NCBI RefSeq assembly: GCF_006345805.1
Contig: NC_043000.1
Coordinates: forward strand, 88,598,001 to 88,662,000
Source: Octopus sinensis
Taxonomy: Eukaryota
DNA: 64,000 nt
Direction of reading: 5' to 3'
A model generated the notes under the pieces. It worked only from the letters and a program-made list of their open reading frames with translations, was not told the origin of the DNA and ran no database searches. Positions 1-64,000 of the stretch are shown piece by piece (positions within the stretch are counted from its first letter, which is position 1; every line of letters begins with the position of its first letter). The translations under genes and the position numbers were made by a program.

Positions 1-699
1 AAGCCCAGTTCATCAGGCTTTAGGGATATCATTATTTCTTTACAGCATCCACTTAGACGGTGAAACATTTGCGACAAGCATATCAAAGGTAGATTTGTAT
101 TAACTATGTCAGCTACTCGCTATCCTACTTTCGATGGCTGCAGAAAGCAAGTAACCCACTAGGCACGGTAATCTACTTCTACTTCTGCAATGTATCTGTC
201 TAATGTACCTCTTTCTTTAGGAGGATATAATTTTCATGTGTTTGTATTGATGGTTTTTAATCAAGGCTGAAGAGAAGACAATGACGGTAACAACGTCAGT
301 GGTGCACAGGTTTTGCAATGCTTCGAACAATCTGTTTGTGAGATTAATGCAGATAAAACTTAAAACTGGAAGGTTGAGCTGATAGCATGTAGGTGAAACG
401 GACAAGACTACTGTATATGACAGCCTTACATCCACTCAACACAAATTTCTCTGCAAGTAACGCTGTCGACATGACAAAAAGAATTCGCCAAATTTCCAGC
501 AACATCTATCTTTCTTCATAATCACAGTCCCTAAATTATAGTCTAGTGTGTCTAAATTTATGCCGGAATTTCAGGAGCCAAAGTTTCAATCATATGAAAG
601 CCTATGAAAAATAACGAATTCTTACTCACTGTTGCCTTCAATGTCGCCCCCTTCAAATGTTTCCTACTTTCTAAACTAGGAGAACAAATTTTACGACCC

Positions 700-1500
700 G
701 GCCAAAACATCTGTATATTATACGAGTTTGGTGTGGTCATTTGATACGTCACGATGCAGTACAGGCATGAATGGTGTAGTGCTTCAAAAGCATTCCCTTC
801 GTCGATTTATCTGTGATGATACACACTTGAATATATTTAAGCTGTATATGCGGTGAGCAGGACATTACTTGAACACAAGTTAAGTAAACCGGAAAAGAAA
901 ACGACAGTGCATATAAGCAGTGAATTATCCATACATACGTTGATATTGCATAGAAACTTTGATATATTCAATTCTTGCACAGTAGCTATACCTCCTGATA
1001 AATGATATTTACCATGAACACTAATATCAGTGTGGTTTTGACCAGTGAATGACCGGTGACAGCTGTCTTACAGATTATATTTGAAATAAGATGAAAGAAT
1101 AACTGTGCCTCTGAAGAGAATTCAGCTGCATGAAGGTTCTGGAGATTTAATATATGTTTCTAGTAATTAAGTGAATTAAGAAAGTGTTCTCAAAAACAGA
1201 ACACAATATTTACAACGGTATTGAACTCATAACCTATGAATAGTATATACTAGTACCTAAACCACTTGGCCAATTCTGTTCTTTGTTGATGTTAACACAC
1301 CGACCATCTGTTCTTCTAACCATTCATCGTTGCTTAATTGATTGGACCTGGCCCAAATAATCAAACCAATAGTAATTATATAAAGCAACAGGATGGTTGA
1401 GAGGCCACAAACGTTAGATTGTTGAAAAAAATGTATGATAAAAACAATGTATTGCAAATATTGTAGTAGTGATGCACGTCCTGTTTTACATTTTACTCTT
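700..1500 (+). mobile_element. Highly decayed piggyBac/PGBD-like transposase remnant (tentative)
   Basis: Manual translation across frameshifts gives motifs in piggyBac order: IR*KNN (~1085, cf. VRWKDN), WPILFFVDV (~1268) and a C-terminal Cys-rich KCMIKTMYCKYC..VMHV..CFTFY (~1430-1497, cf. PGBD3-type CRD). No TIR or TTAA end found. Confidence 0.35.
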
Positions 1501-2030
1501 TCAAAGCTAATATGCTTATTAGTGTAATTAACGGACGTAACATGTTCTGGTGGTATTTGCTTTCACAGAATATTGTGTTTTGGTATCATGTTCCTTTTGA
1601 AAGTGTTTGTTTTACGTGTTGAGAAAAATGAAAAAAAAAAACACGAAATACTTTCTCGCGGAAGCGTTACGCCTCTACTTGATAGACAACTAACAAACAT
1701 CCTTGTATGGATTATTGAATATGGAATAGGTGATACAATGAATCTGATATGAGGAAAGTAAGAGAATGTAAAGTAGCTAGTGGAACCGTTCTCTCCTTCA
1801 CATAACACAATTAAAGTAATATAAACTACCGAACCGTATGACATCGATTTTAAGTAGATACGATAACAAGTGGCTTAAAAGATATTCTGTCGAGAATTGG
1901 TTCAATTCTTATCCTCCAGTTCCACAGACCGCGCATTCTATATTACCATAAAAGATTTTGCAATTCTAGATATGCGTTCGTTGAATCACTAAATGAATGA
2001 AGAACTTGCATCGTTATAATTTACGAGTAA

Positions 2031-2264
2031 GGCGGCGAGCTGGCAGAAACGTTAGCACGCCGGGCGAAATGCGTAGCCGTATTTCGTCTGCCGTTACGTT
2101 CTGAGTTCAAATTCCGACGAGGTCGACTTTGCCTTTCATCCTTTCGGGGTCGATAAATTAAGTACCAGTTACGCACTGGGGTCGATATAATCGACTTAAT
2201 CCGTTTGTCTGTCCTTGTTTGTCCTCTCTGTGTTTAGCCCCTTGTGGGTAGTAAAGAAATATAC
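2031..2264 (+). mobile_element. tRNA-derived SINE, family A (long-tail variant)
   Basis: Pol III A-box-like tggcagaaacgtt and B-box gagttcaaattcc; many copies in the window; TSD aatttacgagtaa at 2018-2030 and 2265-2277. Confidence 0.9.
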
Positions 2265-3329
2265 AATTTACGAGTAAGTAGAATTTTTCCTCCTAATCTT
2301 TGTAACCGAAACACTTTAGATCGCATCTCTACTGGAGTTCAGAGCTATTATTTTCAGCAGATTACTCTCTAAAGTAATAGACGACAAATAGCCACATAAG
2401 AGTCATCATTACAATTAATTAAAGATGGAAAATATCAATATGGAAAGTTATAACAGTTCACAATGAAGAACTAAAACATTCCAAACAGATTGTACATTGA
2501 ATTATGCACAATCGTGTGTACCAAACTGTTTTTAACGGAAAGAAGCTTTTAGTTTCAGTGACAGAATGGTAGCGATGTGTTTCATGGAAACTAGTCCCAG
2601 TACAATAATCTTTATAAAGAAAATACATAAAAATTAATTTGAATAAAAAAGAAAAAAAACATTAATTTTTAGTGTCTCTTTAGTATTTTATCACGCACCA
2701 TATCTTTTTCTGAGATTTAATAGTACTACAGGATTAAGCTACAAGATTTTAGCACAGCATCAGGCTATTTTCTAAAGAAACTAAATTTCTATTTTATGGA
2801 GATTAGAATTTAATATTGAGTGAAATAGGATAAACAATATTACAGGAGTTTTTTTTATTCATTAATTAGTTTAGTTCACAGGCGAAAGAGTATAATATAA
2901 TTCTATTCACTATAAATCGAAAATTTTAAATTAGAAATTTTATTTAACATTGTTTTGTGACCATTGCTGAAATCATGTTTCGATTTCAGATTGAAAATCA
3001 TTTTCGTTACTTATGCTGTAATTAATCTTCATGGTGTCACCTAAATTTTCAAGTTAATCTTAATGCTGATCAAGAAGAAATTTTTTTTACAGGACTAGAA
3101 GTTGTTTCCTATAAAGTAGAACTCGCAACTGATTTCCGAGTATTCGCAGATGATTTCTATTTCTGTTCTATAGCAACTTCACCCTTTGTTTCTAATTATT
3201 TATGATTCTATTTTTCATGCGATCTTTCTGAGGGGCAGCTTATTCTCAATTTAGCTTTATATTTAAACTGAAGACTTAAATGTAAAAATTCTATTAAATA
3301 GTCGTCGCTGTTACTCTTTCCCCTCCTCT

Positions 3330-4372
3330 GTCATCAACCGCTCAGTCGAAGTCGACTCTCGGTCACTCGTTGGATCAGTGTGCTCCAGTCAGTTCTGTCC
3401 TGGGCCGCTTCTTTCAGATTGGCTATGTCCATTCCAGTATCACTCTTGATGGTGTCAAGCCAGCGGGTTCTTCGTCGGCCTCTTCCTCTCTTACCATTGG
3501 CCATTCCGAGCATGATGTCCTTCTCCAGGGATTTTCTCCGCATAATACGACCGAAATAGGCCAATCTATGCTTGGCGATCCTAGCTTCTAGCAATATTTT
3601 CAGCCTTATCTGCTTAAGAACTTCTCCATTGGTGAGCCTCGCTGTCCATGGAATCCGTAAAAGTCTTCTCCAACATCAAAGCTCGAATGCATTAATTCTC
3701 TTCTGGTCAGCTTTCTTTAGTGTCCAGGTCTCGCATCCATATGTTGCTATTGGGAAGACAATTTCATTCACCAATTTGCATTTGGTAGCGAGTCTGATGT
3801 CTCTACTCTTTCAGACTCTGTTCATGCTGACCATTGTCTCTCTGCCTAGTATTATCCGCCGTCTTATTTCTGGATTGCAGTCACCATCTCGATTTATTTT
3901 GGAGCCAAGGAAGATGAAATCATCAACCACTTCAATATCTTCATTATCGACCTTGATGCTGATGTTTGGTGTGGCTGCTGTTGACATGATCTTCGTTTTC
4001 TTAACATTGAGGTACAGACCAAATTTCTCACTCTCTTTCTTGACCAGCAGGACAAGATCCTCCAGATCCATACCACTCTCCGCCAGCAGGGTTGTATCAT
4101 CTGCATAGTGAAGGTTATTAATATTTCTTCCTCCAATCCTCACTCCGATGCTGCTATCCTCCAGGCCTGCATTCCTCATGACCTTTGCAGCGTACATGTT
4201 GAAGGCTGCTGGTGACAGGATGCAACCTTGCCGAGTGCCATTTCCAATCTCAAACCAATCAGTGTCGCCATGTGGTGTCCGTACTGTAGCCTCTTGGTTT
4301 TGATAGAGTGATCTAATAAGCTGGACAAGGTGTAAATGTGTTCCCATTTCCTCCAGACATTTTCTCATTTCC
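3330..4372 (-). mobile_element. 5'-truncated RTE-clade LINE (RT C-terminal half)
   Basis: ORFs 3811-4368 and 3334-3594 share one frame with RQGCILSP, HYADD, FIFLGS, YGCETWT, GRRRTRWLD motifs; two in-frame TGA at Trp positions; 11-bp TSD tcccctcctct at 3319-3329 and 4373-4383. Confidence 0.92.
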
Positions 4373-4516
4373 TCCCCTCCTCTAAGCAGGTTAAAATATC
4401 TACAACTATATCAGAATATAAAAATTCAGAAATTTTTTGGTGATCGTGTATTGTAACTCAAGACTATGAAAAGTAGTATATTTTTATAAATACATAAATA
4501 TCTAAAATTATCATGG

Positions 4517-4904
4517 AGGAAGGTGGAAAACTGTGACTATCCGAGTTTTTCTAAGGACGTGAAAAGCTTTTTCAGAACGAAAGTATTTTAAGTGAAACAA
4601 CACAATACATTTCCACGGACCTACCTGTTTTACAGCTCTCAACAACATCATTTAAAATAATACTGAGAAATTATATATACATACACACATGTATGTATAT
4701 ATATATATATATATATATACATATACATACATGTGTGTATGTATATATAATTTCTTAGTATTATTTTAAATGATGTTGTTGAGAGCTGTAAAACAGGTAG
4801 TTCCGTGGAAATGTATTGTGTTGTTTCACTTAAAATACTTTCGTTCTGAAAAAGCTTTTCACGTCCTTAGAAAAACCCGGATAGTCACAGTTTTCCACCT
4901 TCCT
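4517..4904. repeat. Near-perfect ~390-bp fold-back (inverted repeat) with (TA)n centre
   Basis: aggaaggtggaaaactgtgactatcc... (4517) is the reverse complement of ...ggatagtcacagttttccaccttcct (4904); only a few mismatches. Confidence 0.95.
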
Positions 4905-4905
4905 A

Positions 4906-4947
<42 letters not shown>

Positions 4948-5075
4948 CATATATATAGAGAGAGACATATATATATGTGTATATGTACATACATATATAT
5001 ATATATATACATATATATATATGTATATATATATATGTCTCTGTATGTGTGTATATGTATGTATGTATGTATATG
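4905..5075. repeat. (TA)n/(TATG)n compound microsatellite
   Basis: Directly visible. Confidence 0.95.
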
Positions 5076-6339
5076 AGGATATCTACATTTTGACATATAA
5101 AGAATACATTGTTTCTTTGGATATAAAACATGCGTCAACATTTACTTTGAAGAAAATGTACTCAATCCTATTATAAGTTATTTTAATACATTATAAAACG
5201 TATTAGCTTTATAAAAAGCAGATAATGTACTGCATCTGAGCGTATAAACCGTTTATAGAAAGAAAAAAAGTTATTTTTGTTCTTATTAAATGTATATTTA
5301 TATATTGCAAAAATACACGTAGCAATCGGTACGAATTCATAGAAGATTGTGTGTAATTTATTTTTTTTACCTCTCTGGTGAATCATTTCTTTACATTATA
5401 AATAAAGAACCAAATAACTCTTATTTGGATTTGAGAATATGACAAAAATATCTCCCTGATTATTATTACATTGGGGTGAAATTTCTCTGTTAAGTGAATT
5501 CATGTTATGGTCGCTGTCCATTGGCTATGTCTTAAGTTTCTTTAATGTTTCTTGAACAGGACTGTAGACCTCAGTTACAGCCGAGAGAGTGTCCGGACCA
5601 CTTACCACATGAATGACGTTCTTGCGCCATTTCTATTCTTCATTTGCTGATATCACAAGCTGTAACATTAATAATTTTTAAGATAACCCATCAGTATAAC
5701 ATAACGTATCATAGGTGAACTAGAATTTGTCCGTCATAACTAAGTAAAATTTCAAAGTATACTTTTGCAAACAACGGTAATATAAGGAAACATGGTATTC
5801 ATACAATAATTTGAATTTAAGCTCTATCAAATTAGTCGGTGATTATACAAAATGAATATTAACTTCCAAAAGAAAAATATTTATTACTTTAAAATAGAAT
5901 GAAATAAAGCAAGTTTTTCAGTTGTATATCTGTGATAAATATACGGTATTGTTTTTCTAAACTTTATCAACATAATTACAATGTATTTTATCGAAAACCT
6001 ATCTCAGCGAGATTTCATTAAAAAATATGTATTTTTTCGAAAGATATACGATACTCATCTCGCACGTCTTATGCTAATTTTCTATGTATCTTTCTTTTGC
6101 TCTCTCTTGCTCTCTTCTCTTCTCACAACACGATGTCAAGCGTGATTAAGGAAAACAACCAACAAAAACCAACCAACGTTCATGTATATCGGCTATTATC
6201 AAATATAAACGTAACATATTCTATTTCTCTTCTTGCCTAAGTTTCGAAATAATTTGAAATATTTTATTCTGGCTGTATGATTAGGAAGCTTGCTTTGCAA
6301 GTACGTGCATTTTGGTTTAATCCAACTACGTAGCACCTC

Positions 6340-6720
6340 GAACAGGCCGGCCAATGCTTCATTAATGAATTTGATAGACAGAAACTGTGTTGGAAACCCA
6401 CCGCGTGTGTGTTTGTGCATGTGTCGTGTGTGTGTTTGTGCATGTGTGCGTGTGTGTGTATGTGTATGTTTGCGTGTATGTGTGTGCATGTGTGTGTATG
6501 TGTGCGTGTATGTACGCGTGTGTGTGCGTTTTATCTTCCACTATCGATTGACAACCGGTGTTGGTTCCTTTATGACCCCGTAATTTATCATTTCGGTAAC
6601 AGAAACCCATAAAATAAGAGCCAGATTTTGAAATAAGTACTACAGTCCATTGCTTTTCAACTAAAACCGTTCAAGGTTGTGCTCTTGCATGACCACAACC
6701 CAACGACTGAAACATGTAAA
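6340..6720 (+). mobile_element. Decayed CORE-type SINE, family B (5' part missing)
   Basis: Similar to 25751-26164 (gacaaccggtgttgg, aataagtact, gactgaaacatgtaaa) with internal (TG)n. Confidence 0.7.
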
Positions 6721-6819
6721 GGTGACACGAAAGAATTTGTGTTCACATTTAGATATTGTCTAACTTTCACTATAAATTGTAAATAAAGAAAAGATTTAAA
6801 AAGTAATTGTTTTGCAATT

Positions 6820-7030
6820 TTTGGCACAAGGTCAGCAGTTTAAAGAGTAGCGTGTTAGTTGATTACATCGACCCCACATTTGATTGGTTCTTAGTTTTAA
6901 TGACTTCTATAGGAGGAAGCATAAAGTTGGCCTGAATGTAATTTGTACTGAGGACGTAAAAAACAGGAAGAAATGCCACTGAGAATGTTTGTCCAACGTG
7001 TTAATGATTCTGGACGCTCACCGCTTCATA
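6820..7030 (-). mobile_element. Decayed SINE family A
   Basis: Reverse complement similar to 2031-2264 (gattacatcgacccc ... ctcaccgc). Confidence 0.6.
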
Positions 7031-8160
7031 CAAAGGTAGTATCACTATATCAATCAATTATCTTTCAAAGAATCAGATTCAGGTGAACGGTACAATTATT
7101 GGTGCATGGTATTAATGTCTTAATGTGTAACAAGCATACACTCGTTAATTACTTCTTGAAATCTGCTTAGGTTTCTATGTGATACCGCTTAATAAAATTA
7201 ATGTCAGAAATATAAGTGAACCAAAAGGATTAAACATAATTCTGCCACGACGGCAGATTCTATTTCACCCGTTGCCACTTCACATTTTAGAAAAATCATC
7301 CAAACTTCCGTCTCATAGAAATGATGCGACGAGATGATCATGGTATATGCACTTTTGATTATGCATCAGCTCGATCGGGTTTGACTTGGGGCCAAACAGC
7401 CATTGAGTCTACGCATGAAATCAATGCTTAAACCAGATGCCATGGAGTTTCTGTTAATAATAACAAAACTAAAACATAACAATTGCTATATTTTTTTATC
7501 TGACATTATAATTAGCGTTACACTTATCAAAACATTTTTTCTGATACAAATTTGTGAAGGCAAATGAAAAATATAATACTAATAATAAACGGAATTCATG
7601 AAAGTTAAATTGAAGTAGACATAATATTCGAATGTTTTTATTTTATATTTCTCATTGCAGCAGTCAGTTCACTTCTGGTTTTCCTCACTGAATTCTAAAA
7701 TTAAACAATAAGTTGAATGAAGAGAAAATTAATTACAATTTCAACTTCTATAAACTAAAGTAAACTCAATATCTCACAGGACATAAACAACACAGGATGA
7801 CAATTTAACAGAATAACTGCAATTTAATGTAATGCAATTGCCTAGGAGGAGAATTAAGAGAATAAATAGAACGCATTAAAATGATAGAACAAGCTATTTG
7901 CCAAAGCAAAACAATTATTAAGTCCATTATATTGTCAAATGCCCAAATACATTCGAACACAGGCACACAAACATATACAGGAATATATGCCGCTTAGGTA
8001 TTCATGCAACCATCAATGCTGTGCATGCGTGTGGGTACACACGTGTTCGTGTGTGTGGGAATTGCGTTTCATAGAATAATTCATTTCCTTTCGTGTTGAA
8101 GCTTGTGAAATAAACCAAATTTTAAATATTTATATGTTTATATATATGAATGTCTGTGTG

Positions 8161-8226
<66 letters not shown>

Positions 8227-8644
8227 TATTGGGAGCTTGTAATACAAAAGAATGCTTTAAAACATTTGAAAGCAGGTTTTAGTTCGCATATATGAATATC
8301 ACTGCTGATAAAGCAGTAAAGCTGCAACATCCGACTTCTCTTTTATATGAGAATCAACAGAATTTCGCCTACATAAGCATAAGCAACATAAACATACTAA
8401 CCAAAACAACCGGCATTGTTAAGCTTTTTTTAAAACTAGTAATTTTCAGTGAAATTGTGTATCGAATATTTCAAACCCCTACCCCTCACCACCACATACA
8501 TATAGTTACGGTATATTCTGTAAAAAACGTAGTAGAGTACAGTATAGAGCTCGTCCACCTTCAGATTTATCCTGTGCTATCCAGTAGTAGTATTACCCGT
8601 ACTTCCATGTTGCGTTTGGGCATCTGTGGTGTGTGAATAGGTAA

Positions 8645-9096
8645 CTGAAAAACACTCACAATGAAGTTTTATTTCTTGTCTTACAAGTGTTCAATGTGGC
8701 CACCAACTGCAGTACGGGCAACATTAATGTTATAAGAGAATTCCTCCCAGGACCGTAATAGCATATCACGATCTAGTGAGTACTTCTTTGGCTGTCTCGC
8801 TCAATGCTTTATCGAAGTTTTTCTATTTCCCTTTAATGTCAATATCTTCTGGAATCACATCAAGCAAAGCAAATTTATTCTTTAGTTCCATAATGAACTT
8901 GATTTCGTTATGCTGATACGCGTTTGGGAGGAATTCTCTTATGGCATTGCTGTTGAACACTTGTAAGACAGCAAAGAAAAGTTGATTGCGAGTAAATACT
9001 TGTGACTTAACTGGAGTTTTCTATTGCTTTTCCGTATTAAAATATTGCGTAATGAAATCGGATCCTTCATTTTCAATCATTCATTTTCAATTACCT

Positions 9097-9100
<4 letters not shown>
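8645..9100. mobile_element. Tc1/mariner-derived non-autonomous remnant with internal inverted duplication
   Basis: Minus-strand GGHIEHL* transposase C-terminus (~8680-8705); ttgtcttacaagtgttcaa and ataagagaattcctccca recur inverted at 8925-8972; ends in caattaccttgTA next to (TA)n. Confidence 0.55.
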
Positions 9101-9163
<63 letters not shown>

Positions 9164-9166
<3 letters not shown>

Positions 9167-9507
9167 GAATTAGCGGTTATGCAACCATCTCAGAGATAAA
9201 TGTATCCGTAGGCACAACTGGTGTACTACCTAATATGTATAAGGCTTGCTATAAGGTTAACAGTACTTGGTAATTTTAAAAGGTAAACCGTGGTTTAATA
9301 TATTAAGATATGAGTAGAAATGGAGCAACAATTAACAACTACATGACCATTGGTATTAAATGGTCATAATTTAAATATAAATAAATAACATTTACAGCTA
9401 TTTCAGTTTGTTATTTCAACTGTAAATAAACCATAATCATTTAATGCCATTGATCAACTTCTAATTGTTAGTTGTTGCTCTATTTCTCCTCTTATCTGAA
9501 TACATAT
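9164..9507. repeat. PLE-type terminal repeat with degenerate fold-back (9301-9502) beside (TA)n
   Basis: agatatgagtagaaatggagcaacaattaacaac pairs with aattgttagttgttgctctatttctcctcttatct; half-hammerhead GAAATAGCTGTA on the minus strand at ~9393-9404; (TA)n at 9099-9163. Confidence 0.65.
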
Positions 9508-9889
9508 ATGTATTATATAAAATTCCTGCGCAAGGCCGGAGCAATGCAAAATAAACCCAAGGTAAATCACAAGAAAAAATGCATATGAATTATTGGTAAC
9601 TTACCCTAGGAATTAGCAAATGTTGCAGATGTACATGTGTGAAAGTGTGTAGGGAGAAGACATGCGTGTAAGGTTGTTGCTATAGCAACTAACTAGCTTC
9701 ATGTAACTCTCTTCTGATGTTCATAGTTTGCTCCTGTTGGTGTATTAATATGGCTTCGGAGATTCTAAGGTTGCCTCTATTGTGCTGTGTTGCCCTGATG
9801 TACACTCTGAACTCTCAGTTCTGTCATATGTGTAGATGTTTCTTCACGGAAGTGTCTGTCTGTATGTGTTCTTTTATGTGTATGTGTAG

Positions 9890-11930
9890 TTTTTTGTTGT
9901 GCTTCCTATGTAGGATGCACCACATTTACCGCGGCTGACTTTGTATAAAACATAGGTCCTCTGGCACCTTTTGGGGTACTTGATAAGGCAATTTGATAAG
10001 GTGCACACCTCGATGTTACGAAAGGTGCTGTTCGTGTTCTCAACTTTTCTCAGGGATGGACCAGTGTGTATTATTTGAATGACGAGTCCCTCTCTGCGGA
10101 CTGCGTGTTTTATCGCAGCAGTAATTCTGCCATCAAAATATGGTAGCTTTAGGAAGTATTTGCCGGACTTGGGAGTATGAGGGTTCTTCCGGAGTTTATT
10201 CGCCCTGATGTTCTTTAGGTGCTGTTGTTTCGCTAAAGATTGAAGGTTAGGTCTTTGAGGAACGTCTTGGTGTTGGTAACTTTGTCAGCCATTTCGCTGC
10301 ATTTGTTGCTTATTCGTGCAATCTCGTTTCTCATGTATGTTGCTTTGGCTCTGGTGGGTAGGGTTGACTGGTAGTGGATGAAATTTTTCTGCTAGCAGCT
10401 TTTCTATAGAAGTTAGTAAATATGGAGCCTTCATCTGTGATCCTGCGTTGAAAGTCGAGCAGGGAGAGGGATCCGGACTTGTCTGGATGTTTGATCTTGA
10501 ATTTTATGTGTATGTCGGTGTTATTGTCGGTGTATGTTAATGGCGTCGGCCCCAGAGGATGCGATAAGGATATCACCAAGATATCTTGAGAAGAATATGC
10601 ATGTGTGGCAGGTGTTGAGTGTAGTGAGTTCTAACTTATTCATGTACGTCCTGAAAGGCTAGATCCCATTGATAGGCCAGAATTCTGTTTGTAAATCACA
10701 CCGTTGTATTGAAAATAAGTGTGTGCGAGAGTATGAGGCCGAAGAGCTGGAGGTAGATGGATGGAGAGGCGGGAGAAAATGAAAGGGAAGATGGAGAGGA
10801 AGAGGTTATCGTGGAGGGAAGAGGAGATGAAGAAACAGATATGGAGGTAGAGGATGTGGAGTGGAGAGATAAGAATATGAAGGGTGTGATGTGGTCTGTA
10901 GGATATCGACAGTCGGGAGGGCAGGTACGGAGGTGTAAATGAAACTACGTCTAAACTGAAATAGTATTTGTTACTTTTGAGTATGAAGGGATCAATATCT
11001 TTGACTCTTTGAAGATTTCGTGCGAACTGCTGACGTGTCTGGAAAATGCGTGTAATAAAGGCTTGAGAAGTTTAGAAAGATCCAAGATCTTCATACTCCA
11101 AGATCTTATAAAAAGGACGATTAATTCCTGATACTATGGGTCTCTAATTTTAAGCTTAGATCAGGGTTTGTGGGTTTTTATTACATGATATAAGGATGGA
11201 AGGATAGTGTTTTTGGATATGTAGTCAAGTCTAGTCTTCTTAGAGGGTTTCATTTTGTTACAAATGTTGGTCCAGCTGGTGTTGATAGTGGACTCCAGTT
11301 TGTTTGGTGTGATGTATAAAGTGGTCTCGTTGAGGCGTTCGATAGCTAATTATAGGTGAGTTTATCTATGACGTAAAATTATTTCCTTTTACCAGAAGAT
11401 AGGAAGAAGAGGTTTTTGGCTCTTAAGTTTTGGAAGGTAAAGAGTTGGGATCTAGTAAGTTTGCATGATGATGAAGCGCGTTTATCTAATATGTTCAATA
11501 TGGATTGTTTTAGTCTAGCGAGTATATTATTGAGTTCAGGGTTGTGGGGGAGGAGGTTGGCATGGGTTGTTGGGATGGTAGACGGGGAATCTTAGTGCAG
11601 TGGAGGTAGGGTAAAGAGATTGGGGTTGGGGAGGTGGAGGGAAAGGAGGATGTAGAAAAATGAAGAGTAGGTGATAATGATGACAATGAAGATGGTATAG
11701 ACGACGGTGATGAAGATGAAGATGTAGATGATGGTGGGAGTGACGTCGACGGTGACGACGACGTCAGGGAAAAAGATGTCAACGATGACGATAAGGACGA
11801 AAAGTATGTTGGGTATGGGGTGGAGGGGAGATGTTTAAAGGTCAAGATAAATTTTAGTTGATAGGCTGCCTAACAGAACTTGTCTCCATATCCAGTTTAA
11901 ATTTGTCATTGAATTGCTGGTTACAGACAG
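9890..11930 (-). mobile_element. Decayed Penelope-like retroelement (RT + GIY-YIG)
   Basis: Minus-strand translation: PSLYHVIKTHKP..IVSG (~11130-11200), HTYFQYNGVIYKQNSGLSMGSSLS (~10650-10730), LSLLDF..TNFYRKA (~10395-10470), GKCGASYIGST (~9898-9930). Confidence 0.85.
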
Positions 11931-11944
11931 GATAGGTCTGTAAA

Positions 11945-12295
11945 CAGGGCATCTATGGTTATGAACTTCTATAGAAAAGCTGCTAGCAGAAAAGTTTTTA
12001 TCAACTACCAATCAGCCGTACTCACCAGAGCCAAAGCAGCATATGTGGGAAACGAGATTGCACGAATAAGCAACAAATGCAACAAAGTGACTGGCAAAGT
12101 CACCATCACCAAGCAGTTCCTCAGAGACCTAACCTTCAATGGCTATCCGCCATCTTTAGCGAAACAACAGCACATAAAAAACATCAAGGCAATTTGATAA
12201 TGTGCAGAGGACAAAATGTAGCAGAGAACCTATGTTTCATACAAGGTCATCTGCGGCAAATGTGGTGCATACTACATAGGAAGCACAACAAGAAA
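11945..12295 (+). mobile_element. Inverted, internally deleted copy of the 3' part of the same PLE
   Basis: aacttctatagaaaagctgctagcagaaaa (11964) mirrors ~10385-10415; aaatgtggtgcatactacataggaagcacaaca (12258) mirrors ~9897-9930. Confidence 0.85.
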
Positions 12296-13197
12296 AGTAA
12301 AATGTTCTTAAGAATATAAGAAATTACAATAATTTCAATGTCATGATCAGCAAAAGCGTGATATATAAAATATATTACGAATTTGTATGTGTATTTTCCT
12401 TCTTTTATTTTTTATATATTTTTTTGCTATACAGGCATATATGCATACACACACACATATATATATACACGTACATACACATAATGTATAAATATATATA
12501 CATATACAATATACTTGTATATATACATATACATATATATCTTTCTATATTTATACATGTTTGTTTATATATTCACGTATGTATGTACATACGTATGTCT
12601 GTATGTATGTACGTATATACGTACGTACGTGTGTATGTATGTATATTTAAACAACATGCATTAATTAGCGTCTCTATTTGAAACCATCTGCTTTTGAGGT
12701 AGCTTCTACTGATCGTCACTTTAGGTAAACATCTACTGTGCTTTGTGTTAACCAATGCTATCAAAACGGAATTTGGTTGCTCGAAATTGTGTGGAAGATT
12801 GCTTTTTACACGTGTGAGTGTGTGTGTGCGTGCGTGTATGTGTGTGTGCTTGTGTATGTAAGTGTATGCTTATGATCAAATCGTGCATTCGCATTTGTAT
12901 GTCCCTGTGTATGTTGATGTGAAAAATATGCGTCTAGTTCTGTCCCTTTACACCCAGTATGCATCCCTTCTACTCGATAAGCAAAGATAGTTGAAATATT
13001 TAGTAGACTAACGTATGTACTGGAGCGGATATGATAAAAAGTTCTCTATTGCAGTTACATGACAAGACTCAAACCATTAAGAGATAATGGAATTTTACGA
13101 AATATTGCGTGTATATTTTTATATCTAGTTGGTTGCATATAATACACATTAAACAAAATCAGTGTGGTAAGCACGGACTACATACGCTCAGACACAG

Positions 13198-13235
<38 letters not shown>

Positions 13236-15053
13236 ATGTATAATCTCTTAAAATATCATTGGCATGGAAATACGGAAATTGTCTTTTCCTTGAAGGAAAG
13301 ATTATTAATAACCAGAATCTAGTTGCTATTTCTGAAATGACAATCGACATTTCTAGGCATGTTAACCACAGTAAAATAACGTACAACGGAGGTGGGGCAG
13401 GAAAGTACGATTTCTGGGCATCACTTAAATGAGATAATTGACACAGCATGGAGGAAATTTGGGAGAGAAACTGGACCATTTCTGTTATATTAGCGTTCAT
13501 TATGACAATCACATCTGCCTTCATTCAATAAAAATTACATTTAGTGATTTTAAAATGTGCTATTGGACATTTTCATCATTTCAAATGAAATAGATTTATT
13601 TTGTTGAAATAAAATTTAGATAAAAACCGCTTGTTTGATTACAAAATATATTAGCATTTGTTTGCAATAACATTACCAGAGAATGAGACGTAATTTTCTG
13701 AGTTGGAGAGTGATTGTTGTTTTATTTTTTGGTATGGAAAATGCTAAATACGAAGAAATAGAGTGATGGTTTAGGAGGTAATTAAAGTTATTTTATGTGC
13801 AAAAGTTTTACGATGGAAAACAATCCATGCATGGTATAAAGAAAACTGATACAGTGAAAAAAAAGGCGTAGCAGTGAGAGAAAAGAATACGGTGGATGCA
13901 CAATATAGAATTATATTTTTGTTGATTTTTATTCATTTAGTTAAATTTTTGCTGAACGACTTACAGGAAAAGATGCAAAGACAAACAAGATTTTAAAATT
14001 CGAATTTGTAAACTAATTAATAACCCATTCTTTGAAACCGTATCAGCATTAGCAAGATGTGTATGGTAGAGAGAGGACACGTTACGGTCTTTGAGAAAAG
14101 AAACTTCATTTCGAAATAATTGACTTGATATCCAATGTTAACGCTTAGCTTTCATATGAAAACAATAATTTCACCATATTTATGGCTTGTGCATTGCGAA
14201 GTCATGTTGGAAGTCAAGAATAGGTCAGAAGTCATAGCTGCGATCCGATGTATTTAATTCATATTTCAAATAATGTCCAGTGAAGAATTAATTAATCATA
14301 AGCTGGCTGTGAATTGATTCTGCTTCAGTATTTAAAGGTTGGATATAATCAGTTGGATCTAAGAAATGGTGAGAAATTTTGATGAAGACAAATATTTATG
14401 GCAAATAATATTGGACATGCATAACACTGTGAATCATACATATATATATTTCACGGCATGATACAGAATTTCATAAGAACAAGAAATTAGCTTAACATTC
14501 GTTAAATTTATTCATCTATATATGTTAGAACGAAAGAAATATATTAAATGTCAGGTAAGTTCATAAAGATAGCGTTTGAAAGTCGATCAAAATGTTTTAA
14601 AGCCATTCTATATAGTCATAAATCAGTATACATCAATATCAATTCAAATATTAACTGAATATGTGATGACAATTTAGAATATGGCATTTACATATTAAAA
14701 CGAAAAATCTTTTTGAACAATTTGCCTTAGTGTTTATAGAATGTAGTCTTGGATTGCCTCAAAGACACCTGTCATTGTATATTACGATCTTGATGTTGAT
14801 AACGATGATAGTGATGATTTCCTTTATATTTAATTGAAGTATTTGTTCCCAATATTCATATGTGTATACGATTTATTGGTTATAAACTAACAGCTTGTAA
14901 GTAATAGGCTTTTAACCTACAACTATTAAGCTGGAGATTGATAGCCTATAACTAACGTCATAGTAATAGTTATTTAATGCACATATAACAAACTACTTTT
15001 TAGTTTCAATTGTATAATAAACATCTTTAACTATCATATATATATGTGTGTTT

Positions 15054-15122
<69 letters not shown>

Positions 15123-15699
15123 CTGTGGTACATGTGAATGCATATATATATATGAAAGTGTATCTTGATACAGGAATATCGTATTTAGATAAATATTATT
15201 AGTTTATTCTGAAGATAAGTCTTGTTATTACTGCTTAATGTATTTTATTCGTAACGCTAAATACCTTATCCTTCATATTTTTAGGTCAAATTCCACCTTG
15301 ATTTAGTTTCACTTTTATCTTTCGGCAGTCGATTAAATAAGTATTGATATACTATACTTTTCTGCTTTTAACCGAAAGTGATTTCGTGCCATGTAATCAG
15401 AAATCAATAAACTGTTTTTATATACATAAATATAGTACTCGGAGTTAAAAATGCCCTGTTATTGAACATTTCTATATTCGTTCATATACTTACGTGCTGG
15501 CTGAGAAACTGAAGGAACCGCTCACAAAAGCTTAAGGCTAAAATAATGTATTGCACTAGGAAGTATAACACAGAAAAACGAAATGAATATTAAGTAAATG
15601 CAATGGAAAACGTGTTTGAGATCAAATATCTAGTAATTCTGCAGGAAAATTATTATTATTATTAGAAAATATCCAGACTGTTTTCCCGGAAATAAACGC

Positions 15700-17100
15700 A
15701 ATGGTACTGAACCCGACTAAGTCTGATATAACTGAAAATAAGTTATCCGGACAATGCAAGCGATTCTATGAAGAACTAGGTAGAAGAAGACAAAAAACAA
15801 TTCAGCGCCATCAGCAGAGAACCTAGAAGAATTTCATCGCAGCGGTTTGGCATAGAAGCCATATTGATGTAAGATAAATTTACAAATACCAAGCATATCG
15901 GATTAACAATCGTGAAGAATAACATCTGGAAAACAAAAGAAATGTTTATAGTTTCATACATATGGTTTGCACGTTTAATAAGTACAGACAGTGTTGGGAA
16001 CTTATTTAATGATCTTTAAAGAGCCAGAAACAATACCATAGTATTCATGTTAATGCCCAATCCCAAACTGCAAACGCATAATCTACCTGTCTACAATATA
16101 GAAATCCATATTAATGTGCAATCATTAGTTGATAAATATTTGCCTGAAGAAAGAAGCAAAAGATTAAAAGGCATACTGCAACGGCGCATATGCTTTTAAA
16201 TATTAAGTTACAAGCTGTAAAGCGAAGTGCTGGAAGAATCGTTAGCACGCGAAACAAAATGCTTAGTGTCCTTTCATCCGGCTTTACGTTCTGAGATTAC
16301 ATTCCACCGAGGTCGATTTTGCTTTTTTTATCCATTTTCATCCTTTCGTTGTCGATAACATAAGTACCAGTTGAGCAGTGAGGATGATGTAATCTACAAT
16401 GCCCCTCGCCTAATATTTCAGGCATTGTGACTGTAGTAGAAAGGGTTAAGTTATAATATCTTCGCCTGGAAACTGTTATTTACCAAGATTAGACAAGGAC
16501 ACCAAATAAATCACTGCATTAATCAAAATACCACCCCAGATTCGATTCGCAAATATTATATTTTCCTTGAAACAAAAAATACTAACAGTAGACTAACTAA
16601 TGTATCGTGTGAAGAATAAAGGGAAACGAATACAAATAGATACAAACATGAAAGGAATGAAGATAGGCTTCTGTTTGCAGAGAACACAACTCGAACGTAA
16701 CGACTGAGCTAACTGTCAGTTTAGAGTGAAATTAGAAATCAACATCAGAAATTTTAAAAGATTATAAACTGGAAGATACATCATCATCAACGAAAACCTG
16801 AGCATCCTAAGAGTAAATATGGAGAAAACGCAATCGAATTAACATGCACAATAGACTACATACCTACATATAGTAAATGCTCTTCGCAAACATTCTCCGA
16901 CGCTAAAACACAAGACACTAATCGTACAAAATATACAAAATAAAATGACTTCCCAAAATAGTAGTACTTTACATTGCAAATACTCTACACAAGAGGAAAA
17001 AAATAACAAAAGAAATAAATAATACAAATCCTACAAGAAATCAAACCCGATGATGTGGTGTACAAATACAATTCCCCCCAAACCAAAGTTTTACATGTCT
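15700..17100 (+). mobile_element. Very decayed R4-like LINE remnant (tentative)
   Basis: Fragments KRFYEELG (~15760), NCKRIIYLSTI*K (~16066, cf. NYRPITCLSTIYK) and EDRLLFAEN (~16660, cf. DDLKLFAKN) occur in RT order. Confidence 0.4.
16220..16440 (+). mobile_element. SINE family A, short-tail variant (decayed)
   Basis: Similarity to 2031-2200. Confidence 0.75.
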
Positions 17101-17189
17101 CGGACAAATAAGGTGTACTGGCAGCATGATAAAAACCTATTGAAAAGATAACGACAGCAACAACAACAATAATAATAATAATGATAATC

Positions 17190-17402
17190 CTTTCTACTGA
17201 CAGTACAAAACCTGAAATTTTGGGGGCGGGACTCGTCTGTTGCATCGATTCCAATGTTTCACTGGTATTTAATTTATCAACACCGAAACGATTAAAAGCA
17301 AAATCGACATCGGCGGAGTATTCACTCAGAACGTAAAGACGGACGAAATGTCGCTCAGCATTTTGCCCGGCATTCTAATGATTCGGCCAGCTTGCCGCCT
17401 TA
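17190..17402 (-). mobile_element. SINE family A, short-tail variant
   Basis: Reverse complement begins aaggcggcaagctggccgaatcattag; flanked by (AAT/AAC)n. Confidence 0.8.
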
Positions 17403-17431
17403 ACAAATACAACAACAACAATAATAATAAT

Positions 17432-18740
17432 TCTTATTAAGATTTTCCATTGACTAATTTAATTAACATTGCATCAAATGGAGCTGCAGCCTTCACTGGA
17501 AAAGTGAAAGACTTTGTTTCTAGAATGAAATCAGTTGCTCCTCACATTTTTGATATACATTGCATTATCCACAGACAGTATTTAGTTGCTAAGAATATTG
17601 GAGGACACACGGAAGAAGTACTCAGTACTGCCATACATGCAATTAACTTTGTCAAATCAAACTCAGGGAATAATAGATTGTTTATGCAATTTTGTGAAGA
17701 TGAAGATTTAAAAACCCTCTTGCTTCACACAGAAGTAAGATGGTTGTCAAAAGACCTGAGCCTTGAAAACGAGTGGAATTTGTGGTAACCATTAATCAAA
17801 TTTCTTATGTTCAAGAGTCAGATAACTCATTACAACTCCAAGAAGCAAGCTGATACAGCTAAGAAAATTTTGGAAAGACTTTCTGAGTTTAAATCATAAA
17901 ATATTCTACTTGAGTGATATTTTTAAAACAGTGAATCTGCTTTACTTAGAGCAGTTCTCAGAAGATAAATGGGTATATGGAGAAATTTAAATTTTGGAAA
18001 AAGCAGTTTGAAAAAAATTGGCATCATTTCAGAATTTTAACATCACTGTTCCTACATCAGAATGCATTGCTGCATGCACTACCCATCTTGAAAGTCTTCA
18101 TGTAGACTTTGAAAGAATATACACCGATTTATTTAAGATGGATTATCCACTCTGGTTTGTAGACCTAGAAAATTATGAGCCAGGAGAGGAAAATTTTGAG
18201 TTGGCTATAATGTTGGATTTGAAAGAGAATATGAAACTGACAAGATGAGTTGAAAAGGAAGGTGTCTTTGCCTACATATCGATAAAGGAATGACACCCAT
18301 ATATTTTTCGACATGTTGAAGCAAGCATAATTTCTTTTCCTACCACATGTTGTAGATAGGTTAATTAGAAAAAGAAATAAATTAGATGTCAACAGCAGAG
18401 GAACTATCAGACTGAAACTAGATGAGTTAATTAAAATTGATCTTATCTTGTGTCAGGAACACCAATATCAAGCTAGTCACTTGCTGAATGGACTGAAAAT
18501 GAACGACTTTATGAAAAAGGATTTTGATAGCTTGTGTTTATCTTTGTTTAGTAAAATAAATTTCAAATTTTATTTTTTGTTTGCTAAAATAAATCTTAAA
18601 GTGTAAATAGACTATTTTGTCTTTTCCTTAAGAATATTAGTGTGAAAATAGAACAGCAGAAAGTAAAAGTAGAAGTGGTCCCCAGAAACTTTTTCAAGTA
18701 AAAAAATGGTCCCTGGGCTGAAAAAGGTTGGGAACCACTG
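17432..18740 (+). mobile_element. hAT (Charlie/Buster-type) transposon remnant, 5' truncated
   Basis: ORF 17450-17788 contains GAAAFTG, HCIIHR and LLLHTEVRWLS; 3' TIR aaaaggttgggaaccactg ends at 18740, followed by aactagac (nnnTAnnn, Buster-type target). Confidence 0.88.
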
Positions 18741-18962
18741 AACTAGACTATATGCACATTTTTTCCAGAAGAGATAGTGTTGTGTACATGCGTGCGCGTA
18801 TACATGCAAAAAGCAAACTCACACACACACACACTTACACGCACACACGCGCGCGCGCACACACACTTACACGCACACACGCGCGCGCGCACACACACAC
18901 ACACACACGTTTCAGAAATAGGGATGTATATCTACTGGTGCAACAGATATTTACTTGAAAAT

Positions 18963-18969
18963 GCGACGA

Positions 18970-19001
<32 letters not shown>

Positions 19002-19085
19002 AGAAGAAGAAGAAGAAGAAGAGAAGAAGAAGAAGAAGAAGAAGAAGAAGAAGAAGAAGAAGAAGAAGAAGAGCAACAACAACGA
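18963..19085. repeat. (GAC)n(GAA)n(CAA)n compound trinucleotide microsatellite
   Basis: Directly visible. Confidence 0.95.
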
Positions 19086-21756
19086 AATGAGGGGGATAGA
19101 AAGCCATGAAACATTGAGATATATCAGGTAAGATCAGTATGAAATCCAAAATTCTCAAATTCTCAAAAGTCAGAATCCAAAATTCTCAAATGTAGAAAAT
19201 TAAGATTACATTGCTTGATAATAAGTAATTTATTCTTGTATAAAATATAAAGGAAGCGTACACAACTGTTTGTATCTATCGTGAATCAAAATTGAAACAT
19301 TTTCCCGATGGAAAATTGCCAAAGATTGGTTCAATGAAAAGAGTAACGGTCTGGTTTTATTTCAAAATCTCCCATGATGTAAAGTGAAAAATAATTTGAC
19401 TGAATTGGCGCCGTCATTGTCATTGCTATCATCAAAAGCATTCCAGAAGTTAACGTCCCACATTTACCCGATTAGAATGAAACACAATACATTATGAAAT
19501 AAGTCAATTTTCTAAGATGGCTGTGGTGGTAGAGGGTGATACGAATTGAGTTAGCAAGCACTCAGCTAACTGTAACCGTACATAACCATGAAAATGGCCA
19601 TCTTCTAGAATTTAAGGCTCAATTTAAGACTGAACTTGACTTTGTGTTTTATTCTTCTGCGACTACGTCAACTACATCATAATGACTCCGCATTATATTT
19701 TGATTTAACAACAGCTGCAAGAAGTCATGGTTGCAGAATATACATCGATGTGTTAGTTTATTTTTTGATTAGAGCACTAATTGCCAAAGAGTGCAAACTT
19801 ATTTAAAACAAAATGTGTAAGTCTTTAGATGATCAATCATTCAACCACGATAGTGGTTGAATAATATTCTTAAGGCCAACATTTACTCAGTCGCAGTCTC
19901 TTTAAAGCTTTGTAATTAACTCATTTCTCAATCAAACTGTTAATAGTTCTATAATAGTCATTCCGCAAATTTCAATATTTTTATACCAAAAGGTATAAAA
20001 AATATTGAAATTTGGTTCAGTGGTGAAAAAGTGGCTTTAAAATATGTGAGGCCCAAATGCGAGAGTAAGGCAAAAGATCGACTTTGAATCAAAGTAACTT
20101 TCTAATTTTTAAAGCAAATTATATTTTATTTTAAGCTTAAATGATAGAACAAAACGAGAGGAATCTTAAAATGTCAATTTTATCAAAAGAATCTTTAATA
20201 TAAAGAATCCCTGATGCCAAAAGTGCCGAAAAAAGTAAGTAACGCCTCCAATCCATTTTGACATCAAAAGACTTTCTTGATTTAAAAGCAGTCTATATTT
20301 ACGCTCAAATGATAAATCAAAACGAGAGGAATCTAAAACTGCTAATTTTATGCAATAAAATATTGTAGAAAAAAAGCTAAGAAGGAAAAACTGACAAAAA
20401 TGTATGTGATGCTTTATCGATTGATGTTTTGAATACACAGTTGTCTCCTTTGCATCAAAGAAATACTTCTTCTCTCTTTCTTTCTCTTTTTCTCCGCTGC
20501 TATAAGAGTAAAGCCTATTTGGAGACACTTCAAATGTTAGAAATAACAGCATATCCGGAATTATTATTGATAGATCTAAATCAACAGCAGTTATTCCTAT
20601 TATCACCAATTGAAAATCTAGGATACTCAAGGTGAGCCTGGTAACTGATGATTTTCGGGTCCTGTTGGTTGTAACCGATTGGCGAGACACGGTGCTATCT
20701 TCAGGATGGTCAAATTCTCTGCCATTAATTTAGTGTGGATGGGTAATATCAGTAGTTGTTGCTCTTTCAACGTTTATGATTTCATTTTTTGCACAATAAT
20801 TATGCAACCATATAATACTTTAATGATAATATTTGTTACAAAAATTGAATGTTCTTTTTCTTTTGGACATGCAGAATTGAATGGTACATGGGTGATATAT
20901 AATAATAATAAAGGAGGGGTGTCTGAGGTGTAAACATACATCTATGGGGGAAGTGGAAAACTTGTCATTTATTGGGCAAACACCTCAGATTACCAGGTCA
21001 TTCTTCTCTGCCAAAATCTAGCCTGGAACATATCTCAATAGTTAAATTATTCCTTTTCTCTTTTAACTTTCTTCTTAATCTTCACCCTCCTTTTTTCTTT
21101 AATCCAGATATGTTGCTGTATAGATATTCATACTTCTTGTCTTAATACATCAAAATCTAGTCAAAAAATATTAGATCTAAACATTATTTGGAGAAATTAG
21201 CTCTAATTTCGTTTTTGCATCAGTTTTCTGAATTTAAGTGAATAAAAAATACTTCAAATTGAATTTGAAACCTACTAATCCAAAAAGGTAATTTCTGTTT
21301 GACAGTTATATTGCAATTTATTTCTTATCATAATTATAAAATAAATAACCCAATTAAAAAAATTTTTAAACCCCCAAAAAATTAAAATTAAAAAAACAAA
21401 AAAGGGTGCACATGCATGTTAAAAAATAAATAAATAAATGGTTTGAATCAAATAAATGCATTTTTTACTTCTTTTAGTTACTAATTAATAATTCAATACT
21501 CGATTAAACTTACAATTATATTTCTCATAATTAATTAACTTTTCAGTTTCAATGACTGTTTGATTGACTAATATATTGATTGTTTATATCTTGCATTTCG
21601 GTAGTTTGAATCAATATTTAGCATTTTCAGTACAGCAACATGCGTTTTTTGACTACTACAATGAAAACAAATTGCAGATTCGTCAGTCATCGATCTTTCT
21701 TTTCTTCATCATTTTTTGCATGATCTAACAAACCAACACTTATTTACAACTTATTA

Positions 21757-22149
21757 TGGAATATGGAAGCACTCCGCCGGTTACGACGACGAGGGTTCCG
21801 GTTGATCCGAATCAACGGAACAGCCTGCTCGTGAAATTAACGTGTAAGTGGCTGAGCACTCCACAGACACGTGTACCCTTAACGTAGTTCTCGGGGATAT
21901 TCAGCGTGACACAGAGAGTGACAAGGCCGGCCCTTTGAAATACAGGTACAACAGAAACAGGAAGTAAGAGTGAGAGAATGTTGTGGTGAAAGAGTACAGC
22001 AGGGATCACCACCATCCGCTGACGGAGCCTCGTGGAGCTTTAGGTGTTTTCGCTTCAATAAACACTCACAACGCCCGGTCTGGGAATCGAAACCGCGATC
22101 CTATGACCGCGAGTCCGCTGCCCTAACCACTGGGCCATTGCGCCTCCAC
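21757..22149 (-). mobile_element. tRNA-derived SINE, family C
   Basis: Head tggaggcgcaatggcccagtggttagggcagcgg...ggtttcgattcc carries A and B boxes; TSD ttacaacttatta at 21744-21756 and 22150-22162; a decayed relative lies at ~28250-28380. Confidence 0.88.
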
Positions 22150-22829
22150 TTACAACTTATTAATATGTTGTCAATTTAACACTGCTTGAAGTCCAACATC
22201 AAGTTGTAAATACGCACCACTTTTCTAGCATAAAGCTGTTTCTTTTAATTTGTTCTAATAATTTTATCTACAAACGTGGGGGTGGCCCTGCTATTAGAGC
22301 ATAGCTCCACATGTCGCAGGGTGGATGCATTCGCTCAATTTCTAATCTTAGTTACAATTTTCAATTTTAACATAAGCCAGTGTAACTAAAGTGCTCTTAC
22401 AATTAATTTTTTTATTTAGATTATCCCTATTTTAATTCAGTCATCAAACATGAAAAATAATTGAAAAATTATTTAACAAAATTATTAAATAAAATGAAAA
22501 TATTTAAATCAAGTAAAATTATCAATTGTTAATTGTCACTACTTTTTAGTTTAATTGCATAGCCTAGAAAAATGTGGATTACAATGAAAAATGCGGACAT
22601 ATGGAAATTAATATTTTTAAATTATTGAACATGGAAAAGTACAGGACAAGTATATACCTGGAAAAGTATTGGACAAACATATTTATACGTAAAATATTGC
22701 AGCTATAGTTAAAATTTAAAACATATATTGATATTTAAAAACTAAAATAGTTTTTATTAGCTACTCTATAATTAAAAAAATAACTCAAATAATAAAGGTT
22801 AGGCTAACGCCTAGCAAAAAATAATAAAA

Positions 22830-23280
22830 ATTCAATAGTCCCATTAAAATGTTTTTTTCAGTTACAAGTTTTGAAATACTCCCATATCTGTATGAAGAGG
22901 ATATATATGAGGGATTTACCTCCTCCGACATTTCATACCATATGGGCTTTGTAGTCACTTGTCAAGAAGAATTTTTTATATGTTATGCTACCCTACCAAG
23001 TAAAAAAAATAATTAGGAAGATTACTCCACTCTCCGGAAAATATGACTGTACCCTCCTCTAAACCTGAACCCTACCATAATGGTACCAACTGAAATTTCT
23101 TTGTTTGACATTTCCAGAAGACCAGCCTTGTGATGTTTTTATCAATGAATTATAGTGTGCCAATTCGTATGAAAGCGATGAACAAAAAAGGAATTTTAGT
23201 TGAATGCTACTTAAGAACTTTTAGTAGTTCCTAAAAAATTGTAATTGAAAAAAAAACATTCTTAATGGGGCTATTGAAAT
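22830..23280. mobile_element. MITE-like element with ~50-bp degenerate TIRs
   Basis: attcaatagtcccattaaaatgtttttttcagttacaa versus ttgtaattgaaaaaaaaacattcttaatggggctattgaaat. Confidence 0.65.
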
Positions 23281-24984
23281 CTTAAATGGTGATCTCAAAT
23301 GAAATGCATATCTATACTTAACTCCCGGTAGATTCGAACGCAAATATGTTAATCGGTGTTTTGTACACCACAGTAGAACAACTTCGCCTTTTTATGAAAA
23401 CACACACGACTCATTGGTACAAAAATTTTGGAACAACAGTATTTGAAAATATTTCTTAACAGGACTTTTGTCTCTTAAACCAGAGCCGGTGGCTTTGTTC
23501 ATAATTTCAGGGAACAAAATGTTATCTAATCGCAGCTGATATTTGATATCTGTGTTTGTATCTGATATCAGTGCTGATATTTCATATTTGTGCAGATATC
23601 TGCCAACTCATTATAAATCGCTGTTCTTAATGCAAATAATGATTTATGATCAGTTGTCAGATACCAACTCTAATTAGCGAACAATTGTTCACTGAAATTA
23701 CAAACGAGACCATCTGCTCTTCATTATTTCAAAATTTAGGTGCTTCTGGCTGGCAAGACACAACATTCGACATATTATTTTCGGGATTTCGTTCCGGAAT
23801 CCTGTGCACCAGAGAGTCGAGTATATTATGAAGGCATTATCGTCACGAAAATAATTTTGTTACGTACACAATAGCGATTAGCATGTTTGTGTTCGAATGT
23901 GACTGAACTTATCCAGAATAAATATGGAAGGGAAGTCTTCGCTTCATACGTACATATTCATACACACACGCACACAAATCACACACACACACACACATTC
24001 ACATATAGACACACGCACACACAAAAACACAAACATTTATATACATATACATAATTATATCGAAAAAGATTATATTTAACCAATGGTTAAATTAATTTTA
24101 TCATACTATATTCTTGCTGCTATTTATAAACTTCGTATACTCTCTAAGAGTCTATAACTTTATACAGACTTCTCATACCTGATACTATATACTCTGTGTG
24201 TTTTGTAGAATGATACATTAGGAGCTTTTTATGATTAAGGATCAAGGTGTAGGAAGACAGTAAGCTTCGAGTAGTCCGTAGAAGGTAGAAAAACAACTTT
24301 TACGAACAATAGATTATTGACGTAGTAGATTGTACGCTTTACCTGTATCGAAGTTCGATTAGCTGAATAAATTGCTTTATAGTTTACGGTTCGCAGCAGG
24401 AGTTGCTGTGTATGCGAAGAGAAATCCAAAATAGGGAATGGAGTAGATAAAATCCAGGCTATATATGTTTCATAGCTAGCAGAACCTCGGAATTAGTAAT
24501 TATCCAAACAAGAGGTAATCCGCTAACTACTCATCGGGTGAAAGATACCTTAATCGAAAGAAGTTAACAATGTCGTCAAAGGATCCCATGTTGATTCGCA
24601 GGAGTTTCGACAGGAAATGAGTGGAAAGCATCCAGATTTTAAAGCATATTAGTGAGGGAGTGGGTAAATGAAAAGAATACGAGAAGGAAAGCGATAGGGG
24701 GATGTGTAGGGGAAAATTTGGTTTTATTGAAGCAACCTAAGGGAATGTGTTTGTGAACTTAAGCTGATGTTATTTACGGGTCTACTATAAAATAAAGAAG
24801 TAAATAAATTGTGACACTTTGAAAATACATTTAAACAGATTCAAAGAGAAAGAAGATGTAGGAATGGTGTCAAATTAAGAAATAGTAAAGAAGCAGAAGG
24901 GAGTGGGAGATAATGTTTCTGGTCAGTTGAGTGATATAGTAGTTCAAGTAGTTCTAGAACTACTATGTCTCTCAACTGACCAGA

Positions 24985-25409
24985 AATATTATCTTCCTCT
25001 CAACTGAGGCATTGTCAAAATAAATGTTATTGTTGCACGACAATGGACGCCCAGTTATGGCCACCTCCATCGTTGAAACCATTGAAAAGTTGGATTTTGA
25101 GTTACTCGAAAAACTTGCATGCAGTCTCGATCTCGTCTTTTCCGACAACCACCTTTTCAGAGCGCTCAAACATCGTTTACGTTGTCGTCGATTTGCTACG
25201 GTGGAAGAAGCGTAGGAAGCGGCGCATAAATGATTGCGCAACCAGCGGAAAACCGGTTTTTCGATAGAGTAAACAAGCTGGTGAACTGGTGGAAGAAGTG
25301 CATCGAAAAGCAAGGAGACGAAGTCGAAAAATGATGTAATGGTTCAACCCCTGCTTTTGATTTAATACATCACAAAAGGGTGCTATAATTTTTCACTTAC
25401 CCTCGTGTA
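24985..25409 (+). mobile_element. mariner transposase C-terminal remnant
   Basis: LLLHDNGRP...SLDLVFSDNHLFRALK; TIR-like end ttaccctcgtgta. Confidence 0.8.
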
Positions 25410-25750
25410 TATAGCCAACGAATGGTTGTCCTACCTAGTGACTTATCTTGTCCAAGTGGTCCCAAAAAATCAAAAATATTGAGCATCAAACAAGATATAT
25501 CTTTTCTTTTTTATGCTTTGTTTCTTCTGATCCATTCCGGTAAAGACTTTCGTTCTGAATTAATAATCCGAAATTTGTTTAGTTCAATTTTGTGATATCA
25601 TTAAATTAGTATTCTAATTTCAATAGTTTTAATTAAATTTAAATCTACTTTTCGACAATATATCTTATTGCATGCAATTAAAATAGCTTTTATTACTTCT
25701 CAAAAATTATATTTCATTAAAAGAAAATTTTTTTAAATGTGATAAATATA

Positions 25751-26164
25751 GGCGTAGGAGTGGTTGTGTGGTAAGTAGCTTGCTTACAAACCGCAAGGTT
25801 CCAGGTTCAGTCCCACTGCGTGGCACCTTGGGCAAGTGTCTTCTATTATAGCCTCGGGCCAACCAAAGCCTTGTGAGTGGATTTGGTAGACGGAAACAGA
25901 AAGAAGCCCGTCGTTTATATGTATATATATATGTATGTGAGTGTATATGTTTGTGTGTCTGTGTTTGCCCCCCCCCCCAACATCGCTTGACAACCGATGC
26001 CGGTGTGTTTACATCCCCGTAATTTAGCGGTCGGCAAAAGACACCGATAGAATAAGTACTAGGCTTAAAAAGAATAAGTCCTGGAGTCGATCTGCTCGAG
26101 TAAAAGCGGTGTTCCAGATTGGCCACAGTCACATGACTGAAACAAGTAGAAGAGTAAAAGAGTA
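25751..26164 (+). mobile_element. tRNA-derived CORE-type SINE, family B (full length)
   Basis: A/B boxes, CORE-like accttgggcaagt, internal microsatellite, (AAAGAGT)n tail; resembles octopus OR-type SINEs from memory. Confidence 0.88.
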
Positions 26165-26644
26165 TATGATTCAGTGATAGATATCCGTGATTCAACGATG
26201 ATAATTCACCTGTTCTATCAAATAAATTATCTTCTTAACAAACATGTAGATGGTTGAACATTGTGGAGGTACGTCTCTCCTTGAAATATTTCTTAGGCTG
26301 AATCAATGTGACACTGAGCGACACAAGGCTGTAACTTTTTAAATTCTACCCACCTTCAATCAATATGTAACATTTGGTCCGAGGCTAAGGAAAATAATAT
26401 TTTTGAAACTGCTATACTGTGAAACATCGTGGACGAAAGAAATAGCCGCCGCTAAGACGTACTCGACTTTGAATGGGTTAAAGTTGAGAATCATATAATA
26501 AGTTCGATTCATACTTTGTTCGTCTCTTAAAATTCTTTTACAATAACAATTATTTCTAAATTAGTTTATATAATGGCGTAATTTAGTTTTTAAAACCCGT
26601 TGCTAAAAATATATATTAAATTATATTTTCAGCAATATTTTCGA

Positions 26645-27055
26645 GATATTCTGTTATACTCGTAATATTTTCATAAACTTAACGATATTCATGATTCAAA
26701 TTGCCCGCACAACAGGGACAACCCATGCAATAACGTATCTATTCACTCTTAATACGTTATGTTTGATTCTAATGTGAATACGCTGAACGTTATTGCTTTA
26801 CGTCATCAGTAAATACCCGCCTTTAGACGATGTGTGTTTATGGCGTATGTTAGCAACACACATCTTTTAAGCGGTGGGAGTATTCTCTGATGACGATAAA
26901 CAGTAGCAGTCAACATATCCACGTCCGAATCTGCTAAAAACTATTAAGAATGAATAGGTAGACAAGTTATCGTTTAAAACGTCCCTAATCTGTGCGAGAC
27001 ATGTGAATTATTAATTTTGTTAAATTTATAAAGATTTTACAAATATAACAAATCT
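26645..27055. repeat. Old degenerate fold-back carrying hammerhead-core remnants on both arms
   Basis: gcacaacagggac/gtccctaatctgtgc and tattcactcttaata/tattaagaatgaata pair; CTGATGA on + at 26887-26893 and on - at 26803-26809. Confidence 0.7.
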
Positions 27056-27398
27056 GAATGCTTGGCTTCATCCGTGATGACAACAGGACCTCCTTTCGTC
27101 TACCTGAGATTCTAGGAACCCTGGTCACCAGGCTAGCCTGATAGGAGTGGCGAATTGCTCACTGCCGACTTGGTCATATGATAAATTGCCTAAGATTGTA
27201 AGATAATGGTTTAAGATGTCCATAATTATATCGAAAAATCGAAAAAAGACAATATTTCCAAATCGACTCATATGCGTCAGATAACATAAATGACGTAACT
27301 ACAATAAATATGGAAATAATGAATGTACATACATATATATATATATATATGCACACATATGCATTATACTCACACACACACATATATTTATATATATG

Positions 27399-28219
27399 CA
27401 GGGTGCGGTGAATAAGTTGTCGTCTAAATTACACAAAAACGAAAATAACATTGACATCTCATTTTAACATTTACTAAAAGTATATAAGAAAACATCTTGA
27501 AATACTAAAGAGTAACTTTATTCAATGAAATTACCGTTGACTTCAACCACAGCCTCCAGAGGACTTCGGAACCTCCTGCAACTCTTCTGGACGTTATCCT
27601 TGCTTAAATTGGTAATTGCTGCTTTCAGTTCATCTTTGGTGTTACAAGGAGTTTTGTTAGTCTTTCGCTCAACTGCGCCCCACACATAATAATCAAGGAG
27701 CTTGCAGTCTGGGGAGTTAGGTGGCTAGATGTTAGGGGTGATATGGCCGCAGAAATTGTCTGCCAGCCGTTACTGGGTTCTCCTACTTGTGTGACATGGT
27801 GTAGTCTTGTTCCTAGACAAGGTGTCCCAAAACCTCTTCACAAGGCAGTTGATGTAGGCCTTTGTGTTGAGTATGAGGCCGTGTGGGAAGATGAATGGAG
27901 GATTAACGTCGCCATCACTAGTGATCACTCCAAACACCATGATCTTAACTGGATGTTTGATTTTCCTCACTTTCGGTACATGGTCTCAGATTGACACCCA
28001 AACAGTCGGAAATGTTCGTGGTGGAGCTTCCAGCGCGAATACCAAGCGGTATAGCATGCCGTTTCCAAATTTCTGGTAGAAGGAATTGCGTTAAGATGCT
28101 GTTTTTCTCACAGACGGTGCCCTACTGACCACACTATATTGTGTGGTCGACAAAATCAAAAACAAACAATGCGCGAAATAAAGGATATGAAATGGCGACA
28201 ATTTACACAACGCAACCTG
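27399..28219 (-). mobile_element. Internally deleted Tc1/mariner element (DD37D/maT-like)
   Basis: TIRs cagggtgcgg.../...cgcaacctg with TA; minus-strand KHPVKIMVFGVITSDG, PCHTSRRTQ, PPNSPDCKLLDYYVWG. Confidence 0.85.
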
Positions 28220-29179
28220 TATATACACACTTATACAGTTTTCTGTAAATGTGTGGGTTTAGTGGGTAGGATGTTGCACTTATGATCGTAGGATTGTGGT
28301 TTCGATTCCGGGACCGGCTGATGCGTTGTCCGTGAGCAAAATACTTCTTTTCACGTTGCTCTAGTCCACTTAGAAGGCAGAATGGAGAAAACGGGTCGAA
28401 CACAGAAATACATATTTGAAGATATGCAAACACAAATTCTGATGCACGTATCTACATATCTAAAAGATACTAATTAAACAAAAAAGATATTCACGCAGCA
28501 TAAGCAAATAGAAACCGAACAGAATTTTATAAGTAACTGAATACGGTTAAGTAACATATTTTGGCAAGTAAAATATACTTCAAACACGCTTCAATCACGT
28601 AAGTTCATTGGGATAACAGAAATATCATTAAATAAAGGTATAAGTTTTTGTATAAAACGGTAGAATGTGAAATTGTCGTACATACGATGAAAGTAAGTTT
28701 TTATTAAATCTATAATTTTAACTTCGTCGGATGAATTCTTTCAGATGTAATGTTTGAAATACAAACTTGTTATTGAAGTATGTATTTCATTTAAGAAGTA
28801 CATACTTACATATATCAAGTAGCACTTCATATTTCAAAAAGAATTTATCAGAATGTTTTGACAATACTCGTATATGTGTCAATATTTAACAGACAATTAT
28901 ACTATAATTTCTCATGCTTCCTATGTCGTGCCTGTATGTTGTAATTATCTTTTATGTCACTTATTTTAGCTCTGATGTCATCCTTTGGCATTTGCGACGT
29001 TGATAACAAATTTTTATGCAAAGAAATTAAAGACTAATAGTTTTATATTATTGACTCAATTATTGAAGATACTTCAGAGCTGATATATATGTGTGTGTGT
29101 GTGCGCGCGCGTGCATCTGCATGTATGTACGTATGTAAGTGTATATATATACACACACACACACATATATGTATATATG

Positions 29180-29222
<43 letters not shown>

Positions 29223-29251
29223 ATGCATACACATACACACACACATATATA

Positions 29252-30330
29252 CAGAAAAAATTGGAAAAGGTACCTGGTTGATTGCTTTAGCTTATGGCAG
29301 GAAGCATTGACAAGTTAACTGAATTCAAAAGCATGTTAAACAACCTCAGCAATAACATCCAATTCACAATGGAATTTAACTCCAAAGAACTTGCCTTCCT
29401 GGATATCCTAATCAAAAACCAAGATGGGAAAATATAAACGGACATATTCAACAAAGCCACCGACTCCAAACAGTTCCTTCTTTTCACATCATGTCACCGG
29501 AAACACATTAAATTCAACATTTCCTTCAACCTGGCTAAACGAATTTGTACCTTAGTATGAGAATCATCCAAACGTGAACAAAGACTAGAGGAGCTGAAGG
29601 ACACATTCATCCAAAGAGCCTTCCCTCCTGGCATAATCATCAACGGAATAAACAAGGCGAAACAAATGGATGTCATTGAACTTAGGAAAACAAAAACAAA
29701 AAAGGAAAAATGTTTTACCATTTATGTCAACCTTCGATCCCAGGAACCCCGAAATTTATGATCACATCCACAAAACCCTCCCCATCTTAAGTGCAGATGA
29801 AAAAATGAGAAAAATCCTTAGAAAGACAACAAATCATCAATAGCAAAAGGCAGCCCGAAATACTAAACCCATTGTTACTGGAGCAAAAACGGACAAAGAA
29901 AGCCCCAACCTAACGGTCACAATGTGCGCGAGAACAAACTGCGGCACTTGCCGTTACCTAATTCAGGGGCCAGAATGTAAATCCAAAGATGGCCAAACCT
30001 TCAAATAAAAGTCCAATCTCACCTGCAACACGGAAAACCTGATATACGTAATCACATGCAATAGGTGCCAACATAATTACATAGGTCAGATAGACGGATC
30101 GTTATTCACCAGATTAACGACCCATCGCCAACAGATCCGAGACAAAAGCACAAAGAAAATTCCTTTAAGCAGTCACATTGCAACCTGTGCAGGAATGTTT
30201 TTACCAAATTTAAAATATTTTCCGTCTATAAGTGCTGAGTTTCCTTCAAGCAATAACAAAGATTAAAGCAAGACAGGCAATTTATTAACAAGTATAAACC
30301 ACAATTAAATATAGATCCAACCACAACCAA
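29252..30330 (+). mobile_element. 5'-truncated Penelope-like element, Neptune-type (RT end, Cys-rich linker, GIY-YIG)
   Basis: WKRY..DCF, NIQFTME, LAFLDI, SCHRKH, CARTNCGTC, LTCNTENLIYVITCNRCQHNYIGQ; starts at a TA/CA microsatellite and is followed by a (CA)-rich tract. Confidence 0.88.
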
Positions 30331-30438
30331 TAAATAAGAAACAGACACTTAAAAACAATTTTATACACGTTATTATCATTTTGAAAAATACTTCCCATTA
30401 TTTCCTAAATCTTTTTCCCAATAATTATAAATGCCAGC

Positions 30439-30512
<74 letters not shown>

Positions 30513-31156
30513 TACACTCATAGAAAAGAAAACAACACAAAAGCACACGCACATACACACATAAGAAAACGTCCCCAAAAAGACACTCACACACATGCAC
30601 AAACACACCGACACATACACTCACGCACTCACACAAACACACACATACACACAGCTGGTGACCACACACATAGAGACATTCAAAAGAATACATCCTATCC
30701 AAACGAAAATCGCAATTCTTTCTTCAACAAGACATTCATCACAACATACACACCTAGCAATAAACAGCTGGTTACTTTCCAAACATACGGAAAGTACATT
30801 CAACACAATATACTTACACACACTCACACACACAACAGTGGACATAAAACCAATTCAATAAATGCTTTTTTAGTCACTCCCTTGGCAGAAAAACACAAAG
30901 ATTTCTTTTAGATAATAGACACCCTTTATCTCACTCTCCAACACTTTGAACACTATACCAAACTATAGTTAAAGTAGACTTCAACGATAATTTCCAGACA
31001 TGTTCTTGACCCCCCAGACAGAGAATAAACTGTTTTTGTTAAATATTTAATGATATTTGATAAAATGAGTTTCATCAGAACAAGTAACATTTTCTTTATA
31101 TAATTCCGTAAATCATTTTTATTAAATTCCCTCTAAAATTGAAATGGCTTAGCCAC

Positions 31157-31186
<30 letters not shown>

Positions 31187-31193
<7 letters not shown>

Positions 31194-31260
31194 GGCAAAC
31201 CACTATGTGGACACCCTTATGCTAGCATAAGGGTGTCCACATAGTGGTTTCCCTCTAATA
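31187..31260. repeat. 74-bp loopless palindrome at the end of a PLE-type terminal repeat (repeat extends to ~31370)
   Basis: tattagaggcaaaccactatgtggacacccttatgctagcataagggtgtccacatagtggtttccctctaata, one mismatched pair; downstream atatgctagaccactgg shared with ~45143-45159. Confidence 0.9.
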
Positions 31261-31384
31261 TGTGTATAATACAATTTTACTGAAACTTCATTTTTTTTAT
31301 ATGCTAGACCACTGGTGTGAAATCGATGTTAATTAAATTGATATCTAATTTCTCACCTTCATTTTAAATATATATATATATATA

Positions 31385-31721
31385 TATTCTCTTTTACTAT
31401 TTTACTTGTTTCAGTCATTTGACTGCGGTCATACTGCAGCACCGCCTTTAATCGAGCAAATCGACCCCAGGACTTATTCTTTGTAAGCCGAATTCTTATT
31501 CTATCGGTGTCTTTTGCCGAACCGCTAAGTTACAGGGACATAAACACACGACCATCGCTTGTCAAGCGATGTTGGGGGTACAAACACATACACACACGGG
31601 CTTCCTTTAGTTTCCGTCCACCAAATCCACTCGCAAGGCTTTGGTAGGGCCGAGGTTGTAGTAGAAGACACTTGCCCAAGGTGCCATGCAGTGGGACTTA
31701 CGACACAGCCATTCCTGCGCC
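31385..31721 (-). mobile_element. CORE-type SINE family B
   Basis: Reverse complement of the 25751 family with a small head deletion. Confidence 0.85.
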
Positions 31722-31837
31722 TATATATATATAAGCATATCACATCAATGCAAAGTCACTTTGATCCATGTTGATTCGTTAGCTACTGCACGCATTTTTT
31801 TTCTCTCCTTCTTTCTGTGTTTTTCTCTCTCTGTGTA

Positions 31838-31875
31838 TCTTTCTGTTGAAGAGCGTAGGCTCGAAACGTTAAAGA
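31838..31875 (+). ncRNA. Minimal PLE-type hammerhead ribozyme motif (A6->U variant)
   Basis: TCTTT-CTGTTGA-A-GAGC-gtag-GCTC-GAAAC-GTT-AAAGA: stem I TCTTT/AAAGA, stem II GAGC/GCTC, loopless palindromic stem III (ACGT). Confidence 0.65.
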
Positions 31876-32085
31876 CTTGTTTTATTTATATTTCCTGAGC
31901 GCCATACTAATACAATTGTTCGTTTGTTTTCCACCTGCCTTCGTCTTTTGTTTATTTTCATAAAGCTTCCCGTTATATATAAGCATATATATATTATATA
32001 TTTACACACACGCACACACACACACGCGCGCACACACAGACACACACACACGCACACACATGCACACACACACGCACATATATAT

Positions 32086-33328
32086 AGGCGCAGGCATGCC
32101 TGTGTGGTGTGAAACTTGCTTCCCAACCACATGGATCCTGGTTCAGGGACCTAGTATTTTCATTCGCAAAATATGCATTTTTCAAGAGGAAGTAAAAATC
32201 TGAAAATCGGCTATAATAATGTAGTCTTCCAGTCTCGTTGCTACGAAGGTATGATGTTGTGGAGAAAAAAATTGGAGGAAAAAGTTAGAGGTTTAAAAGT
32301 CGGTAAAACTCTCTAGCCAATAGTGAGACAGAAATTTTCTGCGTTTAGCGGAGCGGTGTCAACTTTAAGTTTGGCCCTGTGAAATGTATTGTTTAGCGTC
32401 TGTGACATGAGCTGTTCATTGTAGGTTTCTAAAGAAACAGAAATACCTAATAAAATCGACATGTATCATCTTACTGTTTGTTTTGTCTCTTCAATTATTG
32501 TATGTTTTTATCATTTTTTTAGATGTTATATTAATATATTTGCTTATTTCAGTTGTATGTATACCTGTCATGTATTTGTGTACATCATTAACATATAAGT
32601 GTATGTGGATGTATATATTCATATATAAGTTTATATGTACATTTATGCATTCATGTCTGTGTGTGTGTGCGTGTATGTGTGAGAAAGCGTCTGTGTGTGT
32701 GCTGTGTGTGTGAGTGTTTGTGCATGTGCGTCTGTCACCAAAACTCCAAAGTTGAGTAATGTTTTCATGCTTGGATTTGTAAAATACTATAAGAATAACA
32801 TACATCAAGTAAACAATATGTAAAAATACTAACATGGGAAAAGCACAGAAAAATAGTAACACACCGAAGCAGAGAAAAATATGTAATATACTAACACACA
32901 GAAAGATTAAAACAAAATACGTGGGTGAAAAGAATATCATGGTGTGTGGAATCAAGAGTGAAAAATCAACATAGAACAATATGCAGCACGGCACAGCATG
33001 AACCACAACACAACGTTCGGTTACATGGGAACAAACTGCAAGTACCACACTGTCTGTTGATTGACTAAAATTACCCAAATTTCTCAACTCTAATTCCAAA
33101 TAACTTCAGATTCTTTAATTTACGAGATAAAGTAATTGGTTGATCGTAATCAAAATTCAGAGTTGTATCGATACACCAAAATTGAAAGCAATCTGAGCAA
33201 AATTAAATTTTGCGAATGAGAAGACTAGATCCGGGTTCAGTACCGGGCCAATATCTTCTACTATAGCCTCAGATTGACCAAAGCCTTGTGGGTGGATTTG
33301 GTAGACGGAAACTGAAAGAAGCCCGTCG

Positions 33329-33366
<38 letters not shown>

Positions 33367-33590
33367 GGTATGTATGTGTGTTTACGTGTGTGTCCGGGTT
33401 TTTACACTTTCATCATTTGACAACCGATGTTGGTGTGTTTACATCCCCATAACATAAGCGGTTCGGGAAAAGAAACCGGCAAAATAAAAAACAGGCTTAT
33501 ATAAGTATCTGGAAGCGATTTCTTCGATCAAAAGGCTGTGCCCCAACATGACCGCAATCAAATGACTGAAACAAGTAAAAGAATATAAGA
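32086..33590 (+). mobile_element. CORE-type SINE family B split by a DNA transposon
   Basis: Head at 32086-32146; the rest resumes at 33233 after the duplicated ggttcag. Confidence 0.8.
32147..33232. mobile_element. Non-autonomous DNA transposon with GGA(T/C)C TIRs and 8-bp TSD (Merlin-like)
   Basis: ggacctagtattttcattcgcaaaat versus attttgcgaatgagaagactagatcc; TSD tggttcag/gggttcag. Confidence 0.75.
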
Positions 33591-34063
33591 ATATATATAC
33601 ACACACATATGTATGTACGTATGTATGTATGTATTATGTATGTATGTATTTATGTATGTATGTATGTATGTATGTATATATGTATGTATGTGTATGTATA
33701 TTATCTTTTCCTTGTTTTAGTCGCCAGTGATGCTGGAGCTCCGCTTTAAAGGGTTTTAGCCGAATGAATCGCCCTAGTACTTATCTTTAAAATTTATCTA
33801 TGGTTGAGTTGCTAATTAACGGTTGGTGGGGGCACTAACATACAGAAACTCATTCACAAGGCGTTGATCTCAGCGGGTCCACATTAGAAGACACTTCCTT
33901 ATTTATCTATATACTTATGTGTAGGTGTGTATGTTTTGTATGTGTGTGTGCGCGCGTGCATGCGTGTGAGTGTGTGCGTGTGTGCGTACGTGTGTGTATG
34001 TGCCTGTGTGTATTTGTGTGTGTGTATATATATACATAGATATGTCTGTATGTATACGTATAA

Positions 34064-34290
34064 GGCGGCGAGCTGGCAGAAACGTTAGCACGCCGGGCGA
34101 AATGCGTAGCCGTATTTCATCTGCCGTTATGTTCTGGGTTCAAATTCCGCCGAGGTCGACTTTGCCTTTCATCCTTTCGGTGTCGATTAAATAAGTACCA
34201 GTTACGCACTGGGTTTGATATAACCAACTTAATCCGTTTATCTGTCGTTTGTCTCCTCTGTGTTGAACCCCTTGAGGGTAGTAAAGAAAT
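34064..34290 (+). mobile_element. SINE family A (long-tail variant)
   Basis: Close match to 2031-2264. Confidence 0.9.
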
Positions 34291-34329
34291 TTGTATATAT
34301 GTATATCGCCATTTTATAGAATACCCTGT

Positions 34330-35674
<1,345 letters not shown>

Positions 35675-35750
35675 TATTCAAGAATCTAGTTTTCAAGTAA
35701 AACTCTATTAAATAGTAAGTATCACGTAGTTGCTAATAAATAATAAAATA

Positions 35751-36316
35751 TTGCGTTGTCCGGAAAGTTCGTGCTGATTTACATTTCGCCTTATTTTAGA
35801 AGATGGCTGAGTCCATAAAATAGGATTTTACTACACCTCCATTTAGAGCACAGTTTAAGCTATCTTTTTGTGGAAGAAGGTTTATGTTCCTATAACCTGT
35901 GTTAGTTCTGTAACCCTTTAAAATGGAAGATAAGAAAGTTCCTTTTCGGCACTTGATGCTTTGGGAACCAGACAAAAATTTCTGCAGCTCGGCTGCGATG
36001 TGTTACCCCACCCTTCATATTCAGTAGCTATTGCTCCTTCGGATTTCCACTTATTCAGGTCTCTGCAGAATAGTTTTAATAGTCAAAATTGCAATTCCTT
36101 GGATGACGTAAAAAAGATACCTTGATGAATTCTTTGCTATGAAACCACCTTTTCAAGTTAAAGGAAAGATGGAGACGCATTGTGCAACAAAATGGTTCAT
36201 ATTTGGTTGATTAAAAATGTAATGGTAAGTATTTATTGACCTTTTTCATTTCTCTAAAAATTTATTAACCTTTTTCTTTCCTTTAAAAATCGGCACGAAC
36301 TTTCCGGACAACCCAA
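35751..36316 (+). mobile_element. Internally deleted mariner (MITE-like) with intact TIRs
   Basis: TA-ttgcgttgtccggaaagttcgtgctgattt ... aaatcggcacgaactttccggacaacccaa-TA; N-terminus MEDKKVPFRHLML joined to PHPSYSVAIAPSDFHLFRSLQN. Confidence 0.9.
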
Positions 36317-36809
36317 TAGTTTGTCTTATATTAATAACAAATTTTATGTGAAATTTATTAATGGCAGTACAAGTTTTCAGCAAACTGTAATTGTTAGTGT
36401 GTATAAACTTAGTGATAACGTCTATTTATGTTACTCTCTGGCAAAATGCAATTATGTCTCCATTAAAAACCTATAGCCCCGCAAAAGTAGAGGTAAAATT
36501 GAATGCTTTTAAATTAAACGTTGTTTTATCTAAATTATTGTTCGTTAATGAAGTGTTTGAATGGTTATTGACCCTAACTGAATGATTGTTTTATAATATT
36601 AGTTGCGTGGTTATTTAATGTATTAAATTTTAAAATTAATTAAAATGTTCGAGTTGAAATTCTTCTGATCTCAGAACACTTCACTTTGCAGTGAACTATT
36701 CTGAGATTAGAAGCAATTCTTCTATTCCTTCGGGCTATTACCAATTTCTTGTGCGTATATGTTTGTTTATTTATTTGTGTGTGTGTGTATGTGTGTGTGC
36801 GTGCGTGTA

Positions 36810-37130
36810 GAAAGAAGTTCGCTTCCCAACTACATGGCTCCGGGTCAGTCTCACCGCATGGTATTTTGGACAAGTGCATTCTACTACAGCCTTAAGCTGA
36901 CCAATGCCTTGAGAGCGAATTCGTTAAACGGAAGTGAGAGAAGCCTGTTGCGTCTGTGTGTGTATGTGTGAGTGTCATTGTATCTATCTTTCTCCACCAC
37001 TGCTGCTTAACAATCTGTGTTGGTGTGCTTACGTCCCCATTTCAAGCGGTTCGGCAAGAAAAACTCATAGAGTAAGTGCCATGCTTAAACAAAATAAGTA
37101 CTCGGGTCGGCTCTTTCGACTAAAAATCCT
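36810..37130 (+). mobile_element. Decayed CORE-type SINE family B
   Basis: Similarity to 25751-26164. Confidence 0.7.
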
Positions 37131-37134
37131 TCAC

Positions 37135-38400
37135 ACACAAATAATGCAGTTTTTTTTCAATTGCATGAACTAAAAGTCGGAGGGGTACGGTATAAACTAC
37201 CTGCATCAACTTGCTACAAAAGTAGGTAATACTTTTACCTTGTCCTTATTCTTAGTGACAGTTTTGAAGAGTGCAGTTCAATTTTAACAGTTGTTCTTTT
37301 CAAATGGAAGTGACAAAGGATCTTATTCGGCATATTTTGTTTTATGAGTTCAATAAAGGCAACAACGCAACGCAAAGTGTGGGGAATATTAATGTAGTAT
37401 ATGGGGATCAGACAAGAAGCGTAAGCCAATTTCAACGGTGGTTCCCAAAATTCCGAGCCGTAAATTACAGCCTGAGCCTCGTCCTGGAAGATGTGTAGAA
37501 CTTAATGAGGACGTCCTGCAAACCCTGGTGGAACAAAATCCCATATCAACTGTTGAAGAACTAGCAGAGAAGCTTAGATTTGGTAATTCAACCATTCATC
37601 GCCACCTGTGTGCCATCAGAAAAGTCAGCAAATTGGGTCAATGGGTTATTCACAAAATTTCCGAGTGTAATCGCACGCAGAGGGTGAATGCGTGCTCTTC
37701 TTTGCTGTCACGTCTCACGAATGAATCTTTTTTTGACAGAAAAGTGACTAGTGACTAGTAATGGGTTCTCTATAAAAATGTCTAGCGCCGATGACAGTGT
37801 GTCGGGAAAACATAAACACCGGCACCCCAAGTTAAAGAAAGTCTTCACACACATAAGATGTTGCTATCTCTTTGGTGGGATATGAAAGATATAGTCCACT
37901 TTGAAATTATAAACCCAAACCAAACGATAACATAGGAGATCGATTACAAGCTGTTTGAGCGGCTTAAGTCAGCGCTAGAAGGAAAATGACCATCTTTAGT
38001 TTCAAGACAAAAGGTGTTCTTCCATCAGGATAATGCTTGGCCACATACCGCGAAGATGACATACCAAAGGCTGGAGCAGTTCGAAAGGGAAACGATGCTC
38101 CATCCACCATATTCCCGGACAATGCCCCGTCTGATTACCATTTATTCCGCAGTCTTCAAAATCATTTGGATGGAAAAAATATGAATTCTGTAGACGCGGT
38201 CAAAACAGCAATGGAGGAGTATTTTTCGTCACGGACAAATGAATTTTGGAACAGGGGCCTTGAAAGTCTACTAGATAGATGGAAAAGCATTGTAGATAAT
38301 GAAGGAGAGTATATTTTAGATTTAAAAAGAATTTTGTCTATTTTAATGTTGAAAAATGTCAGAAGTATAGGAAAACCGCATTGTTTATGGGACGACTCAA
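37135..38400 (+). pseudogene. Near full-length mariner (DD34D) element, transposase with frameshifts and stops
   Basis: MEVTKDLIRHILFYEF.., KLGQWVIHK, VTSD, PDNAPSDYHLFRSLQN; 3' TIR aaaaccgcattgtttatgggacgactcaa-TA. Confidence 0.92.
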
Positions 38401-38423
38401 TATATATATATATATATATATAA

Positions 38424-38755
38424 GCTTTTATTGTTTTGCTAGTTTCAGTCATTTCACTGCGTACAGTCATGCTGGATCACCTCCTTTAGTCGAAGATATC
38501 GATCTCAGGGCTTATTCTTTGTAACCCCACTGCTTATTCTATCGGGGTTTTTTTTTGCCGAACTGTTAACTTACAGGAATGTAAGCACACCAACATTGGT
38601 TGTCAGGCAATGTTGTGGGCGCAAAGGAACATACAAATATACCGATTCTATCAGTTCCACTCACGAGGCTATAGTAGAAGACACTTGCCCAAAGTGCCAC
38701 GCAATGGGACTGAATCCGGAAACCATGTGTTTGGGAAGCAAGCTTCTTACCACAC
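38424..38755 (-). mobile_element. CORE-type SINE family B (deleted)
   Basis: Reverse-complement similarity to 25751-26164. Confidence 0.8.
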
Positions 38756-38785
38756 ACAGAATATAAATATGTATACATATATACA

Positions 38786-38850
<65 letters not shown>

Positions 38851-38875
38851 TTGTGTGTGTATATATATATACATA

Positions 38876-39060
38876 ATCATTATTAAAGATGCAAAAAAAT
38901 CACAAAAATATCACAAAATACTGCTACTAAAACTTTCACGTTCCCGTTCGACGGACAGTTTAGATTGAGAATTTAAAGTGTCAGACGAACGGGAACGTGA
39001 AACTATAGAAGCAATTCTTTTTGTAATATTTTCGTAATACTTTTGAAGCTTTGATAGTAA
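38876..39060. repeat. Fold-back of a PLE-type terminal repeat with degenerate hammerhead on each arm
   Basis: tttcacgttcccgttcg versus cgaacgggaacgtgaaa; minus arm reads ACTGT-CCGTCGA-ACGggaaCGT-GAAA..GTA-GCAGT. Confidence 0.75.
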
Positions 39061-39173
39061 TAAACCTTATTACTCTACTTCCGGTATTTGAGTACCATGT
39101 TTTTGCTCCTTATTTCGAATTTATGTGCTTACTTTGGTATATATACAGAGATACATACACACACACGTACGCA

Positions 39174-39227
<54 letters not shown>

Positions 39228-39299
39228 CATATACATCTTCTTTATTAGTTAATTTAGTCTACCATTGGTTTCATGTTGAGAAAAGTAGGAAAATTTTAG

Positions 39300-41860
39300 T
39301 GTCCTAACAATTTTTCAAGCCGATCACATGGTAAAGAGGTATTCGCCTCCATTTTGGAAAATAGTCTCGCTTCGTTCACGGGATTTCTCCTAAATTCATG
39401 CAAATAAACAATGAATCAATGAATCAATGATAGTTAATCTTGAGTGGCATCTCTTTGGATGTTTACCTCCCTTTGATTTGCCTTTTGGGTAAGTTTTTGC
39501 GATTTATTTGTATTAGTTTGCCCTATTTTGTTTTTGATCTGGGCATGGTGATTTTGTACCTGTATGTCGAGGTAGTTCGTCATTGAGGTATATTTCTTAG
39601 TGTGAAGTTTGTGTGCTATATGTGTTCACGTTTAGGAAAGGGGTTATCCTTGCAGCTTTATCCTCGTTTATAAGGGCTCTTCTTTAAAATATTTGAGGGT
39701 AAAAATATAGCTTGTGTATGCAGGGAGAGGCCATTATACTATTATACGCAGTTATATTTATTATTTTTAAACCTTCATACATCTTATAAGCACATTTTAT
39801 CCACATTATACCATGTACGCATCTCAGTATAGTAACTAAGATTAATCCTAGGTAGTCACTTTATTATCTTGATTTATTTATCTATAAATTTATTATTTAT
39901 TTATTTATTATTTATTAGTTATTTATTTTTCCATTTAGCTATTTACTTATTGAGCTAAAGTATATACCTAAAAATATTATTCACTTATAATGTCTAACTC
40001 ATTTTAATTTAATTCTACTATTACTACCTTTACTTACCTACCCTTGACCGGAAATTATTTCCATATGTTGAACAATACATATAAAGCGAAATTACTTCTT
40101 GTTAATAAGTTTATCAACCTCTTTATTTATTTATATTAATAACAAACTATGGTTGAATAGTAAATATGGCATTTTATCCCATAAACTATAACTTAACTAT
40201 ATAATTGTTCATTGACGAACTTCCTCTTAATATTCTGTAGCTTTCCTCCTACCTTATTTTTCTCTTATCCTCCCTATTGTTATTTGCTTTTTCCCTCTAA
40301 GTTAATTTCCTATTTCCAGTATGAAGTCACCCACATTAAAAACAATTATTAGTAAATTGTAACATATTGACCCTTTTTATGCCTTTATTTGAAAACTTTG
40401 ATGTACTCCCTCCTTACTTTATAATTTTCACCTAAATTATTTTCCTCTTCACTACTCTCTCGTCACTTCCCTCCATACTAGATTGTTATATTTCCGTTAT
40501 CTAGGCTTACTTCATAAAACGCTGTTATTTGATATTTTTGACCAATGGATTTTAGTTTGATTTCATTATTCATTTGATCAATTCAGTATAAGTTTTGGGG
40601 GTGTTAGTCTCTCCTATATTACAAATATGTTCATATATTAAGTATATTTTCATTTATCTATTTACTTACTCATTACCGTATTGGTTTAGTATTTCATTCT
40701 ATCTCCATTAAACACTATTGAACTTAATATAGTTCTAAGCGTGACTATATATAATCTATAATGCTTAATTTATAATATTAAATTTCTATACTCCTAAGTC
40801 CTTATATGTTTTAGGTTACTATATACTTTATATATAAATTTCACACAATTGTGAAATTTATATATAAATACGTCTTTTGCCCACAACTAATTATATTTTC
40901 TATACATATACATGTAAACGTATGTTTATATTTACGTAATAACAAATTCTCATTTGCCTACTCACTAATCTATTATTATTTGCTTACTCATTAATCTATT
41001 ATTATATTATCTTATTATATGCTTGTTGCACTTTTGATTTAGCTCTATACATATAAGTTATGTATTGTATTTATATATAATGTACTAAAAATATATTTTC
41101 ACCTATTACCCTACTTACATTTATTTAATTCACATATACACCATAATTACTTAAATAATTACAAACTTATTTTTAATTTTCACTCTGCTTTTTCTATTCA
41201 TAATTATTTATTGGCTTACGATAGCATTAATTAACATACTGTTTACTTTATAATACCGCTAGCTATCCATAATATATTACTAGCTATATTTTCATAACCA
41301 CATTCACAATTACTTTTATTTGAAACTTAATTATACTTTAGAGATATATATCTTTTATCACCACATCTTATTCTTATCTTTATTTTCATTTTTATAACTT
41401 TGATAAATATACTACTCCCTCCACTTTGTAAGGTTTATACCATGTTCTTTCTACAAAACATCAGTTTGTGGATTTGCTCCCTACACTCAACACCCAATGA
41501 TTTGAAAATGTAAGGGTATATCTTTTTCCACCTCCCATGAGATTCAACTTTAAAATGTTTTTAAATATAGTAATTAATTTATAAAGCCTTGAATCGAAAC
41601 AGCTGTCAGAGATAAAATCCAGTTTTATAATTATTAAATAATTATTAATTTAATTATCTGTCTATTTTCTTATTTTCTTAAAGATATATATAAATCCCGG
41701 TTTATTCAATTAACTTACAGTTGAATATTAAATGTAATATTCAATACTTTTTGTAATAGGTAAATAGTAATTAACCAGTATATTCATTGGATTTTAGTAT
41801 GTCTTAATGGTTTTTTTTAACGTTTAATTAAACTTTTATATAGATGTATTTACAGGAGTA
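39300..41860. mobile_element. Heavily decayed AT-rich PLE-derived region
   Basis: Minus-strand YKIT-CPD..IGQTN GIY-YIG remnant at ~39510-39560; degenerate hammerhead at 41530-41611. Confidence 0.45.
41530..41611 (+). ncRNA. Degenerate type I hammerhead motif
   Basis: CCCATGA (for CTGATGA)-GATTCAA..loop..TTGAATC-GAAAC-AGCT-GTC-AGAG: 7-bp stem II, palindromic stem III loop, GUC site. Confidence 0.55.
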
Positions 41861-41887
41861 TTAGAGGAATCAAGTTACGTATGTATG

Positions 41888-44372
41888 TCATTATTCAATT
41901 TATTTCGAGATTTCTTACTAATAAAGACAGAATCGGTTTCTAACCTAGATCCAAGGTTCCTTCATTGGAATTTCAACATAAACAACAGGGTATGTATGAT
42001 TGTATGTATGTATGATTGTATGTATGTATGTATGTATGTATGTATGTATGTATGTATGTATGTATGTACGTACGTATGTATGTATGCCTGTGCAGATTTG
42101 TGTTTTTATTGTATGTACTCTCATGTATATAGTTACATATCTAAACATGGTCATAAATATTTAAATGATAATCTTCTGGAAAGTTTTACAGATTGTTAGA
42201 GTTCCTGTGATGGATTAGATCTATAGTCTTCTAATTAGCTTTCTCCATTCTAGTTTTGAGAAGCCTAATTTCTCAAGATCGGTATTTAGGCAGTGTGTTA
42301 CATATCCCAGGGCCCCAATAATTACACGTATAAACCTGATCTTGTAATTTCTCAATAGTTCAGCATAGGTGTTCTCTTTATCACTGATCTTCAGCCTTAT
42401 GTTAGCAGCCACTGGGCAACTAATTTTCACAACTGTACACATTTTCTCTTCTCAATCCCAAGTCATTATATCAGGCTTGTTGAGCTTACATTTTATTGAG
42501 GTCTTCACTGGTACATTCCACCAGTATTCCTTTTTATTATGAGTGGCTATGGCTTCTATCATATTGTGGGGTTTTATTTTTTCGTCGTCTGGATTATCCT
42601 TCCGACGGATTTCATTATAGAGTGCCCCAGCTACAACGCCAATTCTCATCGGTAGATAATACCGTGATGACATTTGTCGGACCACTTCTTATGATGTGGG
42701 TGATATCTTCAGTGTGAACTCAACAAAGTATGTATTGGTTGTCATATTGTATGGCTTTTCCCGCATCTCTATCACTTTTTGTGTATCAGGTAATTGGTTG
42801 ATATTTCGTGTTCCTGGATAACAAACGCATACCCTTCAAAGTGGGAGATAGTAACCTGCCTATTCGTCCATGATGGTCGATGTTTCTATCATCACGGAGC
42901 GTTCTACTAACATATCCATACACAGACTTCTGCACATATAGGCTCATCCTTTCATCTGATAATATGTTGCGGTAGAGTCGTGCGACTTCTTTGGGCATGT
43001 ATTCTAGGTTATCAAAGAAAGAGTGTTGCTCAAGGACCTACCTTCCAAGTCTTAAGATATTATCAACCTCATATATGCAAACTTGTTTAAGGGATACACT
43101 TCGACGCTTGTTGGTTAAAAGATGTTGCCGAAGGGATACGATGCGACATTCAAAGACATTTTGGATCGATGTTAAGCCTCTGCCACCTTGCTTACATTTT
43201 AGGTAGAGGCGGTATACGTCACTGTTTATTTGGATATTAAGTGTGCATGTTAGTATTTTTCGGGTTTTCACATCAAAGGCTCAGATCTCATCAAGCGTCC
43301 AATCAAGCAACCCAAATGTTGCCATGAGTACTGGTACTGCAAAAAATTGGGGGCCACTGTTTTATTGAATGCAAAGAGTTCTGAGGTCCAAATTTACTTT
43401 AGTCGGCTGTAATATTCTTTAGTGACGCGTATTTTGTTACAGGTGCCATTGTAAGATATATTTCCATCCACCCCTAGAAACCTGTAACATTCCTCATCAG
43501 ATAAAGAGGAAACACTCAAATCATTGATGGAGATGTTACTAGTCTGGTTTATACTTTTCCCTCTTTTCAGAACCGTATAACAACATTTATCCTGACCAAA
43601 CTCCAACTCTACATGCTTTGAGAATGCTTTAATTAGAGCAAAGCTCTTTTTCTTTTCATGTATATTTTTTCCATGAAGTTTTAAGTCATTCCACTAAGAA
43701 ACAGTGTGTAATTTTGGTATTTCTGTTTCCTTGTGAACCAGTGAGATGTCTTTCAGATTTCCTTAACATGAATGATACTTTACAGAAAGTATAAACAACA
43801 TCAGAGAGAGGCTGTATCTTTGGTATATGCCTTTGCGATACGGTATTCTATCGGTGATAATATAGTCACTCTTTGTGTTTAATTCAAAAATGGTAGGCCA
43901 CGATGCAGTCAGGTTAGCTATGGCTTTGTCTAATTTCACTGGAACATTAGCATGTTGAAGGGCTTCTAGCATCCATGAGTGGGAAACAGAGTCAAAGGCT
44001 TCCTTACAATCTAGCCACATTGAAACTAGGGTTTTCCTATGCTCTCGCACCTCTGACATCACAGTTTTGTTGATTAACAATTGCTCGGCACTTCCCCAGT
44101 CTCCCTTCTTCCCAGTTGCTTGTTCTGTTGTGATAATCTTATTGGTTTCAAAATGGTCTTGGAGAAAGAGGTTTAAACATGGTGTATATATCTTATACAA
44201 TAGGTTCTGGCATGCAATTGGCCTATAGATGTTTGCCATGTGGGTGGTCCTGAATTTGGGGGTCAATTTTGTCGCCGCGAGAGCTAACCAGTGTGGTATG
44301 CTACTATTCCCAATGAAAGCTTGCTGGTACAGATTGATAATATTTGGTCGGTAGAGTGTTAACTACTTGTAC

Positions 44373-44375
<3 letters not shown>
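41888..44375 (-). mobile_element. 5'-truncated R4/Dong-like non-LTR retrotransposon (RT + restriction-like endonuclease), decayed
   Basis: YRPIACQNLLYK, WLDCKEAFDSVSH, MEFGQDKC, RLYLKCKQGGRGL, WWNVPV..NKPDIMTWD, IIGALG; 3' UTR contains (CATA)n. Confidence 0.88.
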
Positions 44376-44404
<29 letters not shown>

Positions 44405-44442
44405 TGTATGTATATATGTATGTATGTATGTATGTATATATG

Positions 44443-44476
<34 letters not shown>

Positions 44477-44505
44477 TGTATGTATGTATGTATGTATGTA
44501 TGTAT
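44376..44505. repeat. (TATG)n microsatellite
   Basis: Directly visible at the 5' junction of the R4-like element. Confidence 0.95.
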
Positions 44506-44809
44506 GCATATATGGGAAGAAAGAATGAGAGAGAGAGAATAGGTGTATTTGTGAATATTCATGATATGAAATCAATACAGAGAGTACTTTCGTTTCCAAT
44601 TTTTGGTTGTAATTTTTTAATATTTAAAATCCTTTTAAGGTAATGAATATTTTTCTACTGAAAATTTGCATTCATTTCATCATTCACTATAAGTAATAAG
44701 AAATTTCACAAAAATTATAATTGTTGCATGCATGATTTTTTTCCTGATACTACAGTTGGGTGACAAAAGTACGCTTTCAACGATTCCCGTCATATGACGG
44801 ATAGCCTCT

Positions 44810-44840
<31 letters not shown>

Positions 44841-44847
<7 letters not shown>

Positions 44848-45590
44848 GGGTAGAAGTTGATATTTATCAATTAAAACCAGTGGTCTAGCATATTAAACTC
44901 AAATCAAACTCAGCACAAGACCAAAGCAATAAACAAGTGAAAATATACGAAATAAAATAATTACGGGTAATTAATTAAGGGTAGAAATTGATATTTATCA
45001 ATTAAAACCAGTGGTCAAGCATATTAAAAAAAGAATCCGAAGATTAAAATATTTATATATCTAGCATGTTGACTGTCCACTTTTCGTGTTCAGTCCTAAA
45101 TTGGTATATATAAATATTTTAATCTTCGGATTCTTTTTTTTAATATGCTAGACCACTGGTTTTAATTGATAAATATCAATTTCTACCCTTAATTAATTTT
45201 ATATAAATAAATATGTTCTCTAACCGATAAATTGACTGCTGCTAATTATTAGCTGCAGGCTGGTTTTTTCGGGTCTCAACGCGCCAAAGTAGAGGCATTT
45301 GAAAGATATATTCGAATGTAATAGGTTGAACTCCATGCACGCGATACTCCAGTATCGTTTTTGCATCTAGTCCAGCAAATTGCATTTATAACGGGCCATG
45401 CTGATGAATGCTACAGTTATCCTTGCGGAAAATAATAGCCGAAACTGATCAGTACATGAGTAATTATTTTATTTCGTATATTTTCACTTGTTTATTGCTT
45501 TGGTCTTGTGCTGAGTTTGATTTGAGAACATAATCTTTTGTGGAGAATGGCGATTTGACGTCTATATCTAGCATGTTGACTGTCCACTTT
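44841..45590. mobile_element. Rearranged PLE-type terminal repeat (direct and inverted segments) carrying a hammerhead
   Basis: 44841-44896 repeats at ~44974-45028; 44972-45060 is inverted at 45105-45198; 45383-45590 is homologous to the reverse complement of 57835-58042. Confidence 0.85.
45397..45458 (+). ncRNA. Type I hammerhead ribozyme, intact core
   Basis: CATG-CTGATGA-[stem II GCTA..ttat..cc ttgc gg..ataa..TAGC]-GAAAC-T-GATC-A-GTA-CATG; predicted cleavage after GUA at 45454. Confidence 0.8.
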
Positions 45591-47591
45591 GAACACCAAA
45601 TGCTAGCAGCTGGAACAATTACCGTAAAGCATATGTTTTCGACCGTTTAACGTTTCTGTCTGCTAATCGTGCTTTATTATTCGTACTATAAGCGTAAAGG
45701 AGAGAAAAATAACAGAAGTATTAAATAACCGAAGTAAATATGATATACTTATTTTCGTTTCTTTTGTCTGTGTCTTTAGATATTATATTTCTTCCTATGT
45801 TCACCTTGTTATTCCTCCTTCTGAAAACTATGAGAAAAAGAAAATTCAAAATCTAAAATTCAGATAATTGATTGTATTTTCTTCACATATTTGTGTTTCG
45901 TGCCATTGTTCTACTAAATGTTTAGAAATTATGGATAAATTTGAACGCAGACAGCCGGTTGCAAAGAACAATGAGAATTCGTCTCATGTTCTTGTTTATT
46001 TGTCACTTCACTATCTAAGACAGCGGAATAAAGTGGGAATAATTAACGGCTTCGTGGATTTTAAAGATGTATTCGTATGAATAAAAGATTCTAGCATTTA
46101 AATTAGTAGCGAAGAGTTAAGTTACAAATTGAAAATCTCTTTGGTAAAGTAGAACTTTATCCAACATTTCTATATCAGGATTCATTAGGTGTAACTCCAA
46201 AATAAGTTATTTGTAACGAGATTATATGCCGTATTCACAAACATTTAGTATGCTATAAGAACCAAAGATCTAAATATAGGTGTTTAGTTATTAAAATTAA
46301 AAAGAGGATGTATGTATGTATATATATATATATATATATATATTTGGGGGAGGTAGGTATGAATGTATGGACGTATATTAGTCATTTTCTATTCCTCGAC
46401 AAAATTAGATCAATGTGAACAATTAACATTTCAAACAAGTAATTAACTATTTAATTGCAAAAAAAATAATAATCTCGCTGTTGGCTTACATGATGGAAGA
46501 GTGGTATTATTAAGTGGCTTTGTATTGTGGAATCAAATCTAAAGAAAATGGGTCGTTTCTTACGCTTATATCGTTTTTAAGATCACTTTGCTTTCCTCCT
46601 CTACTATCTCAAATTTTCCTTTCATTCGACTGAGATCGATAAAATATAGTACTAGACAAGTACGTAGGCCTTGTCTCTAAGTCAGAATTGCCCCTAAGTC
46701 AGTAGAATGGCAGAATATTTGAAACAGCGAGCAAAATTGTTTACCTACACGCAATATTTTCATCTCCAGTCAAACCTCGATCAGTTTTGCGTTACATCAT
46801 TCTAGTGTTGAAAATATAAAGGACCAATCAAGTACTGCGGTCGATATACTGCTTTGTACCAGTTTTAGACATCAGTATTGACCTTATTATTTTGTACCTG
46901 TACTTTTTTAACATTGAATCCGACAGAGTGAAATTCCCCTTTAACTTATATGGGGTAGATAAAATAAAATATCACTCAAGTACTGTATCACTATATTCTA
47001 CATGATTCTCCTACATAATGCGAAACAACGGTGTTTGTTACAGACGCGAACGAAGACTGGGTCATAAGATTAATAAGGTTTTCTAATTCTTTGTAACTAT
47101 TTCATTTGAAGATTTATAGAAAAAACATAATACACAAATTTTCATTCTAAAGAAAAGCATTGGGAGTGGGTTCCAGTGTTTTAATCCCTTGCAAAATAAC
47201 GTGATTTATTTTCAAGTGCAGGTGTACATCTCACACTTCTTCCAACTATGCATTTCGTATTTTATTTAGAAAAAACAAAACCCACAAAATTATTACTGTT
47301 GACAGCTGGTGTTAACGTGTTTCTAGTTGCTTCTTACGAGAGATTTCCAAATTCAGTACCACTATTGGCACGTCATTCTATGACGTTCCCTTTTTTATTT
47401 ACTATTTTTTTCTCTGTAATTGACTGTCTTCGCTTTTCTAACAACTTTCATTTTCATATAATTCCGTATAGACCAATATATTACATCTCTACAAATACAA
47501 CGTCAGAGAAAATCTAATTGCTAGCGAGAAAGAAAAAGTCGATTTGCACTAGCATTTAGGAATAAATATTTTTAATTTTTTCGTTGTATTA

Positions 47592-48167
47592 AGGCGCTGA
47601 GCTGGCAGAAACGTTAGCACGCTGGGCGAAATGCTTGGTGGTATTTCGTCTGCGGCTACGTCCTGAGTTCAAATTCCGCCGAGGTCGACTTCCCCTTTCA
47701 TACTTTGGCGGTCGATTAAATAAGTACTACATACGCACTAGGGTCGATATAATCGACTTAATCCGTTTGTCTGTCCTTGCTTGTCCTCTCTGTGTTTAGC
47801 CCCTTGTAGGTAGTAAAGAAATAGAAATAGGTATTTCGCCCTCTTCATGTTCTAAGTTCAAATTCCGCCACAGTCAAATTTGCCAGTCGTCATTTCGAAT
47901 TTGATAAAATAAGTACCAATTGAGCACTAGGGTCGATGCAATCGACTTACCCTTCTCCCGAAATTGCTGGCCTTGTATCAAAATTTCGAATCAATATTTT
48001 CGTTGTATGCGAAGGCGGCGAGCTGACAGGATCGTTAACACGCCAGGCAAAATGGTTAGCGGCATCTCATCCGTCTTCACGTTGTGGATCAAATTCCGCC
48101 GAGATCGACTTTGCCTTTCATTCTATTGGAGTCGATAAAATAAGTACCTTTTGAGTATTTTATCCCT
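47592..48167 (+). mobile_element. Cluster of three tandem/nested SINE family A copies
   Basis: Long-tail copy 47592-47825, partial copy 47829-47990, copy 48012-48150; target motif ttttcgttgt occurs three times. Confidence 0.85.
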
Positions 48168-48474
48168 CAATATTTTCGTTGTGTTCAAGACAGTGTAATG
48201 CTCAAAAAGAAAAAAAAGGTGTTACCTATTTTAGTTATGTTCCTTTATTTTATTTATTTATTCCTTTTTCTAGTTCAAATCTCATCTACAATAGTATCTT
48301 TCATCCCTCTGAAACCAATAAAATATTCATCATTTACTGCAATCTATTTTATTGGCTTGTGCTACAGTTATTAGGGGAATAAATGTTAATGCTGAATAAA
48401 CTGAAGCAGTCTCACGTTTCGAATCCGCTGCAAAATATATAATTTTAGATGATTAGAAAATAAAGCTATCATTA

Positions 48475-48745
48475 ATATGGATTTCAAATTTTGACTCAAT
48501 GCCAGCAGTTGCGGGAAAGGAGGGGAATCAATTACATTGATTCCAGTGCTCAACTGGTACTTTATTTCATCGACTCGGAAATGATGAAAAGCCAAGTGGA
48601 CTCCTTCGGCATTTGAATTCTGAACGTGAACTCGGACGAACTGCCACTAATCATTTTGTCCTACGGGGTAAAGTTTCTTCCCGGAAGAAATGCTGCTAAT
48701 CATTTCGTCCGACTCGGCAACGATTCTGCCAGCTAACCGTCTTAA
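48475..48745 (-). mobile_element. SINE family A, short-tail variant with internal duplication
   Basis: Reverse complement starts aagacggttagctggcagaatcgttg; ctaatcatttt is repeated. Confidence 0.75.
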
Positions 48746-49417
48746 AACTGTGATTAATATTGAGTTCCACTATTCGAAGACATATTTTGCTTCTATTACA
48801 CAATTTCCAGCTTCGATACTCTAGTACCATTGTTGCCCAATTCTACATTGTATAAGTATCTCTTTGCCTGTGTTATAAATCAGTGTTTGTTAACATTTAA
48901 TCACGTATAGTAGATATGAATTTAGAAAGCAAACGGTGAGACGCTGTAAGATCTATGACTTTTTTAATAGTATAGAAAGTGAAATAGATTAATTCAGCTA
49001 ATGAGAATGCTTTGGTTCTAATTCATTTAACTCATTAGTATTTCCCATTGTAACTTTCTTATCAATGTTCTAATCATCACCAAATGATATATCATTAAAC
49101 TGCACTTAACTTGCAACAACAAGAATGACTAAATATTATTATAACGATTATTTGTTTTATTTTCCATAACACTGTCAAGTGAGATGATGATAATGCAATT
49201 GTTGAAGAACGCAGTCTGTTCATTACCTTCTATTAAAGTGCTATTTTGATACCAATATTTCTGCTTTAATCAGCAATTAGAGTGAAAGACATCGTTTGAA
49301 GTACGTCTTAATAATAGCAAATCTTGGAAAGTATTTACTCTTCAACTTGGTCAGATTTTTCTGCTTAATATATTGATGATGACGATGAAGATGGTAGTGG
49401 TGGTAGAGGAGGGGGTG

Positions 49418-49454
<37 letters not shown>

Positions 49455-49764
49455 GAAGTAATGTCGTGAAAGCAGAACTAGGGTGATTTTCAAAATGCAC
49501 TCCACCCCAATTACAGTAATATCGACAAGCTATATTTACTAAGAATGAAATGAGACAGTTGGTTATCTTTTATTTGTTTCAATCATTAGGCTACGGTAAT
49601 GTTGGGACACCGCTTTGAAGAATTTTTGTCGAATGAATCGACATTTTTAAAGTGCTAGGTTTTTTGAAGTGTGTTACTTACTCTATCGATATATTTTGCC
49701 AAACCGCTATGTTACAGGGAGGTAAACACAGCAACACCGGTTGTCAGACGATGGTGGTGGTGAT

Positions 49765-49818
<54 letters not shown>

Positions 49819-49819
<1 letters not shown>

Positions 49820-50711
49820 GTTAATTCAAACATGAAAACACAACAACGCGAGGACGTGGAACAAGTATAGTGTTATTGGACGCTCAGGAAAGGAAAGAGG
49901 AAAAGAGGATGTAGCGTCTCGAGTAGAGCTCTTCGTCAGAAACATCGAAAAAGGAAAAATCCAAGGAAGGCAAGACGGAGGAAAAACATCGCCAACGATA
50001 GACACGCGGTCACATATTGAATGACCTGAAGGGAATGAGTAAACAAAAGATGTTTTCAAAGACAGGAGAGTGCAAGAGAAGGAGGCATGTGTCCGTATGT
50101 GTGGGTATGTACGTGCACACATGTCTGTTTTTGTGTATGTGTGTGTGTATAATGATAGCACGTGTGTCTGTGTGTGTGTGTGGTTCTGGCTGTTAATCTG
50201 TGTGTCGTTTAAAGTATCGTTTAAAGTCATAGTAAGAATTGATAGTAGGAGTGCTCCTGTTGTGTCTCTCCCTACACATGTGCGTGAGAGAATGGTCATT
50301 GGAAGGTACTGGTACTTTGAAGTATGTGTGTGTGTATGTATATGTAGTGTGTGTGTGTGTATATGTACGTATGTGTGTGTTCATGTGTGTATGTGGGTAT
50401 GCATAGGGATTGTGTGTGTGGGGGGATAACTGTGCTTTACTTTCTGTATGTGGGCGTGTCTGCTTGTATGTGCGTATGTGTGTATACATGTATATATAAT
50501 TGTGTGCGTATATATATAAGCCCCTACCGAAAAGCTAGTACTAAAATCTCCCTAAGTGATGAACGCAGTAGTTGTACTAGCAACTAATATTCGCAGCCAC
50601 TTCAATATGGCTGTTCCGTTCGAACGCACTTTACTGCGTTTTACCCTCTCTGTGTACGATAATACTTATTTTGTTGTGTTTTCTCTTCGTGTTTTCATGT
50701 TTGGATTTACT

Positions 50712-50716
<5 letters not shown>
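49819..50716. mobile_element. Non-coding PLE-derived element with inverted termini in (TA)n
   Basis: agttaattcaaacatgaaaacac versus gtgttttcatgtttggatttact; left end homologous to 31880-31975; degenerate minus-strand hammerhead at 49907-49946 (CTGACGA-A-GAG..CTC-GAGAC). Confidence 0.7.
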
Positions 50717-50744
<28 letters not shown>

Positions 50745-50747
<3 letters not shown>

Positions 50748-51058
50748 ATAGACAATGTAAGACGACAAAAGAATGAAAGAGACCTCGATATAATGTACAT
50801 AGAGGAATTTATCTGTAAATGTAATATGTGACAATTATTCGGTAGCCATGATAAAACTCCGAGTTTGGGATGTCGTGGTGGAAATCCATGCCGCCATCTC
50901 TTTAAGCAAAGATTCCCATTTGTTTAACGGTCATTTTCATACCATTTTTTCCGATGGCCTGATAACTGAAGAGATGGCGGTGTAGATTTCAACCCCGACT
51001 TACAAAACTTGGAGTTTTATCATGGCTACCAAATAATTGTTATATATTACATTTACAT
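50745..51058. repeat. Fold-back terminal repeat with a hammerhead motif (50960-51022)
   Basis: 50813-50900 is inverted at 50969-51058; + arm reads TGATAA-CTGAAGA-GATG...(a)AAAC-TTGGA-GTT-TTATCA. Confidence 0.75.
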
Positions 51059-51187
51059 ATATATATATATATATAAATTGTTATTCCGACCAGAAAATCC
51101 TGGGTAGCTGTATTTACATGATTTGTGTTCTTTTATTTCAAGATTATTTTCACTGTCTTAGCTGATCGATTCTTTTCTACATGCTGA

Positions 51188-51223
<36 letters not shown>

Positions 51224-51225
51224 TG

Positions 51226-51279
<54 letters not shown>

Positions 51280-51295
51280 CAAATATATATAATAA

Positions 51296-51493
51296 ATTAT
51301 AGATAAGGGTAAAAGAAAAACAATTTCTATGCCAATATGATGAAATATAAGACCTTAGATCGTAATTTCAGTTGGCTTGCTTTCCTCGTTTCAACATGCT
51401 GTGTAGTTATAGCGAAAATTATTGTATGTAGTTAGACGATCTATTTTTCAGCATATTGGCACAGAATTTTTTTCTTTTTCCCTTATTTATAAT
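51296..51493. repeat. Degenerate fold-back next to (TA)n
   Basis: attatagataagggtaaaagaaaaacaatttctatgccaatatgatgaaa versus tttcagcatattggcacagaatttttttctttttcccttatttataat. Confidence 0.75.
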
Positions 51494-51659
51494 CGTTTAT
51501 AATTTTCACCTTAAAATGCATTTTAGTATGCTGGCCATTGATAAAATTTTTTGAAACATTTTATCCTATATTAGAAGTGTATATATATATACAATTAGAC
51601 GAACTGAGATAGGAATAGAAGTATGAAAGCAATGAATAGTAACTTACGAAACCGCCGGT

Positions 51660-52020
51660 ATACTCTTTACTCTCTTTTACTTGTTTCAGTCATTTTACTG
51701 CGGCCATGCTGGAGCACCGCCTTTAGTCGAGCAAATCGACCCCGGGACTTATTCTTTGTAAGCCCAGTACTTATTCTATCGGTCTCTTTTGTCGAACCGC
51801 TAAATAACAGGGAAATAAACACACCAGCATCGGTTGTCAAGCAATGCTAGGGGGACAAACACACACACACAAACACACACACATACACACACATATATAT
51901 ATACATATATACGACAGGCGTCTTTCAGTTCCACTCACAAATCCACTCACAAGGCATTAGTCGGCCTGGGGCTATAGCAGAACTGAACTCAGAACCATGT
52001 GGTTGGTTAGCAAGCTACTT
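51660..52020 (-). mobile_element. CORE-type SINE family B, body and tail (head displaced to 57451-57488 by the Tx1 insertion)
   Basis: Joining across the TSD restores ggcgcaggagtggctgtgtggtaagtagcttgctaaccaaccacatggttc. Confidence 0.9.
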
Positions 52021-52248
52021 TATTTCATATAATTTGCCATTTAGGCATTTACAAAGAGGGGACAAACAAGGACAGACAAATATAAAGGGTGAAGTAGCTT
52101 AACACAGTTACAATTTTCGAATGAAATTACGGATAAGATTATAAACAATGAATTTTACGAAGGCAATGTTTAAAAATATTAATGATCATGTCGAAGGACG
52201 GACACCCAGCCATCCGGGTAGAACCTTTACTTTCTGATCCGCTCACAC

Positions 52249-55200
52249 TTACCTGGTGCCAAACATAACCATCTTGTATGCCACGGGCTTCCATCTTTTC
52301 ACAAACATATCTCGTGACAGACACCTCTTCTCCAGCCTGATTTTGCTACTGAAGTGGTAACTGAAAAAGTTAATCAACCCCTGGCCAGAGACAAAGGTGC
52401 CTGTCACTATACCTTTCGTACGCGTCTTCCATACTGTTTCTTTCAGTATGGCTACTACACAGAAAAGACAAGCCTTTCTTTCCCTGTTAAGGAAAGGGGG
52501 CGGCATAATCTCGATGATAGACTCAGCTGATAGCTGTACTCTTCCCATCACTGACAACAGTTGTTCAACAAAAGCTATCAGTCCCGATAATTCCGGACAC
52601 TCCACGAATGCGTGCAAGACGGTCTCCCTATCCTGCTCACATCGCGGGCATGTCGGCGAGACGGCACTACCGTGCCTTGACAGCTTGTCGCTAACAGGTA
52701 AAGCCGCACGGAAACACTGCCAGGCTAGGGATTTCTGGTAATTATCCAGATACCCCGGCCCGAACGTCCTCCGGAACAGGTTGACCAACTGATTTTCATT
52801 GTAGCCCAGGGTCTCCCCCAAGGCGTCTTCGGACTTAATCTCCACTAACCCGCTATAGAAATCCGTGGTGGAACTCCTGTTGCCGGCGTTGCCCACCCGA
52901 GATAGTAGCTGGAGCGCCTGACGGCACTCCAAATGCCATTCACTCAGTTTAGGTCTCCGCTTGATCCATGCACCGATGTCCGTTAGGGATGTTAACTGGG
53001 GAAGGTAGAACCGGACGTGCGGCGACCACACCTGCTCTCCATCCAGGTAAAGCCAGAGGTGCCTCAACCTTAACGCGAGTTTTCGCATCCTCAGCCAAGG
53101 CATCCCTAGCCCACCCTTTAGCGGTTTCTGGCAGCAGACAGAGCGCTTACAAGTGGCTTTCCTCCTTTCCACAAAAATCGGAAAAGGATTCTCTCCAACT
53201 TGTTCAGCCACAAATCGGGGCAAGGCACCACGGTCAGACGGTAGGTGATTACTGATGCTATAAACATCTGCACCACCTCCGCCTTCCCTAGCAGGGATAA
53301 CGCCCGCCCAGACCAGGTCTGGGTTAGAGCGGTCACCTTGTTGGCCACCTCACTCCAATTTTTCTCAATCTGGAGGTCTGGCCCGAACCAGACTCCGAGC
53401 AGCTTAACAGGACCTTCCGTCCAACGCCCTACGACGTTATTGGACGGCATCGGCTTGCCCCTCCAGGTGCCGAGTTGCAAACCGACCGACTTGTCCTTGT
53501 TAACCTTTGCTCCTGCCACCACCTCGTAGCTTTTGATGGCCTCTTCCACCACTGGAAGCTGGCCTTCGTCTGCCACGATGATGGAGGTGTCATCCGCATA
53601 CGCCGTAGCTCCTCTTCCACACCATAGATCATGCGGCGCGCCCCCTAGTGCCTCCAACTTCCGCAGCAAAGGCTCAAGAGCCAATACGTATAGGAGCGAG
53701 GACAGGGGACACCCTTGACGAACTGAACGCTCGATCCTGAACGGCTTCGAAAAGGAACCGTTCACCTTGACTACAGCCTCGATGTCGCTATACAAAGCAG
53801 CGATCCAACCTCGAAAGGTCGGGCCTAGGCCAGCCTCTCCGAGGACTGCCGCCAGGTACCGATGGTCGACCCTATCAAATGCTTTGGACTGGTCTAAATG
53901 TACCAGTGCTCCCCCTGCGCCAGAAAGCTTCCCCACCCTCTCTAAGGAGTAGCGTATAAGGTGGAGATTGTCGTGGATCGTTCTGCCGGGGATAGCGCAC
54001 GTTTGCGCTTCCCCGACAAGTTTGTCCACGACCCGCGCCAACCTTTTTGCTAGCACCTTGGCCAGAATCTTTAACTCTGTGTTTAACAGAGTTATGGGCC
54101 TGAAGTTCCCTATCTCGTCCCCCTTGTTCGGGTCCTTCCTGATCAACGTCACCGCCCCCCGGCTCGCAGAGTTGGGAATTCTCCCATTCTGCTGCCAGTT
54201 GGCGTAGACGCTAGCCAGCAGGTGCCCGAACAAGTCTGGCATACTTCTATAAAATTCATAGGGCAGACCATCGAGACCCGGCGACTTCTCCCCGGGGCAC
54301 TTTCCCAACACCTCGATTACTTCCTCGGTTGTGATTGGCCCTTCACAGCACTCAGCCTCTCGTGTCGAGAGGCGCGGGCCACCAGACAGGAAGTCCCTAA
54401 GGGCCTCACCATGATCCAGCGTCCCGCACCTCCCGAACAACTCGGCGAAGTGCTTGTGAAGTGCCTCACACATCTCGTCCCGCTTCTTGATCGTGCATCC
54501 GTTTTCATCAATAGAGACCCAATTGTGGAATCGTTTCCACGCTGTGTTTCTATCGTACGGGCCCATCCGGCAACATTAATTCCCTCACGGCCCAATGCTC
54601 GTACTTTAGCCCGGACTCTACATCCCTCATGTTTGGTTTTGAGGTGACGGTCTAATGCCGTTCTCGCCGCTAAAATGTGAGATGCAGAGCCCAACCTCAA
54701 CGCCTCCTCTAAGTTCTTAACTAGTTGCCCTTCTATTCTAGCCCTATCTAGTCTTAGTTGTTTACTAAATCTAATGGACTCGAATCGAATGGCTCTTTTG
54801 AGGGTGAACCACCACCGATTATTAACCACGGCTCCGGTTAACGCCATCTGCACTAACACCTTAATCCGGCTACGGTATGCCTCGCGTGTCAAAATAGACT
54901 TGTTCAGCTTCCAGTAGCCGGTTCCTATCTTAAGTGTGCTATCTATGTCCAGTCTACACGTGACCATTCTATGGTCAGTATAGGGCACCTGGACGAGCTG
55001 TGGACAACTAAAACTAGACTTATCTCTAGTTCTTATCACTATCCTGTCTAGATAAGACTTGAACCTTCCGTCGCCACTCATCCAGGTCCACTCTGGGACG
55101 TTCGGATGGTCAAGTCTGTAACGATCTGCCAGCTGAAACCGCTTAAGCAGATCCATGAGACGTGAGTTCACTTTCCTATAGATCGAGCCAACGCTATCGA

Positions 55201-55648
55201 TGTGTACGTCAACGATAGCATTAAAGTCCCCTAATATCACTAAAGTCTTCGACGTCACGAGAAAGCCCTCTAGGCGCCGATAAAAATCAGTTTGGAAACC
55301 TCTAGCACAAGGTGCATAGAGTCCGATCAACCTGAAGGCCTTACTGCTGTATGTCACATCAAGGACGACCAGCCCACCTTCTGGGTCTACATAGACTGTA
55401 CTTGTCTGTAGAGCCAAGTCTTTACGGATCAGTACCACTACGCCCCCTCGCCCTCCGGTCTGGCCAGGAGACATGATTTTCTCGTAGCCATTCAGGAGAG
55501 GCGAGAAGGTTTGTAGGCTGTCCAGCTTGCTCTCTGTAGCAACCATCACATGTATATCATGTGATCTGAGGTCGTCGAGGAAACAAGCCTGCTTCCACTT
55601 CGAACTCAGACCACGCACATTTAAACAACCAAGGTTAAGCGAAGCCAT
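52249..55648 (-). pseudogene. Tx1 ORF2 (AP endonuclease, reverse transcriptase, C-terminal zinc finger), split by two frameshifts
   Basis: LNVRGL, ILGDFN, LDRI, TDH (APE); FRPITLLN, LDQSKAFDRVDH, RQGCPLS, YADD (RT); CPRC..ETVLHAFVEC; overlapping ORFs 54317-55648, 53118-54566, 52249-53223. Confidence 0.93.
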
Positions 55649-55665
55649 TACAAAAAGTAAAAGTT

Positions 55666-57068
55666 CTACTTACATTTCGTTGGAGAGGTGGGGACCGACC
55701 TCACCACACGTTTGTGGGCCCCTTCTTTCTCCTCTTTCTTCAGATAGTCCGGCAAGTTCGCGATATGCCGGATGGCGTTTGGGTGTCTGTCTTTTAATTG
55801 TTTGAACGTTGTTTCCGCAATCCACGCGTGTCTATTTCGATCTTTGTATTTGTTGTACAGTCTTGCTGACTGATGCTGAACCACAATATCGTTTATGTAT
55901 TTGTCTTGTGTGTCGAATTCAATTAATATGAGTTCATTTTCTTTTTTGTCTTCTTTTTCTGGGCCAGTTGAGCGGGATTTTTTTTCCGTGTCTGTAGTGT
56001 GTCTTTGTTTTTATTATTTTTTGTAGGGGATGTGGACGGGGATGCTGCACGAATTCTTTTACGAACTGGTGTAAATCCCCCCTCTGATACCTCCATGGTA
56101 TCGTCTGGGGTGGCAATAGTTTGTTCGGTAGGCGCCGCAGTTTTTAGGGGTGTGGGAGGTTTTAATAGTGTAGGGGTTTGTGAGTGCGAGGGCTGGGTTT
56201 TTTCTTCAGTCTGTTTTGGGGTTGGCACCGTAACAGCAGGAGTGGGATTTTTTGTTTTTGTAGGGGTAGGTGTGTTTGCAAGGGTAGGGACTTTTTTATT
56301 ATCTGAGGGGCCTGGTGTCTGCGGTTTCTTTTGCTTGTCTGGACAGTCTACACGAATGTGGCCCTTTTTGCCGCAGGCGTAACAGGTGGGTTTTCGGCCT
56401 TCGACCTGTACCCTGAGGGCTACGTTCTCGCCCACAAGCACCCTCTCAGGAAGGAGCTGCAGGTCCTCCGCTATTCCTTGAATTAATATATTAATGTTAC
56501 GCCCGAGCCAAAATAGAGGGGTAGAGCATGTTACTTGTAGTATTTTTATTTTGTCTGCCCTTTTGTATAACAGGGCGGCCACTACCTCTACCGGATCTAC
56601 TTCCGGCGGGGCTTCTACAATCCTGACCCGGGACGTCCTGCGTCCCCTATAGCTTGGGAAAAGTACCACCTCCTTGGTTTTTAGGGGGTTCACAGAATGC
56701 CCGCGGGCCATTTCTTCCCCCGAGAAGCGGACATCCACAGTGCCATATGCCCGTCCCCTGGCGACGTACACGATGTCCTTCCAAATCGGGGACAGGCATT
56801 TCTCGATGGTGCTTTTTTCAAAGTGTTTGAACCTTCTGCTTTGTGGACAGAAAGTTTTAAACACTACGGTCTGCTTCTCGGTCTCCACGATACTGGCAGA
56901 GGGTGATATTTTAACATCACCACCCTCCTCTTGCATTCTTTTAAATAGCTCGACGAGCTAATTGACATCGATGTCAATGTTCTCGGTAGCCACTGCGGCT
57001 ACCGCAGAAAATTTTTTAACATTGCTCTCCTCAAGAGCACTACTTTCGTGAATAATTTCAAAAGGCAT
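55666..57068 (-). pseudogene. Tx1 ORF1 (gag-like, zinc knuckle)
   Basis: CYACGKKGHIRVDC within ORF 55923-56936; in-frame upstream ATG at 57068 separated by one TAG (56958-56960); another open frame continues from ~55985 to 55666, just before the ORF2 ATG. Confidence 0.85.
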
Positions 57069-57745
57069 TATTCTGTTGAAATTAGACAACACAAAAATTA
57101 CGAATATTGGTTTCCCACAAAACTGGGAAACCTATAAAAAGTTTTTCTTCCAAAGTAGTTCAAAAAAGCAGTTCAAAAATTCCAATTCCCACCCCCCATT
57201 CGGGGGAGGGGCACGAAAATAGTCTGACAGGACTATATATAGTCACGTAAATAAAAAGCCACAATGGCTAACAGTTCAACGGTAAGAAATTATTCAATTA
57301 TTTCCCGGTAAAACCGGAGAACAAGACAGTTCAGCAACGTTTAAAGGCAAATTTTCAGTAGTAGGAATTAACAACACAGCAAAACTCTTACCGGGAAGAA
57401 AACGCGTCCAAACCGTAGTACGGTAAGCAAAGTCAGTCTTCTGTCAGCGAGGTTAGCAAGCTACTTACCACACAGCCACTCCTGCGCCTTGAATCTCGTT
57501 AATAATCTCACAATAAATGACTTTTATTACTTTTATTCCTATCTCATTTCATCTAATTGTATATATCTTTCGTTACTTTTCATAAAAGCCTTTATTTTTT
57601 TTTACTAATTTTTATATTTATTTACAATGTGCATTTTCGTTGATTTTTCTTACTTTCCCCTTACATTACCACCCGTAGTTTCTATTTTCTTTTTGTAACA
57701 TATATATATATGTGTATGTAGTATTTATATATATATATTATATAT

Positions 57746-57776
<31 letters not shown>

Positions 57777-57811
57777 CTATATATATGTATATATATTATA
57801 TATATATATTA

Positions 57812-58039
57812 TATACCAATTAGGACTGAACACGAAAAGTGGACAGTCAACATGCTAGATATAGACGTCAAATCGCCATTCACCACAAAAGATTATGTTC
57901 TCAGATCAAACTCAACACAAAACCATAGCAATAACAAGTGAAAAATATACGAAATAAATAATTACCCATGTACTAAATAGTTTCAGCTGTTATTTTCCGC
58001 AAGGAAAACTGCAGCCATCATCAGCATGGTCCGTTATAA

Positions 58040-58042
<3 letters not shown>
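57812..58042 (-). mobile_element. Solo ~230-bp hammerhead-bearing terminal repeat between two (TA)n tracts
   Basis: Homologous to 45060-45110 and 45383-45590; (TA)n on both sides. Confidence 0.85.
57966..58029 (-). ncRNA. Type I hammerhead ribozyme, intact core
   Basis: Reverse complement CCATG-CTGATGA-T-GGCTG..ttttcc ttgc ggaaaa..CAGCT-GAAAC-T-ATTT-A-GTA-CATGG; predicted cleavage between 57971 and 57970. Confidence 0.85.
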
Positions 58043-58083
<41 letters not shown>

Positions 58084-58766
58084 ATATATATATTATATGT
58101 AGGAAATACAAACTGGGACAAGAACGTAAAACATTTAGAAGGCGATACAAAAAACACGGACGGGGCATTCGAAGCCTTCAATCTTCAGTCAAGAACCGGA
58201 TCATCCTAGCAATTTCGGCTGATTAATCTTGAAATCGCTCCGATCCGGCCAGCCCCAAGGAAAAACTAAGCTACGAGCATTAGACTTCTTGGAAGAAGGA
58301 TCGAATGTATACGAAACAGGGACAGAAAAGCGGACGATGCCACACGAATATAAAATACAAAGAACAATAATGGTAAAAACAAGACAAAAACAGCGGGTGT
58401 CTTACGACTAATAAACAGTACAAGTTTAGCTGGCGTATTTGGAAAAAATGCCTTTATCGGCAGAGGAAGACAGAGATGTTCTCACGGCAGTGGTCGGAGG
58501 CCAAAAAGGCTGATTTGACCAGCGGTCACGTGAGAGAAGAGAGAGAAAAGAAAGGAGGCAAAGGAAACAAAGAGAGAGAGAAAAAGAGGGACGGAGGCAA
58601 CACAGGGGGGAGAAGAGAGGGAAAGAAGGAATTAAAGAGGGGAGAAGAAAGAGTGCGTGCCAGGGATTGGCTTGTGAGTGCAAAGTGAGAAATACAGAGA
58701 AATGTGAGAGAGTGGGAGAAGAGTAGACCAGAGAATCAGAGCCAAGAAAAGAGAAAAGGAGGAGAC

Positions 58767-58842
<76 letters not shown>

Positions 58843-58844
<2 letters not shown>

Positions 58845-58997
58845 GATCTGTTTCTTTCAATTTCCGTCTACCAAATCCATTCAAAAGGCTTTGGTTGAGC
58901 CTAGGCTATAATAGAAGACACTTGTCCAATGTGCCACGTAGTGAGACTGAATATGGATCCGTGTGGTTGAGTAGCAGGTTTCTTACCATATAGCCGC
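58843..58997 (-). mobile_element. Partial CORE-type SINE family B (head)
   Basis: tttccgtctaccaaatcca...agaagacacttgtccaa. Confidence 0.75.
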
Positions 58998-59984
58998 GTC
59001 TTTTTTTCTTTTAAAGCAAAAATTACCATCAGTTGTGTGATTTGGTATATGAAAAACTAGGTTGCAAATATTGATGAAACACTATTGTCTGCAAACAGAA
59101 ACATTAAAGAAACCACAATAACGCGCCCACTTCATGCACCAAAGCAATAATGTTAAATGAAAGACTGCTGGTTGTGACGGAAAAATAGAAACATGAAATG
59201 AGTTTTTATGTAGCATACTGTATTTCAGCCGAAAATTGTTGAAGTTCATCGAGTCAGGCACCGTCGTCAACTACTTCCAGTTTGCTGTTCTTTGACAAAT
59301 TTCGAAACAGCAGTAAATTTACCGCTGTTCTAGTTCTATTTTTATGAATATAATTGCAGCATATATAAAAGACTTTAAAATAATTCTATTCTTTATGCTG
59401 AAAGTTTTCATGATAATGCAGTGTATGTTTTAACATTACTATTATAGTTTGGAGAACATCTATGCTCATACATTAGTGAAGACGCGTGACCAAGTTGCTA
59501 TGGTTTTGCATTCAAGATCTGTATCAAGCAGAATTGTAAATACTATATTTTGTAATTCATATATACATGTTATTCAAGATTGTGTATAATTCTTAACGAA
59601 TTATTAATAAATTTTTAAAATCTGCACTTTATTTTTACCTTTGAAGCTCTTTGTTGTTTCATATATTCTATCGAATAAATAACATCGTGTATTCGTTTAA
59701 ACTTAAATCACTTTTCACAGCGTGCTTCATGTTACACACGCACACTCATACACTATCACATAGACAGAGGCACATTAATAAAAAAATACGAGGGCAGTAT
59801 GTATCATAAGACATGATTTCCAAGTCTGTATTCAAGTATGTACAAATCACACAGATAATCATATATATGTATACGCATGTATAGTTACTTCGAAGACAGT
59901 GAGCTCAGGAAAAATATCTCAAGTGGGTTAATAGCATGGATTTTAATAATTTCAAGTAGGTGGAATTTTACTGAATGATGTCAG

Positions 59985-60303
59985 TAAGATAATAATAATA
60001 ATAATAACAATAATAACAATAATAATAACAATAATAATAATAATAATAACAATAATGACAATAATAACAACAATAATAATAATAATATTAATAATAATAA
60101 TAATAATAATAATAACAATTATAATAATAATAATAATAACATAATGACAATAATAACAACAATAATAATAATAATATTAATAATAATAATAATAATAATA
60201 ATAACAATTATAATAATAATAATAATAACAATAATGACAATAATAATAACAATAATAATAATAATAATAATATTAATAATAACAATAATGATAACAACAT
60301 AAT
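59985..60303. repeat. (AAT)n/(AAC) microsatellite with higher-order repeat units
   Basis: Directly visible; an ~87-bp unit is repeated. Confidence 0.95.
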
Positions 60304-60911
60304 AAATCAGAAATAGTTAAGAATTCTTAATGGATGAAATTTTTCACGAAGCTGAAAAAAACCCCATAAAAGTAGCGACAATAGTTAATGACTCTGAAAT
60401 CAAAAGAACGGGGTGATGTTTTTTTTAAAAAGAGATATCAGTTTTAGAGAAAGTGATTTTTTATGTTTACGGGAATATCCTGATATTGTATTAGATGCGA
60501 AAATTACTGTAACAGATACATTCGATTAGTATGAAATTTCGTATAATTATAGTTTAAATAAAATGGCTTTGATCGTACAGAGACTCAAATAAATGAAGAA
60601 AGAGCTATGAAGAGATAAAGGTAGTATTATTTTCACAATCAGTGCGACAACGGTGCGGTTTGACATTTTTGTAATCATGCAATCATATGTCAAAAATAAT
60701 ATCTTTCACTTTTTGTCAAAATCTCATACTTTTGAGAGATTCTTCATATCTCTATCAATTTGAATAGAGATGTATATGTGTGCATGTATATAAGTGTGTG
60801 TTTCTGTCTGCGTGTGTGTGTGAGCCACTGTTTTCAGCCTGTTCTTTGATTGTGCGGTGTCCCCTAAAGGGAAATCCCTTAACATTCTGTAACGTTCGTA
60901 GTGTCTCCTCG

Positions 60912-61217
60912 GGATATTTTCGGTTTGAACGGCAGTTTTTTAAAATAATTTCCACTTAACTAAACACTTTTAAACTTCGTATACTGGTAGAATGTGTTTA
61001 TAAAACATATTTTTCTCTTGGCTTTATTGAGAAATTCCTATAGTTTGTAAGATATTTGTTGTTTTTTCTTCAATTTCTGCAATTTCAACCAATCAATGAC
61101 GTCTATTGAGGTGAGAACATTCTGTGCCGTAAGAATATGTCCCTCGTTTAAGAAACAGATTAGGTTTATGTACATTTCTGAAGAAAAAAAGAACTACCGT
61201 TCAAACCGGAAAGATCC
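60912..61217. mobile_element. 306-bp MITE with GGAT(C) TIRs and 8-bp TSD (Merlin-like)
   Basis: ggatattttcggtttgaacggcagtt versus aactaccgttcaaaccggaaagatcc; TSD tctcctcg/tcgcctcg. Confidence 0.8.
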
Positions 61218-62141
61218 TCGCCTCGTAAACGATTCGAAAACTTCGATGATATTCTCTATTCTAGATAGGGATTGAGTAACTTGCACATAGCTGCTAACCT
61301 TACTCAAACCTAGACGTATAATTTATTCAAAAATTTTATTGTGTAGTGCTGTTATGATAGTGAGATATCCGGATTGACAAGATTAGCGTCATCTGTATAT
61401 TTTCGTAAATTTGATATGTACGAATACCTGAGGTTTAATTAGTATAGAATAAGTAGAATGATTAGACTGGAGTTAGTTATAATAAATATAGATAATTTGT
61501 GTATAGATCAATTAGATCGAGAATCATTGGCCAGAGATGTAAGAAAATTTCTCCCACCCAGCATATATAATCTCCTGAAAGGGAGATTGAGAAAATAAAA
61601 ACAAAGAATGAATTATACCTCTGAGACGCTATAATTACAATGGCAATAACGATAAATGGATAAAGAAAAAACAGAGAACAATAAATTAATAGAGGAGCTG
61701 AAAAACATGATAGGCAACAGGTGACTCGTACAGACATAATTAAGCATTTTTACAAATTAAGCCTATATACTTATAAGCTTTAACATTAATATCCAATTCA
61801 AAGGCGCCGAGGCTGATTTTGGTTTTCATCCGTTCGGGATTTATAGAATTTGACTGCTGGATCGATATAATCGACTTACTCCAAAATTAGTATCGAGTTC
61901 AGAAATATATAAATTAGCTTTAACTTAAATGCCGAAAAAATAAGAGTAAAATTTCTAAACAATTAACTATGAAGTAAAGTTGCCAAAATTAATAGAAAAG
62001 AGAAGAAAAAAAAATCAATAAAGCTACTGAGACAGAAATAGATTAACTATGAATACAAAGCCACCAATAATAACATTGTCCCGCTTATAAATAATAAATA
62101 AAGCGGTTAAGGTCAATAAAGATACGTTAAATCGTTATATA

Positions 62142-63377
62142 CTAGCAATGCACTCCGGCGTTGTCTGTATGTTATGACCTACATCCACATCGTAGTATAT
62201 ATATATATATATATATATACTCAATTTTCGAATGCAAGTGGAACGTACGCGCTACACACAATGTACTCCGGCGTTGCCCGGCTCGTTGATAACAATAACA
62301 TCACGACCAATTTGTATTGCAGTACGTCTTTGATAAGGAAAAATTGATTTGAAATTGTACAAATCAGTGGACACGGTGTGCATCCCGATCAATGAAGGGA
62401 CTCGCACCGTGGACGGATCGTGTGTATATGAACTTAATTTGCTCTCGCATAGATGCGCGGTGATGTTGTCTTCACTGAGGTTATAAAGTGAGAAAATTGT
62501 TTTCCATCGCATCACCCGCGTTATAGTACATGCTCAAACACTGAAAAATAAGGAGGTTGTAGCAAAATCCTTACGAACTTTGCAACTTATGGAATGAATA
62601 ACAGACATGAATATATACTAATAACGATAAGCAACTCTGCATTAATTGGGTCGAATAAAAAGAAAAATGTTGAAGACAAAATCTCGAAAGGTTTTAGTCA
62701 TTGTTTCACGTCTTTACTACACTTGAATGAATATAGGTTCTTACTGTGCGCAATCCTCGGAAAAATTTTATTGAAATTAAACCTGAGAGCACTCCTTTAG
62801 CATTCCTGGGTCGTTTGCTACCAAGAAAATCTACATGGACAAATTGTTTTCGGTAGTAATGCCAGAAGCGATCACAATTATGCCAGAACACGGTTTATTA
62901 GTAAATTTTTCGTTGAAAAAAAAGGCTTTGTAAGAAGAAATGCTATTATAATACTTCAAAGAGATTATTTAATCATGGAATACTGAAGGCGTTCATATTG
63001 GAGGTTTAGTTGTGGCATAAAGACCATTATTGAAGGAAAATGTGCCAATAATTGTTCAAACAAAGCATTTTTTGTTCATTTTCCGTTGACAAATAGGGTT
63101 TCGAGCATCACAAGTGCACTCCTAACACTCCTTGTATATTGCTGCATTTTGTGACACCAAAAACGTTACAATGGGTAACGTAGATTAGAAGTGAATCTAA
63201 ACATTGCCCGAAAATGACCTAAAAATTGTGCAATCTCGTTTTTGAGGTTATTTTCGTAGTAAAAAAGAGTTGTGAGAAGTCACACTTTATTTGGTAACCA
63301 AAATATTACTGAATCTTTTGATACCACATACGTCTAAATCGGCAACACTGCTTTCGAATTCATACGAAACCTACGCA

Positions 63378-63422
<45 letters not shown>

Positions 63423-63440
63423 CTGCTATATATGTATAGA
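62142..63440 (-). mobile_element. Non-autonomous Helitron
   Basis: Minus strand runs A|TCTATAC... to ...caacgccggagtgcattgCTAG|T: inserted between A and T with no TSD, subterminal GC hairpin remnant. Confidence 0.75.
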
Positions 63441-63463
63441 TAATATATTTGTAACAATGTAAT

Positions 63464-63526
<63 letters not shown>

Positions 63527-64000
63527 TATATATATATATATATAAGTGTATACGTCTTCATATATGTATAATGAATATATGTATCCATATAATGGATATA
63601 TCGATTAACGACTTTTTTATGTGAATTATATAAAAAATTATCATTAAACTAAAGTATCACTCAATAACTTTTAGTAGATTGAGTTCATATTTATAATTTT
63701 TTTAAAGTTGACAGAGACTTCGAAGTTTTAGTTAACAAGCCGTAATTACACTAGTGACGTTAGGTAAACCTAAGATTTTAAGTCGTTGTCAACCCGTTCC
63801 TTGTATAAAGAATTATGTGTATATGTGTACATGCGTGTGAGACGTTCTGTAACATATCTAGACCGCTTACAATAAAGAAGTCAAAGTACTGGGTCTAGAT
63901 ATATATTATTAAGTACAGTGAGCCCAATAAAGTACATTTTATTTCGGTCGATGACAATAATTTTATATAGATGGGTAGAAAAACAGTTATGCTGATAACA

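What the first reader, a model, noticed from the sequence alone, without database searches (positions are those of the whole stretch)
45397..58029. Two intact type I hammerhead ribozymes in a short non-coding repeat family (retrozyme/pLTR-like)
Seen: copies at 45397-45458 (+) and 57966-58029 (-) both have CUGAUGA and GAAA cores, a CAUG/CAUG stem I, a long stem II capped by UUGC and a 3-bp stem III ending in a GUA cleavage triplet. The copies differ mostly in loops and show paired changes in stem II (GCUA/UAGC versus GCUG/CAGC). The 57812-58042 copy is a solo ~230-bp non-coding unit between (TA)n tracts. Established: Penelope-like elements carry hammerheads in their pseudo-LTRs, and non-autonomous HHR retroelements (retrozymes) exist. 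Inference: this is a self-cleaving, PLE-mobilised RNA family with a more extended stem II than minimal PLE hammerheads, possibly uncatalogued in this lineage. The stem II closing pair is non-canonical in both copies (U-C, G-U), so activity is not guaranteed.
Basis: partly seen in the sequence, partly recalled or inferred. Interest (0 to 1): 0.85.

Follow-up and report, generated by a model that had tools for sequence, protein, structure and literature searches.

The report
Hammerhead-bearing Penelope-type mini retroelement relics
The two motifs have the full sequence pattern of hammerhead ribozymes and lie in a high-copy, protein-free repeat of about 500 bases that is likely a jumping element moved by Penelope-like retrotransposons, so this is a new example of a kind already described in animals rather than a new mechanism.

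Summary
Both hammerhead motifs are real. They are the only two descriptor hits in 64 kb (0.07 expected by chance) and keep all 12 core positions. Their anatomy is the published Penelope-like-element (PLE) type: an extra base before helix II, a 4–5 bp helix I, and a short helix III predicted to form only in a dimer. The ACU/AGU helix III and (TA)n flanks best match Hydra-clade PLEs.

Public contigs show the odd helix II closing pairs are probably copy-specific: G stands at 10.1 in at least 96% of summed contig depth. The repeat is larger than the 230-bp solo copy. It is a high-copy, non-coding unit of about 507 nt whose end joins its start in other copies, whose 3' ends abut TA-rich repeats, and which left inverted fragments at locus A. 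No PLE gene lies beside either copy.

Best reading: relics of a non-autonomous PLE derivative (retrozyme-like). Cleavage, RNA circles and the partner element are untested. Helix II (32 nt) is somewhat longer than the published animal examples compared (at most 26). The scan noted this kind before in other genomes. New member of a known kind; interest low.

The parts
45397..45458 (+). Hammerhead A, type I. C3 at 45401, extra A 45408, U10.1 (45409) opposite C11.1 (45440), two-segment helix II with UUGC loop, perfectly palindromic 10-nt helix III segment 45444-45453, predicted cut 45454/45455
57966..58029 (-). Hammerhead B, type I. C3 at 58024, extra U 58017, G10.1 (58016) with U11.1 (57985), helix III loop not palindromic, predicted cut 57971/57970
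45056..45590 (+). Main block of locus A: one 507-nt period of the non-coding unit plus a 28-nt direct repeat (45056-45083 = 45563-45590)
   Evidence: D2, spacing 507; stops in all six frames; multi-copy along its whole length and single-copy from 45608
45216..45382 (+). Segment upstream of the hammerhead; part of the family, absent from copy B
   Evidence: contigs bridge it to the hammerhead and to the preceding 3' domain in other copies (table 8)
45061..45214 (+). Predicted structured 3' domain: a CTAGCAT...ATGCTAG clamp, then a terminal hairpin. Other copies run into TA-rich repeats at about 45117 and 45194-45214
   Evidence: fold z -4.7; pattern 2 hits against 0.01 expected; loose ends (table 7)
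44841..44897 (-). Inverted fragment of the unit's 3' end (matches 45139-45195), abutting (TA)n; likely the true 3' end of the locus A insertion
44898..44964 (-). Inverted fragment identical to 45460-45526 (67/67), starting 5 nt after the predicted cut
44969..45060 (-). Inverted fragment of 45106-45198
   Evidence: I3, I4
44815..44842 (.). (TA)14 tract, likely insertion target of locus A
57810..58042 (-). Copy B: 233-nt fragment of the unit (hammerhead plus downstream part), between TA arrays
31190..31367 (+). Related TA-flanked element with the same 3' clamp domain, a 68-bp palindrome at its 5' end and no hammerhead

Best explanation
Both motifs are hammerhead-pattern copies within a high-copy, non-coding unit of about 507 nt that is likely a non-autonomous derivative of a Penelope-like retrotransposon end (retrozyme-like), predicted to self-cleave only as a dimer and likely copied into (TA)n sites by the proteins of a separate, unidentified PLE. 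Shown: the motifs, their anatomy, the unit's extent, its lack of coding capacity, its high copy number, the end-to-start junction in other copies, the TA-rich 3' flanks and the inverted fragments. Inferred: (1) a head-to-tail or read-through transcript carries two hammerheads. (2) They pair through helix III, since the single-molecule helix III is predicted not to form, and cut after GUA; this could release a unit-length RNA that may be circularised. (3) A PLE reverse transcriptase/GIY-YIG protein acting in trans recognises the structured 3' domain, nicks (TA)n DNA and starts copying inside the RNA. This leaves 5'-truncated, inverted and partial-tandem copies. Both window copies span the cut site and locus A is longer than one period, so their templates were likely uncleaved, multimeric or circular RNA. 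Each copy has since picked up its own change at the 10.1-11.1 pair and is likely weaker than the family norm.
For: Motif far above chance. It matches 3 of the 4 emergent traits listed for PLE hammerheads in PMC4209133: extra base between 9 and 10.1 in both copies; G10.1 in 96-100% of summed contig depth in 4 of 4 runs, with no listed variant at C11.1 (20 of 60 variant rows not shown); palindromic helix III in copy A. In monomer ensembles the helix III pair has probability <=0.06, while the lowest-energy two-copy fold is the double hammerhead for both copies (A -38.8 against 2 x -14.6; B -45.1 against 2 x -20.0 kcal/mol). 17 of 26 Hydra-clade rows in PMC8557442 File S2 have an ACU...AGU helix III and nearly all Hydra families insert in (TA)n (counted by eye). 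Single contigs across 45222-45358 have 150-200 times the depth of the unique flank (8157 against 41.8; 1440 against 9.37). Contigs differing at 7-12 letters bridge the 3' domain into the upstream segment, and others join about 45590 to about 45117, so the unit closes on itself in other copies. There are 7-14 stops in each of six frames. No RT or GIY-YIG lies beside either copy. Fragments inside locus A are 96-100% identical to the main block, against 91% between A and B, as expected from one complex insertion; such inverted, partial-tandem structures are described for PLEs. Decayed PLE genes lie elsewhere in the window.
Against: No partner PLE was found. The two PLE relics in the window share no nucleotide match with the unit and show no hammerhead at their 3' ends. 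The published octopus Hydra family has a different hammerhead, and three probe motifs were absent from that paper's supplement. No two hammerhead-bearing units lie in tandem in the window, and the contigs are too short to show any. Covariation rests on one A-U/G-C double change between two copies, and core conservation between them is not significant (P=0.12). Copy B's helix III is not palindromic. Depth does not fall steadily toward one 5' end, so the unit's true start is not fixed. In print, 8 of 9 predicted Xenopus retrozyme dimers did not cleave, and one PLE hammerhead cleaved only with its protein and was not needed for insertion in vitro.
Confidence: 0.66

Rival explanations
1. The copies are 5'-truncated pseudo-LTR relics of an autonomous (TA)n-targeting PLE (Hydra- or Neptune-like). 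The 507-nt closure only reflects that element's habit of partial tandem insertion, and no separate non-autonomous family replicates.
For: Most PLE hammerheads occur as single, truncated relics. Partial tandems and inverted 5' pieces are standard for PLEs. Contig depth is about 10 times higher in the 3' domain than at the hammerhead. PLE ORF relics occur in the window.
Against: No ORF adjoins either copy. The listed loose ends before the upstream segment are the unit's own 3' end, not ORF-like sequence (342 loose ends were not shown). The whole 507 nt has stops in all frames.
Confidence: 0.25
2. A classic non-LTR retrozyme in the strict sense: tandem arrays transcribed into abundant 507-nt circular RNAs, with the window holding stray monomers.
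For: End-to-start junction in other copies. One period folds as a stable circle (65% paired, z -4.6, 0 of 60 shuffles as low). GC 34%. Locus A spans 1.05 periods. One run guessed to be RNA holds 86 contigs on the unit and none on the flank (RNA status is a guess).
Against: The retrozymes tested in PMC7229834 are 170-400 nt and carry canonical or near-canonical hammerheads, whereas this one is PLE-type. No array was seen. The fold signal may come from the local hairpins alone. This reading overlaps the best explanation and differs in requiring circles and arrays.
Confidence: 0.2
3. The 3' domain is an unrelated, more abundant TA-associated mobile element, and the hammerhead part is a passenger captured next to it.
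For: The 3' domain has about 10 times more contig depth. A hammerhead-less relative exists at 31190-31367.
Against: The hammerhead part and the 3' domain are continuous in both window copies and in many contigs. 5' truncation alone would give hammerhead-less copies and a 3' excess.
Confidence: 0.07
4. A chance match to the hammerhead consensus in AT-rich repeat DNA.
For: No Rfam hammerhead hit. The two copies are one family, so one event. A descriptor hit arises in 7 of 100 shuffled windows.
Against: Features outside the descriptor also fit: the extra base, G10.1 in the family majority, the palindromic helix III and the double-hammerhead dimer fold. The context is PLE-like.
Confidence: 0.02

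Closest known systems
Minimal and variant type I hammerheads in pLTRs of metazoan Penelope-like elements (Cervera & De la Peña 2014, PMC4209133)
   Same: CUGANGA plus an extra base, G10.1-C11.1 as the probable family norm, helix I of 4-5 bp, enlarged helix II, short palindromic helix III predicted to work as a dimer, dispersed single copies.
   Different: Helix II spans 32 nt in two segments against at most 23 nt in the 56 motifs of Fig. S3 (counted by eye). Helix III is 3 bp. No PLE ORF adjoins either copy.
Hydra-clade PLE hammerheads (Craig et al. 2021, PMC8557442, Files S1, S2, S7), including Hydra-1_Obim
   Same: 3-4 bp helix III, ACU...AGU in 17 of 26 rows; (TA)n insertion; two rows have an extended helix II of 25-26 nt; the clade is reported in an octopus.
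   Different: No RT or endonuclease here, so the clade cannot be assigned. The Hydra-1_Obim hammerhead has a different sequence and lies within about 100 nt of the element's end, whereas here about 160-260 nt follow the cut. The helix III loop is 4 nt, not 1-3.
Non-LTR retrozymes (Cervera & De la Peña 2020, PMC7229834; Li, Clavereau & Pollet 2026, 10.64898/2026.07.22.740005)
   Same: Non-coding, GC below 50%, type I hammerhead, head-to-tail junction, self-paired predicted circle, coexistence with PLEs; 507 nt is within the 51-972 bp range of the 2026 survey.
   Different: No two consecutive hammerhead-bearing units seen; longer than the 170-400 nt circles shown in 2020; hammerhead is PLE-type, not canonical; circular RNA not shown.
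PAc (Poseidon of Anolis; Frangieh et al. 2024, PMC11167929)
   Same: AT-rich target; more than one 3' terminus among copies; copies span an uncut hammerhead.
   Different: PAc is autonomous and its ORF starts in the hammerhead. Here all frames are closed, and the two groups of 3' ends are about 80-100 nt apart rather than a 30-40 bp tail.

Membership tests
Type I hammerhead ribozyme | Three helices around CUGANGA / GAAA / UH, helix I open-ended | tested here: met
   12 of 12 invariant positions in both copies; helices I, II and III can pair
Type I hammerhead ribozyme | Hit to an Rfam hammerhead model | tested here: not met
   no hammerhead family among 143, 3 and 2 matches
Type I hammerhead ribozyme | Site-specific self-cleavage | not testable with these tools
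   only contigs were available; they cannot show RNA ends
PLE-type (minimal/variant) hammerhead | Extra nucleotide between A9 and 10.1 | tested here: met
   A in copy A, U in copy B; U in 90-95% of contig depth
PLE-type (minimal/variant) hammerhead | G10.1-C11.1 pair | tested here: inconclusive
   not met in either copy (U-C, G-U); G10.1 in 96-100% of depth and no listed variant at C11.1, but 20 of 60 rows were not shown
PLE-type (minimal/variant) hammerhead | Helix I 4-5 bp, helix II longer than canonical | tested here: met
   4 and 5 bp; helix II 32 nt
PLE-type (minimal/variant) hammerhead | Palindromic 15.2-16.2 and loop III allowing a dimer | tested here: inconclusive
   perfect palindrome in A, not in B; both fold as double hammerheads in two-copy folds
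Autonomous Penelope-like element | RT plus GIY-YIG ORF next to the pLTR | tested here: not met
   no Pfam RT or GIY-YIG of PLE type in six frames over 3.9 kb on each side of locus A and upstream of B; tblastn with 140 PLE-like proteins hits only 9.7-12.2 kb and 29.3-30.1 kb, plus two E=0.03 hits
PLE-mobilised sequence | 5' truncation, partial tandem and inverted 5' pieces, microsatellite target | tested here: met
   traits as described
Hydra clade of PLEs | 3-4 bp helix III hammerhead and (TA)n insertion | tested here: met
Hydra clade of PLEs | RT with DKT/RWK motifs and CCHH-less endonuclease | not testable with these tools
   no linked ORF and no whole genome held
Non-LTR retrozyme | Non-coding unit with a type I hammerhead, GC under 50% | tested here: met
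   7-14 stops per frame, GC 0.34; no tRNA head
Non-LTR retrozyme | At least two consecutive tandem units each with a complete hammerhead | tested here: inconclusive
   not met in the window (1.05 periods); end-to-start junctions exist in other copies but contigs are too short to show two hammerheads
Non-LTR retrozyme | Abundant unit-length circular RNA | not testable with these tools
   no raw RNA reads offered

The most novel reading that the evidence does not exclude
An abundant cephalopod retrozyme: a 507-nt circular RNA released by a dimer-dependent hammerhead whose unusually long helix II uses its 2x2 internal loop to dock the conserved U1.7, moved by a Hydra-type PLE that reads a structured 3' domain also kept by hammerhead-less sibling families. 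Such siblings would be a natural test of whether the ribozyme helps or only rides on PLE mobilisation.
Probability: 0.2. Interest if true: 0.45.

Novelty: new member of a known kind. Interest (0 to 1): 0.24.

Why it matters
It adds a high-copy hammerhead-bearing repeat family from what is probably a cephalopod genome. A 2026 curated Octopus vulgaris repeat annotation counts PLEs at 6.83% of the genome but has no mention of hammerheads or retrozymes in its main text or supplement. The family is also invisible to Rfam. If circles and dimer cleavage were shown, it would support the recent proposal that animal retrozymes are PLE end-pieces, which that preprint tested only in vertebrates. It would not change what is known about hammerhead chemistry or PLE transposition.

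Tried and rejected
No whole genome is held, so no genome-wide copy alignment or covariation test was possible; no covariance model was built from two copies.

Rfam found no hammerhead; its hits were microsatellite-driven miRNA matches and weak chance matches.

Exact-pattern scans found 0 loci in metagenome contigs, viral contigs and prokaryote genomes, which gives no sign of a viral or microbial source.

No RNA holder is on record among the 24 listed runs. This is no evidence either way.

Two contigs of the run guessed to be RNA start exactly at 45455, the base after the predicted cut. I rejected this as evidence. A one-base insertion in the T run at 45481-45484 puts a graph branch 30 bases on, at 45485, which would start contigs at 45455 if the word length is 31 (assumed from the index description). 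The 3- to 6-fold depth step in the 45453-45483 bin was set aside for the same kind of reason.

An ATG in helix II of copy A opens only 41 codons and is absent from B, so no PAc-like ORF start.

The PLE relics at 9.7-12.2 kb and 29.3-30.3 kb were rejected as the partner: no nucleotide match and no hammerhead. Hydra-1_Obim was rejected as the partner on its different hammerhead and 3' end. A first protein search with the 10-kb relic found nothing. A tRNA-derived SINE was rejected (0 tRNA genes).

Scan look-ups by sequence and by place returned nothing. The paper on dimeric PLE hammerhead variants (Lünse et al., recalled) is not held.
Full report
1. Observation. Both motifs are in the sequence as stated. 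Copy A has C3 at 45401 and a predicted cut at 45454/45455; copy B has C3 at 58024 on the minus strand and a cut at 57971/57970. A type I descriptor (helix I at least 4 bp, II at least 3, III at least 3) found these two and nothing else on both strands; 100 block-wise dinucleotide shuffles gave a mean of 0.07 hits (93 with none, 7 with one). A simpler pattern gave 2 against 0.07. The copies are 90.9% identical over 209 nt, so they count as one family. Rfam's hammerhead models miss both.

2. Anatomy. Between A9 and G12 lie 33 nt in both copies: one extra base, then a 32-nt helix II of a short stem, a CA/AA internal loop and a second stem closed by UUGC. The 10.1-11.1 pair is U-C in A and G-U in B. 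Helix I is 4 bp (A) or 5 bp (B). Helix III is ACU/AGU with a 4-nt loop; the 10-nt segment is a perfect palindrome in A and not in B. Of 9 differences, 4 are unpaired and 5 are in helix II, including one A-U/G-C double change. None is in the 12 core positions, which has P=0.12 by chance. So two copies alone do not show selection.

3. Folding. As single molecules, helix II forms (pair probabilities 0.93-1.0) but helix III does not (0.06 or less). In three of four contexts the core is tied up in a rival pairing. When two copies are folded together, the lowest-energy structure is the double hammerhead with an intermolecular helix III, for both A and B. This is a prediction, not a measurement.

4. 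The repeat is bigger than the finding. Locus A holds a plus-strand block 45056-45590 with a 28-nt direct repeat 507 nt apart. It is preceded by three inverted fragments that are 96-100% identical to parts of the block, and by (TA)14. I laid contigs from 4 of 24 listed public runs on 45050-45950. All of 45050-45607 is covered by 86 to 2450 contigs per run; from 45639 on only one contig covers the flank in two runs and none in the other two. Single contigs over 45222-45358 have depth 8157 against a flank depth of 41.8, and 1440 against 9.37, which suggests at least 150 near-identical copies (inference; the tool warns that summed depth is no copy number). Contigs with 7-12 other letters bridge the 3' domain into the segment upstream of the hammerhead, and others join about 45590 to about 45117. 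So the unit closes on itself in other copies too. Loose ends into TA-rich or microsatellite sequence occur at 45117 and 45194-45214; 342 loose ends were not shown. Depth is about ten times higher in the 3' domain than at the hammerhead, but it does not fall steadily toward one start. The unit has 7-14 stops in each frame and GC 0.34, and one period folds as a circle with z -4.6. Copy B is a 233-nt piece of this unit between TA arrays.

5. Family norm at the closing pair. In one search, position 10.1 (45409) reads G in 96, 96, 98 and 100% of depth in the four runs, and the extra base reads U in 90-95%. Position 45413 reads G in 94-98%, as in copy B. No variant is listed at C11.1 or at any core position, but 20 of 60 rows were not shown. 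The family therefore probably has an extra U and G10.1-C11.1, and each window copy carries its own change. An extra A or U at this place is compatible with cleavage in a viroid hammerhead (PMC3705267, passages). A U-U pair at the base of helix II still allowed cleavage in an axolotl family (PMC7229834, parts 2-3 of 6 and passages).

6. Surroundings. No PLE ORF adjoins either copy. Six-frame Pfam scans over 3.9 kb on each side of locus A and upstream of B found only a non-LTR RT at about 43.5-44.2 kb and low-complexity hits below cut-off. An L1/Tx1-like LINE lies at 52.2-57.0 kb, between the copies. tblastn with 140 relatives of a decayed RT/GIY-YIG frame located PLE relics at 9.7-12.2 kb and 29.3-30.1 kb. 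They have no nucleotide match to the unit and no hammerhead. One of the best relatives (45% identity) is named from Octopus bimaculoides; the other three looked up carry no name. With the microsatellite-rich, AT-rich window this suggests a cephalopod, which is an inference, not a result. A TA-flanked element at 31190-31367 shares the unit's 3' CTAGCAT...ATGCTAG clamp (2 hits against 0.01 expected) but has no hammerhead.

7. Comparison with print. PMC4209133 (parts 1-2 of 4 and supplement parts 1-2 of 3) describes PLE hammerheads with a helix II of 7-8 bp, a helix I of 4-5 bp, an unpaired base before helix II, G10.1-C11.1 and a palindromic helix III. They are mostly dispersed as single relics and cleave weakly, as dimers. 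PMC8557442 (passages, section 11, supplement parts 2 and 52 of 59 and searches) defines the (TA)n-targeting Hydra clade. By eye, 17 of its 26 hammerhead rows have an ACU...AGU helix III, against 1 of 56 rows in the 2014 alignment. The longest animal helix II in these two sets is 26 nt, against 32 here. Its octopus family has a different hammerhead. The 2026 preprint 10.64898/2026.07.22.740005 (parts 1-3 of 5, supplements not seen) argues that animal retrozymes are non-autonomous PLE end-pieces of 51-972 bp, and found cleavage in 1 of 9 tested dimers. PMC11167929 (parts 1-2 of 4) shows internal RT initiation, AT-rich targets, protein-assisted cleavage, and uncleaved RNA as the main template. 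PMC13282606 (part 1 of 3, term searches of text and supplement) gives PLEs as 6.83% of the O. vulgaris genome and does not mention hammerheads; its repeat library itself was not seen and may hold this family. Searches for 'hammerhead ribozyme' with 'octopus', 'retrozyme' with 'cephalopod' and a five-term search found no description of this family. Repbase and Dfam could not be checked.

8. Mechanism. Most likely (0.66) this is a non-autonomous PLE derivative. A transcript with two hammerheads would cut after GUA as a dimer. A PLE protein in trans would bind the 3' domain, nick (TA)n and copy from inside the RNA, giving truncated and inverted inserts. Both copies span the cut site and A exceeds one period, so their templates were likely uncleaved, multimeric or circular. 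The main rival (0.25) is that these are plain pLTR relics of an autonomous element not seen here. The strict circular-RNA retrozyme reading (0.2) overlaps the best explanation. U1.7 is kept in both copies and is reported to make a rate-enhancing contact with loop II in other hammerheads (PMC11875169, passages). A contact with the internal loop here is speculation.

9. Verdict. The catch is correct and was missed by Rfam, but the kind is known. It works like a PLE-type dimeric hammerhead in a retrozyme-like element; membership of strict retrozymes or of the Hydra clade is not established. Earlier scan notes report the same kind in other genomes (unchecked). New member of a known kind; interest 0.24.

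Noticed in passing
window 31190-31367 (+): TA-flanked element with a 68-bp near-perfect palindrome at its 5' end and the same 3' clamp domain as the hammerhead unit, but with a different inner hairpin sequence and no hammerhead; probably a sibling family.
   Followed up: partly
window 9700-12200 (-): Decayed Penelope-like RT/GIY-YIG gene with inverted duplicates of parts of itself at about 11960-12300; no hammerhead found at its 3' end.
   Followed up: partly
window 29260-30310 (+): Second decayed PLE fragment (end of RT, Cys-rich linker, GIY-YIG), 5'-truncated next to a microsatellite.
   Followed up: partly
window 52249-57000 (-): Near-complete L1/Tx1-like LINE: ORF1 with a zinc knuckle, then endonuclease, RT and zinc-binding domain in three long frames broken by frameshifts.
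   Followed up: no
window 42000-44360 (-) and 3811-4410 (-): Further decayed non-LTR RT fragments (Pfam RVT_1).
   Followed up: no
window 45460 and 45082-45094 (+): A GT-AATT right after helix I and a pyrimidine-rich stretch ending in CAG later in the unit could be splice sites of a PLE-type 5' UTR intron; one inverted fragment starts exactly at 45460. No contig showed that splice among the listed joints.
   Followed up: no
window 45591-45612 (+): The single-copy flank just after locus A contains the second arm of the 3' clamp motif, so copy A can still close a shortened hairpin; it may be a deletion remnant, a joining microhomology or chance.
   Followed up: partly
window 25742-26167, 31384-31698, 33245-33613, 34719-35185, 38400-38756, 51659-51982, 58811-58988: Abundant ~350-450 bp dispersed repeat family with an internal microsatellite, at least 7 copies.
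   Followed up: no
window 2022-2261, 16217-16448, 17185-17402, 34055-34310, 47574-48148, 48528-48681: Second dispersed SINE-like repeat family of ~240 bp; ARAGORN calls no tRNA in it.
   Followed up: no
window 37393-38423 (+): Two frames that look like a decayed mariner-type transposase (recalled resemblance; no Pfam hit).
   Followed up: no
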